Made by a program: the position numbers and the translations under genes | Notes under the pieces: model-generated | Database searches by the model: none | What the model saw: the letters and a program-made list of their open reading frames with translations, nothing else | What the model was told of the DNA's origin: nothing | Assembly (NCBI GenBank): GCA_965223295.1 | Contig: CBDCWC010000002.1 | Coordinates: 448,001 to 512,000, forward strand | Reading direction: 5' to 3' | DNA: 64,000 nucleotides | DNA from: Nitrospirales bacterium | Lineage (GTDB): Bacteria; Nitrospirota; Nitrospiria; Nitrospirales; UBA8639 | Part shown: positions 1-64,000 of the stretch, piece by piece | Layout of the letters: each line of letters begins with the position of its first letter | Position numbering within the stretch: the stretch's first letter is position 1

Positions 1-669
1 CCATTTTTGAACAAACAATCCGCGATTGCTCTAAGCTTGTTGCCGTCCACAAGAGGTGTGCAGGTGACGCTGAGTGCCTGGCGGCCCAAGAACTCAAAAA
101 CATCAAATTCCAAGAAAGCTTGGGTGTTTCCAGATGGAGAATCTCTGATCCGGCAGGTTCGAAAAGCTCTGAAGCCCTGGCTGTTTTCTGAGGGTGACAA
201 TACGATGGAAGAGGTGGTTGGAGAAATGTTGTCCAAGCACCAATGGACTGTTGCTTTGGCTGAATCCTGCACGGGCGGGCTTATTGCGCATCGTTTAACC
301 GAAGTGCCGGGGAGTTCACGATACTTAGATCGGGGTGTCGTCACGTATAGCAATCATGCCAAACAAAAATTGGCCGGAGTCTCTTCTACTCTGTTCCCAA
401 AATATGGTGCGGTGAGTGTTCAAGTCGCAGAAGCCATGGCCAAGGGGATTCGAACCAAAAGTGGTGTCGATCTTGGCGTGAGCGTCACGGGAATTGCCGG
501 GCCTGGTGGGGGATCTGTTAGAAAACCAGTCGGTCTGGTCTATATAGCAATTGATGGCCCTAAAGGTTCCCAATCGCAACGTTTTCAGTTTGGAGGAAAC
601 CGTACGGAAATTAAATTTCGTACTTCTCAAGCCGCCCTCAATATGATTCGGTGTTATTGTGTTGGATAA
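1..669 (+). CDS. cinA: CinA-like protein, C-terminal PncC/NMN deamidase domain (5'-truncated by window edge)
   Basis: AESCTGGLIAHRLT, GAVS..VAEAMA and SVTGIAGPGGG motifs; frame open from base 1; typical position upstream of thpR-recA. Confidence 0.92.
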   Translation, partial: PFLNKQSAIALSLLPSTRGVQVTLSAWRPKNSKTSNSKKAWVFPDGESLIRQVRKALKPWLFSEGDNTMEEVVGEMLSKHQWTVALAESCTGGLIAHRLTEVPGSSRYLDRGVVTYSNHAKQKLAGVSSTLFPKYGAVSVQVAEAMAKGIRTKSGVDLGVSVTGIAGPGGGSVRKPVGLVYIAIDGPKGSQSQRFQFGGNRTEIKFRTSQAALNMIRCYCVG

Positions 670-719
670 AATCTTTGCAAATGGCTCGATGGAAGAGGTG
701 CTGTGCCATCCACGAGTTC

Positions 720-790
720 GTCATGCCCGCGAAGGCGGGCATCCAGGATGCTTACAAATAACCCTGGATTCCCGTATTCACGGGAATGAC
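720..790. repeat. REP-like double-palindrome element (GTCATGCCCGCGAAGGCGGGCATCCAG...CTGGATTCCCGTATTCACGGGAATGAC)
   Basis: Two short hairpins in inverted arrangement in an intergenic gap; resembles the widespread GTCATTCCCGCG..GCGGGAATCCA REP class. Confidence 0.8.
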
Positions 791-851
791 AACAACGCGA
801 GAAATATCTTGAAGGTTCGCAACCTACAGACTTCCTGATGAAAGTGCGAAG

Positions 852-1436
852 ATGATCCGGGCTTTTGTTGCAGTAGAGCTCTCGTCTGATATTCGAGAAA
901 AACTTTCTGCTCTCCAAGGACAACTTAAGAAAGTATTGCCGCCGATGAATTGGGTGCACCCTGAATCAATTCATCTGACTTTAAAATTTTTGGGTTGGGT
1001 TGATTCTTCACGAGTCTCTCAGCTCCTGTCTGCTCTGGAGCTTATTGGAAATAGGCAGAACACGTTTTCATTGGAGATTCAACGTCTAGGGGTTTTTCCT
1101 TCTATCAAACGTCCTCGCATACTCTGGGTTGGGGTAACAGGACAGACACACATCATGCAACAGTTAGTCTTAGAAATTGAGGCAACTTTAGAGTCTCTCG
1201 GGTTTCCACCTGAAGAGAAACCCTATCATCCTCATCTCACTCTCGCCCGGATTAAACGAGACAATGCGCTTGTTGGAGCAGCATTGATAGAAAACAAGGT
1301 TTTGGAAGCAGAACAGTCGATTGGCCTCATGACTGTTGAAAAATTTCTCCTCTTTCAAAGTGACATTGATGCTTTCGGAGCCACATATACTCCGTTGGGA
1401 ACTGTCCAGTTGTCAGATAGTAATCCAGAGGCCTAA
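852..1436 (+). CDS. thpR: RNA 2',3'-cyclic phosphodiesterase (2H phosphoesterase)
   Basis: Two HxT motifs (IHLTLKFLG, PHLTLAR); RAFVAV N-terminus; cinA-thpR-recA synteny. Confidence 0.93.
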   Translation: MIRAFVAVELSSDIREKLSALQGQLKKVLPPMNWVHPESIHLTLKFLGWVDSSRVSQLLSALELIGNRQNTFSLEIQRLGVFPSIKRPRILWVGVTGQTHIMQQLVLEIEATLESLGFPPEEKPYHPHLTLARIKRDNALVGAALIENKVLEAEQSIGLMTVEKFLLFQSDIDAFGATYTPLGTVQLSDSNPEA

Positions 1437-1530
1437 AAGAGTTGCCCAAGAAAGGCATTTACCTGTTTGGGTGCGTCGGGTAAGATAGTCAGACCCTATT
1501 TTTCATTGATATTGAACCAAAGGAACATTG

Positions 1531-2628
1531 ATGGCTGATCGTACTGCGTCCCACAAAGAGAGTCCCAAAGACGGAAAGAAACAAGCATTGGATCTGGCTT
1601 TGACCCAAATTGAAAAACAATTTGGGAAAGGGGCTATTATGAAATTAGGGGGAGCTGAAGTTCCGGCTGATATTCCAGCAATTTCGACCGGCTCCTTGAC
1701 TCTGGATATGGCGTTAGGTATCGGAGGCTTGCCCCGTGGCCGAGTTATTGAAATCTATGGGCCAGAGTCGTCAGGAAAAACTACCTTGTGCTTGCATGCT
1801 ATTGCCGAAGCGCAAAAAGCCGGAGGAGCCGCCGCCTTTATCGATGCCGAACATGCATTGGATATTGCCTATGCCAAAAAGCTAGGGGTGGATACCGACG
1901 ACTTACTTATTGCACAGCCAGATACCGGTGAGCAGGCCTTAGAGATTGCGGAAACACTGGTTCGCAGTGGCGCCTTAGATATCATTGTCGTGGATTCCGT
2001 GGCGGCTTTAGTGCCGCGAGCAGAAATAGAAGGAGAGATGGGCGATTCCCATATGGGTTTGCAGGCTCGACTCATGTCGCAAGCGTTACGAAAATTAACG
2101 GGAGCAATTTCTAAGTCACAAGCTTCGCTGATCTTTATTAATCAGATTCGGATGAAAATTGGCGTGATGTTTGGTAATCCCGAAACGACTACGGGCGGCA
2201 ATGCCTTGAAATTTTATTCATCAGTCCGTTTGGATATTCGCCGAATCGAATCCATCAAAGAAGGGCAAGATGTGAAGGGCAGTCGGGTGCGAGTCAAAGT
2301 GGTGAAGAATAAAATGGCTCCACCATTCAAGCAGGCGGAATTTGATGTCATGTTTGCCGAAGGGATTTCTAAGGTCGGTGAGCTCGTCGATCTTGGAGTG
2401 GATCGTCGGATTATTGATAAGGCAGGAGCTTGGTATTCCTATAAGGAAGAACGCTTGGGCCAAGGGCGGGAAGCTGTGAAAAATTTCCTGAAAAGTAATC
2501 CAGATATCGCCGACACCATTGCCACCAAAATTCGAGAGAGTTTTGGGTTGGCGCCGAAGGGCGAAGATGCCCCGCCGGCCACGGTTTCGCGAGGTGATTC
2601 AAAAAAATCGGTTGGTGCAAAATCATAA
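1531..2628 (+). CDS. recA: Recombinase RecA
   Basis: [10 protein letters not shown]-loop, [14 protein letters not shown] signature. Confidence 0.99.
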
Positions 2629-2684
2629 CGAAGAAAAATATAATTTATTTCTTTAAGTTTTGAATTACAGTCAATGCCATTGCC

Positions 2685-5330
2685 ATGATTTCTACTTCTC
2701 TGGAACTACGCCAGGCCTTCCTCGACTACTTTAGTGAGCGAGGACATGCCGCCGTTCCCAGTGCCCCGCTAATTCCACAGGCAGACCCCACACTCCTCTT
2801 TACCAATGCGGGAATGAATCAATTTAAGCGCATTTTTTTGGGCGAAGACACGCGGCCCTACTCTAGGGCTGTGTCGATTCAAAAATGTATGAGGGCTGGT
2901 GGAAAGCATAATGATTTAGAAAACGTCGGCTTTACGCGGCGGCATCATACCTTTTTTGAAATGCTGGGCAATTTTTCCTTTGGCGATTATTTCAAAAAAG
3001 AGGCCATTGCGTTTGGTTGGGAATTTCTGACAAAAACCGCCGATCTTCCAGCCGATCGGTTGTGGGTCACGGTTTTTCGAGATGACCAAGAAGCCTATGA
3101 TTTATGGCACAAAGACATGGGCGTATCGGAGAATCGGCTAGCTCGGCTTGATGAAAAAGACAATTTTTGGCAGATGGGCGATACGGGTCCCTGCGGTCCC
3201 TGTTCGGAAATTCTCATCGATCAAGGTGAAGCGTTTGGTTGTGGGCAGGCCACATGTGCGGTGGGATGTGACTGTGACCGGTATCTGGAGATTTGGAATT
3301 TGGTGTTTATGCAGTTTGATCGAGATTCAACTGGAACTTTGAACCCACTACCCAAGCCGAGTATTGATACCGGGATGGGGCTGGAGCGTTTGGCAGCGGT
3401 TACTCAAGGAGTATCTTCGAATTATGACAGCGATATCTTTCAACCGCTTTTAGAGAACATTGCTAAAGCGACTGGCCATGAATATGGAACGGTCACGGAG
3501 CATGACCGCTCCATGCGTGTGATTGCGGATCATGTGCGAGCGATGACCTTTCTTATTTCTGATGGGGTGTTGCCGTCCAATGAAGGCCGAGGCTATGTGT
3601 TACGGCGTATCATGCGACGAGCTGCGCGACATGGGCGGTTGCTTGGAATGGAGCGCGAATTCTTGTTTGAATTCGTCCCCACCGTGGTTACACAGTTAGG
3701 GGCTACGTATCCAGAGTTGCGGCAAATGGCCGATACCGTGTCCGAGATCGTTCAGGGGGAAGAGGGCCGGTTTATAGGCACGTTGGAACAGGCCTTGCCC
3801 CTTCTCAATCAAATCTTGCAGGACACCAAGCTGCAGGGAAAGACTCTGGTCTCTGGGGATAAGGTCTTTAAGCTTTACGACACCTATGGGTTTCCTTTGG
3901 ATTTAGTGGAAGACGCGGCTCAAGAAGAAGGCCTGGCATTGGATCATTCCGGTTATCAGCAAGCGCTGGAGGGACAGCGGGAACGTGCCAGAAAAACCGC
4001 CAAATTTACGCAAGCGGCGTCTCGAGCAGATGTGGTGAAGGCCATTGAACAGTTTCCCGTAACGCAATTTGTGGGCTATAGCCAGACACAGGCTCAAGGT
4101 GTTCTCTTAGCCATGGTGAAGGGTGAACAGGTTGTCGATGAGTCCTATCAGGGAGAGGATGTGGAGTTTTTGCTAGATACCACTCCCTTTTATCCGGAGG
4201 GTGGGGGACAGGTTGGTGATCATGGAATGTTGGTTGGGCCTTCAGCCAGAATTCGTGTCACCGATACGACGAAACTCGGTAAGGGCTGGTTTCTTCACAA
4301 GGGACACATCACAGAGGGAGCCGTGCGTACAGGAGATTCTTTAACCGCCATGGTGGACGAGAGTCTGCGAGCCGATGCCGCTCGCAACCATACGGCCACA
4401 CATTTAATGCATGCGGCCTTGCGAGAAATACTTGGTCCTCATGTCAAACAGCATGGTTCTTTGGTGGCGCCCAATCGGCTGCGATTCGATTTCTCCCATT
4501 TCAAGGGTTTGGGTTCCCGACATATGGAAGATATCGAAAACATGGTCAATGAACAGATTCGTCTGAACACCTTGGTGCAATCTGAAGAAATGGGTATTCA
4601 GGATGCCTTGGGTCGCGGGGCTTTGGCGTTCTTTGGTGACAAATACGGGGACCAGGTGCGGGTTGTTGAGATTGGCGATTTTAGTAAAGAATTATGTGGA
4701 GGAACCCATTGCCAACGTACCGGTGATGTGGGAGTTTTTCGTTTAATGTCAGAAGGGGGTATAGCCGCAGGGGTGCGCCGCATTGAAGCGCTAACAGGTC
4801 ATGGTGCCTTACAGCATGATCAAAAGCGAAATAGCGAATGGGAAGAATTAGCCGGTCTGCTAAAAACCAGTCCACAAGAAGTTATCGAAAAAACAAAAAA
4901 ACTCTTGGCCTCATTAAAAGACGCTGAGCGGGCCTTAGCAGAGACTAGGCAAAAAGCCTTAGAGCAGCAAGGTGCAGGGCAAGAGGCCGTGGTAAGAGAA
5001 GTGAATGGAGTACCTGTGCTTGTTCAACGGATTGATGGGCTCAATATGCAGGAATTACGTATCTTTTCTGATAAACTGCGCCATAAAGTGATGTCGGGCC
5101 TCCTGGTCTTAGGTTCGGCCCACGAAGGAAAAGTTGCTTTATTAGTCATTGTGGGAAAAGATCGAACCAAACAGTTACAGGCTGGGAAGGTTGCCCAGCA
5201 TATTGCCAAGTTTGTTGGCGGATCAGGCGGAGGTCGGCCGGATATGGCGCAAGCTGGCGGCAATCAACCGGAACATCTCAATGCGGCTTTAGAAAAAGTC
5301 TATGACTATGTCGCGACTCAGCTTGGTTAA
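2685..5330 (+). CDS. alaS: Alanine--tRNA ligase
   Basis: DPTLLFTNAGMNQFK, HHTFFEMLGNFSFGDYFK, editing HTATH/ELCGGTH, GGGRPDMAQAGG. Confidence 0.99.
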   Translation: MISTSLELRQAFLDYFSERGHAAVPSAPLIPQADPTLLFTNAGMNQFKRIFLGEDTRPYSRAVSIQKCMRAGGKHNDLENVGFTRRHHTFFEMLGNFSFGDYFKKEAIAFGWEFLTKTADLPADRLWVTVFRDDQEAYDLWHKDMGVSENRLARLDEKDNFWQMGDTGPCGPCSEILIDQGEAFGCGQATCAVGCDCDRYLEIWNLVFMQFDRDSTGTLNPLPKPSIDTGMGLERLAAVTQGVSSNYDSDIFQPLLENIAKATGHEYGTVTEHDRSMRVIADHVRAMTFLISDGVLPSNEGRGYVLRRIMRRAARHGRLLGMEREFLFEFVPTVVTQLGATYPELRQMADTVSEIVQGEEGRFIGTLEQALPLLNQILQDTKLQGKTLVSGDKVFKLYDTYGFPLDLVEDAAQEEGLALDHSGYQQALEGQRERARKTAKFTQAASRADVVKAIEQFPVTQFVGYSQTQAQGVLLAMVKGEQVVDESYQGEDVEFLLDTTPFYPEGGGQVGDHGMLVGPSARIRVTDTTKLGKGWFLHKGHITEGAVRTGDSLTAMVDESLRADAARNHTATHLMHAALREILGPHVKQHGSLVAPNRLRFDFSHFKGLGSRHMEDIENMVNEQIRLNTLVQSEEMGIQDALGRGALAFFGDKYGDQVRVVEIGDFSKELCGGTHCQRTGDVGVFRLMSEGGIAAGVRRIEALTGHGALQHDQKRNSEWEELAGLLKTSPQEVIEKTKKLLASLKDAERALAETRQKALEQQGAGQEAVVREVNGVPVLVQRIDGLNMQELRIFSDKLRHKVMSGLLVLGSAHEGKVALLVIVGKDRTKQLQAGKVAQHIAKFVGGSGGGRPDMAQAGGNQPEHLNAALEKVYDYVATQLG

Positions 5331-5424
5331 AAGTCAATAGGCAACATTCTGCTACGTTATTTTTTTATCAAACTTGCCTCAGATTGAACCGAAAAGGGTT
5401 TCAAAGAGCGTAAGGAAGGGTAAG

Positions 5425-6441
5425 ATGAAGCTGTTCAGAAAACTGGCAATTGTGGGTCTGTTGACAGGGATTGTTGTCCTTCTCAGTATGTTAGTTTTTC
5501 TGGAATTCAATAGGCCTCTAGGAAATTCTCAGTCCGTGCAAATTGTTGATATTCCTCCCGGCACGGCCTTTACTCAAGTCTCGCACCTTCTTCATCAGCA
5601 AGGGTTTATCGAACCGGAGTGGTTTTTTCAGATGCTGGGGCGCGTTCAACAACTTGATCGAAAAATCATACCTGGTGAATATGAGCTCCATGCTGGTATG
5701 CGTCCAACAGAATTACTGGACAAGTTGGTCCGAGGAGAAGTGTACGAGCATTCTGTGACGATTCCGGAAGGCTATAACGTCGTGCAAATTGCGAATATTC
5801 TGGATCAGAAAGATTTAGCCGACAAACAAGAAATTCTCCGTCTGAATCGCGACCAAGCCTTTATTGAAAGTCTGAATATTCAGGCTAATTCGCTGGAGGG
5901 TTATTTGTTCCCTGATACCTATCGATTTGCCCGCTACACTCCACCAGAGGCTATTGTCCGAACGTTCGTGAGTCGTTTTCATGAAGTTGTGACGCCGGAA
6001 ATTCGTGCTCAAGCCAAATCAATGGGTATGACACTTCAGGAAGTGCTGACGCTGGCATCGGTTGTTGAAAAAGAAACAGGATTAGCTACGGAACGGGCAC
6101 TCGTCTCTGGCGTGTTTCACAATCGATTGCGAAAAAATATTCCACTCCAAAGTGATCCAACTGTCATCTATGCATTAGAGTATTTTGACGGAAATATTCG
6201 CAAAGCCGATCTTTCTGTCAATAGTCCGTACAATACCTATAAAGTAAGGGGTCTGCCTCCTGGGCCCATTGCGAATCCTGGTTTGGCTTCTATTCGAGCT
6301 GCCTTGTATCCAACTCCCAGTGATTTTGTGTATTTTGTTTCCCGCAACGATGGGAGTCATAAATTTTCTGTTACTTTGGCGGAACACAATAAGGCCGTGG
6401 ATAAATATCAACGGCGGCCACGTTCCAGAAAATCCTCGTAA
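5425..6441 (+). CDS. mltG: Endolytic transglycosylase MltG (YceG)
   Basis: N-terminal TM, LEGYLFPDTY, LASVVEKET, LQSDPTVIY, SPYNTY..GLPPGPIANPG. Confidence 0.96.
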   Translation: MKLFRKLAIVGLLTGIVVLLSMLVFLEFNRPLGNSQSVQIVDIPPGTAFTQVSHLLHQQGFIEPEWFFQMLGRVQQLDRKIIPGEYELHAGMRPTELLDKLVRGEVYEHSVTIPEGYNVVQIANILDQKDLADKQEILRLNRDQAFIESLNIQANSLEGYLFPDTYRFARYTPPEAIVRTFVSRFHEVVTPEIRAQAKSMGMTLQEVLTLASVVEKETGLATERALVSGVFHNRLRKNIPLQSDPTVIYALEYFDGNIRKADLSVNSPYNTYKVRGLPPGPIANPGLASIRAALYPTPSDFVYFVSRNDGSHKFSVTLAEHNKAVDKYQRRPRSRKSS

Positions 6442-6465
6442 AATTTCCCCCCACCGGTTACCTGC

Positions 6466-6930
6466 ATGACTATTACCGAAAATCTCCAGCGACTAGGAGT
6501 CACATTACCTTCAGCACCACGACCAGTCGGGTCATATGTCCCTGCCTGTCAAGCAGGGGATTTGGTCTTTGTCAGTGGTGTTTTACCATTTCAGGATGAA
6601 AAGATTCTTCAGCCTGGCAAAGTCGGTCGAGAGTTATCGATCGAAGAGGGAAAGGTTAATGCCCGAATTGCCATCATCAATACGTTGGCGATTCTGCAAC
6701 AGGAGCTTGGGGATTTATCTCGCGTCAAACGCGTCGTGCGATTGACGGGTCATGTAGCATCAGCAGAAGGGTTTGCCGATCAACCGACTGTGATTAATGG
6801 GGCGTCAGATTTCCTTGTGGAGATCTTTGGAGAAAAAGGGCGACATGCACGGTTGGCACTTGGAGCATTTGAATTGCCGCTCCACGCTTCCATAGAACTC
6901 GAACTCATCGTTCAAATCTCCCTAACCTAA
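6466..6930 (+). CDS. RidA/YjgF family protein
   Basis: LVFVSGVLP, VINGASDFL.EIFG..GRHAR.A.G...LP. Confidence 0.9.
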   Translation: MTITENLQRLGVTLPSAPRPVGSYVPACQAGDLVFVSGVLPFQDEKILQPGKVGRELSIEEGKVNARIAIINTLAILQQELGDLSRVKRVVRLTGHVASAEGFADQPTVINGASDFLVEIFGEKGRHARLALGAFELPLHASIELELIVQISLT

Positions 6931-7052
6931 CCTAATCTGATCTGTTCAAAATACTTTTCTTTTCCAGTTCCTAATTTTTGACAAAACGCATAGAATGTTT
7001 CTTGGTAAGGATCTTAGACTACCACATGAGGCTGTCTGCGACAGAACCGAAT

Positions 7053-7877
7053 TTATTGTGAGTCTGTGGTCTGAAGCTGTCGAATTTCTTCCGCTTGTTC
7101 ATCCACTTTTTTCTGCAAATTCAGTAATTGTTTCTGAAGTATCTCGATATCTGAAGAGTTTTCTTTCTCGAGATAATCGATGGTGGGAGGGAACAGTGCT
7201 TCTTCTTCTGATAATGCTTCTTTTGATGGTTTGGTTGAATAGTTGATAGCGATCCAAGAATCCGTTTGAGAAAATTTCATAAAACGTTGAGCGGCTTCTG
7301 TGGAAAGGATGGCCTCTTTGTTGGAATACAGAATCCTCGTGGTTCTCTGGAGATTTTTTGAAGAAGTCGAAGTTTTAGATGCCTTGATTGGATGATTCCT
7401 AGAATTTTTCAACGTCAGAACCATAATGGTCGGTGAGAAGATTGAAATGGTCCCGTCCACGGGTACGATGTCTTCATTTTCCCCTGCACATTGAAATGTT
7501 ACCAGCTCATCAGGTGTTGCTCGAGAAATGGCTTGAGCAAGGTGGGGAACTAAGAAATCAATCTGGGTGGAAGAGAAAACGGGGAGTGAAGTGGAGCTAG
7601 AAAAAAAAAGTTCTTGGAGGATACCCTTTTCCTGGATTTGAGAGAATTCTTTTAGGATATTCTTTAAGAGAGATTCTGTGAAAGTGTGAGGATGATTGGG
7701 CAAAAGAGTAAAGAGTTTGGATGTTTCTAATGCGACGCGGCCTTTCGGGCTTTGATGAATAAGAGTTTCGATTTCAGGTGTCCAAGAACATTGAATCGTC
7801 AAGAAAAGAAAGAGGGCCAATGTTCCACTCGGTTTGAGAACAGAAAAGAATCTAGATGAGAAAAGTGGAGTCTTCAA
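7053..7877 (-). CDS. Hypothetical lipoprotein with C-terminal coiled coil
   Basis: Hydrophobic segment ending TIQC; 274-aa open frame; coiled-coil tail. Confidence 0.6.
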   Translation of the reverse strand: MKTPLFSSRFFSVLKPSGTLALFLFLTIQCSWTPEIETLIHQSPKGRVALETSKLFTLLPNHPHTFTESLLKNILKEFSQIQEKGILQELFFSSSTSLPVFSSTQIDFLVPHLAQAISRATPDELVTFQCAGENEDIVPVDGTISIFSPTIMVLTLKNSRNHPIKASKTSTSSKNLQRTTRILYSNKEAILSTEAAQRFMKFSQTDSWIAINYSTKPSKEALSEEEALFPPTIDYLEKENSSDIEILQKQLLNLQKKVDEQAEEIRQLQTTDSQ

Positions 7878-8008
7878 AAGAGAGGCAGGTCTTTAAATGC
7901 GAATGAGGTTTAGATCAATGGGATGCGTGAATAAACCGAATGATGAGGCAACGAGAAAGTTGTTGGTATCGAGCACAAAAATATTGGCAGCCCCAATACA
8001 CACAAACT

Positions 8009-8758
8009 TTATTTTGGCTTGATCCCGCAAGCTCTGGCTATGCCATCTTGATAGCGCCCCCATAATTTGAGGGATTCTTCTAAGTGAGAAAGGAGCATCT
8101 GTTGTTGATCTCCCTCAGTGCTATGATGAACGATCATATCGTAGATGACTTTTCTAGCCCCGGGCTCAAACATGTGCTCTGCGCGAATATAATCCATAGC
8201 TTCTAACGATAGGCCATGGTGTTGGACGAGCGCGTCCTTTTTGATTAAATCTTCAATCTCAGCTTGGTTTTGTGCAGGAGTGGGATATAAAACTTCTTCG
8301 GGGTCGCTGGATGTTCCCTTAATAAAGATCGTTAAAACGGCGGCTCCCAAGGTCCAATCATCTGCTTGGCAAATCGTATTGAGCCATTCGCGATAGAGTC
8401 GGCTTGGTCCCAATAACTCCACATCTCGAAAACCCGCTCGATTGAAACCAAGTCCGTTCATCATTTGTAGGAATAATTCCTGGTGGGGTCGGCCAAGAGA
8501 AAACCCGCCGGTTTCTTCCTCATAAATAATTGTGGCAAGGCGTCGGCGAGCTTCCCATGGAGGGTTTTTCCCAAGAATTTGTGCGAGGAGAATAGAAAAA
8601 TCGCGAATATACACGACGTATTCTTGGTGAAAAAAAATATTTAATTGTTTTTTTGTGATTGTGTTACTTTGAAAGAGAGCGGTTGCCCAATGTTGTTTGC
8701 GGCGCAACACATCAAAAATGCGGTCGCGGAACTGTTCGGGAGAAAGTGTCCTCGGCAT
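8009..8758 (-). CDS. Heme-oxygenase-like (PqqC/CADD/TenA) helical protein
   Basis: EEETG....H.ELF..M..GLG motif typical of PqqC/CADD-like proteins. Confidence 0.7.
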   Translation of the reverse strand: MPRTLSPEQFRDRIFDVLRRKQHWATALFQSNTITKKQLNIFFHQEYVVYIRDFSILLAQILGKNPPWEARRRLATIIYEEETGGFSLGRPHQELFLQMMNGLGFNRAGFRDVELLGPSRLYREWLNTICQADDWTLGAAVLTIFIKGTSSDPEEVLYPTPAQNQAEIEDLIKKDALVQHHGLSLEAMDYIRAEHMFEPGARKVIYDMIVHHSTEGDQQQMLLSHLEESLKLWGRYQDGIARACGIKPK

Positions 8759-8892
8759 TGACGTCTGAATGAGAAGATGAAATGTTCCTGAATGACTAAG
8801 GGAAGGTGATCCTGAGTGGCGCTAATAACTTAAACGTTGCGACGGCGTATTCATTAAGCATAGAATATCACATATTTAGTCTATCTGTAACC

Positions 8893-9177
8893 ATGCAACC
8901 AATTAGTATTGCTGATCCAGACAGTATTTTGGAATTGTTAGCCCACGTGTCCCTGAGGGGGCCCGGGCTGATAACTGAAAATCTCATGGAATACATTATG
9001 GATGAGGGGTTTATGGAACCCACATATCTTAGTGCAAAGGGGGAAGATCCTGAAGCTTACTATAAAGGGGAAGCAAATGCCTGGGCGGTCTATCAGGTGC
9101 GGGAATGGAAGCGAGTGTTGATTATTTCAGGCGGTGCTGGGAAGGAACGAAGGATGCAAATAACGGAAACACCCTAG
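8893..9177 (+). CDS. Small acidic hypothetical protein
   Basis: Plausible protein composition, fills intergenic gap. Confidence 0.55.
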   Translation: MQPISIADPDSILELLAHVSLRGPGLITENLMEYIMDEGFMEPTYLSAKGEDPEAYYKGEANAWAVYQVREWKRVLIISGGAGKERRMQITETP

Positions 9178-9242
9178 GGTAGTAAGGCTGTGGCATCGCT
9201 TGTTCAGCGAATGCTTGAGTGAAAACCTGTTTTGAGGGTAAG

Positions 9243-9632
9243 TTAGTACCATCCGCCCAACAGTTTCCCTTCTTCAAAATATAAATACCGGTGTTTGATG
9301 GTACTGGAATCAATCCAATCCTCATAGACCCATTCTTCTCGTCGGATGCCCTTATCGGTATAGCTGACATTCATTTGGTAGGGAGAACCCCAGGCCTTCA
9401 TGACCTGTTCGCGGCTCATTCCAGCCATGACAGCTTTATCCTGAACATGTTGCTCGCCGGTAGGGTCCAAGTATCGAGGGATAATGCCCCAGCCGAGCAT
9501 CCAGAGAGCAAACGCTCCGAGCACGCAATACAGGGCAAGCCGAACTGGCCGACGGCAGATCCAGGGAGTTGGAATTGTGCTGGAAGGTTGGTCGTCGGAT
9601 GCTTGGGTGTTTAGTGGGTAGGGAGCGGCCAT
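9243..9632 (-). CDS. Membrane-anchored protein with SmpA/BamE-like domain
   Basis: One TM helix then GMSREQV..AWGSP...EEWVY...YLYFEEGKL pattern. Confidence 0.6.
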   Translation of the reverse strand: MAAPYPLNTQASDDQPSSTIPTPWICRRPVRLALYCVLGAFALWMLGWGIIPRYLDPTGEQHVQDKAVMAGMSREQVMKAWGSPYQMNVSYTDKGIRREEWVYEDWIDSSTIKHRYLYFEEGKLLGGWY

Positions 9633-9723
9633 CAGATAAGTCTTGTCTGTTCTAGATCTTTGAATTTGTCTAGTAGAACTCACTCTATCAGTGGGTTTGA
9701 AAATGGGTCAAGGGAATGATTTC

Positions 9724-10098
9724 ATGTTTCTTGAAGTTGAAAATAATCCAAATTTTGATGGGTCCTATTTTGTTCGATTTAACGAACTCGGACCTCCTCG
9801 GCTCTTAACGCACATCAAGTCGTATGAACGGCGCTCAAGGGGAGAATGGTGTCAGGTCGTCGGATGGTGTGATGATCCTGAACAACCCCTGTGTCCTGCG
9901 TATGCACAGAAAGTGGAAGATTCTGGCGCGGGAACGGCGTTTATTGTCTTTGGTGGGAATTGGGGGATCCGTTTAAAGCCGGAAGACCATACCGGAGAAT
10001 GGAATCTTTATGATGATGAGCAATGGGGAGAAGGCTATTTATCGATTGGAGAAGAGCGCGACCTTCGATTTGTCTCGCTTGACGAAAGCAACTTGTAG
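9724..10098 (+). CDS. Hypothetical protein
   Basis: Trp/Gly/Cys-rich open frame; start uncertain (9703 or 9724). Confidence 0.6.
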   Translation: MFLEVENNPNFDGSYFVRFNELGPPRLLTHIKSYERRSRGEWCQVVGWCDDPEQPLCPAYAQKVEDSGAGTAFIVFGGNWGIRLKPEDHTGEWNLYDDEQWGEGYLSIGEERDLRFVSLDESNL

Positions 10099-10110
10099 AA
10101 GAACGGTGTG

Positions 10111-10920
10111 TCAATCTTCATATTCTGGACGGGGAATTGATTTCTTTGTTGGGGGTTTCACGGGTTGTTGTTGAAAGTCTTCGGAAAAAGGGTTCATGAT
10201 GGATTCGTGGGTTAATCGTTGTTGACGTTGGACAAGCTGGAGACTTTGCGTGCCAATTTCTAAACGGTCAATTGGAGTGTGACTTGAAAGGCTAGTGGGA
10301 ATCCCATTAATGGCAAACATTTGGTAGGCTAAGGACCATGATAACTTTTCCTTCTCTCGTTCTCTCACGATAAATGAGGCTTCAGGCGAGGGTGGGCCTT
10401 TAAACACTAATACCCATAAATTTGATCGAAACGCGGGAGCTGCTCTATCCGAAGGGGGTAAAAATTCAGGTACGAGAGATTGAATCGTATCTAATGGGAC
10501 TGCCGGGGAGAACTCAATTTCACAACGCTGCACATAGAGTGTTGGAAAGTCTTTGCCCTCGTTACGGTCGGGAATATAGGTAAACGAATAGCGAACCTGG
10601 ACACCATTTCGTGTGTAGGTGTACACATCTTCCCCATTTTCAGGTGACACTAGGTTTTTGAAATATTTTTGCCAATCTGCAAATGTGTAATAACTAAAGA
10701 CCCGCAACGCGGCTTTTCGAGAGCGCACAGCCATTGGCGTTCCCAGTTTGGCGCGTAATTCTTCTTGTGTGAGCCCCAAGAATCCATCTTCAAAATATGG
10801 GTTGGCAGAGGCATTGGAAGGAGCGTTTGTGCTAGCGACGAAGCAGAGTAGAAGCGACAAGATGAGAAGAGAGAGCTGAGAAATGGGTTTTTGGTAAATA
10901 GTATTTGGCATTGGCATCAC
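10111..10920 (-). CDS. Secreted hypothetical protein
   Basis: Signal-peptide-like N-terminus (ASA cleavage), GLTQEELRAKLGTP motif. Confidence 0.65.
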   Translation of the reverse strand: MMPMPNTIYQKPISQLSLLILSLLLCFVASTNAPSNASANPYFEDGFLGLTQEELRAKLGTPMAVRSRKAALRVFSYYTFADWQKYFKNLVSPENGEDVYTYTRNGVQVRYSFTYIPDRNEGKDFPTLYVQRCEIEFSPAVPLDTIQSLVPEFLPPSDRAAPAFRSNLWVLVFKGPPSPEASFIVREREKEKLSWSLAYQMFAINGIPTSLSSHTPIDRLEIGTQSLQLVQRQQRLTHESIMNPFSEDFQQQPVKPPTKKSIPRPEYED

Positions 10921-11058
10921 ATGACCAACGTAGAGATAGACAATGTTTTATCCTATTAGTTGAAAATCTTTCAAGTCAAGAAAGGCTTAGCTGCGCAGGT
11001 ACGTGAATTGTAATTTCATCTGATGTGTGTGACAAGCGAACATGATGGGAGGACGGGC

Positions 11059-14000
11059 ATGATCGAACAGTTGGAGGAACTCTTAAATAATCGAATCCTT
11101 GTGCTGGATGGTGCGATGGGGACGATGATTCAAAACCATAAATTAGAAGAAGCTGATTTTCGAGGAACGCAATATGTCGATCATGTCTGTGATGTGAAAG
11201 GCAATAACGATCTGCTAGTGCTGACCCAGCCAAAGATTATTGAAGATATTCATGTGCAATACCTTCAGGCCGGCGCCGATATCATTGAGACCAATACTTT
11301 CAACTCCAATGCCATTTCAATGGCGGATTATCAAATGGAAGCATTAACGCATGAATTAAATGTGGCTGGGGCTCAAGTTGCAAAGCGGGCGGCGGCGAGA
11401 GTGATGGCGGAGCAGCCAGGCAGACACTGTTTTGTGGCGGGGGCCCTAGGTCCTACTAATCGAACAGCGTCGATGTCTCCGGATGTCAATAACCCGGCGT
11501 TCCGTGCTGTCACATTTGATGATTTATCTCAAGCCTATTACGAACAAGTCCGGGGCTTGGTGGAGGGTGGAGTCGACTTGCTGATGGTTGAAACCATCTT
11601 CGACACGTTGAATGCCAAAGCGGCGTTTTTCGCAATTTCTCAATACTGCGAAGAAATTCATCGCGAGATCCCAATCATGGCATCAGTGACTATTACGGAT
11701 TTGAGCGGACGGACGCTATCTGGTCAGCTTATTGAGGCATTTTGGAATTCTATCTCTCATGCCAAGCTTCTGAGTGTGGGAATTAATTGTGCATTAGGAG
11801 CAAAGCAAATGCGTCCTTATATTGCGGAACTCTCCAATGTGGCGCCGGTCTACATTAGTTGCTATCCCAATGCGGGGTTGCCGAATGCTTTTGGTGGGTT
11901 TGATGAAACCCCAGAACGAATGGGCGCAGACCTTCGAGATTTTGCCAGTCAGGGGTGGGTGAACATTGTTGGTGGTTGTTGTGGCAGCACGCCCGATCAT
12001 ATTCAAGCCATTGCGGAAGGGGTCAAAGGTTGCGCGCCGCACAAAAAAACGCATGTGCCGCGCATCACCCGCCTGAGTGGATTAGAACCCGTGTCCATTC
12101 GCCCTGAAGCGAACTTTGTCAATATCGGGGAACGCACGAATGTGACGGGCTCGCCAAAGTTTGCCAAGCTTATTCTTGGCGAAAATTTAGAAGAGGCGTT
12201 AGCCGTAGCTCGGCAGCAAGTAGAAGGGGGCGCGCAAATCATCGATGTAAACATGGATGAAGGCCTCCTGGATTCGGAAAAAGCTATGGTGGAATTTTTA
12301 CATCTCATTGGGTCAGAGCCGGATATCGCGCGAGTACCCATTATGATTGATAGCTCAAAGTGGTCGGTGATAGAAGCTGGGCTGAAATGTATTCAAGGAA
12401 AAGGCGTCGTGAATTCCATCAGCTTGAAAGAAGGAGAGGAAAAATTCCTTGAACAGGCTCGGCTGATTCAACGCTATGGTGCCGCGACGGTTATTATGGC
12501 GTTTGATGAAAGGGGTCAAGCTGATACCCTCGAACGAAAAGTCGAAATTTGTACCCGCGCGTATCGATTGCTTACCGGAAAATTAGATTTTCCGCCAGAA
12601 GATATTATTTTTGATCCCAATATTTTGACGGTGGCAACTGGGATGGAAGAACACAATGCCTACGCGGTGAATTTCATTGAAGCGACACGGCAAATTAAGG
12701 CCACCTTACCGTTCTGCAAAGTTAGTGGGGGAGTGAGCAATATTTCTTTTTCGTTTAGAGGAAATAATGTGGTGCGTGAAGCGATGCATTCGGCATTTCT
12801 CTATCATGCTATTAAGGCTGGATTAGATATGGGGATTGTGAATGCCGGCCAACTCGGTGTGTATGAAGAAATTCCCAAAGATTTGCTCACGTTAGTGGAA
12901 GACGTCTTGCTCAATCGTCGGCCTGAGGCGACGGAGGAATTGGTGGTCTTTGCCGAAACGGTGAAGCAGCAGGGCAAGACCGTCGTGAAAGATGATGTCT
13001 GGCGAAAAGGAACAGTTGAAGAACGGCTCTCCCATGCGTTGATCAAAGGTATCGTAGAGTTTATTGATGACGATGTTGAGGAAGCCCGTCAGAAACTCCC
13101 GAAGCCATTAGATGTCATCGAAGGGCCACTCATGGATGGCATGAATGTCGTGGGAGAATTGTTCGGTGCGGGAAAAATGTTTTTGCCACAGGTCGTCAAG
13201 AGCGCCAGGGTCATGAAAAAAGCGGTGGCCTATTTATTGCCGTTTATGGAGGCCGAAAAAAGTGCAGGTGCGAGTCAGAGTCAAGGGAAGGTTCTATTAG
13301 CAACGGTCAAAGGTGATGTTCATGACATTGGGAAAAATATCGTCGGGGTCGTTCTGGCGTGTAATAACTATGAAATTATTGACCTGGGCGTGATGATCCC
13401 ATGCGATCAAATACTCCAAAGGGCGCGAGAGGAAAACGTTGATATTATTGGCCTCAGTGGGTTGATCACGCCATCGTTGGATGAGATGGTCCATAACGCG
13501 CGGGAAATGGCCCGAGAAGGGTTTTCTGTTCCTTTGCTCATTGGTGGAGCCACGACCAGTAAGGCGCATACCGCCGTGAAAATTGCACCGGGTTATACCA
13601 GTCCGGTGGTGCATGTGCTGGATGCATCTCTAGCGGTGAATGTTGTGCGCAAGTTACTGAGCTCAGATGATAGGGCTGCGTTTGTTCAGGACATCCAGGA
13701 AAAACAACAGAAAACTCGGGAAGCCTATGAATCGAAAACGACAGCCAAGAAACTTGTTTCTTTAGAAGACGCCAGAAAAAATCGTGTGGCGATTGACTGG
13801 GAGGCAACCGACTTGGCCAAGCCGACTGTTCTTGGCGCGAAAGTTCTTGAAGATGTCTCGCTGGAAACCTTCGTTCCCGTTATTGATTGGTCGCCGTTTT
13901 TTCATGCGTGGGAGCTGCGCGGGAAATATCCTAAAATTTTCGAAGATCCAGTCGTAGGCTCAAAAGCCAAAGAATTGTTTGACGATGCTCAAAAATTGTT

Positions 14001-14739
14001 ACAAGAAATTATTGACAGCAAACTTCTCATCGCAAAAGGCGTCTATGGACTATTTCCTGCCAATAGTCAAGGCGATGATATTACGATCTATGAGAATGAG
14101 ACTCGTTCGAAAGGCTTGTCGGTTTTTCATACGTTGCGGCAACAAATTGAAAAGCCACAAGGAAATCCAAACTACGCCTTAGCGGATTTCATTGCTCCGC
14201 AGTCGAGTGGAAAGGCTGACTATATTGGAGGTTTTGCTGTCACGGCAGGTATTGGTATTGAAGCACTATGTCAGCGGTTTGAGAAAGATCACGATGACTA
14301 TCATTCCATTATGGCGAAAGCTCTGGCCGATCGTTTAGCTGAGGCCTTTGCTGAATGGTTGCATCGGGAAGTCAGAAAAATATGGGGCTTTGGGCAGGAC
14401 GAAAAGTTAACGAATCAAGAACTTATCCAAGAAAAATATCGTGGAATTCGTCCCGCGCCGGGTTATCCAGCCTGTCCGGATCATACCGAGAAGCAACATC
14501 TGTTTGAATGGCTCGAGGTTGAAAAGAATGCTGGTATCACACTGACCGAATCGTACGCCATGTATCCTGCTGCATCAGTGAGTGGGTTTTATTTTGCTCA
14601 CCCGCAAGCCAAATACTTCTCGGTAGGAAAGGTCAAGCATGACCAAATCCAAGACTATGCCAAACGGAAAAATATGGAAGTCTCAGAAGTGGAGCGCTGG
14701 CTTTCGCCGAACCTTGGTTATAATCCTGAGGAAATTTGA
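11059..14739 (+). CDS. metH: Cobalamin-dependent methionine synthase
   Basis: [25 protein letters not shown]12 motif [31 protein letters not shown] before 11059. Confidence 0.99.
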
Positions 14740-14795
14740 CTTGAATCACGAAATGTGGCTGTCACTAGCTAGGTTGGATAGGCGAGTGTTGGTTG

Positions 14796-14818
14796 TAAAA
14801 GGTGTCTGACACCTTTTA
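14796..14818. repeat. Perfect palindrome TAAAAGGTGTC-T-GACACCTTTTA between convergent genes (REP-like or bidirectional terminator)
   Basis: 11-bp arms with 1-nt spacer, seen directly. Confidence 0.6.
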
Positions 14819-14827
14819 TGGGGGGAG

Positions 14828-15055
14828 TTATTCGGGGTCGGAGTAGCGGTTTCCGGCTTCGCCAGACCAACTGGAATGTCCAATCTCTTGAGATTCCCAG
14901 AGGGCTTGAATTTCCTGGTCGGCAAGCTCAGCTTCTTTTTCTTGTAAGACCTCTTCTCCATCCACGATTTGCATGTTCTGCGTTTCACCGTTGGCTCGGG
15001 TCGGCTCTGGCCCTCGGCCGCGCGGGGTGTTTTTGGGTAGGACATTAATTGGCAT
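14828..15055 (-). CDS. Small acidic hypothetical protein (75 aa)
   Basis: ATG preceded by AAGGT; co-oriented 26 bp after the 15082-15609 gene. Confidence 0.45.
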   Translation of the reverse strand: MPINVLPKNTPRGRGPEPTRANGETQNMQIVDGEEVLQEKEAELADQEIQALWESQEIGHSSWSGEAGNRYSDPE

Positions 15056-15081
15056 AATGATTACCTTAGCAGGGTTTCTGC

Positions 15082-15609
15082 TTAGGTTTCCACCAAAACA
15101 GCTTGAAGGTCTTCTTTCTGCTCAGCTATGTCTGGTTGACTTTGACTGCTCACAATCTGAAGCGCTGAGGCAATCCACCCGAATCGTTCTTCTGCCCATT
15201 CATTGAACGCTGTGGAGTGTTCAAAAACCAAATCCCAGGCAGGGGCGGAATCGAGTAATAACAATTGGTGAGGCTGGTTGTGTCCTGGATAGTAGACGAC
15301 CAAGACCGCTGATTTTCCCATCAAACTGATGTCGGTGAACATGTGAATCATGGCCTTTGATGGCATGTTTACGGTCCGTGAGGCCGCTTCGACTATCGGA
15401 CCATAGATGTGATGTAAGAATTGTTGAATGGCTTCATAGGGGGACTTTGAATGGTGCAAGTGTGTGTTAGGTGGTTCCCCAATAAGATTGTTGGTCAGGT
15501 ATTCGAGGGCTTCAGCGGCTGGCATGGCTCCCGAGTTGACGAGCGAATCCATGATGTACGACATCCAATTTCTTGATTTAGGCACAGCAGTCATAACTTG
15601 ATTCCTCAT
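15082..15609 (-). CDS. Hypothetical protein
   Basis: 175-aa ORF with strong AGGAG RBS. Confidence 0.7.
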   Translation of the reverse strand: MRNQVMTAVPKSRNWMSYIMDSLVNSGAMPAAEALEYLTNNLIGEPPNTHLHHSKSPYEAIQQFLHHIYGPIVEAASRTVNMPSKAMIHMFTDISLMGKSAVLVVYYPGHNQPHQLLLLDSAPAWDLVFEHSTAFNEWAEERFGWIASALQIVSSQSQPDIAEQKEDLQAVLVET

Positions 15610-15934
15610 AGGCGCTCCTTTTGTGTTGAAAAGGAAGGCAGTTAGTTGTGGGTAACGGAGTCTACTTCTTAGGCGGGACCATGTAACATATTGAGTCCAT
15701 TATAATAATAGCTTGTTCCATTTGGGTCAATTTTGAGCCATAGATTCTTGAGCATCTGATTTTAAGTATGCTCTTGACCATCCATTTTTAGAGGACTTAG
15801 AATGCACAATCGCTATGTTAAAAAATAATGCAAAATCAAAGAGTTACTTTCTTTCATCAGCATTTGATTGCTCGTTGTTTTTCTCGGATATTTCCCAGTA
15901 AGAGATAACTCATATTTTTACCTAGGGACTGTAG

Positions 15935-17830
15935 ATGAGAGTCAATTATGATAAAGGCGGCCTGATTAGTCCTCTTCGTGTTCAATCCTCTTCAACCACG
16001 AAGGCCAGCAGTTCAGGCAAAAAAGCCAAAGTCATGCTAGTGTTTCCTCCCGATTGGTACCCCTCTGAGCCGTACTTGAGTCTTCCCACGTTAACGGCCT
16101 TTCTGCGTGAGGCTGGGCATGAGGTGGTTCAAAAGGATGTGAATCTCGAAATGTATGATTGGTATTTTAGCGGGGATTTTCTCAAGCATGTCTTGAAAAA
16201 AGTCCCGCGGCAGTTAGATCGCTTGAAAAGAATCGCTCGTGATCGAGAGCTAACCGATGCAGAAGTGGAGTTGCAACTGGCGTTGTGCGACTGCACTCGT
16301 AGTCGCATTGCAGAACTCACAGAAAAAGCTGAACAAGCCAAACGGATTGTGCGGACACCGGAATTTTATGACAGTGAGAAATTGGAATGGGCCATTGCAG
16401 TATTTCGAGAAGTAACTGCCACGATTTCTCTTGTGTATTCCCCTGCAAGAATTTGCATGCCGCCGATGGAAACGGATTTATCTTATAAGCTCTTTATGTC
16501 ATCGGAAGTGTTAGACGCGGTTCAGGATACGCAAGTGAATGTGTATCGTGATGTCTTTGAGCATATTCTGAAACCGGCGATTCTTGCTGAACAACCGGAT
16601 GTGATTGGGATTTCCATTGTTCTCCGGCAACAACTATTTTCTTCCATGACGTTTTGTGCGCTGATCAAAGAACATTTCCCCAGTATACATGTCACGATTG
16701 GCGGCAATACGGTCACGCGATTTCGTGATGTATTGCCGAATATCCCCAAATTATTTGCGTTATTTGATAGCGCGATTGTGTATGAAGGGGAAACGGCTTT
16801 ATTGCGATTAGTGGAGGGTATTGCTAATAAGACAGAGCTTTTGCATGTGCCCAATCTCATGTTTAGAGATGATGCTGGGATTCATGTGAATAGTGAAACG
16901 TTTGCTGAAAATATGGGTGCGTTGCCGCCGCCGGATTTTGACGGGTTACCGTTGGAAAAGTATTTTGTGCCGGAACCGATCTTGCCATATTTGGCCACTC
17001 GGGGTTGCTACTGGGGACGATGCGAGTTCTGTGATCATGGCGAAGGTTATACGGCTGGATATCGGACGAAGAAAGATTGGCAAATTATTGAAGAGCTAAC
17101 GTTGCTGAAGCAGAAATATCAGGCCCGGCATTTTCATTTTACCGATGAATCCTATCCCCCGGCCCTCTTTCGTAAGATCACCAGAAAATTGGTTGAGACA
17201 AAATTGGATATCGCTTGGACCACGCATATTCGATTTGAGAAAAGTCTCTTAGATGATCAAGTTTGGCGAGATGCCCAAGAGTCGGGATGCAAATATTTGC
17301 ATATGGGCTATGAATCGGGAAGTGAGCGGGTGTTGCAATTGATGGATAAGGCGACCACGACTGAAATTATCCAACAGAGTTTAGAGTTATCTTCTCGACA
17401 TGGTGTGTGGAATCATGTGATGGGTTTCTTTGGGTTTCCTGGAGAAACCTATGAAGATGCCAAATTCTCTACCCAATTCTTGGAAGATAATCGGGAACAT
17501 GTCCATTCTATTGGATTTGGGACATTTGACTTGAGTCGTCATACGCCAGTAGCCCAAAATCCTGAAAAATTTGGCGTCACCTTCTACAAAAATCCTGACT
17601 GGGATTTAGCTATGGATTATTACTTTACCGTGAAACAGGGCTTGAGTATCGAAGATGCTGAACGTGTCTTTGAAGAATTTGAACAAGACCATTATGCGGG
17701 TTGGGATTTGAAAATTTTTGTCCGTGAATATGTGTTCCTCTATGTCTCGCATTTTGGTTCGAACAAGTTGCCAGCGTTGCAATTTCAACTAGGCTCAGAA
17801 GATCCCTCCTCTCACCTTGCTTCTGTCTAA
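15935..17830 (+). CDS. B12-binding-domain radical SAM protein (class B methyltransferase-like), paralogue 1
   Basis: PYLSLPTLTAFLR..GHEV.QKD.N and DVIGISI B12-domain motifs; TRGCYWGRCEFC CxxxCxxC. Confidence 0.9.
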   Translation: MRVNYDKGGLISPLRVQSSSTTKASSSGKKAKVMLVFPPDWYPSEPYLSLPTLTAFLREAGHEVVQKDVNLEMYDWYFSGDFLKHVLKKVPRQLDRLKRIARDRELTDAEVELQLALCDCTRSRIAELTEKAEQAKRIVRTPEFYDSEKLEWAIAVFREVTATISLVYSPARICMPPMETDLSYKLFMSSEVLDAVQDTQVNVYRDVFEHILKPAILAEQPDVIGISIVLRQQLFSSMTFCALIKEHFPSIHVTIGGNTVTRFRDVLPNIPKLFALFDSAIVYEGETALLRLVEGIANKTELLHVPNLMFRDDAGIHVNSETFAENMGALPPPDFDGLPLEKYFVPEPILPYLATRGCYWGRCEFCDHGEGYTAGYRTKKDWQIIEELTLLKQKYQARHFHFTDESYPPALFRKITRKLVETKLDIAWTTHIRFEKSLLDDQVWRDAQESGCKYLHMGYESGSERVLQLMDKATTTEIIQQSLELSSRHGVWNHVMGFFGFPGETYEDAKFSTQFLEDNREHVHSIGFGTFDLSRHTPVAQNPEKFGVTFYKNPDWDLAMDYYFTVKQGLSIEDAERVFEEFEQDHYAGWDLKIFVREYVFLYVSHFGSNKLPALQFQLGSEDPSSHLASV

Positions 17831-17843
17831 CCCCTAGGAAGGG

Positions 17844-19817
17844 ATGCCCATGCCTGAAACTCTCATTGACATTGACGGGCTGGCATCGACCAGCAAGCCT
17901 CGGCGGACCTTTAAGACGATGCTGCTGTTTCCGCCGGAATGGGTGCCGACGGCTCCTTACCTGGCGCTCCCCAGCCTTACCTCTGTCCTCCGCTCCTATG
18001 GCCACGAGGTCATTCAAAAAGATATTAACATTGAAATGTATGATCTATTTTTCACCGATACCTTTTTGATTTGGGTGAAAATGCGCATGGATCAACAGCG
18101 CCGGGAGCTGGAAGAGAGAGAAGTCCGGCAGCAATTATCCGATGTCGAGCATGAGCGACTGGCCTGTCTTCGTGCGCAAGATCACATTGACGTGATGGAC
18201 CTAGCTGAACAGGCAGAGGAAGCCAAAGGTATTGTGCGGGGTGAAGCCTTTTACGAAGCTCCGAAGTTAGAGGGCGCGCTGAATACCTTTCGGGATGTGA
18301 TGCAGTTTATTTCTGCCGCCTATTTTCCAGCTTCTCTTGTGTTTTATCCGATGGAAAGCAATTTAGGGTATCGCTCCGGCGTGTCCACCGAAGTCCTGGC
18401 CAGTCTAGAAGATGAACAGGTGAACATCTATCAGGATGTTTGTCGACAACTAGTGCTCCCGGCCATTCAAAAAGAACAGCCGGATGTAGTGGGTATCTCC
18501 ATTGGTACGCAAATGCAATTGTTGGCTGGTATGACTTTTGGCAAGATGATTAAATCGGAGTTTCCGAATATTCATGTGACCGTTGGTGGTAATGTCATCA
18601 CACGGTTGCAGGAAGATCTTCCTAAGCAGAAAAAATTTTTTACGACCGTGTTTGATACAGCCATTCTCTATGAGGGTGAGCATGCGTTGGTTTGGCTTCT
18701 GGAAGCTCTAGCCGGAGAACGATCCTGGGAACAAGTCCCTAATCTTATGTGGCAACATGATGGACGAGTGATTGTTAATAAGGAAATTTATACTGAAAAA
18801 ACTACGGCGTTGCCCCTGCCGGATTTTGATGGGTTGCCCCTGGATATGTATTTTGTGCCAGAACGGATTTTGCCTTATCTGGCCACGAGAGGCTGTTATT
18901 GGGGACGTTGTACGTTTTGTGATCATGGCCAAGGGTACTTTGATCAGTATCGTGGCAAACCGGCGCAGGATGTGGTTCGGGAAATTAAAGCGTTGCAGGA
19001 AAAATATGATGCCAAGCATTTTCTGTTTTCAGATGAATCCTATCCACCTGCTTTGTTGAAAAAAGTTACCCAGTTGCTGATTCAGGAAAAGGTGCAGATT
19101 AAGTGGACGACGCTGATTCGGTTCGAGGAGACGTTACAAGACCCCGAGATATGGAAGCAGGCTGTCCAAGCGGGCTGCTGTACGCTGTATTATGGAATGG
19201 AATCGGCCAATGAGCGCGTCTTGGAACTCATGGATAAACATGCTAAGAAATCGGTGATTGAGAACAATTTACGGGAAGCGGCTAAGGCGGGTATTTGGAA
19301 TCATGTGATGGCTTTCTATGGTTTTCCAGGCGAAACACAAGATGAGGCTGAGGAAACCCGTCAATTTTTGCTGGATAATAAGCGGTATATTCATTCAGTG
19401 GAGCTCTTTTACTTTGTGGCCTACCGGCATACGCCAATGGTACGAAATCCTGAGAAATTCGGCATCACGATCCATAAACAAGACGAATATGATATGCCAC
19501 TGGATTACTACTATACGTTGAATGAGCCAGGTGGGTTGACCTGTTTAGATGCTATGAAGATGGCAGAGGAGTTTTATCAAAAAGACTTCGAGCCCTGGGC
19601 GGTTCGGGTGAATGCCCGAGAACATGTCTTTCTCTATATTTCGAAATATGGCAGTAACTATCTCCCCCAAATTTATGCGATGAAAGCGGGGCAAGAAGAA
19701 CCTCGCACAGATGGAGTTCATGGTCTTGTGACTTGGCCTGTTGCTCACGGGCCTGCTGAGAATGATGGCTCTGGAGAGTCTGGTATGTCACGCGTTGTGA
19801 GTCACGCGTCTCCTTAG
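17844..19817 (+). CDS. B12-binding-domain radical SAM protein, paralogue 2
   Basis: Same architecture; TRGCYWGRCTFC; 13 bp after paralogue 1. Confidence 0.9.
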   Translation: MPMPETLIDIDGLASTSKPRRTFKTMLLFPPEWVPTAPYLALPSLTSVLRSYGHEVIQKDINIEMYDLFFTDTFLIWVKMRMDQQRRELEEREVRQQLSDVEHERLACLRAQDHIDVMDLAEQAEEAKGIVRGEAFYEAPKLEGALNTFRDVMQFISAAYFPASLVFYPMESNLGYRSGVSTEVLASLEDEQVNIYQDVCRQLVLPAIQKEQPDVVGISIGTQMQLLAGMTFGKMIKSEFPNIHVTVGGNVITRLQEDLPKQKKFFTTVFDTAILYEGEHALVWLLEALAGERSWEQVPNLMWQHDGRVIVNKEIYTEKTTALPLPDFDGLPLDMYFVPERILPYLATRGCYWGRCTFCDHGQGYFDQYRGKPAQDVVREIKALQEKYDAKHFLFSDESYPPALLKKVTQLLIQEKVQIKWTTLIRFEETLQDPEIWKQAVQAGCCTLYYGMESANERVLELMDKHAKKSVIENNLREAAKAGIWNHVMAFYGFPGETQDEAEETRQFLLDNKRYIHSVELFYFVAYRHTPMVRNPEKFGITIHKQDEYDMPLDYYYTLNEPGGLTCLDAMKMAEEFYQKDFEPWAVRVNAREHVFLYISKYGSNYLPQIYAMKAGQEEPRTDGVHGLVTWPVAHGPAENDGSGESGMSRVVSHASP

Positions 19818-19819
19818 GT

Positions 19820-20010
19820 GGGTCTGTTGAAAAAAGTCGCCAGCGACGTTCTCGCCATTTTTCCGTGCTCACGTAGGACCAGTACGCTCCGCGCGCAAAA
19901 ATGGCTGTGGCCTTGCTGGACGGACTTTTTTGAACAGACCCGAGGCCTCTGACATGTGACACCGCAGAGGCTAAATGTGGCCGTTGATATCATCATTATT
20001 CAACAGTCCC
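19820..20010. mobile_element. MITE family A copy 1 (191 bp)
   Basis: TIRs GGGTCTGTTGAA / TTCAACAGTCCC; 5-bp direct repeat TAGGT on both flanks. Confidence 0.85.
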
Positions 20011-20090
20011 TAGGTCTTTTGTCTAGCTGAAAACATTGTTGTAGCCTTACTCGCATTCGAAATGACGGAATAATCTAGTGGAGAAGCCGG

Positions 20091-20354
20091 TTAGGGGTTT
20101 TGTTGAATATCTAAGTGGGTCAATAGTAGTTGGTAGGCGGCGTGAATCTCTTTTGTCTTCGCCTCTCCTTTTTTATACATTTCCATGTATTTCGCTGGAT
20201 TGTTGGTGAGGCCTGCATAGCGTGATGGATACCAAGTTCTCCGAGCTTTTTCATATTGTTGAGTCAAGGTCTCTTTCGAAAATGGTATCGTGAGATCCAA
20301 TAGATGGATTGCTTCTTCGAGGCCGGGAGTTGGTGATAGATTTTGGTCAGTCAC
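20091..20354 (-). CDS. Small J-domain-like protein lacking HPD (YPS instead)
   Basis: J-domain helix pattern: LL.L...FS...L...Y......WYP.R......KTKEI.AAY.LL. Confidence 0.6.
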   Translation of the reverse strand: MTDQNLSPTPGLEEAIHLLDLTIPFSKETLTQQYEKARRTWYPSRYAGLTNNPAKYMEMYKKGEAKTKEIHAAYQLLLTHLDIQQNP

Positions 20355-20472
20355 GGGGATTGTATCTTTGTAGTTCGATCGGTAAGAGCCTTCAAGTTTT
20401 TCAAAGATTTAAGTGCCATGTCAATCTGCTTGGGGCCATGCCTTTAGAAGAGGGAAAATTTTTCGGCCTACG

Positions 20473-21711
20473 ATGTCTCGTGAACTTCCCATTTTAGAAG
20501 CCCCCAAGCTATTTGCGGCTCAGAACTACCGTGATGTCTTGAAGCGGGAGATGGATGGTGGGAAAATCCCTCTAAGTTTGGGAAAGAAATGCCCTGTTCA
20601 ATGCGAATTTTGTTACGAATTAGATCATTCTTATCGAGAAACATTAGATCCTCCAAAAACGACGCAGGAAGACTGGGAGTTTATGTTGAATTACATCAAT
20701 TCCCTCCCAACAGATCCCTTGCAGTTTTGGTGTTTGGGTGGGAATGAGTTTATGGAATGGACGGATCTTTTTCTCCACCCCAAAGCAATGGAATGGTTGG
20801 AAGACTTTTTAAAACACACAGATAAGAATGTTCAGTTTTTTACTGTCGGGTTTGTGCATGTACCCAAGATTCATCGATTAGTGGACCAATATCCTGGGCG
20901 CATTAATTTTGAGTTGTCCGTCATTACGCTCGGGGAGTACCGGCAGAAGCTGATGCCTCATGCTCCTTCGGTCAAACATTTAATGAAAGTGTTAGATGGG
21001 CCTGCCGTTTCCGCAGCTAATTTTTACGCATTTGATCAACATACGATGTCAGAAGATGCCAAAACCATTTCCCGAATTAATCAACAATGTGTGTTGTGGA
21101 TGGGTTGTTTAACGCCCGTAGGCGGTATCAATGACTCCACCAAGACTCTCATGCGGCAAGGCCGACGGTATCTGCCTCTTGAAGCGGAAAAAATCTATGA
21201 TGCGGGTCTGCCGAATTCAACCACAATCCATACTGAAGCCTATGTGACGGCTTTTTTGAACCGGCAGAGAATTATCAGTCTGTTTGATTCTTTGGAATTG
21301 GAAAAGCGAGATTCTGTCGTGACAGCAGGAAGTGTGTATAAAGTTTTGAGAATGTTTCGAAAGAACCGGGCCAAATTTTTGCATGTTCCCAATGCCACGT
21401 TGGGTGGAGATTCCGACTGCACGGTCCTCTTAACCCTGAATGATATTGCCAAGCGGTTGACCAACGAAAGAGTTCTTTATCTTCCCCAATGCGTGTTAGA
21501 GTCTGGAAGAGGACAAGGACGAGATATTGCTGGCGTGCATGTCGATGAGTTTGTGAAAATGACTGGCGTCAAAGTACGAATGCTGCGAAAAATAGACACC
21601 AAATTTGCGAATAATCGGTTGTATCGAAATGGCTCGTTAAAAAATTATGTGGAAGATTATGTACGAAACCCCCTCACACGTTCCTATGAAGCCTTTCCTT
21701 TGACAGCTTGA
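20473..21711 (+). CDS. Radical SAM protein with DUF512-like C-terminus
   Basis: CPVQCEFC motif; C-terminal N.TLGG...CTVLLT.NDI...LYLP resembles DUF512. Confidence 0.75.
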   Translation: MSRELPILEAPKLFAAQNYRDVLKREMDGGKIPLSLGKKCPVQCEFCYELDHSYRETLDPPKTTQEDWEFMLNYINSLPTDPLQFWCLGGNEFMEWTDLFLHPKAMEWLEDFLKHTDKNVQFFTVGFVHVPKIHRLVDQYPGRINFELSVITLGEYRQKLMPHAPSVKHLMKVLDGPAVSAANFYAFDQHTMSEDAKTISRINQQCVLWMGCLTPVGGINDSTKTLMRQGRRYLPLEAEKIYDAGLPNSTTIHTEAYVTAFLNRQRIISLFDSLELEKRDSVVTAGSVYKVLRMFRKNRAKFLHVPNATLGGDSDCTVLLTLNDIAKRLTNERVLYLPQCVLESGRGQGRDIAGVHVDEFVKMTGVKVRMLRKIDTKFANNRLYRNGSLKNYVEDYVRNPLTRSYEAFPLTA

Positions 21712-21792
21712 TAGCAGAATGTTTTCCAGGATGAGTCCCTAGAACGAGCGTTAAATTGTTTTTGTAAGGTTTTTTCATCCGACGGATATTCG

Positions 21793-22725
21793 ATGGATCC
21801 TTCTCGAAAGTGTCTTCAATTTTACCAGGCAGATGTCTTTACAGATGAACCGTTTGGTGGAAATCCTCTCGCGGTCTTTCCGGATGCTGGCGACCTTACC
21901 GAACGCGAATTTCAGCAAATTGCCCGAGAGATGAATCTTTCGGAAACTGTATTTGTTCTACCGCCGAAAGACCCTAAGGCTGCGGCAAAAATTCGTATTT
22001 TTACCCCCTCACAAGAAATTCCCTTTGCCGGGCATCCGGTATTAGGGACATTTTTTGTATTAGGATCACTGAAACGGTTAGAGCTGCAGGAGCCTGTGAC
22101 CCATGTATTCTATGAATGCCATTTGGGGGTATTCCCGCTTGAGCTCATTGTGTTGAAAGGCAAGATTGAACAGGTGGCGATGTCCCAGCCGGCTCCAGAG
22201 TTTCTGGAGGTTGTCAGTGATGTTGCAGTTGTTTACGAACTGGCCAAAGCCTTTGGGATCCACAAATCGTTGATTGCCGACTCTCCCTTTCCCGTTGAAG
22301 TGGTCTCAACAGGTTTGCCCGTGTTGATTGTGCCGATTCGCACCCTTACTGGGATCAGGTCCATGCAAGTGAATCATTCGGCTGTTCAAGAAGTCTGCGC
22401 TCGTTTGGGCTCAAATGGCATCATGGTTTTTACCACGATGACGGTTGAAGAAAATGCCTCGGTCCATACCCGTATGTTTGCAGATCCAATTGGAATCCAT
22501 GAAGATCCTGCGACAGGCAGTGCAAGTGGCGCCTTAGGTGCCTATCTGGTGAAAAACGGTGTCGTGGAAGTGGGACCTATCACGGAAGTTGTGGTTGAGC
22601 AGGGCTACGAAATGGATCGTCCTTCTCGAATATTGGTCCAAGTTTCCTCAGATGATGATATGATTCAGGAAGTCAAAGTTGGCGGTCAGGTGGTCATGGT
22701 CGCTGAAGGCAAGATGGTCTATTAG
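21793..22725 (+). CDS. PhzF family isomerase/epimerase
   Basis: DVFT..PFGGNPLAV, EMNLSETVF, EIPFAGHP, EDPATGSA. Confidence 0.93.
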   Translation: MDPSRKCLQFYQADVFTDEPFGGNPLAVFPDAGDLTEREFQQIAREMNLSETVFVLPPKDPKAAAKIRIFTPSQEIPFAGHPVLGTFFVLGSLKRLELQEPVTHVFYECHLGVFPLELIVLKGKIEQVAMSQPAPEFLEVVSDVAVVYELAKAFGIHKSLIADSPFPVEVVSTGLPVLIVPIRTLTGIRSMQVNHSAVQEVCARLGSNGIMVFTTMTVEENASVHTRMFADPIGIHEDPATGSASGALGAYLVKNGVVEVGPITEVVVEQGYEMDRPSRILVQVSSDDDMIQEVKVGGQVVMVAEGKMVY

Positions 22726-22752
22726 ATAAGTAGTTGTGAGAATGCAATGCTC

Positions 22753-23292
22753 CTATTTCGCCAGTTCTCCGGCTATGTGACCTATTTCAGGAAGGATCAA
22801 CTGCTCCATGGCCAGGCGAACTGCGCCTTGTGAGCCTGGAATAGAAAAAACAGCAAGATGTTCATGGATGCCAGCTACTGCACGGCTGAGCATAGCAGGC
22901 GACCCAATGTCCTTATAGCTTAAATAGCGGAATAACTCCCCAAAACCGTCTAAGTGTTTTTGTAGAAAATCATCCACAGCTTCAAATGTCGAATCTCGTC
23001 GGGAAATCCCGGTTCCTCCATTAATAATGATCACTTGTTTGTCGGTCTGCTGAGCGGCTTGTTGCAGAAGCTGAGAGATTTCGGCTGGTTCATCTTTGAT
23101 GAGATGGTATTCGCTAATCGAGTGGCCTTGTTCTTTGAGTAAATGACAAATCAACTTTCCACTCGTATCGCTCTCTTTAGTCCGGGTATCACTGCAAGTA
23201 ACGACAACGCAGGAAAGGGAGAGAGTCGCATGGGCCTTATGGGAAACATGCGATGGTTGCGCATGGTCGGTGTGCTGGTGGTGATCACCCAT
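22753..23292 (-). CDS. moaB: Molybdenum cofactor biosynthesis protein MoaB/Mog
   Basis: SDTRT..SDTSG, NGGTGISRRDST.EA, GFGELFR, PGS..AVRLA; His-rich N-terminus. Confidence 0.9.
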   Translation of the reverse strand: MGDHHQHTDHAQPSHVSHKAHATLSLSCVVVTCSDTRTKESDTSGKLICHLLKEQGHSISEYHLIKDEPAEISQLLQQAAQQTDKQVIIINGGTGISRRDSTFEAVDDFLQKHLDGFGELFRYLSYKDIGSPAMLSRAVAGIHEHLAVFSIPGSQGAVRLAMEQLILPEIGHIAGELAK

Positions 23293-23319
23293 AGTGATGT
23301 ACTCTTATGTGGGAGGACG

Positions 23320-23646
23320 TTATGACCACACTGAGTCAGGGTTGAGTTGAGCTGCGGGCTCACCTTTTTTAATATGTTCGTCTAAGATCACCGCAACATC
23401 TTCATCCTTGACCTGTGAATACCAGGTCCCAGTTGGATACACCACGACATTGGGCCCTTGTTCGCATGGCCCCAGGCAAGTCGTTCCTGTCACGAGAACC
23501 TCTCCGGGTTCCACTCCACGTTCAATGAGTCCCATATTTAAGGCCATGAGTAAATTTTGTGCACCGGCTGCGCCACAAGACGGTTTTGGATGCCCGGGAG
23601 GACGGGCATTTGTACAAACGAGTATGTGATATTTTGGTTTTGGCAT
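23320..23646 (-). CDS. Thioredoxin-like [2Fe-2S] ferredoxin
   Basis: HILVCTN.R....SC...CLGPCEQGPNVVVYP.GTWY. Confidence 0.92.
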   Translation of the reverse strand: MPKPKYHILVCTNARPPGHPKPSCGAAGAQNLLMALNMGLIERGVEPGEVLVTGTTCLGPCEQGPNVVVYPTGTWYSQVKDEDVAVILDEHIKKGEPAAQLNPDSVWS

Positions 23647-23705
23647 GGAGCCTCCTTATTGTGAATGGTGTTGAAGGTATAGAGAAGAGTCTGTCTGTTG
23701 TGATA

Positions 23706-24149
23706 TTAGTGAGAACGGAAGAGGTCCCACATATCACTGCATTCGTTTGGCAATTTCCAATGTCGGACGCCCGCCATGACCCAGTCCAAATAATGGTCTT
23801 TCGCTTTGAATTTTCCAATGGCTTGTCCGATATGGGTTGTGACAAATTCCTTTTGGTCGTTTTCCGTAAAGACATGAATTTCTACGTGGCGAAAAGCTTC
23901 TTCCGGGAGATCCCCTTCGAATTTGTCCAATTCCTGAACGTCTTCGGGAGTTAATTCAAACACGGACCCCCAGACGCGTTCACCGGCAGAGGGTGTAATT
24001 GTGGCGAGCCCGCACCGCCATTGATTAGACCATCGTCCGAAGGTGATGGTGTGATCCGGGACATAGGCGTTGAATAAAAATTGGTGTTCTGGGGCGCGTC
24101 GTTTCAGTTGGGTTGGATTGAGATTGTCGGCATACATAAAAAATCGCAT
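23706..24149 (-). CDS. Gamma-glutamylcyclotransferase family protein
   Basis: FF.YADNL (cf. YFAYGSNL), VWG.VFEL, LDKFEG; RBS before ATG at 24149. Confidence 0.82.
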   Translation of the reverse strand: MRFFMYADNLNPTQLKRRAPEHQFLFNAYVPDHTITFGRWSNQWRCGLATITPSAGERVWGSVFELTPEDVQELDKFEGDLPEEAFRHVEIHVFTENDQKEFVTTHIGQAIGKFKAKDHYLDWVMAGVRHWKLPNECSDMWDLFRSH

Positions 24150-24318
24150 AAATGACATCCTGTTCGTTGGAGGGACAGGTAGTATTACCATACTGCCTTT
24201 GCAGACTGTCAAGAAAAGATTTGGTCTAATAGTCGATGGAAGAAAGAGGAAAGGATAGTCAAGAAATGTTAGGCAACGGCAGAAAGAGGCATTCGGGTCA
24301 GAGAAACCGGAAAACGTT

Positions 24319-24867
24319 TTAGAAGGTCTTTGGGGTAAGGTGGAGTTGACGTTGCGAATGATCAAGGCGAACCAGAAAGCGATCGAAGAAACTGAGTCCT
24401 AGTAGACCATCAATGCCTTCAGGAAGATTGGGGATTGTGTGAATAACCACGCGAACATCATCCCGTCCGGTCTCTCCTACGCGAATTCTGGGGGCAATCC
24501 CCATCGTGGCTTGCACTTTGCCTCCGGCGGTCGTGAGGTTCACAGAAGAATTGCGAGGGTCAGATTTGATTCCAGTGTCAAAGGCGAGGTCTTCTGATAT
24601 TGTCGTAAACGTTGCCCCTGTGTCGACGATGAGTTTTGCCTGATGCAAATCATTAAATTCCACGCTGGCAATCCAGACTCCTCCTTCGCGTTCTAAGGGG
24701 ATTATCGAATCTTCTGATCCAGTCGTGATCTTCCCTGATGGTGCCGTTTCTCCTTTGACTTTCAGTAGCGTTTGATCGAGAGGGACTCGCTTGAAAATGG
24801 CTTGTCCTCCTACGACTGCTCCGATGATCACGAGTCCCATTAGGAGGAAAAATCGACTTGATCCCAT
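24319..24867 (-). CDS. Retropepsin-like (clan AA) aspartic protease, exported
   Basis: LIVDTGATFT catalytic motif, GLLGLSFF; N-terminal TM. Confidence 0.9.
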   Translation of the reverse strand: MGSSRFFLLMGLVIIGAVVGGQAIFKRVPLDQTLLKVKGETAPSGKITTGSEDSIIPLEREGGVWIASVEFNDLHQAKLIVDTGATFTTISEDLAFDTGIKSDPRNSSVNLTTAGGKVQATMGIAPRIRVGETGRDDVRVVIHTIPNLPEGIDGLLGLSFFDRFLVRLDHSQRQLHLTPKTF

Positions 24868-25229
24868 ACAAAAGGCTCCTTAGCAGTGCTGCAGAAACTA
24901 TTTGAGTGCTTGGTGGGTTCCCTGAGTCTGTTTGTCGGTTTCTTGGGGCGAACTCTTAACGGCGAAGGGATTTGTTATGCGTCGTTATGAACAATTTCTG
25001 TGATATAAAATTGTGTCTTTTGTTTTGTTCATTTCAGATCTTAGGGTAGATAAGTAGATGGCAGGAGATTTTTACTACAAACTACTTGCAATTGTTATTG
25101 ACATGTTTCAATGTACCTTCTTGCCTCAAATGGATAGAGCCGATCCCGTGGAAGAGGAAGTTTCTGTCTGCATTCACTTCCGGACCGAGTAAGTCCAAAG
25201 CAATCTTGAATGTGAACCTGGGGAATGGA

Positions 25230-27734
25230 TTACGCTAAAGAGATATTTTTGAGGCGTAGCGAATTGGTCACGACACTGACTGAGCTGAGAGCCATCGCGG
25301 CTGCAGCGAGGATGGGTTGAAGAAAACCGTATTCTCCAAACACCCATTGTAGCCCGTCCGGGACCCCACCTATGTACTGAAAAAATGGGTAGAGAATGCC
25401 GGCAGCTAGTGGAATGAGTGCAATATTATAAGCAAAAGCCCAGAACAAATTTTGGTGAATGGTCCGCATCGTAGACCGACTTAATTGAAAGGCCTTTTTG
25501 ATGCCCCGAAGGTCGCCACTCATTAAAGTAATCTGCGCTGTTTCCATAGCCACATCCGTCCCAGTTCCGATGGCAATACCCAAGTCGGCTTGAGCGAGTG
25601 CTGGAGCGTCATTAATTCCATCACCGACCATGGCCACGTGGTTCTTGCCGTGCTGTTGAAGTTTTTGAATTTCAGCGGCCTTTTCTTCAGGAAGGATCCC
25701 CGCATGAAATTGTGTAATGCCTACTTCAGAAGCAATGGCTTGAGCAACTTGATGATGGTCGCCAGTTAACATCACCACCTCGAGCCCTGCATCCGTCAGT
25801 TCTCGAACTGCTTCCTTGGCTTCGGGGCGAATGGTGTCGGCGACACCAATGACGCCTTCTATTTGTTTGTCGACACCCACCAGGACCGGAGTTTTTCCAG
25901 CTTGAGCCAGTGTTTGTACTGAATGAGCGACTCTGTCCATACTGCTGTTTCCCAATACTTTGGTCATATATGAAGTGTTCCCGATCGTCACAGTCTGTCC
26001 TTCAAGTGTGCCCTGGACGCCTTGTCCGGGAGTACTTGTAAAATTTGTGGGTTTTCTAAGCGTCACAGACTGTTGTACTGCGTGATCCACAATGGCTTCG
26101 GCCAACGGATGTTCCGATTGACGTTCTAAAGAAGCCGCTAGACGAAGAAGTTTCTGGTGATTCCATGTCGGGGCGATAATATCCGTGACCGTAGGTATGC
26201 CTCGTGTTAACGTCCCGGTTTTGTCTACCACCAGGACATTGATCCGATGAGCAGTTTCAAGAGCGGCACCATGACGAATTAAAATGCCTTGTTCGGCTCC
26301 TCGCCCTGTTCCAACCATAATCGCGGTAGGAGTTGCCAGCCCCAAAGCACAAGGGCAGGCAATAATTAGCACGGACACAAAAGTGAGAACGGCATAGGTT
26401 AAAGACGGTTCTGGCCCTAAGCTCCACCAGAGGAAAAAGGCTAAGGTTGCAATTCCCAGGACTGATGGAACAAAGATGCTGGCGATATAGTCAGCGACTC
26501 GCTGGATTGGAGGTTTGGAACCTTGGGCTTCCTGCACAAGTTGGACGAGACGGGCCAGAACTGTGTTCTTTCCAATTGCAGAAGTTTGAAAAAGAAAACT
26601 TCCGGAAGTATTCAGCGTACCGGTATAGACCTGAGAGCCAGGTTCCTTTTTTATAGGCAAGCTCTCCCCAGTGAGCATCGATTCATTGACAGAAGATTGT
26701 CCTTCTTGTACTACGCCATCCACTGGAATTTGTTCGCCAGGTCGCACAACTACGATGTCTCCCAATTGAACCTGTTCAATAGGAATGTCTTGATCTTCAT
26801 GGCCACGTCGAATTCTAGCTGTCTTAGGCCGTAAGCCCATGAGTGTGTGAATTGCTGAGGATGTTTGATTTTTTGCACGAGATTCCAGATAGCGTCCCAA
26901 GAGAATCAAGGCAATAATGATGACAGCCGTGTCGTAGTATATGGCTGCCGCAATTCCGGGGGTTTCGACGAGTGACGGGACAAAGGTCGCAACCGCGCTG
27001 TATCCATAAGCCGCTAGTGTGCCGATTGCAATGAGAGTGTTCATATTCGTCGTGCGATGTTTCGCTGATTTCCATGCGGCAGAATAAATTGGCTGTCCGG
27101 CCCACAACAAAACGAAACTGGTCAGAATGAAGAGGCTGGTATGACGAACTCCCATTGGCAAGACGGAGAAGCTTGGCAGCAAGTTCATTGTGCCCAGCAT
27201 AACAAGAAGCCCAGCAATTCCACTTACAATAGCTCGTTGAAGTAGTAGGCGTTCCTCAGTCTTTTGCGATTCAGGTATTTCTGCATTGGACGAAAACCCG
27301 CTTTCCGGTTCAAGGAGAATAGAATATCCTGCATCTCTAATGGCCTGTTGAAGCTCATGTGCTTTGGTGTCTGAAGCCCATGTGGTAATGGTGGCTGTGT
27401 GTGTTGCTAAGTTGACATTTGCGGTTTGAACGCCAGGCACAGCTCGTACGGCTTTTTCGACATGATTGACGCAGGACGCACAGGTCATTCCACCAATGTT
27501 TATCGTGTGAGTCTCAAGGGGGATTTCATACCCACCTTTCTCAATGGCATTAGTGAGTAATTGAGTTGATGCAAGGGTGGGATCAAAATCCACAGAGGCT
27601 GTTTGGGTGGCCAGGTTTACGGAGGCAAGTGATACCCCTGGGATGGCTTTCAAGGCACGTTCCACGTGACTGACACATGAAGCGCATGTCATCCCACGAA
27701 TAGGAAGTGAGGCATGGGTGACTTGAGTTGTCAT
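25230..27734 (-). CDS. copA: Copper-translocating P1B-type ATPase
   Basis: Two GMTCASC metal-binding domains, [27 protein letters not shown] and MALSS motifs. Confidence 0.97.
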
Positions 27735-27746
27735 AACAGTCAATCG

Positions 27747-27968
27747 TTACTGTGGTGGTTGCCCCATCGTGTAGCCAGCTTCTTTGAGCGTTGATACCAT
27801 TGTTTCATAGGTCAGCAGGGTGGAGTCATATTCTACCATTGCTTCCTGTTTTTCGAGATTCACTGCAAGCTGAGAAATACCAGGAAGACTGTTGAACGCT
27901 TGTTCCACATGTCGTACGCAATTGCCGCAGGTCATGCCCTGAATAGGAAAATATTCACGTTTGGTCAT
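27747..27968 (-). CDS. copZ: Copper chaperone CopZ
   Basis: GMTCGNC HMA motif, 73 aa, directly upstream of copA. Confidence 0.92.
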   Translation of the reverse strand: MTKREYFPIQGMTCGNCVRHVEQAFNSLPGISQLAVNLEKQEAMVEYDSTLLTYETMVSTLKEAGYTMGQPPQ

Positions 27969-27996
27969 TTTTCCGCCTCCTTGTTAAGACACCAGT

Positions 27997-28260
27997 TTAC
28001 CGCCCAACCGTATAGAGTGAGCGAAGTTCATTAATAATCTGTTCGGCCTTGCCTTTTTGAATGCCATCCACCACACAAGTTTGAAGGTGGCCGTCAAGTA
28101 GTAGCGCTTCAAGCTTTTCAATGGCTTTTCGAATCGCATGCGTTTGTTTCAAAATATCGACGCAATAGCGGTCTTCTTCCAGCATTTTTCTGACGCCCTG
28201 CAGATGTCCTTCAATATAGGCCAATCGTTTGATGGCATCAGAATGAATATCTGGGGTCAT
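27997..28260 (-). CDS. csoR: CsoR/RcnR family copper-sensing repressor
   Basis: RLAYIEGHL.GV.KM....YC.DIL.Q and HL.TCV (C-H-C ligands). Confidence 0.92.
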   Translation of the reverse strand: MTPDIHSDAIKRLAYIEGHLQGVRKMLEEDRYCVDILKQTHAIRKAIEKLEALLLDGHLQTCVVDGIQKGKAEQIINELRSLYTVGR

Positions 28261-28295
28261 AGATGAGTTCTCCTCTTAGTCCTTGATTTTTTATA

Positions 28296-28318
28296 ACCCA
28301 TACCCATAGGGTATGGGT
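28296..28318. promoter_or_regulatory. Probable CsoR operator
   Basis: Perfect inverted repeat ACCCATACCC-ATA-GGGTATGGGT ~35 bp upstream of csoR; fits the TACC..GGTA G/C-tract CsoR operator type. Confidence 0.85.
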
Positions 28319-28511
28319 ATATTCTCATTTCTCTCATCCTGAGTCAAGACTGGAATTTCTGGTGGGTTGAGAGTTATGCCAATTTGTTGCGTGTTAGGAC
28401 GAGAAGGTTTTTGGTTAACGTCGTTGTTGAATGTTCTTGCCTTCTATCCGAGAAACAGATGTTTCACTTCATTGTTCATCCTTAAGTCTGTGATCTCTTC
28501 CTCCGACAAAC

Positions 28512-29093
28512 ATGGAAAACGGAGGGAGTTTCTTTATGTTTTTACGATTACTTGGAATAATTGTCGTATGTTCAGTTTGGGGTTGCGAATCCCTATCGAT
28601 GAATCATCGTACGTCGGAAGCCGAACAAACCGTTCCGACCAAGCCGATTTTGACGTCCTTTCCCACAGCACTCGACCCTGAATCATCGGCTCTTGCTGAT
28701 CGTATGGTGATTCCTGAGAATGCAGGTGAGCAGAAAGTCTCTGAGATGCACACGCAGGTTGAACCTTTTCCGACAATTTATTTCCCATTTGATAGTTGGG
28801 AAATTACTCCTGAAGTGAGGGAACGTCTTGATGCTACCGCAGAATGGATGACACATTTTTCAAGCTATGGACTCACCATTGAGGGCCATACCGATATTCG
28901 AGGGAGTGAAAGTTATAATATGGTGTTAGGTGTAAAACGGGCCAAGGCGGTAAAAGAATATCTAGTACATTTGGGTGTTCCCCGTACTCGCTTAGATATC
29001 GTTTCCTATGGAAATGTCTTAGTGCTTTGTGATGTAGATGATGAACACCGCTGTCATCAATTCAATCGGCGGGCCGACTTACTGTTGGAATAG
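28512..29093 (+). CDS. OmpA/Pal-family peptidoglycan-associated lipoprotein
   Basis: Lipobox VWGC; IYFPFDS, IEGHTD.RGS..YN..LG..RA..V..YL, NRRA. Confidence 0.88.
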   Translation: MENGGSFFMFLRLLGIIVVCSVWGCESLSMNHRTSEAEQTVPTKPILTSFPTALDPESSALADRMVIPENAGEQKVSEMHTQVEPFPTIYFPFDSWEITPEVRERLDATAEWMTHFSSYGLTIEGHTDIRGSESYNMVLGVKRAKAVKEYLVHLGVPRTRLDIVSYGNVLVLCDVDDEHRCHQFNRRADLLLE

Positions 29094-29855
29094 ATATTTT
29101 TGAAGCTCCAGTGAGCAGTCTCGTCTTTTTTTATCTAACCTATCAGAGTTTCTTGTTCTCTCCTTGTCGTTAAACATGCAAGGAGTATGTTCGCAACGAT
29201 AGCGGTCCCTCTCTTTTTCTGGTTATCCCTTACCTTTCCGGACGGGTTTCTTCCCTGCGCCTTGGTTGTACGTATGCGTCTCGAGAATGGAGGCCATTGT
29301 GAAAATTCTCAGCAATCAAAGCTTAAGAGACTGTGAGACGTTGGGTTTTCCTGCGATGCTTGTTCCTTTCTTCTCTGTTAGTGAGTCCCACCCACTTTTT
29401 TAATTAAAAAACAATACATTTTTAAAGGGTTTTCTGTTTCAGCTTGAGGCCGACTGAAAGAGTTGAAGTTATTCACCGTTTTTGTTCCCATGGGGGTAAC
29501 TATGGGAACAGCCTCGTGGAGTTGTAAGGAGAAAAGATCTATAACTCACGGAATACATCGTATCGTGGCGAAGTCCTAAGGAATGAAAACTCTTTACTCA
29601 GTAAGGATGAAATATGCCTTGAAATCATACTGAGGCCCCAGCAAGCGGTGAAAGGGGCTTACGGCAGCTATAGGTTAGATAATCGCTGAGGCTGTTAAAA
29701 AGGTCAACGGCAAACAGTTGATAGGCCACTCTGAAAATTTGAGGGACTCGCCTAGTTATGTCTTATCAAACCAGGTTGTATCTATCGGTAAGCCAGCCGG
29801 CAAACCGTATGCATGATTTATAACGGACAGTAAATCCTAAACAAGGAGGAAAGCG

Positions 29856-31535
29856 ATGAAGCTCACGAGACGGCAACTTATGGTACGTATGAGAGGTGAT
29901 GATGTTGAATTGCTTCAGAAAGAGCTGAAACTTTTAGGTTATTCGATTAGGGATAGGAAAGGATTTTTTGGTAGATCAACCAAAAAGGCGGTGCGGAAAT
30001 TCCAAGAGATTGCTGGTCTCGAAACGACAGGAGTTGTCGATCAAAGTACAGCTCGTTTGATTAATGAAGCTGTGGACAAACTGCAGCGTGGATTGCGGCG
30101 TAAATATCGAATTCACCCGGGGATTGGAATTGGGCGGCTTGGAAATGCAAAAACCGATTACTATATTGGTCCTGAGGTCTCATCACTCGATTTTCAACCT
30201 GAACCAGATGGAAATTATCGGGATGCTCGTGGAAAAATTCGAAGACAGGCTCAGAGATTTCGAATTTATGAGTACACCTATAGCGATAATTCAACTGAGC
30301 CACAGATGGTGCGGGAAATCACATGGAAGGATGCAGAAATCCACTGGGAAGTTGAACTTTCTAATCGAAAGCCTTTTGTCCAGAATAATGGCGAACGGGA
30401 ATCTGTTCCATTAAGTCCTGGAGTAAAAGCTATTAGCGGTCTTCGGCAGTCTCTTGCAGTGAGTTCATCAATATTTGGGACTTCAGTGCAATTAGGAACC
30501 CTTTCTACCGACAACGATGGCCGCTTGTTAGTATTAGGAGGTTTTGGGAAATCTGACTCGCCAGATGGAGCACCATTAGTCGGTCTGTACAGCCCTGGTT
30601 GGTATGATGATGTGTCTGATGGGCCGGTACGTGCTTCGATTCAACTTAGAGATACTGGTGAACGTCCTGCCGTCGAGGCGGCCTGGGTGATTATAGGAGT
30701 GCCAGCCTATGCCACACCAATCATTAATATTGTAACGCTCTATGATCTTATTTTTCAAAAGAGTATGGAGTTGCCACCACCTCATAGAATTGTTCCACCG
30801 ACAGAGGTTTCTTTTACAAAAGACATTTTTCCGATTTTACAGCGAACGGCCCTCATTGTATGGACCAGTGGACGTGCAAGAGGCTTTCATGACTTTCTTA
30901 ATAGTGAACGTATTAAACTTCTACGAAACAATGATTCGCGAGTCGGCTCGGCGGCACGAAATGCTCGTGAAGCCATTTTTAGCCGAGTGAATAATCCCAC
31001 TCCACCACCTTCAAGGGGTTCCATGCCTCTCTTAACAGGACTGACTGTCACTCCTTATCAATACACAATCTTAGAAAAATGGAGTAAGGGCGATTTTCTT
31101 GCAGATTGGAACGGTGCACCAAAACAGCAAAAATTTGATGCTCTCTCGCCGCAAGATCAAGTGGTTGAGTTGGAGAAAGCGGCACTGGGCTCAATTGTTG
31201 GTGGCTCATTTCATCCAGGAATTGAAGTCGGTGCAATGGTTAATGATGTGACAACCTATGAGCGTCCCTTTCGGATTAATACAGATCTTCTTCCCGGGGC
31301 TTTGACCGAATCACTTTCCATCCCCTGGCAGGCTGATTTTCGGGCATGTGGTACAGGTTGGTGGCCAGGCGGACGTCCCAATAGTGTGACTGCCGATGGC
31401 ACACAGTTTTATGATTGGATACCCCAGGACTGGGATTTCTTAGATACGGTTGAAAATTGGTGGAAACTTGGATTTATCAAGAAAAAGGTTCGTCGTGGGA
31501 ATACCGTGTATACCGAGGCAGAACGGAAGGTGTAA
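29856..31535 (+). CDS. LodA/GoxA family CTQ-dependent amino-acid oxidase with N-terminal peptidoglycan-binding domain
   Basis: YRIHPGIGIGRLGN, IRRQAQRFRIY, GRLLVLGG.G, WYDDVSDGPV, FHPGIE, PWQADFRAC..WWP..RP, W.KLGF; PG_binding_1-like first ~75 aa; GGAGG RBS. Confidence 0.9.
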   Translation: MKLTRRQLMVRMRGDDVELLQKELKLLGYSIRDRKGFFGRSTKKAVRKFQEIAGLETTGVVDQSTARLINEAVDKLQRGLRRKYRIHPGIGIGRLGNAKTDYYIGPEVSSLDFQPEPDGNYRDARGKIRRQAQRFRIYEYTYSDNSTEPQMVREITWKDAEIHWEVELSNRKPFVQNNGERESVPLSPGVKAISGLRQSLAVSSSIFGTSVQLGTLSTDNDGRLLVLGGFGKSDSPDGAPLVGLYSPGWYDDVSDGPVRASIQLRDTGERPAVEAAWVIIGVPAYATPIINIVTLYDLIFQKSMELPPPHRIVPPTEVSFTKDIFPILQRTALIVWTSGRARGFHDFLNSERIKLLRNNDSRVGSAARNAREAIFSRVNNPTPPPSRGSMPLLTGLTVTPYQYTILEKWSKGDFLADWNGAPKQQKFDALSPQDQVVELEKAALGSIVGGSFHPGIEVGAMVNDVTTYERPFRINTDLLPGALTESLSIPWQADFRACGTGWWPGGRPNSVTADGTQFYDWIPQDWDFLDTVENWWKLGFIKKKVRRGNTVYTEAERKV

Positions 31536-31720
31536 GAGATACCTGTCAAAAAAGAATTTTTTAGAAAGTTGTCGCTGAAAATAAAGGCAAGGGACAAGTT
31601 GGCAATTAAACGATGTGATGGCTCTGGTGTTATTCAGTAACAGAAAGGTGAGGTTTGTATCAGGAGCCCATCAATGAATGAGTAGTCTATGTCTGCGTAA
31701 ACGAAAGGAATCGTTTCCAA

Positions 31721-32830
31721 TTGAAATCATGCCACAATGTTGATGTATTAGTCGTCGGAGGAGGGCCTGCGGGGTTAGCTCTTAGCCTAACCTTAGTAAA
31801 AGAGGGTTTTAGCGTCACAGTACTAGAGCGTTCGTTCTATAAAGATCTGCGTGTGGGAGAAACCGTTCCACCGGACATCAAGCCACTTCTGCGTGAATTG
31901 GGTCTTTGGCAACGGCTCAGTATGAGCAGTCATTTGCCCTATGAATCGATCTGTTCATATTGGGGATCACCTACTCCACAGATTCATGATTTTCTACTCA
32001 ATCCGTATGGCTCAGGCTGGTATCTGGATCGTAATCGTTTTGACGGAGAGTTAGCCGCAGCAGCTGAAGAGTCAGGTGCGACTATCAATCGCGGCTTTCA
32101 CCTCGAGGCGTTATATCTTGCAAATACGACTTGGGAAGTCAGTGCGTGCAGAGGTAAGCAGCAGATAAACTTCAAGGCAAAATATTTGGTTGATGCAACT
32201 GGACGAAATGCCATCGTTGCGAGACGGCTCGGTTTGAAAATCTTTTCTTATGATAAGCTCATTGGGGTTCTAGGATATTTTGCTGCCCCTGAATGGCATA
32301 CAGAGGAGTCTCTGCTTTTAGAATCAACAACAAATGGATGGTGGTATTCCACTCCATTACCAGGGAAAAAGGTTGTTGTGGGGTTTATGAGTGATACAGA
32401 TTTGCTAAACAAGGAAAGCCATGCTCATCGCTATTTTCTGAATCAAACGATGAAAAGTATCCCACATATGCAACAGAGACTTAACGGATGTCAATGGAAA
32501 ATGGGCAAGATCAAAACTGCCCATACCTCGCTTACTGAAAGACCCAAACCAGACAGTACATTTCTTGCTATAGGAGACGCCGCACTTGCCTTTGATCCTT
32601 TGTCATCACAAGGAATCATAAAGGCACTACGGTCTGGGTTCCACGGTGCTCGGGCCATCTTATCGCACCATAAGGGTAAGATTAATGCTCTGACTATGGA
32701 GTTCCAGAAAAATATCACCGAAATGAAGGAATACCTTCACCTCCGACAAGAATACTATGCCATGGAAACCCGCTGGACAAATTATCCGTTTTGGCAGCGT
32801 CGGCATGTTCTTCCTGGGATATTCTCATGA
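31721..32830 (+). CDS. LodB/GoxB-type FAD-dependent flavoprotein (CTQ maturase)
   Basis: GGGPAG, RVGETVPP, DATGR, GWWY, GDAA.AFDPLSSQGI, Y..E.RW...PFW.RR; directly downstream of lodA-like gene. Confidence 0.88.
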   Translation: MKSCHNVDVLVVGGGPAGLALSLTLVKEGFSVTVLERSFYKDLRVGETVPPDIKPLLRELGLWQRLSMSSHLPYESICSYWGSPTPQIHDFLLNPYGSGWYLDRNRFDGELAAAAEESGATINRGFHLEALYLANTTWEVSACRGKQQINFKAKYLVDATGRNAIVARRLGLKIFSYDKLIGVLGYFAAPEWHTEESLLLESTTNGWWYSTPLPGKKVVVGFMSDTDLLNKESHAHRYFLNQTMKSIPHMQQRLNGCQWKMGKIKTAHTSLTERPKPDSTFLAIGDAALAFDPLSSQGIIKALRSGFHGARAILSHHKGKINALTMEFQKNITEMKEYLHLRQEYYAMETRWTNYPFWQRRHVLPGIFS

Positions 32831-33188
32831 AGAAATTAGGGTGAACTCGATTGATCTGGTGTACCGAGTGTAACGTTGCTCAAGGACGTGGAGTTTCGAT
32901 ATACGATCGGCTTCTGCCATTATTCAAACTATATTAGAGAGATCCCAAGTATTTGAAACTTCTCTCCCCCTGAAGTCCTTCTATCCGTTAACGAGAGGAG
33001 GCAAGAAAAGAGGAGAAGTCCCACTTCGGAGTTGCTCTATTTTGTGCAATTGAGTCGTTCGTCAATCGAGTGCGTCATTATACTTTCATCTGGCAGCATT
33101 GTTTTTGTGAAAAGTCTTCGTGTTGTAATGCTAGACGATGTGCCATAGAAGATTCAGTTTATTGTTGGCAGACTTTTTCTTTGTCACT

Positions 33189-33362
33189 GGGGCTGTTGAA
33201 AAAAGCTGCCAGCAGCGTTCCCTGCCTTCGCCGCAGTGGCTACGAAGGCTGAAAGCGGCTTCGCGCAGACGAAGGGATTTTTTTGAACAAGCCCGAGGCC
33301 TCGGACATGTTAAGTCGCAGAGGCTAAATGTGGGATTAATGTCATCAGTTTTCAACAGTCCC
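33189..33362. mobile_element. MITE family A copy 2 (174 bp)
   Basis: TIRs GGGGCTGTTGAAAA / TTTTCAACAGTCCC; right arm homologous to copy 1; flanks TCACT/ACATT (no exact TSD). Confidence 0.78.
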
Positions 33363-33576
33363 ACATTGTCTACATGTTATTCAAAATAGCCCGATCGTTT
33401 GTTTTTCTGTTCCAAAGTATAAGAGATATGAAAATGGTTTGGGTCTTGTATTGACATATCAAGATTCTTACGCTGACACTTTTTGTTTTTCATTGAATTT
33501 TTAGAAAGGTGTTCACCATATTCAGCCCTCGACTATTGAAAAGAGAGAAGAGAGAGTCTGTTGTTGGGAGCTTCAC

Positions 33577-33606
33577 TTGCAAAAGATTTGCAATAAAGAC
33601 TATAAT
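33577..33606 (+). promoter_or_regulatory. Sigma70 promoter (TTGCAA-N18-TATAAT) overlapped by Fur/Zur-type palindrome TTGCAAA-AGA-TTTGCAA
   Basis: Palindrome at 33577-33593, TATAAT at 33601-33606, upstream of the Fur-family gene. Confidence 0.65.
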
Positions 33607-33642
33607 TAGCAGTTCCTTAGAATCACTTTAAAAATACTGCTT

Positions 33643-34065
33643 ATGCTAGAGCTGACAATTAGAAAAGGGTTGAGGGCCACAGGCCGGCGAATGACTCGCA
33701 CCCGAAAAGCTGTCTTAGCGCTGTTAGAGCGTACGCATCAGCCGTTGAGTGCTTCCGAGATTTATTCCCAATTACGGAAAGATCGGATTGCCATTGATCT
33801 CGTCACGGTCTATCGAACCTTGCACGTGTTAAAGGAATTAAGTTTGGTGGTCCAATTAGATGTGTTTCAGGAAGGCCAATCTCGCTATGAGTTGAAGGAA
33901 GGTCGAAAGCACCACCATCATATTCGGTGTCAAACCTGCGGACGAATGGTCGATTTGTTGTTGTGCCCGTTAAAGAAACTAACAAAGTTAATTGAAGCAC
34001 GCACACGATTTGTAGTGGATGATCATACCTTGGAATTCACAGGTTTTTGCCCTCAATGTCAATAA
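33643..34065 (+). CDS. Fur family transcriptional regulator (Zur-like)
   Basis: T..R.AVL..L, TVYRTL, HHHHIRC..CG, C-terminal GFCPQC. Confidence 0.93.
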   Translation: MLELTIRKGLRATGRRMTRTRKAVLALLERTHQPLSASEIYSQLRKDRIAIDLVTVYRTLHVLKELSLVVQLDVFQEGQSRYELKEGRKHHHHIRCQTCGRMVDLLLCPLKKLTKLIEARTRFVVDDHTLEFTGFCPQCQ

Positions 34066-34081
34066 CACAAGAAAGACAGAA

Positions 34082-34558
34082 ATGAGCACATTTGGTCCTA
34101 AACTCTCGAAGGCTGGTTCTATCGCATCTCTAATTTGTGCGATACATTGTGCGCTTACTCCATTGGCCCTGTTGGCCCTTCCAGTTATTGCGGCTCATTC
34201 CTGGGATGGTTTAGATGGGATTTTAGGCGCCTTTTGGGCTGAAAAAACGGAATGGGTTTTCTTGGCTGTTATTGCTCTCTTAGCAGGGTTTGGCTTATTG
34301 GCAACGTATCCACGTCATCGTGATATTCGTCCGACTATACTGACCATCCTTGGCCTGACTGTCTTGACGATTTCCCATTTGTGGATTGAAGCGGGGAGTG
34401 GGCAGGAAATATTCCTTGATGTGCTAGGCGCTTCTTTAATTGCATGGGCGGGTTTTTGGAATCGTCGTCTCTGCCATCATTTGGGATGCCATACTCATGA
34501 ACAGGCTCATCAACCAACCGGGACCCAAGTCGAACCACTTCCCAAACTATCTTCCTAG
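34082..34558 (+). CDS. MerC-domain membrane protein
   Basis: ASLICAIHCALTP motif, 4 TM segments, C-terminal CHHLGCHTH. Confidence 0.85.
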   Translation: MSTFGPKLSKAGSIASLICAIHCALTPLALLALPVIAAHSWDGLDGILGAFWAEKTEWVFLAVIALLAGFGLLATYPRHRDIRPTILTILGLTVLTISHLWIEAGSGQEIFLDVLGASLIAWAGFWNRRLCHHLGCHTHEQAHQPTGTQVEPLPKLSS

Positions 34559-34604
34559 TCTCGTTCTTCGATGTCCTCTCTCAACAGATAATACCTCGTT
34601 GTCC

Positions 34605-35681
34605 CTAGCCGGATACCGGTGTTTTGTGTGTTGATTTATCCAACGTTTCTGCCATTTCATCAAGAAGATGTTCTGTGTCATCCCATCCGATACAGGCATC
34701 GGTAATGGATACGCCTCTTTCGAGTGATTTGCCTGCTTCCCATTTCTGATTGCCAGACTTCAGATTGCTTTCAATCAAAAGGCCCATAATTGCGTTTTGT
34801 CCTTCGGTGAATTGGCTGACGACTGATCGAGCAACGGGGACTTGTCGAGTGTGATCTTTTTCAGAGTTGCCATGAGAACAATCAACTAAAATAGGACGAG
34901 GAATATCTTCTTTTGTCAGACTTTGAACAGCCTCGGAAATGTCTTCAGGATTATAATTCACGCGACCGCCTCCACCTCGAAGGACCAGATGACGATCGGG
35001 ATTGCCATTCGTTTTAATAATAGAAGTCAGACCGTCGGCGTTTATGCCTATAAAGCTTTGAGGATGCCGGGCGGCAATCATGGCATTGAGCGCAACCTGC
35101 AGTCCGCCGTCCGTTCCATTTTTGAGTCCGACAGGCATGGAAAGCCCGCTGGCCATTTCACGGTGCGTTTGGCTTTCGGTTGTGCGTGCCCCAATGGCTG
35201 CCCAACTAATGAGATCAGAAATATACTGCGGCGTCACCGGATCCAGAAATTCTGTGGCACAGGGCATGCCTAATTGATTAATTTGCAAAAGGATAGAACG
35301 GGCTAACTCAAAACCTTTTCCGATATCACAGGATCCATCTAGCTTTGGATCATTAATGAGGCCTTTCCAACCCACAGTGGTCCGGGGCTTTTCAAAATAT
35401 GTTCGTGCAATGATAAGAAGATGATCACAGACACGATCGTTGACACGTTTGAGCTGTTCGGCATATTGAATAGCCGCTTCCGGATCATGAATAGAACAAG
35501 GACCAATGATAACAATCAGACGGTGGGTATCATGGCCATGCAAAATATTTCGGATGGCCTGTCGGGCATGCAGGACCATTTGCCCTGTTTCTTGACTCAA
35601 GGGGAGGCGTTCCTGAATGTTTCTCGGGGCAGGAAGCGGGGCGATGTCAATAATGTTTTGGTTGTTAATACGCTCGGCCAT
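34605..35681 (-). CDS. 3-deoxy-7-phosphoheptulonate (DAHP) synthase, class I (AroF/G/H type)
   Basis: GPCSIHD, YFEKPRTTVGWKG, IGARTTESQ.HRE.ASG, DCSHGNS, SITDACIGW. Confidence 0.97.
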   Translation of the reverse strand: MAERINNQNIIDIAPLPAPRNIQERLPLSQETGQMVLHARQAIRNILHGHDTHRLIVIIGPCSIHDPEAAIQYAEQLKRVNDRVCDHLLIIARTYFEKPRTTVGWKGLINDPKLDGSCDIGKGFELARSILLQINQLGMPCATEFLDPVTPQYISDLISWAAIGARTTESQTHREMASGLSMPVGLKNGTDGGLQVALNAMIAARHPQSFIGINADGLTSIIKTNGNPDRHLVLRGGGGRVNYNPEDISEAVQSLTKEDIPRPILVDCSHGNSEKDHTRQVPVARSVVSQFTEGQNAIMGLLIESNLKSGNQKWEAGKSLERGVSITDACIGWDDTEHLLDEMAETLDKSTHKTPVSG

Positions 35682-35868
35682 GTGACACATCCTCGGTAAA
35701 GATAAAAGCTTATGATCAGTCAGGTGATCAAAATAGCTAAAAATTAGAGAAAATTGCGGGTATTGTAATCAGAAGTTTTGTAATCAGGCAACTGTAGTGT
35801 GTTTTTAGATAACTTGGTTCTATTCTATGACCTATCTATGAACAAGATTTACCGGCGTAAGGCAGGTC

Positions 35869-36528
35869 TTAAGCCGTAGTATCGACCAGATTAGCTCTCT
35901 GAGAGGTATACCATTGAAGAATGTCTTGTTTGGCAATGTCTTGGTCAGATTCAAAAATAAATTGAATGCCGATGAGCAGTTCCTTGGTGGGGTGAATCCA
36001 TTCGATACTTCCATGGAGTTTGGAATGGTGGTCGAAGCCAGGTAGTCGACAAGAAAGATAGAGATGTAAGGCCGAAACTTTTGGCCAGGCGGATGGTGCA
36101 ATGCTGAATTGACATCCAGTGGGAGAGAGGTCGCATAGCTGAACGGGAAGAACCGCGAGAATTTGGCCATTCCTGCTCAGGGGACGTACAGCTCCGGGGA
36201 GGTCAACCTGTAAGCGAGGGAAGGACCGTGGAATTTGACGAATGATATTTGGTGGCGCTTCTAAGCGAATGGCTGGAGGAAAGGTCAAGATTTCTTGAGT
36301 GACCGTTTCAAATTCAAATATTTCTCCGTCAATATATGAACGACCCTTACATGGTGTTCCCGTTGCCAGTAACTCAAGTGGTTGATCGTTGGGAATCGCA
36401 CAGAGCAATGAATTGTCAGCGCCCAAGCCGAGTAGCGTTGACCTAATTAACACATTCTCTGGGCTGGTGGAAATGGTCAGCCAAAGAATATTTGAGCCCA
36501 TGGCAGGGTAGTCAGAAGTGGTTCCCAT
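35869..36528 (-). CDS. PilZ-domain (YcgR-like) c-di-GMP-binding protein
   Basis: RSFPR (RxxxR) and DLSPTG (DxSxxG) motifs after a YcgR-N-like domain. Confidence 0.8.
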   Translation of the reverse strand: MGTTSDYPAMGSNILWLTISTSPENVLIRSTLLGLGADNSLLCAIPNDQPLELLATGTPCKGRSYIDGEIFEFETVTQEILTFPPAIRLEAPPNIIRQIPRSFPRLQVDLPGAVRPLSRNGQILAVLPVQLCDLSPTGCQFSIAPSAWPKVSALHLYLSCRLPGFDHHSKLHGSIEWIHPTKELLIGIQFIFESDQDIAKQDILQWYTSQRANLVDTTA

Positions 36529-36714
36529 CTCTCTCTTTTCGGTTGTGGACGTTCAGGCTACAGGGCTGTAGGAGGAGAGGAAAGATTGAGAAAGAATAAC
36601 GTGTAGGAATACGCAGAGATATACAGGAACGGCATAGAAAATCTAGAATGAGATCGCAATCAAGAGAGAAAAAGGGAGGGGGCTATTGGGCTTGATTTGA
36701 GGGAAGTTGAAAGA

Positions 36715-37011
36715 CTACGAAGTGGAGGGTTCTGGAGGTGTGTTAGAGAGTTCTTGAATAAGTTTGTCCGCTAAAACTTGCGAGGAAACCGAGTAGGTGC
36801 CTTCCTTAAGAGCTTGTTGAATTTTTATGATTCGTTCGGTCCGAGTGTCTGGGAGATGTGATAGGGCCTCTTGATACTGCTTGATTGTCTGTGCTGTTTG
36901 AGAAAGCAATTTGGGTTCAGATTGTTGAGAAGACGTAGAATGTGTGGTGGTATCTTGTTGTTTGATGGAGTCAGGTTGTGGTTTCTTTGATTGCATTGGA
37001 GGCTTGCTCAT
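36715..37011 (-). CDS. flgM: Anti-sigma-28 factor FlgM-like
   Basis: PDTRTERI.KIQQAL.EGTY.V....LADKL. Confidence 0.8.
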   Translation of the reverse strand: MSKPPMQSKKPQPDSIKQQDTTTHSTSSQQSEPKLLSQTAQTIKQYQEALSHLPDTRTERIIKIQQALKEGTYSVSSQVLADKLIQELSNTPPEPSTS

Positions 37012-37183
37012 AGGTACAAAAGAAAAAGGATCTATGCACAGTTATTTGATCAGAAGTATGTTCTATACTAGATCATATAAAAACCAGATCAAGGAATCAA
37101 ACGTGAGTACAGTATGTGTAGATGACGTTCAGTATGGTGTTTTAATCTGGTGTAATTTGCAACCAACTCATGAATGATGACGC

Positions 37184-38089
37184 TTGTATATGGAACATAC
37201 TGCTTCGGCTGAAATTGCGAAACTTCATGTGATTGATCCTGGAGAAATCCGACAGATTCAATTAACTTTGCCGGAGAGTATCGAGGTTAAAGGAACGCGG
37301 TATGTTCTTCGGGATACGATGCGTCCAGGAACAGCGTTCTTAGCAAAGCCCTGGGGGATGCGAACGAATAAATATCGTCGGCGCATGTATACTCGGTCGA
37401 ATTCATCGTGCCAGGAACCAGGCATACTTGAGACGTTTATTAATCATACGCATCGTGCTCAAGCTGATACCTCTATTTGGTGGCAATCTGAAGTGGCTGA
37501 TAATTGGTATGAAACAGGAAAGGGGATCGATGTTCGGTTATCTGTCGATGAGAGTCAGGGTAAAGTCAGCCTGTATGAAAATGCCAGCATGTGCAAGGAA
37601 ACGAATCTTCGTTTAGAACCTGATGGAGATTGGGAAGCACGTCGGTTTGTATGTCTAGCATTTGGGACGGGTATCACTCCGTTTCTGTCGTATATTCAAT
37701 ATATGAGAAATCAGCAATGGAATCAAAAACGAGAAGGAGCTCGTGGTCATTTGACGTTGATTGCGAGTGTGCGCCATGAAAGACAATTGATGCTTCATGA
37801 AGAATTAGTCGCAATCGCAAAAGAGTTTCCTCACTGCTTTCAATATGTGCCAGTATTAACTCGTTCTTGGCCAAGTGACTGGTCGTCTCTCACTGGCCGG
37901 GTTATTCGTACCCATGTATCGCCCTCAGGGAAAGAGTGCGTTGATCTTACTCCGTTGCTTGATTTGGTTCAGGATCTTGCACAATCTGATTTGCGTGTGT
38001 GTGGCAGCAAATCTGCCTGTACTCAATTGAGACAGGGACTAATCGAAAGGAACATTCATCCTCTATCAGTGCGAATGGAGTCGTGGTAG
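37184..38089 (+). CDS. Ferredoxin-NADP reductase-like FAD/NAD(P)-binding oxidoreductase
   Basis: RMYT (RxYS-like), AFGTGITPF, VCGS, C-terminal ESW. Confidence 0.72.
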   Translation: MYMEHTASAEIAKLHVIDPGEIRQIQLTLPESIEVKGTRYVLRDTMRPGTAFLAKPWGMRTNKYRRRMYTRSNSSCQEPGILETFINHTHRAQADTSIWWQSEVADNWYETGKGIDVRLSVDESQGKVSLYENASMCKETNLRLEPDGDWEARRFVCLAFGTGITPFLSYIQYMRNQQWNQKREGARGHLTLIASVRHERQLMLHEELVAIAKEFPHCFQYVPVLTRSWPSDWSSLTGRVIRTHVSPSGKECVDLTPLLDLVQDLAQSDLRVCGSKSACTQLRQGLIERNIHPLSVRMESW

Positions 38090-38130
38090 GTGTTAGCTGT
38101 ATGGGAATATGGGTGAGGGAAAACGGGGTC

Positions 38131-38415
38131 TTATCCTGCAGCAGATCGTTTGATTGAGTCGGGGATGGTCACATTAGGCCGTTTGAGTAGACGAATTACC
38201 GGCCGGCCTAAAAATGAATGATGGCCACAAATCAGGCAATGTAAGCTCAGTGTGACTAGTAGTTCTTGCTCTAATTGTTCGAGGTTCACGGTCCGTGATC
38301 CGCATCGTGAGCATCGAGGGTGTTTGTCGACTTGCGAAGATTTGGCATTTGTTTTCTTTGTTGCTGTCTTCCGTGGGCGTCCTCGTTTAGCCGGTTTTTG
38401 AGGGGTTTTTTTCAT
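38131..38415 (-). CDS. Small basic protein with AT-hook and C4 zinc ribbon
   Basis: KRGRPRK; CSRC...CLIC; AAGGA RBS. Confidence 0.65.
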   Translation of the reverse strand: MKKTPQKPAKRGRPRKTATKKTNAKSSQVDKHPRCSRCGSRTVNLEQLEQELLVTLSLHCLICGHHSFLGRPVIRLLKRPNVTIPDSIKRSAAG

Positions 38416-38619
38416 GTACCAATCCTTGGTCAAAATCAATGGAATGCTTTCAGTTGTAATAAACAAATCTTATGCCAAAAGCAATGTCAAAAAATGGGTA
38501 CAAAATGCATCTAAATGGCCGTAACTTCTGCTTTACTTGGTGTCAGATAGGTAAGTTTTTCCGCTATAGCTCGGTCGAAATGTTTGTGTCGATTGATGGG
38601 TAGAGATTTATAGAAGGGT

Positions 38620-39036
38620 TTATTGAACGGAAGATTTGGCCAAAATGGCTTCAGCGCGGGCTAAGAGATTAGCCGCTTCTGTTGGGCGGTTGGCTTCCTG
38701 TAACACGCGAGCGTAACGCTGGAGAATGGCGGCGATATCCGGATGGTTAGGGCCGCTCATTTCTTCTTTCAGCTCGAGGGCTCGCTGATATTGCTGGGCC
38801 GCTTTGTTGTATTCCTGACGGTCGTGGTAAAAATTGGCCAAGCTATAAACGCTACTCAAGAGAAGAGGATTTCCCTGTCCCAAGCCCTCTGCGTTTCGGA
38901 TGGTCGTCAATAATTGTTGCTCAACCGTTGAGACTTTCAGTTTCGTCTCTTGTCGATTTTGAGGCGAGGAAGGTTGTTGGGTGTGCTGTGGTGTACATGC
39001 TGTGATTAAAACGAACAGCAGGAGAAGATCTCTCAT
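38620..39036 (-). CDS. TPR-repeat lipoprotein
   Basis: Lipobox ITAC; LANFY...EY.KA...YQRALEL.E...GPNHPDIA. Confidence 0.8.
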   Translation of the reverse strand: MRDLLLLFVLITACTPQHTQQPSSPQNRQETKLKVSTVEQQLLTTIRNAEGLGQGNPLLLSSVYSLANFYHDRQEYNKAAQQYQRALELKEEMSGPNHPDIAAILQRYARVLQEANRPTEAANLLARAEAILAKSSVQ

Positions 39037-39226
39037 GCTGTCGAACCTCAGATCGATTGGCCAATACATTTTCATATGATATCACGTTTGATGGTTTAGA
39101 AAGGTGAGGAATTGCCTGTCAAGAATTCTATGAATTTCATGGGGAGTGAGGCAAGCATGAACCATATTCGCGTACGCTTGATATCGTTTAGGATAGTTTG
39201 ATTAGTCTCTTTGTGAAAGGGTTCTT

Positions 39227-40315
39227 ATGCCGGTTGTTTGGTGTTCGATTTCGGCTCATGGATTTGGGCATGCCGCACAGATCATTCCTATCCTTAATGA
39301 ATTAGGATCCGTTGTCAATGAATTGCACGTCATTCTGCGCACGTGCGTGGATCCGTCTATTTTTCAAGATTATTTACATGTGAAATGGGAATTGCAGCCT
39401 GTTCCTCAAGATGTTGGCTGTATTCAGCAAGGACCTCTGGATATCGATATTCCTGGAACGTGGACAGCTCACCAAGAATTTCACGAAAACTGGATGGAAC
39501 GAGTGACCCAAGAAGCCAAGGAGATGAATGCAGAGAAAGCCAATTTAGTGCTTTCAAATATTTCCTACTTGGCACTTGCGGGTGCAAATCTGGCTGATCT
39601 CCCGGGACTCGCGATTGCCTCGTTATCATGGGATGAAGTATTGCAACCCTTTATTCAATCATCGATAGCTGATCATCAGGCTTGCTATGAGCATATTCGA
39701 CGGGAATATGCAAAGGCCAAGCAGCTCATTCGACTGTACCCTGGTATTGAGATGCCGGGCTTTCCGTTCATGACTGAGGCCGGGCCGTCTTTTCCAGTGG
39801 TAGGACCATCCTCACGGAGTTTGAAAGAACTTCTGGGGATTAGTAATGAAGAACAGCTTGTACTCATTGCCTTTGGAGGGATTCCGTTGACGAGCCTGCC
39901 ATGGGACCAGATGGAGTCATGTGCAGGGTTTCATTTCTTAGTCGGCGGCCTTCAATTAGATCCGTCTGCTAAGCGAGTGCATAATGTCACCAATATTCAC
40001 ATGCCGTTTGCAGAAATGATGCGGCAGGCGGATGTCGTCATAGCCAAGCCAGGCTATGCGACAACTGTCACGGCTGTTCATTATGGTATTCCCTTGGTGT
40101 ATGTTCGGCGAAACAACTTTGTGGATGAGCAATCGCTGGTCAACTATGCGCACAAATTTGGCAGGGCTATTGAAATGACACGGCAGGATTTTGAGTCCGG
40201 CGCCTGGGCAGGTTGCCTTCAAAAAGTGGTCACGTTGCCCTCTCCACATGTGTCTCCTCCTCGGTCAGACTATGAAGGTGTTGTGCGTGTCTTGAGGACT
40301 TATCTTGAAACATGA
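39227..40315 (+). CDS. GT-B fold glycosyltransferase-like protein
   Basis: SAHGFGHA, AFGG, ADVVIAKPGY. Confidence 0.75.
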   Translation: MPVVWCSISAHGFGHAAQIIPILNELGSVVNELHVILRTCVDPSIFQDYLHVKWELQPVPQDVGCIQQGPLDIDIPGTWTAHQEFHENWMERVTQEAKEMNAEKANLVLSNISYLALAGANLADLPGLAIASLSWDEVLQPFIQSSIADHQACYEHIRREYAKAKQLIRLYPGIEMPGFPFMTEAGPSFPVVGPSSRSLKELLGISNEEQLVLIAFGGIPLTSLPWDQMESCAGFHFLVGGLQLDPSAKRVHNVTNIHMPFAEMMRQADVVIAKPGYATTVTAVHYGIPLVYVRRNNFVDEQSLVNYAHKFGRAIEMTRQDFESGAWAGCLQKVVTLPSPHVSPPRSDYEGVVRVLRTYLET

Positions 40316-40339
40316 GTCAACAATCGGAGGAGACTGTTG

Positions 40340-40855
40340 TTACGTGCTCTCTGGAATAGATAATGGATACAGTGTGACGGATAAGGCTTCAAGAATGTTT
40401 GAAATTTGGAAACCATTCCGGGTTTCTTCTTTCAAAAATGTGCCAATGACCTCAACAGAATGATTAACGATAATGGGTAGAGCACCTTGTGTGCGATCAT
40501 GGCGGCCAAACACGACAATTGAATCGTTTCCTTCAGTAAGCCGAAAGACAAAATCAACATAGAGTTCTGTTTCATCTAAATGAAGTTCTGGTTGGATGAC
40601 GCGGCCTTGTACTGAAACGAGTTGCTGATCGTAGTCTTGGCTATTGGCAATCAGTTCAGTGATAGAAACTTGCTGAGGTGACGTGATAAATCTCAAAAGG
40701 TCTCGCGTATGATAGTCGATCCCAGGAGCCCCATAGGGCAGATTGATAGTGATTGAAGGAAAAGACAAGAAGAAGGGTCCATTACTCAGGTATCCATTGG
40801 ACGAGAGAAATACCGTCATGAGGCTAGTTAGCAGGTAACGGAAGAAAACGCTCAT
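40340..40855 (-). CDS. Exported OB-fold-like hypothetical protein
   Basis: I.EL.AN...YD.QLV.V.G.V, F.L..G...I.V, VEV.G.F pattern. Confidence 0.55.
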   Translation of the reverse strand: MSVFFRYLLTSLMTVFLSSNGYLSNGPFFLSFPSITINLPYGAPGIDYHTRDLLRFITSPQQVSITELIANSQDYDQQLVSVQGRVIQPELHLDETELYVDFVFRLTEGNDSIVVFGRHDRTQGALPIIVNHSVEVIGTFLKEETRNGFQISNILEALSVTLYPLSIPEST

Positions 40856-40973
40856 AAAGTGATGTTGTTCTGTCTATGCTAGAACAGGGGGATCGTAGGA
40901 ACATGGAAGCATTGACGATGCTGATTCATGCGATGACCTTATGATGTCAGTATTTTAGTAAGAGAATCGTAAA

Positions 40974-41636
40974 ATGCCTGCTCTAAATTATTATGCGGTT
41001 CTTGAAGTGTCTCTTCAAGCGTCGCAGGAGGAAATCAAAAAGGCTTATCGAAAGCTTGCCCTCCAATACCATCCTGATCGGAATCGGGGAGATCGTCAAG
41101 CTGAATTGAAGATTAGGGAAATCAATGCTGCGTATGAAATTCTAGGTGATCCCGGTGCTCGAAAAACGTATGATCGGTTACGGATGGGCCATGTGGAGCC
41201 GATGGAGTTCCGTCGGGAGGAGCCGGAAGAGTCCATCTCCCCGGCAGTGGTTATTCAACGCATGGAAGGGACACTCTCAGAGGAGTCTCGTAAGCAATTA
41301 TTTAAGGTTATGATGCAGAATACAAGAAGAATCAAGGAGGAGTTGAGCCGGATTCGGGAGCGGGTCGTTCAAGTACAAGGCTACGATACGTTCTTAGAAA
41401 AAGTTGTTCATCAATGCGGAGAAGAAGGTCTGAGGGATTGGGTGACAGATGAACTCTGGCAGCTTCGTGATCGCCTTGTGGATATTGCTGTCGAAATGGT
41501 GTGCTCAGAGGTCCCTGGCTCATTTCAAGGGGCTGAGGCAATTGCTCAGGTAAGACGAACCTTACAGCAGGCCTATCATGAAGGATGGATACAAGGGTAT
41601 GCTCAAGCTTGTGAATTGTTGTATGAACGTCGATGA
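40974..41636 (+). CDS. DnaJ-domain protein
   Basis: NYYAVLEV...[22 protein letters not shown]. Confidence 0.9.
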
Positions 41637-41703
41637 GCGTTTGTGCATATTCTGATAAGCAGAAGAAATCAGCACGTATATTTTCTCAAGAAGAAGGGTT
41701 TGT

Positions 41704-41730
41704 AGAGGCACCTTTGAATGAGGTGCCCCT
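41704..41730 (-). terminator. Hairpin downstream of the 41738-41998 gene
   Basis: GGCACCT-ttgaatg-AGGTGCC stem between convergent genes. Confidence 0.45.
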
Positions 41731-41737
41731 GAGAGCC

Positions 41738-41998
41738 CTATTTATCAAGTGGAGATGGTGATTGTTGGAATGATTTGTCTGGTTGGTTTTGAGAGTTAGA
41801 CGTTGAAAGGGTCTGAGCTTCTTTGGACAAAGTGACCTGATCTTGAACAGGAGAAGGGGCCGTGAGACTCGGTTTTTCCTTGCTTTTGTCAGGGCCATTT
41901 TGAATCGCTTTGGTTTCTTCGAGAGCTTTCCGGTCATGGACGCTAGCTGACAAGGCTTGTGATGATGCTTGTAGAGTTTCGACGCCTCCTAAGGTCAT
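41738..41998 (-). CDS. Small low-complexity protein, probable sigma-28 regulon member
   Basis: AGGAG RBS; DQVTLSKEA motif like FlgM N-region; upstream GCCGATAA. Confidence 0.65.
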   Translation of the reverse strand: MTLGGVETLQASSQALSASVHDRKALEETKAIQNGPDKSKEKPSLTAPSPVQDQVTLSKEAQTLSTSNSQNQPDKSFQQSPSPLDK

Positions 41999-42064
41999 GG
42001 TCTTTGCTCCTTTTTTATTAAGTATCTCCGGTACTGTTATGTATGGCTCAGATTATCTTCTGCA

Positions 42065-42092
42065 TTATCGGCATCTGAGGAAGATGTTTGCG
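42065..42092 (-). promoter_or_regulatory. Putative sigma-28 (FliA) promoter
   Basis: Minus strand GCAA-N15-GCCGATAA; perfect -10, imperfect -35. Confidence 0.6.
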
Positions 42093-42271
42093 ACGAGTGC
42101 AGAAAAACAAAAAAAATAAATGTATGAGAATCTAATAACAAAGAATGCTATTCAACTTGTTGGGTTTAATATGAGTAACGTTTTTCTGTAAGCATTAGTA
42201 GTTGCTGTCAATGATTCAAGAATTTTTTTGTTGAGATACCTAAACCTATGCAGTAGAAAAAGCGTACTGTC

Positions 42272-43201
42272 GTGATTACAGAATTTGTGGTGTCAACAGG
42301 TGAAAGGGTCAAGCGCCTGGATGTGTTCTTAGCCAGCCATGAGCGGAAGATCTCACGGTCTCGCCTCCAGCGCTTAATTCACACAGGGCGTATTCGAGTC
42401 AATGCGAAAAAAGTGAAGTCCAGTTTGAAGCTTAAACCTGGCGACTGGATTTCAATGGATACACCTGAACCGGGACCGATGATTGTAAACGATGAAGTCG
42501 TTCCACTTGAAATTCTCTTTGAGGATGAGTCTTTAATGGTCGTCAATAAGCCTGCAGAGGTGGTTGCACATCCTACGTCAGGTCATTGGAATGGGACGCT
42601 GTTGAATAGTCTTTTGGAGCATTTTCGTGAGGAAGGAAATATCGAGCCTGGCTTAGTTCATCGCCTCGATAAAGGAACATCTGGTCTCATGGTAGTGGCT
42701 AAAACAGACGTGGCCCATCAAATCCTTTGCGCACAGTTTGAAAAGCATTCCATAACGAGAACCTATGAAGGACTTGTGTATGGAAGCCCGCCAGAGCACC
42801 ATGGAGTCATCGAATTAGCGATTGGCCGTGATCCCAGTTATGGCAGGACGGTCTCTAGCAACTCCATGAAGCCAAAATTGGCTGTGACCGCTTTTAGGGT
42901 TCTCCAACGATTTGGAGAGGTCGCTTCTCATCTTGAACTGACTCCACGAACGGGCCGCAAACATCAGCTTCGAGTACATTTGGCATCAATCGGCTGCCCC
43001 ATCATTGGAGACGAGATCTATGGTCGTCAAGATTCCTCTCCCTTGAAGGAGTTATCCGCCTCCCGGATGTTTCTGCATGCACGAACCTTAGGTTTTCGTC
43101 ATCCTATATCTAGCAATTGGATGGAATTTCTCCTAGAAATTCCTACTGAGATGGGTAGGGTAATAAAGACATTGAAAGTACAGGCTCAAGGAGAAGTCTG
43201 A
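42272..43201 (+). CDS. rluD: RluA/RluD family 23S rRNA pseudouridine synthase
   Basis: S4 domain RLDVFL, VHRLDKGTSG, TGRKHQLRVH, PIIGD..YG. Confidence 0.88.
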   Translation: MITEFVVSTGERVKRLDVFLASHERKISRSRLQRLIHTGRIRVNAKKVKSSLKLKPGDWISMDTPEPGPMIVNDEVVPLEILFEDESLMVVNKPAEVVAHPTSGHWNGTLLNSLLEHFREEGNIEPGLVHRLDKGTSGLMVVAKTDVAHQILCAQFEKHSITRTYEGLVYGSPPEHHGVIELAIGRDPSYGRTVSSNSMKPKLAVTAFRVLQRFGEVASHLELTPRTGRKHQLRVHLASIGCPIIGDEIYGRQDSSPLKELSASRMFLHARTLGFRHPISSNWMEFLLEIPTEMGRVIKTLKVQAQGEV

Positions 43202-43338
43202 CGTTTTTAGCGCTCAGGAGGTGGCTTAGTCTGAGTTTTTATAGGAGAACCTGGAGAGGTGAGTCCTCTTCTACCTGTTGAATTTTTTTGTTATGTATGA
43301 ATCGCTTCCGTAGGTGATCTGCCAAGTGACTGTTAAAT

Positions 43339-43803
43339 ATGTTGGATGTTGTTCTTTTTGAGCCAGAAATTCCACCAAATACGGGAAATATTATTCGGCT
43401 CTGTGCGAACACGGGTTTTGGTCTCCATCTCATTCATCCTTTGGGTTTTGAACTAGATGACAAGCGAGCGCGTCGTGCTGGATTGGACTATCATGAGTTG
43501 GCGCGGATGAACGATTATCCCACGCTGCAAGACTATCTAAATGCTCACAAGCCTTCCCGTGTGTTTGCGATCACGACGAAAGGGAAAAAACTCTATCATG
43601 ATGTGGCCTTTCAACCAGGTGATGCCTTGCTTTTTGGTCCAGAAACAAGGGGGTTGCCTGCCGATATCTTAGATGCTTTTCCTCCAACCCATACTCTACG
43701 AATTCCTATGCAAGCGGGGAGTCGCAGTCTGAACTTAAGTAATGCAGTAGCTGTTGTGGTATACGAAGCCTGGCGGCAAAATCAGTTTTCTGGGTTACAT
43801 TGA
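43339..43803 (+). CDS. trmL: tRNA (cytidine/uridine-34-2'-O)-methyltransferase TrmL
   Basis: [38 protein letters not shown]. Confidence 0.95.
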
Positions 43804-43893
43804 ATTCCCAGAAAGACTTTAAGAGCGTTTTGCCAAGATTTCGCCTTCTTCCCTTGAACTATAAAGATGCATTGGTTTTACTGAGAGTCTTGT

Positions 43894-45036
43894 TCATATT
43901 TCCGAGAACCCCAATCCGGTAAGATATTGTCGAAGTCCTTTCATACTTGGGGGTATGCTCACATGAGTTCTGTGAAATTCCCGACGAACGAGGTAGTGTT
44001 TGCGAAGCTTGTCAAAAAATGTAGGTCTTTCTTCCAAGGGAATGTTGAGAAGATTTTTCATGTGCTGATGGTCAGCTTCAATGTCATAGATTTTTGAGAC
44101 TGTCTCCTGTATTTGTACTTGGGGTGAACATTCCTTATGGTCTATCTGAATGAATGGCACAGTTGGTTCCGGTAGTGATTGTATCGGGTTCCACAAGGGT
44201 TTCCTGTTGAGATGCTTGCATAGAGCCGAATAAATCATGAAGGTGCCATTGGCTTTGCCATCCAGTGAGTGTCCTGCGATATGGGGAGTCCCTAGGGTAG
44301 CGGCTTGAAAGAGGTCCCAATTGATATCGGGTTCAGCTTCCCACACATCTAAAACCGTTGAGCCTATTCGGTTGTGCTGGATTGCTGTGAGCAAGGCATG
44401 GGTGTCCACGACTTCGCCTCGCGAAGCGTTAATGAAAATGCCGGTCGGTTTTATGTATTCAAAAGTTTTTTGATTCAGGAGATGGTAGGTAGGGTAAGGT
44501 CCTTCGGAAGTGAGGGGCGTATGTAACGTGACGACATCACACCCTAATGCTTCTTCTAGAGACTGGTGATCGATCTGCTTTTGTTCAGCTAGAGGCGGAT
44601 CATGAAGGACGGGGCGCATGCCTAGAGCCTCGGTCTTTTGCTTGACCAATTTTCCAATGTTGCCGACTCCGACAATTCCTATAGTTTTTTGGGTTAGCGA
44701 GAAGCTTCCTTGTGTGGCAAGGTAGAGCAGTGCTGCGATCACATATTCTGCGACTGAATTGGCATTTGACCCTGCCGCCGAAGCAAAAGGAATGTTGCGG
44801 GATTTCAGGTAGCTTGTATCTAAGTGATCTATGCCTGCAGAGGCCGAACCAACAAACTCCACTGGACTGTCTTGTAATAAATGTTGGTCTACTCTAGTGA
44901 TGGAGCGTATCAACAGAATGTTGGCGTCTACCAAATCTGAGGAGGTAATGGCTCGACCAGGAAGAATGTTTAAATTTCCCAGGCTGCCAAAGGCCTCTTT
45001 CAGATAGGGAATATTTTCTCCAGCGACGATGTTCAT
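43894..45036 (-). CDS. pdxB: 4-phosphoerythronate dehydrogenase
   Basis: ENIPY..EAF, IRSITRV, GSNANSVAEY, HTPLT, LDVWE.EP, TPHIAGHS.DGK..GT. Confidence 0.93.
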   Translation of the reverse strand: MNIVAGENIPYLKEAFGSLGNLNILPGRAITSSDLVDANILLIRSITRVDQHLLQDSPVEFVGSASAGIDHLDTSYLKSRNIPFASAAGSNANSVAEYVIAALLYLATQGSFSLTQKTIGIVGVGNIGKLVKQKTEALGMRPVLHDPPLAEQKQIDHQSLEEALGCDVVTLHTPLTSEGPYPTYHLLNQKTFEYIKPTGIFINASRGEVVDTHALLTAIQHNRIGSTVLDVWEAEPDINWDLFQAATLGTPHIAGHSLDGKANGTFMIYSALCKHLNRKPLWNPIQSLPEPTVPFIQIDHKECSPQVQIQETVSKIYDIEADHQHMKNLLNIPLEERPTFFDKLRKHYLVRREFHRTHVSIPPSMKGLRQYLTGLGFSEI

Positions 45037-45232
45037 ATGACAAGATTCCGTGTTTGTGGTTGTAGAAAATTCAAAATGCTGTGTGTCGTTATAGTATCAT
45101 GCCGCATCCCATTCGTCTTTCTGTAGATAGGTATCTGCACATCTCCACTGGTTGTGTCGAATTGCATTCTCCTGATGGTTTTGATATTTCTCATGCAGCC
45201 ATTGAGCAAAAAATAGGTAAGTTGTCACACAT

Positions 45233-45422
45233 GAGGCTGTTGAATAATTCAATTTCAAGTTATGAAAAGGCCATCAGAGCCATGGCGGCTTCAATGCGAT
45301 GGGAATGGTCAAAAAAGTCCGTCCAGCAAGGCCGCAGCCATTTTGGCGTGCGGAGCGTACTGGTATTACGTGAGCACGGAAAAAGGGCAAGAACGCCGCT
45401 GGCGGCTTTTTTCAACATTCCC
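45233..45422. mobile_element. MITE family A copy 3 (190 bp, inverted relative to copy 1)
   Basis: TIRs GAGGCTGTTGAA / TTCAACATTCCC; 5-bp TSD CACAT; core homologous to copy 1. Confidence 0.85.
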
Positions 45423-45450
45423 CACATGAATATTGAAGAGAGGATGTTAG

Positions 45451-46338
45451 GTGAGCAAACGAAATAAGCGACAACAATTAGGTCGGTCCGAGCCATCAAA
45501 AAATTCTGCAGAGCAGCCTGCCTCGCAAAAGCCACAAGTGGCGTTTGTACTCACGATGACGCTGTTTGCGCTTGCAGTCGCTGGAATTTTGCTAACGTCC
45601 TATCTCACGTATGTTGCATGGTTTGAAGATCACCCGGCCTTTTGCGCTGAAGGCTCTGGCTGTGATCTTGTGCAAGCCAGTCGATGGTCGATGTTGATGG
45701 GACTGCCCATGGCGTTTTGGGGATGGTTGACCTATGTGACTCTGGCCTATGGTATCTGGCGAACACAATTAAAACCCACTAGTTGGACTTTCGTGCTTTT
45801 TGTCTCGGTATGTGGCTTTGCTGTTAGTGCCTACCTCACTGTTATCTCAGTGGTTGAGATTGAGGCGACCTGCCCATATTGTTTGGCCTCGTTTGCGATC
45901 ATAACAACGATTATGATTCTTACGTTGATTCAACAACCTTCTGAATGGTCGACTTCCCTAAAAGAGGCGCTGATTATCGCAGCCGTGATTGTTGGAGGTT
46001 TGCATTTACATTATAGCGGTGTATTTGATGCGGCTGCTGGTCCGGAAGATCCACAGCTTCAGGCTCTGGCGATACATCTGGTGGAGAAAGGGGTAAAATT
46101 TTATGGAGCCTATTGGTGTCCGCGTTGCCAGGAACAAAAAGCTGTTTTTGAGGCCTCAGCCCAGCGCTTACCTTATGTTGAATGTAGTTCCGGCGGTCGA
46201 GGGAGTGCACTTACCAAAGCCTGCGCTGCCGCGAAAATTAAGAGTTATCCCACCTGGATTATTGGAGAACGTCGTCTGACAGGCCTGCAAACCCCTCGCT
46301 CGTTAGCGGCTGCCACTGGGTTTGCCTGGAAAGAGTAG
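45451..46338 (+). CDS. Vitamin K epoxide reductase (VKOR) fused to thioredoxin-like domain (disulfide formation)
   Basis: C.EGSGC..V..S.WS, CPYC in TM region, FYGAYWCPRC, YPTW. Confidence 0.92.
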   Translation: MSKRNKRQQLGRSEPSKNSAEQPASQKPQVAFVLTMTLFALAVAGILLTSYLTYVAWFEDHPAFCAEGSGCDLVQASRWSMLMGLPMAFWGWLTYVTLAYGIWRTQLKPTSWTFVLFVSVCGFAVSAYLTVISVVEIEATCPYCLASFAIITTIMILTLIQQPSEWSTSLKEALIIAAVIVGGLHLHYSGVFDAAAGPEDPQLQALAIHLVEKGVKFYGAYWCPRCQEQKAVFEASAQRLPYVECSSGGRGSALTKACAAAKIKSYPTWIIGERRLTGLQTPRSLAAATGFAWKE

Positions 46339-46591
46339 AACGCTTTGTTGCTAAAAAACTCTCCAGCTCTTGTAGGAATTCTCTAGCGTTTTGTTTCTTA
46401 TCCCTTCTCTGGTCTAGTCATTTTATTCTTTCTCTTCACAACTCATGTTCTCACATCTGTGTAATAATTTTTAGAAAAATTTGACTGCTCAACAGAGAGC
46501 AATGATCACAAGCTCTTCATTCTAATCCTTGAAGTTGATTGCGTCGAGAGCTTAGCTATTTGTAGACATTTAGAGTCTATCTTTTATGAAA

Positions 46592-46789
46592 GGGAGTGTT
46601 GAATAATGAAGATATTAAAGGGCATATTTCGCCAGGGACTCGTTGATGATGAGTGGACTCGGGTCGGTTCAAAAAAGTCCGCTCGTCTGCACGAAGCCGT
46701 TTCGGAGAAGTCAGGGAATGCCGTTCCCGGCCTTCGTAGCCCATCGAATTACTCCGGCGGAGTAGGCGGCAGCTTTTTTCAACAGACCT
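46592..46789. mobile_element. MITE family A copy 4 (198 bp, inverted)
   Basis: TIRs GGGAGTGTTGAA / TTCAACAGACCT; 5-bp TSD TGAAA; core homologous to copy 2. Confidence 0.83.
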
Positions 46790-46883
46790 TGAAATACATG
46801 AACGTGGTCCTATTTACTCGTCGTACTGACTCTTGATGAATTGATTCGACTTTTGATATCTAACCTTACTTGGTGAGATTCAT

Positions 46884-47447
46884 ATGAGAAGAATTGTTCA
46901 TACTTCATTTTTTTTCTATCTCATAATGCTTTTCCCACAGGTAGGCTGGACAGAAGAATTTGAATGGACTTCAATTGGTATTCGTGGTGCGGTGAACTAT
47001 AAAGACGCGGGTTTACCACCAGGAGAAAAAGTCGATTTTGAACAATTTGACGTGGTAGGAACTCTTGGGTTCCCTGGTTCTTGGGCCGTTGGCTGGGGGT
47101 GGGACGCCCGGTATCAACTCCATACCACTGCTGGGGCGTTGAGAGGCGACGGAGACACAGGGTTTATAAGTACGGTCACCGGAGGCATCGCTATGAACAA
47201 AAGCCATTGGAGAACCACGCTAGATTTTGGTGTTGGAGGGGCGTTGCTCAGCAAATGGAAATTCCCTGGGCAAAATGTGGGAGGTCCTTTTCAATTTATT
47301 GCCCATGGAGGTATTCTTTTTCATCTGCCCTGGAATCTTTTTGCTGGGTATCGATTTCATCATATGTCCGATGGCATGATCTATGGAGATAATCGGGGAG
47401 TAGACTTGCACATGCTTGAAGTGCGCTACCGTATAGGCGTTCCTTAA
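46884..47447 (+). CDS. Acyloxyacyl hydrolase / lipid A 3-O-deacylase (PagL-like) outer-membrane beta-barrel
   Basis: Signal peptide; GG.FQF, GYRFHHMSDG...N.G.D catalytic HxS motif. Confidence 0.82.
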   Translation: MRRIVHTSFFFYLIMLFPQVGWTEEFEWTSIGIRGAVNYKDAGLPPGEKVDFEQFDVVGTLGFPGSWAVGWGWDARYQLHTTAGALRGDGDTGFISTVTGGIAMNKSHWRTTLDFGVGGALLSKWKFPGQNVGGPFQFIAHGGILFHLPWNLFAGYRFHHMSDGMIYGDNRGVDLHMLEVRYRIGVP

Positions 47448-47535
47448 CCTACCTGTAATACGTTTGAGGCAGCTCAGCCGCAGTTTCTAGCACGACCGAA
47501 CTGCCTTAAACAAGTTCACATAAACGAATTGCTCG

Positions 47536-49515
47536 TTAAGGCTGTTTTATCGATAGACCATCCATTCTTTCGGCTCCGTAGCTGTAGAGGGAGCCATCCC
47601 AATTTAGATCAAACGTGCAACTGGTATTGGTGCCCAGGGAGCTTGGCGTGCAGCGCAGTACATCTGCGCTATCACCAGAAGTACTGTTGACACTAAATAT
47701 CCCACGGGTCGTCAGATAGATTTCGCCACTATCTGCGATCCAAACTCCAAAGATATCTTCGTCATTTGATTGGTTCAGACCAACATCTGACCCATCAAAG
47801 TAGAGAGCCCAGGAACCGCTCGTTGTTGTACCAAGTGAAGTAGGTGTGAAGACTAAGAGATCTTCATCCCGCCAACGAGTTCCGATCACGTTAACATTCC
47901 CAGCTGTGCTTAGCACAATACGTCCATCAGCGAGGACATGTAATGAGTCAATCTTTTCACCGTTAGTTGCCAGGCCGACGTCAGAGCCGTCAAAATATAA
48001 TTCAAAGATCCCGCTCGTGGTTGTTCCGAGACTCGAGGGAATAAAGCGGACAATGTCGGAGTTGTCGACAGTGCCTACATTGGGAATCGTGGTATCTCCA
48101 ATGAAGGACAATAGTAGCGTTCCATCATCCAACACGTGAAAGGCGTTGATATCACGGGCTCCAGCACCAGAAAGACCCACATCGGAGCCGTCAAAGTATA
48201 GGCTCCACGTATTGGTCGTTCGATTAAAGGCCAGGATGTCCTCATCAGCGAAGGAAACGCCACCTACTGAACCGCCGGATGTAGAACTCAGATAGAGGAT
48301 AGTTTCAGCTGATGGTGTGTCAGTTACTGTCCAGGTGAAATCAGTACTCGCATTGCTAACTTGTCCATCATCCACGGTAACCGTCACGTTGTATTGTCCT
48401 ACAGTATCCAGCGTCCCTGTTATCGTCCCACTTGCGCTATTTATAGCTAGGTCTGAGGGTAAACCTGAGGCACTGTAAGTTAATTGATCGCCGTCGGGAT
48501 CGCTGGCATTAATGGCTAGATTAATCACGTCACCAAGAAGATGATCTTGGTTGCCAGGGTTAGAAATAGTTGGCGGATTATTCCCACCTGGTCCACTAGG
48601 TAAATTTACTGTCAGGCGGATACCTGTGGAATGCCATAATTCTCCCCCTTCAGAAGCTAAATGAGGTAAATAGCTTCGATACCAGAGTATATTGTCTTGA
48701 CCATTGATATTTTCCCCATTGTTTCCTAGCACACTGGTAATTGCGCCGTCAGTCCAGCCACCTGCTTCACTGCTGTGATATAGTCGTCCGTAGACCTGAC
48801 TATTAGCATACTCGGTTTCGGGGATTACCGTCCCTGGGACATTCCAGGTATTGGTATCGAACGCGACATCAACTGTCATTCCATTGACCGTATCTCTCAC
48901 TTGCCATTGATGATTATTCGCTTCGGTTGCAGCTGCATCGAATTCATTGGAATAGATCTCCCAAGCGGTACCGGTATGTCGTCTGATTTGATCAGACGCT
49001 GCTCCAGCCAGATCGAAGTCCAGCCGCCAAAACGGATAATGGAGGTGGTCTGTTTGGCACTGTAAGCCTTTGGCAAAGATATGGGCGTCAATTTGACCAC
49101 TCCCGCTCAAATACCAGACTTGATATAAGATATAGGCCCCAATTTGATCCTGAAACCCTATTTCTCGCCAAGTTTCACCATTTTGGGTAAATGTCCGATT
49201 CACCACTGAACTATTTCCTGCCCATGATACAGGCAGCCCCGACCCTCCGAGACGATCTGCGTAAGGGCCACAAGCATTATTTTCATAAAATACTGTCATG
49301 ACTGGCATGCTGGCTCGTTCCAACACCTTCACGCCTTGGTAGCTGACGTTACTCAGTGACATGCCATCAAAACGACTTGAGACCTCATAGTCTAAGGTCC
49401 ATCCCTCCCAATTAACACTCCCAGCACTTTGTGCTTGAACGATTATAGGAGTCCATAGCATCAATGCCGATGCCACAATCAAGTATGTGAACATGAATAT
49501 TTTTTTTGCCTTCAT
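47536..49515 (-). CDS. Secreted protein: copper-amine-oxidase-like catalytic domain + Ig-like (He_PIG) domain + C-terminal FDGSDVGL-repeat domain
   Basis: Signal peptide (VQA); V.WEGW.L.Y....DG..L.NV.Y.G..VLERAS.P.M.V.Y; HLH.PFWRLDFDL.G; WY....PH. Confidence 0.7.
   Translation of the reverse strand: MKAKKIFMFTYLIVASALMLWTPIIVQAQSAGSVNWEGWTLDYEVSSRFDGMSLSNVSYQGVKVLERASMPVMTVFYENNACGPYADRLGGSGLPVSWAGNSSVVNRTFTQNGETWREIGFQDQIGAYILYQVWYLSGSGQIDAHIFAKGLQCQTDHLHYPFWRLDFDLAGAASDQIRRHTGTAWEIYSNEFDAAATEANNHQWQVRDTVNGMTVDVAFDTNTWNVPGTVIPETEYANSQVYGRLYHSSEAGGWTDGAITSVLGNNGENINGQDNILWYRSYLPHLASEGGELWHSTGIRLTVNLPSGPGGNNPPTISNPGNQDHLLGDVINLAINASDPDGDQLTYSASGLPSDLAINSASGTITGTLDTVGQYNVTVTVDDGQVSNASTDFTWTVTDTPSAETILYLSSTSGGSVGGVSFADEDILAFNRTTNTWSLYFDGSDVGLSGAGARDINAFHVLDDGTLLLSFIGDTTIPNVGTVDNSDIVRFIPSSLGTTTSGIFELYFDGSDVGLATNGEKIDSLHVLADGRIVLSTAGNVNVIGTRWRDEDLLVFTPTSLGTTTSGSWALYFDGSDVGLNQSNDEDIFGVWIADSGEIYLTTRGIFSVNSTSGDSADVLRCTPSSLGTNTSCTFDLNWDGSLYSYGAERMDGLSIKQP
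47590..48260. repeat. Duplicated 3' segment (copy 1) shared with 51764-52430
   Basis: Near-identical DNA blocks, e.g. CACTAAATATCCCACGGGTCGTCAGATAGATTTCGCCACTATC in both genes. Confidence 0.9.
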
Positions 49516-49519
49516 TTGA

Positions 49520-50443
49520 TTAATCCTCCCGACTTTCTACGACGACTTGATCGGTCAGATCAACCCAGGCGACGTATTCCGGTCCCACATCAACATTATG
49601 GTGAAAGGAGACATATCCTATTCGATGGTCGAAAAATGCTGAATTTCCGTCTGTTGGCAATGCTAAAATCGTGTTGCCTTCTAACTCCGCTACTTGGGTA
49701 TTACCTTCAGCAATCAGCGTACGGCGGGCTATCTGGATGGCCTCAGCCACTTCTGTTTCAGTAAGTGGGGGCTGATATATAACCGGAGGTATTGGATGAA
49801 TGGTGATGACTGAATCTTGGTCTACAAGAACTTCAACGGTCATATTATTTGTGTGGCTGAAAAAGGTATGGCGGACCTGGTGGTTATTTCTTTGTCCTTT
49901 CATTCCAAGTAATTCTTGGCCTACATGTACATAACGATCACCCAAAGCGATTTGGACATCTGGTGACTGCAGCGTTAGTGTGTTTGCATTTTCCTGAGCG
50001 ATAGCCGCACGACCCATTAGTGCAACCGACTGTTCTGTTCTAATATTTTCCATCGATTTTGGTTGTGGCGGAAAGACATTGCCTACAGCTTCAAAGCGTA
50101 CGTTCGGATCTGTGCTTTGATCATGATGATGGATGCGATCGTGACTGTGAGGATCATCGGGCAACACTGTTTCACGGACTCGCAATTCACTTAGGATGTT
50201 TTGCACCTCTTCATGTTGTCGCTGCCACATTTCTTTCTTACACTCATGTATGAGGTCACGGTCACGATGTTGAGTCAATCGGGAATCGGTAGAATGAATG
50301 CTGATTTGAGATAGTTGCTGAAAAAGTGCAGGATTTGTACATTCAGCTTGAACGGTCGTTGTCCACAACCCTAGCACTAGAGGGCCGAGGACTAGTCCGT
50401 TCAGGCTAAACCAATAGCCGCGTCGACGAGTCGCCGTTGTCAT
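49520..50443 (-). CDS. Secreted protein resembling copper-amine-oxidase N-terminal (N2/N3) domains, with His-rich linker
   Basis: Signal peptide (VQA), QPPLT.TE..EA.QIA, AWVDLT...VV; 4 bp upstream of the 47536-49515 gene; AGGAG RBS. Confidence 0.6.
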   Translation of the reverse strand: MTTATRRRGYWFSLNGLVLGPLVLGLWTTTVQAECTNPALFQQLSQISIHSTDSRLTQHRDRDLIHECKKEMWQRQHEEVQNILSELRVRETVLPDDPHSHDRIHHHDQSTDPNVRFEAVGNVFPPQPKSMENIRTEQSVALMGRAAIAQENANTLTLQSPDVQIALGDRYVHVGQELLGMKGQRNNHQVRHTFFSHTNNMTVEVLVDQDSVITIHPIPPVIYQPPLTETEVAEAIQIARRTLIAEGNTQVAELEGNTILALPTDGNSAFFDHRIGYVSFHHNVDVGPEYVAWVDLTDQVVVESRED

Positions 50444-51189
50444 GGGGGACACTCCTTTGTTGGTATAGAGAGATTATAAGGGGGTAAGTGAAGCCATAAA
50501 GTACTACCAATAAAATAGATTCAAGGTCAAATTTAAAAAAAAGGTGAATAATAGCAATACCACAAAAGAAGGCAGGACATCTGTCAACTATGGAAATCTA
50601 AAAAAAAATCCTGGAAGGCCAATAAATTTTTGAATGGTTCTGTTGAAGTCATCGTGTGAATGAAAAGGTTACTGTTGGTCAAAATGTCCTTGGAAATATG
50701 CTTCTGGTTGGGAGACCCTAATTGTTTTTGTTTAAAAGGAGGCGTTGACATATCAGCGCTCTTTTTCTGAGATTAGTTAGATTGTTTCGAGGAAAGAAAT
50801 TCTCTGTGTCATACTCTCATAGACTGCGAACGCTTGAAGCCTGTTGTTTTGAGATTATTCAAGGAAAAAATTTTGGCTCTTTAGGCAGTACGCTAAAATT
50901 TGTTTTGATTTTTTTCATTGGGTATCTCTCCGTGTTTTTCGATTGAAGAGTCAACCTCTACAGTACGTTAATAAATCAAGGAAAAATATTTTGACTGTTT
51001 CTCAAGAGTTCACGGTAGAGATGTGACGTGCGTTTTTTTGTTTAATCCTACTACTTATAAGAAATTGTTCTTTTTTAAAATTTCCTGACATGAACCAAGC
51101 AAGGAATGTGGCAAAGTTGCCGAAAAGGAAGGAGACTTAACGAGATTAGTCATAAATTAGAAATTGGAGAAAATCTGGTGCACTGCAAA

Positions 51190-51654
51190 ATGACAGTCGT
51201 TCGAGTTGTTCTTTTTTGCTTTCTTTTCGTTGGTCTTTTTTCGAGTCCTCTTCTCTTTGCCAGTCCGACTTTTTTGAACCGACAGGCGTATCCTCTCCCG
51301 CTTGGCTTAACGGAAATTGGGAAGTTCCATAAGAATGATCTCAAGACATTTGAAATTTGGACACAATGGAGCAATCCCTCACACGAGAAAATCGTGGTCA
51401 ACGTCACCTTTACATTTTTTGACAAAGATTCTTCCGACTCGCAGTTAGGAGAAGATGGGAAGGATGATATCCTAATGACAGTGACGGAGACACTGATCAT
51501 TCCTGAGCAGACAAGCAACTGGGGAAAATATTCCCAACTCACGGCGATCGGGCACAAACTCAATCAAGGCTTTGATCACCCTGCGGAAGGTGCAGGTTTA
51601 GAATTGTACCTTGAAGCACAAGTCATTTCGGTTAAATATATTTCTCAGGAATGA
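51190..51654 (+). CDS. Secreted hypothetical protein
   Basis: Hydrophobic signal-like N-terminus; beta-rich. Confidence 0.6.
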   Translation: MTVVRVVLFCFLFVGLFSSPLLFASPTFLNRQAYPLPLGLTEIGKFHKNDLKTFEIWTQWSNPSHEKIVVNVTFTFFDKDSSDSQLGEDGKDDILMTVTETLIIPEQTSNWGKYSQLTAIGHKLNQGFDHPAEGAGLELYLEAQVISVKYISQE

Positions 51655-51713
51655 CATGCATTTTCTTTTGCCACTTTGCCAACGTGAATAATTTGGTAAC
51701 AGACTGGTTAACA

Positions 51714-53513
51714 CTATCCGCGCGATAGGCCATCGATATTCTCCGTCCCATAGCCGTTGGCCGAGCCATCCCAATTTAGATCGAACGTGCAACTGGTATT
51801 GGTGCCCAGGGAACTAGGCGTGCAGCGCAGCACATCTGCGCCATCACCAGAAGTACTGTTGACACTAAATATCCCACGGGTCGTCAGATAGATTTCGCCA
51901 CTATCAGCGATCCACACGCCAAAGATGTCTTCGTCATTTGATTGGTTCAGACCAACATCTGATCCATCAAAGTAGAGAGCCCAGGAACCACTGGTCGTAG
52001 CACCAAGCGAAGTAGGTGTGAAGACCAGGAGATCCTCATCCCGCCAGGTTGTACCCGTTACGTCTGAGTTGCCAATTGTGCTGATGACAAGCCGCCCGTC
52101 GTTTAAGAGATGCAGGGCATCAATATCTTCTCCGTTGGTTGTTAAGCCGACATCCGAGCCGTCAAAATACAACTCGAAGCGACCACTTGTACTTGTTCCC
52201 AGGCTTGTGGGGATAAACCGAACGATGTCCGAGTCGTCCACACTGCCTACGTCAGGAATTGTTGTTTCCCCGATAAAAGAGAGTAAAATCGTGCCATCAT
52301 TCAAGACGTGAAAGGCATTGACATCGCGGGCTCTATTACCAGATAAACCGACATCGGAGCCGTCAAAGTATCGGCTCCACGTATTGGTCGTTCGATTAAA
52401 GGCCATGATGTCCTCATCAGCGAAGGATATGCCACCAACCGAACCACCTGAGGTGGAACTGACGTACATCACATCTTGAGTTGGTGGAGCTGGATCGACG
52501 GTCCAGCTAAAATTAACAGTCGTTTGCCCGCCACGCCCGTCATTTACGATGATCGTTACGGAACTCTGGCCGTCCGTGGTCACCGTCCCGGTGATTGCAC
52601 CACTCGCCCCATTGATCGTTAATCCAGGCGGCAGGCCTGTTGTCGTATAAGTCAGCGAATCACCATCAGGATCACTGGCAATAATAGCAAGCGTCACCGT
52701 GTCCCCCACGGTATTGGTTTGGTTCCCGGGGTTGGTTACGATCGGAGGTTGATTCACCGGGGTGGAATTCACCGTCCAGGTAAAGGTCACACTATCTTGT
52801 CCCCCATTACTATCATCTACACCAACTGTGGGAGTAAATGTTCCTGCACTCGTCACGATTCCAGTGATGGCTCCGGTACTGCCATTGATACTTAACCCAG
52901 CCGGCAATCCTGTCGCATTGTACGTCAGTGTGTCTCCATCTAAATCAGACGCACTGAGGCTCAGTGCAATGCTCTCGCCTTCTGTAGAAGTTTGAGGTCC
53001 TGGATTTGTCAGAACTGGTGAAGAATTAACAATGGGTGGAGCCGGCTCGTGTTGATCAATTTGACCAAGGAAGGCCACTAACTGATTGAGTTGCGTAGTC
53101 GTGAACGAGGCGCCATCATGCGCGTTGATCGCATCAGCCAGCGAAGCGGCTGACCCATCGTGCAGATAAGGTGCTGTACTCCATAAGCCACGAAGTGTCG
53201 GAGTATCTAGACCCGTTAAAGGACCACCTAAACGACTACCACTACTCGTCTTAATCGTGCCAATGTTGTGGAGATTATTCGATGCGCTGTCTGTATAAGC
53301 TTGTCCTCTGTGACAACTGGCACATTGACTTGTTTCAAAAATCGAACGACCAGCTGCCCCATCGGGGGTCAATTCGCCATTGGTCGCGCGATTTGGACTG
53401 CTACCAAAACTCATTAAAGACTTGACATAGGCTGCCAAGGCATCGAGATCGGCACTCAAGCCCGCTTTGGCCGCGCCCAACGGGGGCACTCGTGGCATTG
53501 AAATCGGCATCAT
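51714..53513 (-). CDS. C-terminal fragment: second heme c domain + 2 Ig + repeat domain
   Basis: GRSIFE...CASCH, DTPTLRGLW.TAPYLHDGS. Confidence 0.75.
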   Translation of the reverse strand: MMPISMPRVPPLGAAKAGLSADLDALAAYVKSLMSFGSSPNRATNGELTPDGAAGRSIFETSQCASCHRGQAYTDSASNNLHNIGTIKTSSGSRLGGPLTGLDTPTLRGLWSTAPYLHDGSAASLADAINAHDGASFTTTQLNQLVAFLGQIDQHEPAPPIVNSSPVLTNPGPQTSTEGESIALSLSASDLDGDTLTYNATGLPAGLSINGSTGAITGIVTSAGTFTPTVGVDDSNGGQDSVTFTWTVNSTPVNQPPIVTNPGNQTNTVGDTVTLAIIASDPDGDSLTYTTTGLPPGLTINGASGAITGTVTTDGQSSVTIIVNDGRGGQTTVNFSWTVDPAPPTQDVMYVSSTSGGSVGGISFADEDIMAFNRTTNTWSRYFDGSDVGLSGNRARDVNAFHVLNDGTILLSFIGETTIPDVGSVDDSDIVRFIPTSLGTSTSGRFELYFDGSDVGLTTNGEDIDALHLLNDGRLVISTIGNSDVTGTTWRDEDLLVFTPTSLGATTSGSWALYFDGSDVGLNQSNDEDIFGVWIADSGEIYLTTRGIFSVNSTSGDGADVLRCTPSSLGTNTSCTFDLNWDGSANGYGTENIDGLSRG

Positions 53514-53874
53514 CCATTAATCCAGTACCGCCAGCTAGACTACGAATCTGTCCTTCGAAATCCTGCACTTCGTCAAAGTTGCTGGTCCAATGGAGACGAC
53601 CATGCTCTGACCCGCCTCGCCCATTTAGACTAATGGTATTTCGTAATCCTTCACCAAAGCCTGTCAAATCCCAAACACGCCCATCATGATCACCGTCGTT
53701 ATGACATGAGGCACAACTTATGTAAGCATCACGGGCTAGGCGATTGTCTCGAGCGTCGTAAAACAGTTGTTTCCCGTTCAGGACTTGGCTCGACAATGCT
53801 TCATTTGCGACTGTCTCATAATTTGCAATGGCATTGACCGTGAATGATCCGACATTTATCAACTGAGAGATCAT
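53401..53874 (-). CDS. Middle fragment: first heme c domain
   Basis: GKQLFYDA, ISCASCH.DG..DGR.WD, RNTISL, LHW..NFDEVQDF. Confidence 0.7.
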   Translation of the reverse strand: MISQLINVGSFTVNAIANYETVANEALSSQVLNGKQLFYDARDNRLARDAYISCASCHNDGDHDGRVWDLTGFGEGLRNTISLNGRGGSEHGRLHWTSNFDEVQDFEGQIRSLAGGTGLMDDADFNATSAPVGRGQSGLECRSRCLGSLCQVFNEFW

Positions 53875-56800
53875 AGATGCCTATGCTACGGTCCATAAAA
53901 TTATGAACATAAAGTGTTAAGCCATCAGGTGAAACCGCAAGACCCTGAGGTGCACGCCCCACATCAAAACGGAAAAGTTCAGTTTGCTGATAGGTGTCAA
54001 CGACAGCAATTTCACGACTCGTTTCTAGGGCAACGAAATAGTAGTTGCCATACAATCCAAAGGTACCTGCACTGCCCAGCCCAGCATTATCGTGATCCAA
54101 GCGCGCTGAAAAGTCTTCGCTGTCGTTGGATAAATTTATACGGGATGAAATCGCTCTGACAGTATGCTCAAAGTTTAGATTGTTTCCATCACGTAATGTT
54201 CCGCGCAAAATATTATCTTGTTTCGAGGGCACCCATGCAGTAGTGCCATCTGGTGAAATAACTGGAGCTCCTAGATAATTTGGTACCCCACGAGCACCTG
54301 CTTCGAAATCAGCCCCATTATTTACAGCTAGAACGATCGTGTTACCAACGCTCATGGTTCCAGTGTTCACGACAACGATTTCGCCACCCACTCCAACAAT
54401 TTGTGGACTGGCGGTTTGCTCGCCGGGTAATGGTGGTGTAATGAATCGAGAGACGTAGACCTTACTGCCGTCAGAGGTGATAGCGATATGGCGAGGATTG
54501 GGGCCAACATTCACACTCCCTATTTGGCTAGCGTTGCTCGGATTGAGCTGTAGCAACATACCGGTGGCTTGAAGTGCCAGGTATCCATTGTTCCCAGACG
54601 GATCAAAGAGTAGGCCAAAGGGTTGCGAGCCAGATGGGAAATTAACTGTGTTGACAACACTTAATGAGATTTGATCGATGATACTCAGCGTGGCCGAGTC
54701 TTGATTGGTAACCCATATACGACCATCTGGTGCCGTAGCTAAGCTCCGTGGTTCATTCCCAACGCCAATTTCTGCAACTTTAGTGTTGGTTATCGTATCA
54801 AAGACAGTAACTGTATTATTGTCAGGATTAACTGCCCATATTCGATCATTTCCACTTCGTGATTCGTACATCACACTCATAGAGCTGGATGGACGATTTG
54901 CTGTGAAGGGACGATGAATTGCCTGGTAGAACTGTCGAGAGACTTCTTGCGCACTATTGTCCGTCACCGTCACGGTGACAATGTAACGGCCAGGGTTTTG
55001 AAATGTATGCGAGATTGCTGCCGAGGTGCTGTATGCTGTTTCGGGAGTATTATCGCCGAAGAGCCACTTATACTGTAGTGCTCCGTTTCCGCCACTCGCG
55101 GTCGCTGTGAAGGTGATGGATTGATCAGTTGGTTGAGGGGAAGAAGTGAAGGGAGAAATGGTTATTGTTGGAGCAGGACTAATGATCCAGGTAAATGTAG
55201 TACTGTCTTGACCACCGTTGCCGTCAACCACGTTAACGGTTGTATTGAATGTCCCAGAGCTAGAAATCGTGCCACTTATCACGCCAGTAGTGTTATTGAT
55301 ACTCAAGCCCGAGGGTAGCCCACTGGAACCGTAAGAGAGTATGTCTCCATCCGAATCACTTGCACTGATGGGTAAACTTACGATGTCCCCCTCAATATTT
55401 GTTTGACTGCCAGGATTTGTTACAACGGGCGGTTGGTTCACTGGGCCAGGATTTGTCACAGTCCACGTAAACACGACACTGACATTCTCCATGCCATCAC
55501 TTATATTGAGTGTGACTGTATAGGTTCCGGCGCTATCACTGGCTAAAGTTCCCGCAATTACTCCAGTATTGCTATTGATATTCAAGCCCGGAGGTAGTCC
55601 AGTTGCGCTGTAGCTGAGGGTGTCTCCATCTGGATCGCTTGCGCTGATGGGTAGGCTTACGACGTCCCCTGCAATGTTGGTTTGATTTCCTGGATTGGTT
55701 ATGACGGGAGCTTGATTGCCGGGAGGTGAGACAAACAGTATGGTTTTTTCATTTGCGTTGTTGGCAAGAGTCCCTTGCGCGACAGGTGATCCCCAGTTGA
55801 TACCATCCGTACTAATATAAAATCGATAGGCCGACACGGTCCCATTGCCACCGCCTGGTCTGGGCAGATACTTAAATCCACCTAGATCATAACTTGCACC
55901 CAAGTTCACGACGATCTCATGAGGATGAGCTGGATCATTGTCGTCCCCAGCATTGGCAAACCATTCGGTATGCCAGAAGGTTTGGGTGTTTCCATCAATA
56001 GCATTGACGGCTCGTCCGTCTTCTCCCACTGTCTCTTGACTATCGAATGAGACCACCGACCAACCTACTTGGTTTAATGGATTGCCATTGGTGTCCAACA
56101 CATTGAGTTCAGCCATGCTTGTCCATGGTTTTCCATTAATTTCAGAATCAGCAACAAAGCGAACATATTGATGAGCGCCTGGCGTGGGAGGTTCGCTCAC
56201 GACTTGGATGACTTTGGCGATAGAAGGAACGTTTTGCTCATTGAGTGCGAAAAGCATCCAGTAACCCGGTGTCAATACGTTGCGGTTACTCTCCAATGTC
56301 AGTTGATAGTTTCCATTGTCGCTACTAAAAGGCACGTTGAGGAATCGTACATCTGTGTTGTGAGAATGAGTCGTTCCCGACATTTTGATCATGCTGAATT
56401 TCTGAATGTTGGGGGTGGCGACTACGTCGACTGTGGCTCCAAATGTTGAAATGTCTGTGGCACTAGTGATCGAGGGACGAGTAGCTAACGTGCCGTCGGC
56501 ACTAAAAAGATAAGATGGCGAGTAGATTTGGTGGTCAGGATGATCGGCATTACAGCCACACAATCCCCCGCCGCCAGAAAAGACACGGCCGTCAGGCATG
56601 AGCAGTGCCACGGAATGGTAATTGCGGGGCACTGTGTGGTCTGCCACTTCCCGCCACAGTTGAGTCTGTGGATTCCAGATTTCAGGGGTCAGAATTGTAC
56701 CCTGATCGCTAAACCATACATCCTGGGATGTGCCACCGACGACCAAGACTTCCCCTGTTGGCAACACCACAGCATTGGAATGGGCGCGCGGTTGTATCAG

Positions 56801-57793
56801 ATTGTTTACCGGCGTCACCTGAGGCGTTGTCCCATTCATGTCCACAATGGTGGCCCTATTTTTGGCACTGACTCCTCCAAGCGTCAAAACCTTGCCTTTG
56901 TCAAACATGATCATCGTGCCTGCCTGATTATTTGCATCCCAGTCGGTAATCCCCGCGGCAGTTTCCTGAATTGAGCCATTACCCTGTGGAGTGATGTAAT
57001 GCATTTGGGGAGTGGGGCCAAGATGTAGAATGTCGCCATTGGGAGCTACCGTGAGCATGGGGAACCATTCCGGGCGTCCATAATCTGTGTAGTCAAGAAT
57101 AGGACCTTGCAGATCAATGCCAGTGAGCCATTGCCACCCTGAGCCTTCCGTCCACAACTCTGGGTAACGACTTCCGGGACTGCCTAAAGCCATAAAGACC
57201 TGGCCATCTGGGAGTTGTAGGGACCCGTTGTACCAGCGACCAATATTGGCGTCGTCGATACGTCGCCAATTGTTGGTGCGATAATCAAAAAGACTGGTAC
57301 GTTCTCTCGTTCCATCACCTCCGACGACAAAGATTTGACCATTTTCCCGCATGGTAGGAATTGCACAGAACATTGAATGTTGGGCATAGTTGTCCTCGGT
57401 AATCTGTCCTGTTACCGGATCCCATATACCTGTATATGTGTTAGAACCACCATTAAAGGTAGTTCGGTTGTTCCCGCCCCAGGCAATAATTCGGCCATCC
57501 GGTAGATTGGCGGCGGACGCAAATACGAAGGGCCAAGTTGTTACTGGACCCCACTGACCGACCTGGTCGAGAGGCTCATTGGCTGCTAAGGCTTCTCCTG
57601 CGAGGGGCTCATTGGTTGATAAGGATTGTTGTTGAGGTGTAACAAATGCGGGTTCATTGCGTTGGCGAGCGAGTTCTGCTGCTGCATAGTCCTCATCAAC
57701 GTGTGACCATGCATGCCCGATTAAGCCTATTTCTAATGTGAATAAAGTCAAAAATACAAAATTCCATTTCCGCCAAAAATACTGAGATTTCAT
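53816..57793 (-). CDS. N-terminal fragment: galactose-oxidase-like + F5/8 type C + Ig + PKD + YVTN beta-propeller
   Basis: HSMFC, RWYN, RNYHSVALL, TTHSHNTD; AIDGN..TFWHT; YKWLFGD; VGNEPR/VGRAPQG blades. Confidence 0.85.
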   Translation of the reverse strand: MKSQYFWRKWNFVFLTLFTLEIGLIGHAWSHVDEDYAAAELARQRNEPAFVTPQQQSLSTNEPLAGEALAANEPLDQVGQWGPVTTWPFVFASAANLPDGRIIAWGGNNRTTFNGGSNTYTGIWDPVTGQITEDNYAQHSMFCAIPTMRENGQIFVVGGDGTRERTSLFDYRTNNWRRIDDANIGRWYNGSLQLPDGQVFMALGSPGSRYPELWTEGSGWQWLTGIDLQGPILDYTDYGRPEWFPMLTVAPNGDILHLGPTPQMHYITPQGNGSIQETAAGITDWDANNQAGTMIMFDKGKVLTLGGVSAKNRATIVDMNGTTPQVTPVNNLIQPRAHSNAVVLPTGEVLVVGGTSQDVWFSDQGTILTPEIWNPQTQLWREVADHTVPRNYHSVALLMPDGRVFSGGGGLCGCNADHPDHQIYSPSYLFSADGTLATRPSITSATDISTFGATVDVVATPNIQKFSMIKMSGTTHSHNTDVRFLNVPFSSDNGNYQLTLESNRNVLTPGYWMLFALNEQNVPSIAKVIQVVSEPPTPGAHQYVRFVADSEINGKPWTSMAELNVLDTNGNPLNQVGWSVVSFDSQETVGEDGRAVNAIDGNTQTFWHTEWFANAGDDNDPAHPHEIVVNLGASYDLGGFKYLPRPGGGNGTVSAYRFYISTDGINWGSPVAQGTLANNANEKTILFVSPPGNQAPVITNPGNQTNIAGDVVSLPISASDPDGDTLSYSATGLPPGLNINSNTGVIAGTLASDSAGTYTVTLNISDGMENVSVVFTWTVTNPGPVNQPPVVTNPGSQTNIEGDIVSLPISASDSDGDILSYGSSGLPSGLSINNTTGVISGTISSSGTFNTTVNVVDGNGGQDSTTFTWIISPAPTITISPFTSSPQPTDQSITFTATASGGNGALQYKWLFGDNTPETAYSTSAAISHTFQNPGRYIVTVTVTDNSAQEVSRQFYQAIHRPFTANRPSSSMSVMYESRSGNDRIWAVNPDNNTVTVFDTITNTKVAEIGVGNEPRSLATAPDGRIWVTNQDSATLSIIDQISLSVVNTVNFPSGSQPFGLLFDPSGNNGYLALQATGMLLQLNPSNASQIGSVNVGPNPRHIAITSDGSKVYVSRFITPPLPGEQTASPQIVGVGGEIVVVNTGTMSVGNTIVLAVNNGADFEAGARGVPNYLGAPVISPDGTTAWVPSKQDNILRGTLRDGNNLNFEHTVRAISSRINLSNDSEDFSARLDHDNAGLGSAGTFGLYGNYYFVALETSREIAVVDTYQQTELFRFDVGRAPQGLAVSPDGLTLYVHNFMDRSIGIYDLSVDKCRIIHGQCHCKL

Positions 57794-58446
57794 GATATGT
57801 TCCTTCGGGTCTAGATACGGCCAGAGTGGTAGTCCCTGAATAACTAGTGATGGGTGGATAATTAACAAAGTCGTAGAAGAAAAAACTATGACTCATAAGA
57901 GGTACTGTGGTCTGATGAATCTTCGCGAGGTTGCACCGTGGAGATTCTCAGAGGCAGGGTTGGTCGGAAAGCTGTTGTCTGCCATTTGAAATATTTGAGG
58001 ACCTGTACAGGCCTTGGACGCCATGAACTATCAGCCAACCTTCACAGGCTGAAAGAGCCATCTGCTTAGATCAACGAAATACCATGGGATATGAAGAGAT
58101 AATTTGGGATAATTCATCCACCTCATTACAATGGCTAATATAGAGAGGCTGCTGATGACAAAGAACGCACCAAAGAGAATAGCCGGGCAGCCACGGATAG
58201 TGGGCTTGCCTATTAGCTTGGCCCCTAAGCAGGAAAACGTTTGATATTTTGGTATAGAGCGGTTTCCACATCGTCCATGTCTTTTGTCGTCATGTGATTT
58301 GTAAAGGATGATCCCTTGTCTTTCTTGTCCGTGCCTCTTCTCAGTCTATTGACTCTTGTTGCCAAGAGTGAGAGTGATAGTTCATAGATCTTTCTTTGGT
58401 ATACTGGGCGCTATAATAGAACACATTCACTAGCGCAGAAGGAGAC

Positions 58447-59814
58447 GTGAGGCAGATGAAACAGATTATGGTTGTCGGGGCAGGGGCGGTTGGTGGGTAT
58501 TTCGGAGCGCATTTAGCACGAAAGCATTCGAATGTGTCTTTTTTATTGCGGCCCAAAACACAACAGGCCGTGGCGATCAACGGCCTGACAATTCGAAGTG
58601 CGATTGGAGAGAATTTTACCGTGCGTCCTCCTTCGGCATCTCATCCACAAGACTTGCCCCAGTCTGATCTAATCATTCTAGGTGTGAAGGCATATGATCT
58701 GGATGAAGTCATGGATCAACTTGAGCCAATCTTGAGACCCGATACGACGATTTTAACATTACAAAACGGTGTCACGATTGAAGATAGGTTGAAAATGAGG
58801 TTTGGGCGGGAGCGTGTGGTGGGCGGAGTCGCATTTATTTATTCCAAGATTGCCGAGCCTGGTGTAATCGAGCATTTCAAGAAAGGAATGGTCACAATTG
58901 GCGAGTTAATGGGGTTGGAGACACCGCGTCTTCGACAAATACAAGAGTTCTTTAAGGAAGCGGGGATCCCATGCTTTTTGACTGATGATATTCGCAAAGC
59001 TAAGTGGGAGAAAATGTGTTGGAATTGTGTCTTTAATCCTCTGACCGTGGTTCTCAATGATCATGTTGCGAAAGCTTTGGACGAGCCCGCCTTGCAACCG
59101 GTCATTACCACGATTGTTCAAGAAGTCGCCGCCATCGCGATGGCCACCCAGCGAGTGCCGTTGGACGGAGATATGCCTGAGAAAGTTGTGAGATGGTCGC
59201 AAGAGCTTCGAGATATTCATACTTCGATGTACGATGATTGGAAGGCTGGACGTCAGACTGAAATTGATGAGTTAAACGGGTATGTTGTGAAAGAGGGAAA
59301 AGAATTAGGTGTGCCAACGCCCATGAATGAGATGTTGACAGCGCTTGTTAAGGGGATGACAGTACAAAAGTGTGTGGAGGAGCCAGTTGTAAGTGTAGAG
59401 GGCGATGTTCAACATGCCCTGCAATTTTCTCGAGCACATTTACGGAATCTGCCTGAGAAATATCAAGTTTCTGATATTGGCGCCGTGATGCCAAATATGC
59501 GGGGTGCGGGTGTAAAAATTCAAGCACTCTTGGAAGCCGTGACTCTTCAAGTAGGAGTTGATCATGTGACTTTTTATTCCGAAGATCAAAATTATTCAGC
59601 CTGTCTCACGGTAGATCAGGCTCATCAGTTTGGTATTTTGCTGTATGAACAAAATGGAGAAGGTTTCCCCGATGAGCAGGGAGGTCCGTTTCGATTTGTT
59701 GCTCCGGGATTGGGCGATCTGTGTGCAAATGTGAAGCAGGTTCGGGAAATAGTTTTTTCGATAGGGTCTGTTCAAGATACACGTCCTCTCAAAGCGTGTA
59801 CAGAAGAGCGGTAG
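58447..59814 (+). CDS. panE: 2-dehydropantoate 2-reductase fused to C-terminal sulfite-oxidase-family (Oxidored_molyb-like) domain
   Basis: VGAGAVGG, VKAY, LQNG, WEK..WN, TSMYDD...GR.TEID.LNG; C-terminus LLYE.NG.....QGGPFRFVAPG....NVKQV. Confidence 0.88.
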   Translation: MRQMKQIMVVGAGAVGGYFGAHLARKHSNVSFLLRPKTQQAVAINGLTIRSAIGENFTVRPPSASHPQDLPQSDLIILGVKAYDLDEVMDQLEPILRPDTTILTLQNGVTIEDRLKMRFGRERVVGGVAFIYSKIAEPGVIEHFKKGMVTIGELMGLETPRLRQIQEFFKEAGIPCFLTDDIRKAKWEKMCWNCVFNPLTVVLNDHVAKALDEPALQPVITTIVQEVAAIAMATQRVPLDGDMPEKVVRWSQELRDIHTSMYDDWKAGRQTEIDELNGYVVKEGKELGVPTPMNEMLTALVKGMTVQKCVEEPVVSVEGDVQHALQFSRAHLRNLPEKYQVSDIGAVMPNMRGAGVKIQALLEAVTLQVGVDHVTFYSEDQNYSACLTVDQAHQFGILLYEQNGEGFPDEQGGPFRFVAPGLGDLCANVKQVREIVFSIGSVQDTRPLKACTEER

Positions 59815-60200
59815 GAAGGGCCATCCCAGAAGTTGGCTCTTCATAAAGTTTCTGCAAAAATTTCCTTCAACTGTATAAGGTTTTTGTAAAGATTTTCATG
59901 CATCGTAAGTTTTTCAGACCGTCTTTATCACAGTCATTGAATTGGCCAACTAAGTTTCTCAACATCATCAGTCAAGCCATTCTGTAATGCCAGTAAGGGT
60001 ACAGCCTCATTTCCCTTAAACGGTTGTTTGAAGATCATGGCTTGAGTCCTTGAGTAATTGCAGGCCATAGCTTGCACGTTCTTCATTTCGCCTTGTTTGA
60101 CCATTTTCCGCCTTTTCCCTACACTCCGCTGTCATAAAAACCGCATTGTATTTTTTGATGCCTGCTTTCATTTATCTATCCTCTTTTGCAGGAGGAAGTC

Positions 60201-61493
60201 ATGGATAAACTCGAAATTTTTCCCTGGGCCAAAAACTTTGAAACCGGCATTGATGTTATTGATGAACAGCATAAGAAATTAGTGACTATTTTGAATACTT
60301 TAGCAGGGCATCTGGCGAACTGTTCTTTGCCGGACGAGATGAATACGGTCTTCGATGAGTTAGCGGCCTATGCCAACTATCATTTCAAGTCGGAAGAGGA
60401 AATTTGGAGTGCGCATTTTAAGGATGATCAGTGGTACATGAATCATCTTAAAACACATGAAACCTTCCTTAGTAATGTGGGGAATTTAAAAAAAGAAGAA
60501 GGTGAGAAATCCCTGGATAAGGTCATCCAGGATATTGTGACTTTTCTTTCGAAGTGGCTGGCTTATCATATTTTAGATACCGACAAACGCATGGCCAAAA
60601 CGATTCAGGCGATGGAATCAGGGAAGTCTCTGGAAGAAGCTAAAGCCATTGCCAATGAAGAGATGAGTGGTTCGATGAGAGTGCTGATCGATACCGTACT
60701 CAACATGTATGAGGGGATCTCCGTTCGTACTGTCGAGCTGATGCGGGAAAAGGTTCGCCGGAGACAAGCTGAACAGGCATTAGCTGCAAGCGAAGAACGC
60801 TGGAACTTTATTCTGAAATACATCTTGAGTGACAATGAAGACAATGTCTGGGATTGGGATATTGAAAACAGTATTCAATATCTTTCTGGAGTCGATCTCC
60901 CTGTATTTTATGTGGTGGATGATAGCCAGCCATCCTTCAAGAAAGATTCGACGATTCATCCGGCTGATTTTGAGAAGGTCAAAGAGGACTTGCAGGCGCA
61001 TCTTGATGGTAAAACAGATTTCTTCATTAACAAGCATCGGGTCTTACGTCATGGGGGACAGTGGTCCTGGGTGTTATCTCGAGGGAAAGTGGTCAGTCGT
61101 GATGAGCGCGGTAAGGCTTTACGGATGGTGGGCACGCAAACGGATATTACTGAGCGGGAACTGGCAGCGCTCATCTATAAAAATAGCAGTCAGGCGATGT
61201 TTGTAACTGATCTTGAAAACAAGATTATCGGGGTGAATACGGCATTTTCAAAGCTGACGGGTTATGCCGCTGATGAAATCATTGGGAAATCTTCGGCTTA
61301 TTTTTTATCGGATAGGCATGATAAGGAATTTTTCCAGCAAATAAAGGAAAGCCTGGCCTTAACTGGGCGTTGGGAAGGTGAAATATGGAATACACGTAAA
61401 AACGGAGAAGAGTTTCCCGCGTTGCAGACGATTAATGCCGTTGTCGATTCAGAAGGTGTGCTGAATTATTCTGTCGGGCTCTTATATGACTGA
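60201..61493 (+). CDS. Bacteriohemerythrin + two PAS domains (sensor N-part)
   Basis: W...FETG...IDEQH, HF.SEE, H..TH, WL..HI...D; PAS_3 IHP.D, DITER; GGAGG RBS. Confidence 0.88.
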   Translation: MDKLEIFPWAKNFETGIDVIDEQHKKLVTILNTLAGHLANCSLPDEMNTVFDELAAYANYHFKSEEEIWSAHFKDDQWYMNHLKTHETFLSNVGNLKKEEGEKSLDKVIQDIVTFLSKWLAYHILDTDKRMAKTIQAMESGKSLEEAKAIANEEMSGSMRVLIDTVLNMYEGISVRTVELMREKVRRRQAEQALAASEERWNFILKYILSDNEDNVWDWDIENSIQYLSGVDLPVFYVVDDSQPSFKKDSTIHPADFEKVKEDLQAHLDGKTDFFINKHRVLRHGGQWSWVLSRGKVVSRDERGKALRMVGTQTDITERELAALIYKNSSQAMFVTDLENKIIGVNTAFSKLTGYAADEIIGKSSAYFLSDRHDKEFFQQIKESLALTGRWEGEIWNTRKNGEEFPALQTINAVVDSEGVLNYSVGLLYD

Positions 61494-62706
61494 CATCAAA
61501 GCTGCAGTTGCTGACAGAGAACGGTTATTAGAAGATCTTCAGCAAGCACAAAAAATGGAATCATTGGGTCAGCTAACCAGTGGCATTGCCCATGATTTCA
61601 ATAATCTCTTAGGAATCATGACGGGCTATTCTGGGCTCGTGCTGGCAGGTTGCGAAAGTTTGGGCGAAGAGCGACTGATAGGGTATATGCGCCAAATGTG
61701 TGCCGTCAACAAATGTGCGGCGAATTTGGTCTCACAGATGCTTGCCTTCAGTCGAAATGATGAAATCGATGATGTTCCCATGCTATTTGCCCCTTTGCTA
61801 GAAAATGACATTGAGATTATACGTGCAACCCTGCCGATGACGATTGATATTCAATTCGAGAGCGAGCCGAATCTTCCAAGTGTCATGATGAGTCCTACGC
61901 AACTGCACCAAATTCTGATGAATCTGTCTCTCAATGCTCGTGATGCCATGGAGGGCCATGGCTGTCTACGGATTTCGTTGGGCTGGGCTCGTGGGTTAGA
62001 TGTGGTGTCGTCGGTTTCGAAGAAACGGGTTCAAGGAGACTGGATTGAACTGAGCGTGAGTGATACGGGTCCAGGTATTCACCCAGAGATCGTTCAGAAG
62101 ATCTTTAATCCGTATTACACCACGAAGGATGTCGGTAAAGGGACTGGACTAGGCCTGTCGGCTATTTACGGCATTGTAGAAAAACATGGTGGGCATATCT
62201 TATTGGAGAGTGAAGAGGGAAAAGGAAGTATATTTCGCATACTTTTTGCGCCGTTGCCAAGGGATCAACAGAAGCAAGTAGAAGAGCCTGTCGAAGCGCC
62301 TTCTGCAAAGTTTATCCGAGGGGATGGTTCCGAAATTTTAGTTGTGGATGATGAACCTGGATTTGCCACATTTATCGAGGCACTCCTCACGACACACGGA
62401 TATCAGGCTATGCCATGTACCGATTGGAATCAAGCGTTAGAGTTGTTTGCTCAAAATCCTTCACGATTCTCTTTAGTGGTTGCTGACCAGCATATACCTG
62501 GAATAACCGGTATCCAGTTGATTGGAAAAATTAGAGAGTTGCGACCAGAAATTCCAGCTATTGTGTGTTCGGCGTATAGAGAGAAAGGGGATGAAGGAGA
62601 AATGATAAATAAGGATATCGCTTTTTTCGAAAAACCTCTTGATGATACTCGATTTCTGAAGGCTGTGGGCCAGTTATTGGAAGCCTGTGGTGGAGTTGAA
62701 AAATAA
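61486..62706 (+). CDS. Hybrid histidine kinase HisKA-HATPase-REC (likely C-part of the preceding gene)
   Basis: QKMESLG.L.SGIAHDFNNLL, NL.LNARDAM, D.G.G, GKGTGLGL, ILVVDDE receiver. Confidence 0.9.
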   Translation: MTDIKAAVADRERLLEDLQQAQKMESLGQLTSGIAHDFNNLLGIMTGYSGLVLAGCESLGEERLIGYMRQMCAVNKCAANLVSQMLAFSRNDEIDDVPMLFAPLLENDIEIIRATLPMTIDIQFESEPNLPSVMMSPTQLHQILMNLSLNARDAMEGHGCLRISLGWARGLDVVSSVSKKRVQGDWIELSVSDTGPGIHPEIVQKIFNPYYTTKDVGKGTGLGLSAIYGIVEKHGGHILLESEEGKGSIFRILFAPLPRDQQKQVEEPVEAPSAKFIRGDGSEILVVDDEPGFATFIEALLTTHGYQAMPCTDWNQALELFAQNPSRFSLVVADQHIPGITGIQLIGKIRELRPEIPAIVCSAYREKGDEGEMINKDIAFFEKPLDDTRFLKAVGQLLEACGGVEK

Positions 62707-62740
62707 GGTTTCTCTCTCCCTGTCTTCCTGACTCTTTTTT

Positions 62741-62881
62741 GGGCACCACTAAAAACTGTTCTTTTTCGCGATGGCGGCGTCAGCGGCGTGCTCAACTCCT
62801 CATGTATTGGCCCATACTCTGCGGTTTTCCGCGCGCCGCTTCCTTACCCTCAGAAAAAATATCCAGTTTTTAGAAGTGCCC
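62741..62881. mobile_element. Second palindromic MITE/REP-like element (141 bp)
   Basis: Imperfect TIRs GGGCACCACTAAAAACTG / CAGTTTTTAGAAGTGCCC; T-runs on both flanks; internal GCGGCG/CGCCGC stem. Confidence 0.65.
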
Positions 62882-63142
62882 TTTTGTTTCGTCCAGTACC
62901 TTGAATCGACTTGGCTTTGGGCATCTCATGTTGTTGTGGTGGAAGAATCCATATCTTCCTGTCTATTCGCTTGGGCATGTGAGTTTGTTGTCTTTCCCTA
63001 GTATCCCGTTGATTCCTTTCCAGTAAATGCTTGTTTTTTAAAGAATTTTCCTGTCATTTTTGGATTGCAAGTTTGCAAGTTGCATCGTAAAATGACGTCT
63101 TCTTACTTATCTTTATTTATTCATCTGAAAGGATTGATTTGT

Positions 63143-63559
63143 ATGGCTGAGCGAACGTTAGCGATTATTAAACCGGATGCCGTAGAAAAACATGCCATAG
63201 GTGATATTACCCGAAGATATGAGGAGGCCGGATTACACCCCAGAGCCATACGCATGATGCGTCTGTCCAAATCCTGTGCTGAGGGCTTTTATGCCGTCCA
63301 TCGGGAGCGTCCGTTTTTCAATGATTTGACGACCTATATGTGTTCCGGTCCTGTCGTGGTACTAGTCTTAGAAGGGGCCGATGCTGTGAAAAAAAATCGC
63401 GATCTTATGGGGGCGACGGATCCTCAAAAAGCGGATCCAGGAACCATTCGTGCGGTGCATGGTGCATCGATTGAAGCGAATGCCGTACATGGCTCTGATT
63501 CGGTTGAAAACGCAGAAATCGAGATTCGTTATTTTTTTGCCGAATCTGAAATACAATAA
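63143..63559 (+). CDS. ndk: Nucleoside diphosphate kinase
   Basis: [41 protein letters not shown]. Confidence 0.98.
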
Positions 63560-63576
63560 GAGTGAGTCGCATTGAG

Positions 63577-64000
63577 ATGTCCCCGTTTCCTACTATGTTT
63601 GCATCTTCGCTGAAAGCTTTAGCATTGTGTATCCTATGCGTTGGGATTTTGGCATCCTGTGGGCGGACCCGTCCGATACAGGGGCCCCCAATGACTGAGC
63701 CTTTTCCTCCAGCGGTTGAAATTCAGCCAGATGCCACCGAGCCTATCCTGGAAGTTGACAATGGTGAGCGTATTCGCCACATACATGAGCGGCTTTTACA
63801 AGAAGCCCAGCATTATTTTGATGGGCGTGAGTTCCAAGAGGCAATCCGGAACTTGTCAAAATTATTGGCGTTACATCCTCATGCCGAACTTGAACGAGAG
63901 GGACGGTGGTTGTTAGGGCAAGCATATGATCAGGTGAAAGATTGGGAATCTGCCCAGCGAGAATATGGCATCTTGGCCTCGGCTTCACTTGATCAACGCT
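63577..64000 (+). CDS. TPR-like lipoprotein, 3'-truncated (not in ORF track)
   Basis: Open frame to window end; lipobox LASC; A.HYF...EF.EAI..L..LL..HP...A..LLGQAY. Confidence 0.7.
   Translation, partial: MSPFPTMFASSLKALALCILCVGILASCGRTRPIQGPPMTEPFPPAVEIQPDATEPILEVDNGERIRHIHERLLQEAQHYFDGREFQEAIRNLSKLLALHPHAELEREGRWLLGQAYDQVKDWESAQREYGILASASLDQR

Follow-up and report, generated by a model that had tools for sequence, protein, structure and literature searches.

The Streptomyces enzyme GlxA, a bacterial copper radical oxidase (CRO), requires a heme peroxidase, DtpA, and the copper chaperone Sco for its function, and it provides a precedent for an oxidase-peroxidase partnership (PMC4736821). 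GlxA, Sco and DtpA are, however, three separate proteins, and DtpA, a DyP, carries b-type heme rather than two c-type hemes. The fungi Colletotrichum and Magnaporthe likewise pair a CRO with a heme peroxidase dedicated to it: a tandem peroxidase and alcohol oxidase cooperate, and the substrates are cuticular long-chain alcohols (PMC9770985). The fungal pair differs from the protein described here in being eukaryotic and encoded by two genes as two polypeptides, with a b-heme peroxidase of unrelated fold. Peroxidase activation of CROs is covered in a review (PMC11611005). A literature search aimed at the architecture CRO-propeller-di-heme module found no paper describing it, in agreement with the earlier note on this DNA, which knew of no characterised bacterial enzyme built in this way.

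The window (the whole 64,000-nucleotide stretch of DNA analysed) contains three minus-strand ORFs, located at 53816..57868 (1350 aa; likely start at the ATG at 57793), 53401..53874 (157 aa) and 51714..53513 (599 aa). The stretches 57793-53864, 53862-53482 and 53480-51717 of these ORFs are collinear with the intact 2,111-aa homologue P0002, and a tblastn search of P0002 (2111 aa) against the window gave a match that passes through frames -3, -1 and -2. Bridging of the two frame breaks resulted in a protein of 2026 aa, which bears out the joined product of ~2,026 aa proposed earlier. The probable start codon, ATG at 57791-57793, agrees with the end coordinate 57793 of the earlier note, and the length of P0001, the database copy of the window's protein (1325 aa), likewise places the start at 57793. 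The start codon and a putative N-terminal signal peptide or anchor, both assigned by eye, occupy 57704..57793 on the minus strand; the signal peptide, judged from the letters, reads MKSQYFWRKWNFVFLTLFTLEIGLIGHAWS. Pfam and NCBIfam searches showed that the domains follow one another in the order GO-like E-set/glyoxal-oxidase N, F5/8C, two He_PIG, PKD, YVTN propeller, CCP_MauG, RoxA-like cytochrome c and two He_PIG, so that the F5/8C, Ig, PKD, YVTN and heme parts named earlier were all recovered.

The CRO domain, with a kelch-type propeller and an E-set part, lies at 56198..57580 on the minus strand (PDB matches; Pfam PF09118, 62.9 bits). It matched the galactose oxidases 9g8h and 1gof in the PDB with E values of 1.3e-90 and 5.8e-76, and GlxA (4unm) with only 7.1e-29 over the C-terminal half; the NCBIfam GlxA equivalog was rejected (146.9 bits against a cut-off of 800). 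The active-site codons are those for the Cys of HSMFC (57365-57367), the Tyr of RWYN (57230-57232), the Tyr-His of RNYHS (56615-56620) and the His of TTHS (56366-56368). In the HMMER alignment with 2eid, these five residues fall on galactose oxidase Cys228, Tyr272, Tyr495, His496 and His581 (mature numbering of 2eid, counted by hand on the printed alignment), as expected from the earlier claim that all AA5 catalytic positions are present. The equivalents of Tyr272, Tyr495, His496 and His581 were kept in 36 of 36 homologues and that of Cys228 in 35 of 36; in the family alignment A1 all five residues are invariant. No counterpart of Trp290, which stacks on the Cys-Tyr cofactor of galactose oxidase, was found in the alignments of the window's CRO domain. 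By sequence, the domain is of galactose-oxidase type, with the AA5 catalytic positions complete. It appears to have its kelch propeller and E-set fold in common with the AA5_2 galactose 6-oxidase of Fusarium graminearum (GalOx, 1gof/2eid; 9g8h), with E values of about 1e-76 to 1e-90 over ~460 residues. Both proteins also carry a discoidin/F5/8C-type module, which follows the catalytic domain in the fusion protein and precedes it in GalOx. Unlike GalOx, the fusion protein is bacterial and has a propeller/di-heme module and Ig-like stalks covalently attached.

On the same strand, the F5/8 type C (discoidin) carbohydrate-binding-type domain is located at 55730..56026 (Pfam PF00754, E 7.7e-18). 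It is followed by a variable stalk at 54941..55720 that contains two He_PIG Ig-like domains (Pfam PF05345, 1.5e-33, 2 stretches) and one PKD domain (Pfam PF18911, 1.3e-16). Two more He_PIG Ig-like domains lie beyond the heme module, at 52506..53018 (Pfam PF05345, E 6.4e-35, 2 stretches). The C-terminal domain at 51717..52478 (stop codon 51714-51716) has four beta-sheet repeats with an FDGSDVGL motif and no Pfam match. Its AF2 model is all-beta (pLDDT 92.8), its best PDB matches are kelch propellers with a TM score of 0.45 or less, and it shares 83% identity with the C-terminal end encoded by the neighbouring gene at 47536-49515. This repeat module also terminates many secreted proteins of Chloroflexota.

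The YVTN-type beta-propeller (53864..54913, minus strand; NCBIfam TIGR02276/TIGR03866) adjoins the heme domain, of which the N-terminal half with heme site 1 lies at 53482..53862 (Pfam PF03150, 26.1 bits, cut-off 25.6) and the C-terminal half with heme site 2 at 53034..53480 (Pfam PF21419, 30.2 bits, cut-off 26.7). The former is 72% identical to residues 1558-1712 of P0002 and the latter 74% identical to P0002. Both CASCH sites (53701-53715 and 53310-53324) and the TAPYLHDG motif, which begins at codon 53175-53177, are present where the earlier note had placed them, and the C, C and H of heme site 1 are invariant in the family alignment A4. A candidate sixth ligand, the His at 53118-53120, takes the place of the Met ligand in the alignments with 3o5c, 1iqc and 9qdt, and a His is conserved in the family at this position. 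The heme module profile matched hydrazine synthase gamma (2.6e-23), Shewanella CcpA 3o5c (8e-22) and the Nitrosomonas enzyme 1iqc (6e-19); matches were weaker with MbnH 6e1c (5e-13, over 32 positions only), BthA (1e-5) and MauG (3e-8 to 2e-7), with which the module has the superfamily PF03150 in common. E values of 1e-90 for the CRO domain and 1e-21 to 1e-23 for the heme module profile indicate similarity far beyond chance. Judged from these profiles, MauG is a more distant relative of the heme module than are hydrazine synthase beta/gamma and the canonical bacterial peroxidases. The earlier assignment to the bCcP/MauG superfamily held on the Pfam and profile matches, whereas a specifically MauG-like character did not, given the weaker E values and the rejection of the NCBIfam MauG equivalog (20.6-27.4 bits, cut-off 443.85).

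Like the canonical bCcPs (Shewanella CcpA 3o5c, Nitrosomonas 1iqc), the module has two CXXCH sites, and its C-terminal heme domain aligns with them including the PY(F/L)HDG motif. It differs from them in the His at the Met ligand position, in an N-terminal domain that does not align past the first CXXCH, in being joined to a propeller, and in that no partner cytochrome or cupredoxin is evident. Hydrazine synthase is arranged likewise, with a YVTN-type propeller (beta) and then a CCP-like di-heme domain (gamma; 5c2v), and so are its fused homologues; hydrazine synthase gamma and the fusion's module also have in common SCASCH...WDL, a motif that follows heme site 1. The second heme of hydrazine synthase gamma is described as bis-His (PMC12758564). 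The propeller family profile matched 1l0q (3.7e-46) and hydrazine synthase beta 5c2v_B (5.7e-19); a Foldseek search with the modelled propeller-heme module of the Caldilineaceae homologue L004, not of the window's protein, gave 5c2v_B with a TM(target) of 0.78. AF2 modelled the propeller and heme domain together (pTM 0.91, pLDDT 87.7). The propeller directly adjoins the heme domain in every homologue, and it is highly conserved, with many invariant polar residues. Given this adjacency and the resemblance of the pair to hydrazine synthase beta plus gamma, the propeller is not a mere spacer. The hydrazine synthase NCBIfam models were rejected (27-42 bits, cut-offs 625-1250) and no alpha subunit was seen for the fusion family, whose hosts, unlike those of hydrazine synthase, are mostly aerobes and whose module is joined to a CRO. 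We do not claim N-N chemistry for it.

The order CRO, YVTN propeller, di-heme module was found in 111 of 120 homologues among the matches listed, in 61 single-frame ORFs within 79 genome loci and in 123 of the 150 best library representatives, and the homologues span at least six phyla. The fusion is therefore not an artefact of joining frames: intact fused homologues, whose lack the earlier note would have counted against it, were searched for and found in abundance, among them one in Steroidobacter agaridevorans SA29-B (locus L045, 9833-14221). The family comprises large, putatively secreted, multidomain proteins with a core of CRO, PKD/Ig stalk, YVTN propeller and di-heme c-type peroxidase-like domain. 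Accessory lectin-type modules recur across the homologues (precomputed Pfam lists). Between CRO and propeller, the stalk can be as short as about 175 aa or as long as about 840 aa, which speaks against a fixed electron-transfer interface. Some relatives have only the CRO (P0011, P0018 and P0071), and 27 of the 150 best library representatives have the propeller-heme module without a CRO, several of them beginning with M and with profile scores near-identical to those of fused forms. These relatives imply that neither part strictly requires the other, and that the propeller-heme module is an enzyme unit in its own right rather than a mere CRO accessory. One homologue, P0473, has the reversed arrangement, with the CRO downstream of the propeller. 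Of the 59 loci with at least 1 kb of flank, 9 have a SCO1/SenC gene directly downstream, a parallel to the Streptomyces system, and 10 of 61 loci have an MbnP-MbnH-like fusion gene directly upstream; most loci lack such copper-chaperone neighbours, and none of the neighbouring genes is common to all.

The two frame breaks in the window's copy fall just before and within the heme module. At break 1 (53860..53866, minus strand), frame A ends with tca (53864-53866), followed by a lone g (53863) and frame B from ttg (53860-53862), so that there is either one surplus base or a codon short of two bases; relatives carry one extra residue here, so that a 1-nt gain and a 2-nt loss are equally likely. 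At break 2 (53478..53486, minus strand) there is one surplus base in or beside a run of five C, with ccc at 53482-53484, the surplus base at 53481 or inside the C run, and frame C from ttg at 53478-53480. As assembled, the gene could yield only a heme-less oxidase-propeller protein with a putative signal peptide. The chance that this is a genuine, recently inactivated pseudogene, rather than an intact gene misread by sequencing, falls in our view just short of even. Two breaks within 400 bp, the first outside any homopolymer, suggest inactivation, as does the orthologue in the closest relative, P0003, which has an independent break at another site, its tail being read in the +1 frame from DNA that corresponds to position ~54560 of the window. 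Among the proteins of 742-2363 aa, none was an intact copy with at least 90% identity, and in other genomes only two of 79 loci look split (L030, L072). Elsewhere in the window, a PanE gene contains a piece of a molybdopterin-oxidoreductase domain in frame, and the ORF coverage of the window is about 84%. On the other hand, beyond the breaks the frames are open throughout and show 72-74% identity to P0002, compared with 60-67% upstream, so that decay, if there is any, would be very recent. In the same 64 kb, a hemerythrin-PAS/histidine-kinase gene is split by a third single-base frame break, and the genomes of the window's clade are on megabase contigs, as in long-read assemblies, which typically give such contigs and in which indel errors are common.

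We consider it about as probable as not that the CRO supplies H2O2 to the propeller-bound di-heme peroxidase. The CRO, with its Cu and Cys-Tyr radical, would oxidise a primary alcohol, probably part of a glycan to which the lectin-like modules bind, and reduce O2 to H2O2. The tethered propeller/di-heme unit would capture this H2O2 at the first heme, with the second, predicted His/His heme serving as a relay, and would use the resulting oxidising power on a second substrate docked on the strongly conserved propeller. An added gain may be that the unit keeps the CRO in its active radical state and protects the cell from H2O2; the activation, detoxification or second oxidation put forward earlier are plausible and have precedents in the Streptomyces and fungal systems (PMC4736821; PMC9770985). 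The sequences show the identities of the domains, the residues for catalysis and heme binding, the constant domain order, the broad distribution and the copper-chaperone neighbours; we infer that H2O2 is handed over, that the heme module acts as a peroxidase, what the substrate is, and that the protein is secreted past the periplasm. Against this oxidase-peroxidase reading we count the variable stalk, the CRO-only and heme-only relatives, the order in P0473, the absence of Trp290, the minority status of chaperone neighbours, the two interruptions in the window's copy and the interruption of the P0003 copy elsewhere. A bis-His second heme would also probably have a low resting potential, which counts against it as well.

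It seems unlikely that the heme module is an activator only, carrying out one-electron oxidation or maturation of its own CRO Cu/Cys-Tyr site with no substrate of its own. Such a role would parallel that of HRP in vitro and of DtpA or the fungal tandem peroxidase in vivo, and it would fit the persistent occurrence of CRO and heme module in one chain; inactive, semi-reduced CROs are reported to be reactivated by peroxidases (PMC11611005; PMC12951238), and DtpA to be needed for GlxA maturation (PMC4736821). Against it count the occurrence of the propeller-heme module without a CRO at such similar scores, the conservation of the propeller, as expected for a binding or catalytic site, and the long variable linkers between the two parts. 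Slightly less probable again is mere co-localisation, in which the oxidase and a propeller/di-heme enzyme of unrelated function, whose substrates might be N-oxides as with the related hydrazine synthases, sit on one surface stalk but are chemically uncoupled. Variable stalks, stand-alone forms of both halves and the single reversed order are in keeping with this, and the best structural relatives of the heme module include hydrazine synthase beta and gamma, of which fused homologues with Trp replacing gamma-His144 are described outside anammox bacteria (PMC12758564). However, the pairing recurs in most of the best representatives and in so many phyla, and an H2O2 maker and a peroxidase-fold heme protein are a chemically obvious couple. 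Very improbable, finally, is a dehydrogenase mode, in which the hemes would pass electrons from the reduced Cu site to an external acceptor and O2 would not be the oxidant, as with the cytochrome domains of cellobiose dehydrogenase or quinohemoprotein dehydrogenases. The predicted bis-His second heme does resemble electron-transfer hemes, and the propeller of quinohemoprotein amine dehydrogenase is in the Foldseek list (rank 41), but the heme domain retains a peroxidase-type fold and motifs, and we know of no CRO that operates in this way. The window's gene, from a Nitrospira-like bacterium, is as assembled a broken copy of a widespread yet unstudied giant secreted protein that combines, in a single chain, an H2O2-making copper enzyme with a two-heme, peroxidase-like module.

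A protein search with ORF A, the first of three minus-strand ORFs that make up the frameshifted gene in the window, gave 2272 significant matches among 8000 scored candidates, and domain order was checked in the best 120. The results showed that 119 of these 120 carry the copper radical oxidase (CRO) domain of family AA5, and that in 111 the propeller and the two halves of the heme domain are present as well, in an unchanged order. Exactly two CXXCH motifs are present in 110 of the 111 full homologues, the other (P0069) having four. The nine exceptions comprise the window's own protein, that of its closest relative (P0003), three CRO-only proteins (P0011, P0018 and P0071), the Ig-only P0107, and three proteins that end inside the heme domain (P0014, P0026 and P0093). 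A scan of one genome per species gave at least 618 confirmed stretches, from which 79 loci were retained: 61 are single-frame ORFs with all domains (1315–3293 aa), L030 and L072 alone appear split, and the remainder are cut by contig ends. The minimal form, of approximately 1400–1470 aa, consists of the CRO, the propeller and the heme domain, with about 175 aa, PKD domain included, between the CRO and the propeller. The earlier note had proposed a search for intact homologues with the same domain order as a test of the fusion; the 111 proteins among the best 120 and the 61 single-frame ORFs are such homologues, demonstrating that the CRO–propeller–heme fusion is real.

By record label, carriers occur in the Verrucomicrobiota (Prosthecobacter and Brevifollis gellanilyticus NBRC 108608), the Gammaproteobacteria (Steroidobacter agaridevorans SA29-B, Methyloglobulus, Leucothrix and Thiotrichaceae), the Burkholderiales (Methylibium, Rhizobacter, Piscinibacter and Rubrivivax), the Chloroflexota, the Acidobacteriota, and one Planctomycetota bin; the bin labels Bifidobacterium, Akkermansia and Heliobacteriaceae among the carriers look doubtful. 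Searching 1.84 billion representatives with a profile yielded 5047 matches at E ≤ 1e-30. The CRO is present in 123 of the best 150 of these and absent in 27, several of which are complete-looking stand-alone propeller–heme proteins; in P0473, also among the best 150, the CRO is placed after the propeller. Tandem paralogues were seen at L001, L012, L055 and L078, where two fused genes, or a fused gene and a propeller–heme-only gene, lie adjacent.

In the window, the gene occupies 51714–57868 on the minus strand as three successive ORFs of 1350 (ORF A), 157 (ORF B) and 599 aa (ORF C), each in a different frame. Pfam and NCBIfam assignments on this strand place a galactose-oxidase-type E-set and a glyoxal-oxidase N domain in the CRO part of ORF A. 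Next in ORF A are an F5/8C domain, a pair of He_PIG Ig-like domains, a PKD domain and a beta-propeller of the YVTN type. A CCP_MauG di-heme domain starts in ORF B, and ORF C contributes a stretch of RoxA-like cytochrome c, a further pair of He_PIG domains and some 250 aa without a family. A tblastn search against the window showed that P0002, an intact homologue of 2111 aa (source name Nitrospira sp. M1), is collinear with all three frames, its residues 10–1559, 1558–1712 and 1687–2000 being the three consecutive matched segments. Bridging the breaks gives 2026 residues, as the earlier note had estimated, and all the motifs and coordinates quoted there proved correct on re-checking. Both junctions are sharp. 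The first, at 53866–53860, reads tca g ttg; the second, at 53484–53478, reads ccc g ttg, lies beside a run of five C, and has a surplus of 1 nt. In the heme-domain alignment, relatives carry one residue more than the window copy at the first junction, so the lesion there is perhaps a 2-nt loss rather than a 1-nt gain. Programmed frameshifting was ruled out because the 61 single-frame ORFs elsewhere are shift-free and the two sites have no common slippery motif. A promoter and terminator scan of 50400–58500 found no more sites than expected from shuffled sequence and yielded nothing usable.

As assembled, the heme module has no signal peptide and cannot mature. Whether this reflects real decay or an assembly error is about evenly balanced. 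For decay, there are two lesions, of which one is not in a homopolymer; the gene of P0003 is independently broken at the equivalent of window position ~54560; and no intact copy at least 90% identical was found among proteins of 742–2363 aa. P0003 has 1343 aa, comes from a genome whose AlaS is 86% identical, and ends in a 12-residue tail that is a +1-frame reading of the propeller-coding DNA at that equivalent position. For an assembly error, the downstream frames are entirely open and conserved at least as well as the upstream part, a third single-base break 8 kb away splits a hemerythrin-PAS/kinase gene, and the genomes of the clade sit on megabase contigs. At that third site, a hemerythrin-PAS-PAS ORF (60186–61493, plus strand) and a histidine kinase/receiver ORF (61486–62706, plus strand) overlap by 8 nt; the PAS domain reaches the last residue of the former, kinase homology starts from residue 8 of the latter, and the junction, tta tat g act gac, resembles a single-base frame break. 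A search with ORF C gave no close-relative fragment of at least 90% identity, a result that is silent on the presence of the gene in a relative with 98% AlaS identity. The AlaS of the window assigns it to the Nitrospirales; among named matches, this AlaS is 77–79% identical to those of Nitrospira/Nitrospirota and 64–65% to those of Nitrospira sp. M1 and Ca. Nitronereus thalassa. The locus is in either case a damaged or mis-assembled example of the family.

The approximately 480 N-terminal residues after the putative signal peptide resemble solved galactose oxidases (9g8h, E 1.3e-90, spanning query residues 23–480; 1gof, E 5.8e-76), the match to GlxA (4unm) being weaker (E 7e-29). In the Pfam scan, the E-set family PF09118 (DUF1929) scored 62.9 bits against a cut-off of 25; PF07250 reached 25.1 bits against 37.5, yet it is among the precomputed domains of P0001, the database copy of ORF A. 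In the alignment to 2eid, with positions hand-counted along the printed alignment, the Cys of HSMFC corresponds to Cys228, the Tyr of RWY to Tyr272, the Tyr-His of NYH to Tyr495-His496, and the His of TTH to His581. These five cofactor and copper-ligand residues are invariant in the alignment of 15 full-length sequences. In the 36-sequence CRO alignment, the equivalents of Tyr272, Tyr495, His496 and His581 are present in all 36 and that of Cys228 in 35, L066 having Ala instead. The kelch-type propeller, the E-set, the cofactor pair and the copper ligands thus all align, in agreement with the earlier claim that every AA5 active-site position is present. The position of Trp290, the stacking residue of galactose oxidase, falls on Pro or a gap in a locally gapped alignment, and no conserved Trp was seen in this stretch across the 36 sequences; other CROs use different residues at the cofactor-stacking position. 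The GlxA equivalog NF052501 was not reached (146.9 bits against a cut-off of 800). Judged by sequence, the oxidase domain is predicted to be a competent AA5_2-like CRO. L066 (411–4934, Thiotrichaceae) is a natural variant, with Ala for the cofactor Cys and Leu-Met for a candidate His heme ligand.

In all homologues, the di-heme domain directly adjoins the propeller. Modelled together by AlphaFold2, with the Caldilineaceae homologue of L004 as first sequence, they gave a pLDDT of 87.7 and a pTM of 0.91. A profile of the pair matched the archaeal YVTN S-layer propeller 1l0q (3.7e-46), hydrazine synthase gamma (9e-22) and beta (5.7e-19), Shewanella CcpA (8e-21) and Nitrosomonas CCP (4e-18), and MauG at just ~1e-5 to 1e-6. 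With the heme domain alone, the profile matched hydrazine synthase gamma (2.6e-23), CcpA (8e-22), MbnH (5e-13, over 32 positions only), MauG (~1e-7) and BthA (1e-5). Foldseek ranked 1l0q and hydrazine synthase beta first, the latter with a target-normalised TM of 0.78; the list is mostly made up of unspecific WD40 and G-beta propellers, with informative matches limited to 1l0q and 5c2v_B and none to a heme domain.

Both CASCH heme sites were confirmed in the window gene. PF03150 scored 26.1 bits, on a fragment, against a cut-off of 25.6, and PF21419 scored 30.2 against 26.7. Both CXXCH motifs, the Trp of LHW, the DFEGQ stretch and PY(L)HDG vary little or not at all in the heme-domain alignment. 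The His 14 residues past the PYLHDG His, conserved in at least 90% of the family and replaced by Leu-Met in L066, falls precisely on the Met ligand of 3o5c, 1iqc and 9qdt. The profile alignments thus place a His where canonical bacterial cytochrome c peroxidases (bCcPs), with their typical His/Met ligation, have Met, suggesting that the second heme is probably His/His. The invariant LHW Trp, at window positions 53587–53589, may, on the basis of its motif, correspond to the inter-heme bridging Trp of bCcP/MauG; the stretch around it, between the first CXXCH and the second domain, aligns to none of the solved bCcPs. Heme gamma-II of hydrazine synthase is likewise reported as His/His (PMC12758564).

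The curated NCBIfam equivalog cut-offs for MauG, MbnH, the hydrazine synthase subunits, RoxC and GlxA were all missed widely. The hydrazine synthase models gave 41.9 bits against 625 (NF052341), ~27 against 1250 (NF052342) and 38.2 against 560 (NF052340), and what the propeller–heme unit has in common with hydrazine synthase beta–gamma is architecture and fold only. A MauG-type assignment was ruled out on scores (TIGR03791, 20.6 and 27.4 bits against 443.85, and weak profile E-values), and no mau-type genes were found among the window ORFs scanned. Of the earlier proposal of a MauG-like module, membership of the bCcP/MauG superfamily therefore stands and the MauG-like identity does not: on its profile scores, the heme module is a superfamily member, not a MauG.

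No universal neighbour of the fused gene was found, none being common to more than 11 of the 79 loci; gyrase/topoisomerase IV subunit A, nitrilase, sigma-54 regulator, PSCyt, sulfatase and TPR neighbours were dropped because they look lineage-specific. Two recurrent neighbours relate to copper. In nine of the 59 loci with enough flank (L045, at 14211–14807, L051, L054, L058, L064, L070, L034, L072 and L057), the next gene downstream, on the same strand, is SCO1/SenC; it is within ~50 nt of the main gene or overlaps it in eight of them and is ~2 kb off in L057. The fused gene at L045 (9833–14221, Steroidobacter agaridevorans SA29-B) is intact and encodes 1462 aa. An MbnP–CCP_MauG (MbnP-MbnH-like) fusion gene lies directly upstream in 10 of 61 loci (L049, at 8058–9893, L002, L015, L018, L025, L038, L041, L044, L050 and L059). 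MbnH reportedly turns a Trp of the copper-binding protein MbnP into kynurenine (PMC11951088), and GlxA maturation is reported to require Sco (PMC4736821). Neither gene is present beside the window's gene, which is followed downstream by an AT-rich gap, a 310-aa ORF without a family and a separate secreted 659-aa protein. Elsewhere in the window are a copper P-type ATPase of the CopA type with two metal-binding domains at its N terminus (25230–27743, minus strand), a Fur-family regulator overlapping a MerC-family gene (33643–34558, plus strand), and a quinoprotein amino-acid oxidase of the LodA/GoxA kind, which carries an N-terminal peptidoglycan-binding domain and precedes an FAD-dependent LodB-like gene (29856–32830, plus strand), the last pair being a second H2O2-producing oxidase system.

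The secreted 659-aa protein (47536–49515, minus strand) has its own Shine–Dalgarno-like site and signal peptide, a weak copper-amine-oxidase match and a He_PIG domain. Its end is 83% identical to the four-repeat C-terminal domain of the fused gene (51717–52478, minus strand). The same domain is C-terminal, at 55–65% identity, in many Chloroflexota (Caldilineaceae) proteins bearing peptidase, FG-GAP and other heads. Its AlphaFold2 model has a pLDDT of 92.8; Foldseek against PDB gave weak kelch matches only, none convincing, and an Atlas search gave unnamed clusters only. Proteins that share this domain may use it for anchoring or binding. Two further loci were recorded in the window: a complete PanE/ApbA ketopantoate reductase (residues 1–305; 58447–59814, plus strand) has an in-frame extension of ~100 residues whose resemblance is confined to the central part of a molybdopterin oxidoreductase domain (PF00174, positions 64–161 of 169) and which may be a gene remnant, and a tandem pair of B12-binding radical SAM genes (631 and 657 aa; 15935–19817, plus strand) best matches the RiPP-maturation and P-methyltransferase subfamilies, all far under the cut-offs.

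It is established that CROs produce H2O2, slip into an inactive state and are revived by peroxidases (PMC11611005), and natural pairs of CROs with dedicated peroxidases are described in Streptomyces (PMC4736821) and fungi (PMC9770985). The CRO and di-heme halves of the fusion are each of known kinds. No paper on a CRO/di-heme fusion was found in full-text searches; the covalent pairing, its conservation and the tie to a hydrazine-synthase-like unit are absent from the literature searched. In the reading that we favour, and to which we give about an even chance, CRO-made H2O2 would be relayed to a peroxidase-type propeller–heme unit with a substrate of its own, with CRO reactivation and H2O2 removal as by-products. 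This relay is favoured because the propeller–heme unit also exists alone and because the propeller is densely conserved. It seems unlikely that the heme module acts as a CRO activator only, and slightly less likely that the two are merely co-localised; a dehydrogenase-type electron relay appears highly improbable.

A bolder form of the relay, which we put forward tentatively and consider doubtful, is that the propeller/di-heme unit is a new H2O2-driven enzyme, sister to hydrazine synthase beta–gamma, and that the fusion is a self-sufficient two-step machine remodelling a glycan. The CRO would oxidise a glycan C6 alcohol to the aldehyde and pass H2O2 directly to the hemes, which would oxidise the same polymer again, for example from aldehyde to uronate or by radical cross-linking. 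If true, such a machine would build or remodel sheaths, holdfasts or the matrix of biofilms in the numerous carriers that are filamentous or live attached to surfaces.

CROs are valued biocatalysts that remain active only with an added peroxidase or chemical oxidant and are harmed by their own H2O2. A natural single chain that joins the oxidase to a module resembling a heme peroxidase could be a CRO that activates and protects itself. Since the local copy is interrupted, the window locus is of limited value; the family merits experiment, and the fusion occurs in hundreds of bacterial lineages, including the cultured Steroidobacter agaridevorans and Brevifollis gellanilyticus. It would be a bacterial, covalently linked counterpart of the Streptomyces GlxA/DtpA/Sco system and of the fungal tandem pair, and it sets a large aerobic family beside the hydrazine synthase beta–gamma unit, whose evolutionary origin is described as debated (PMC12758564).
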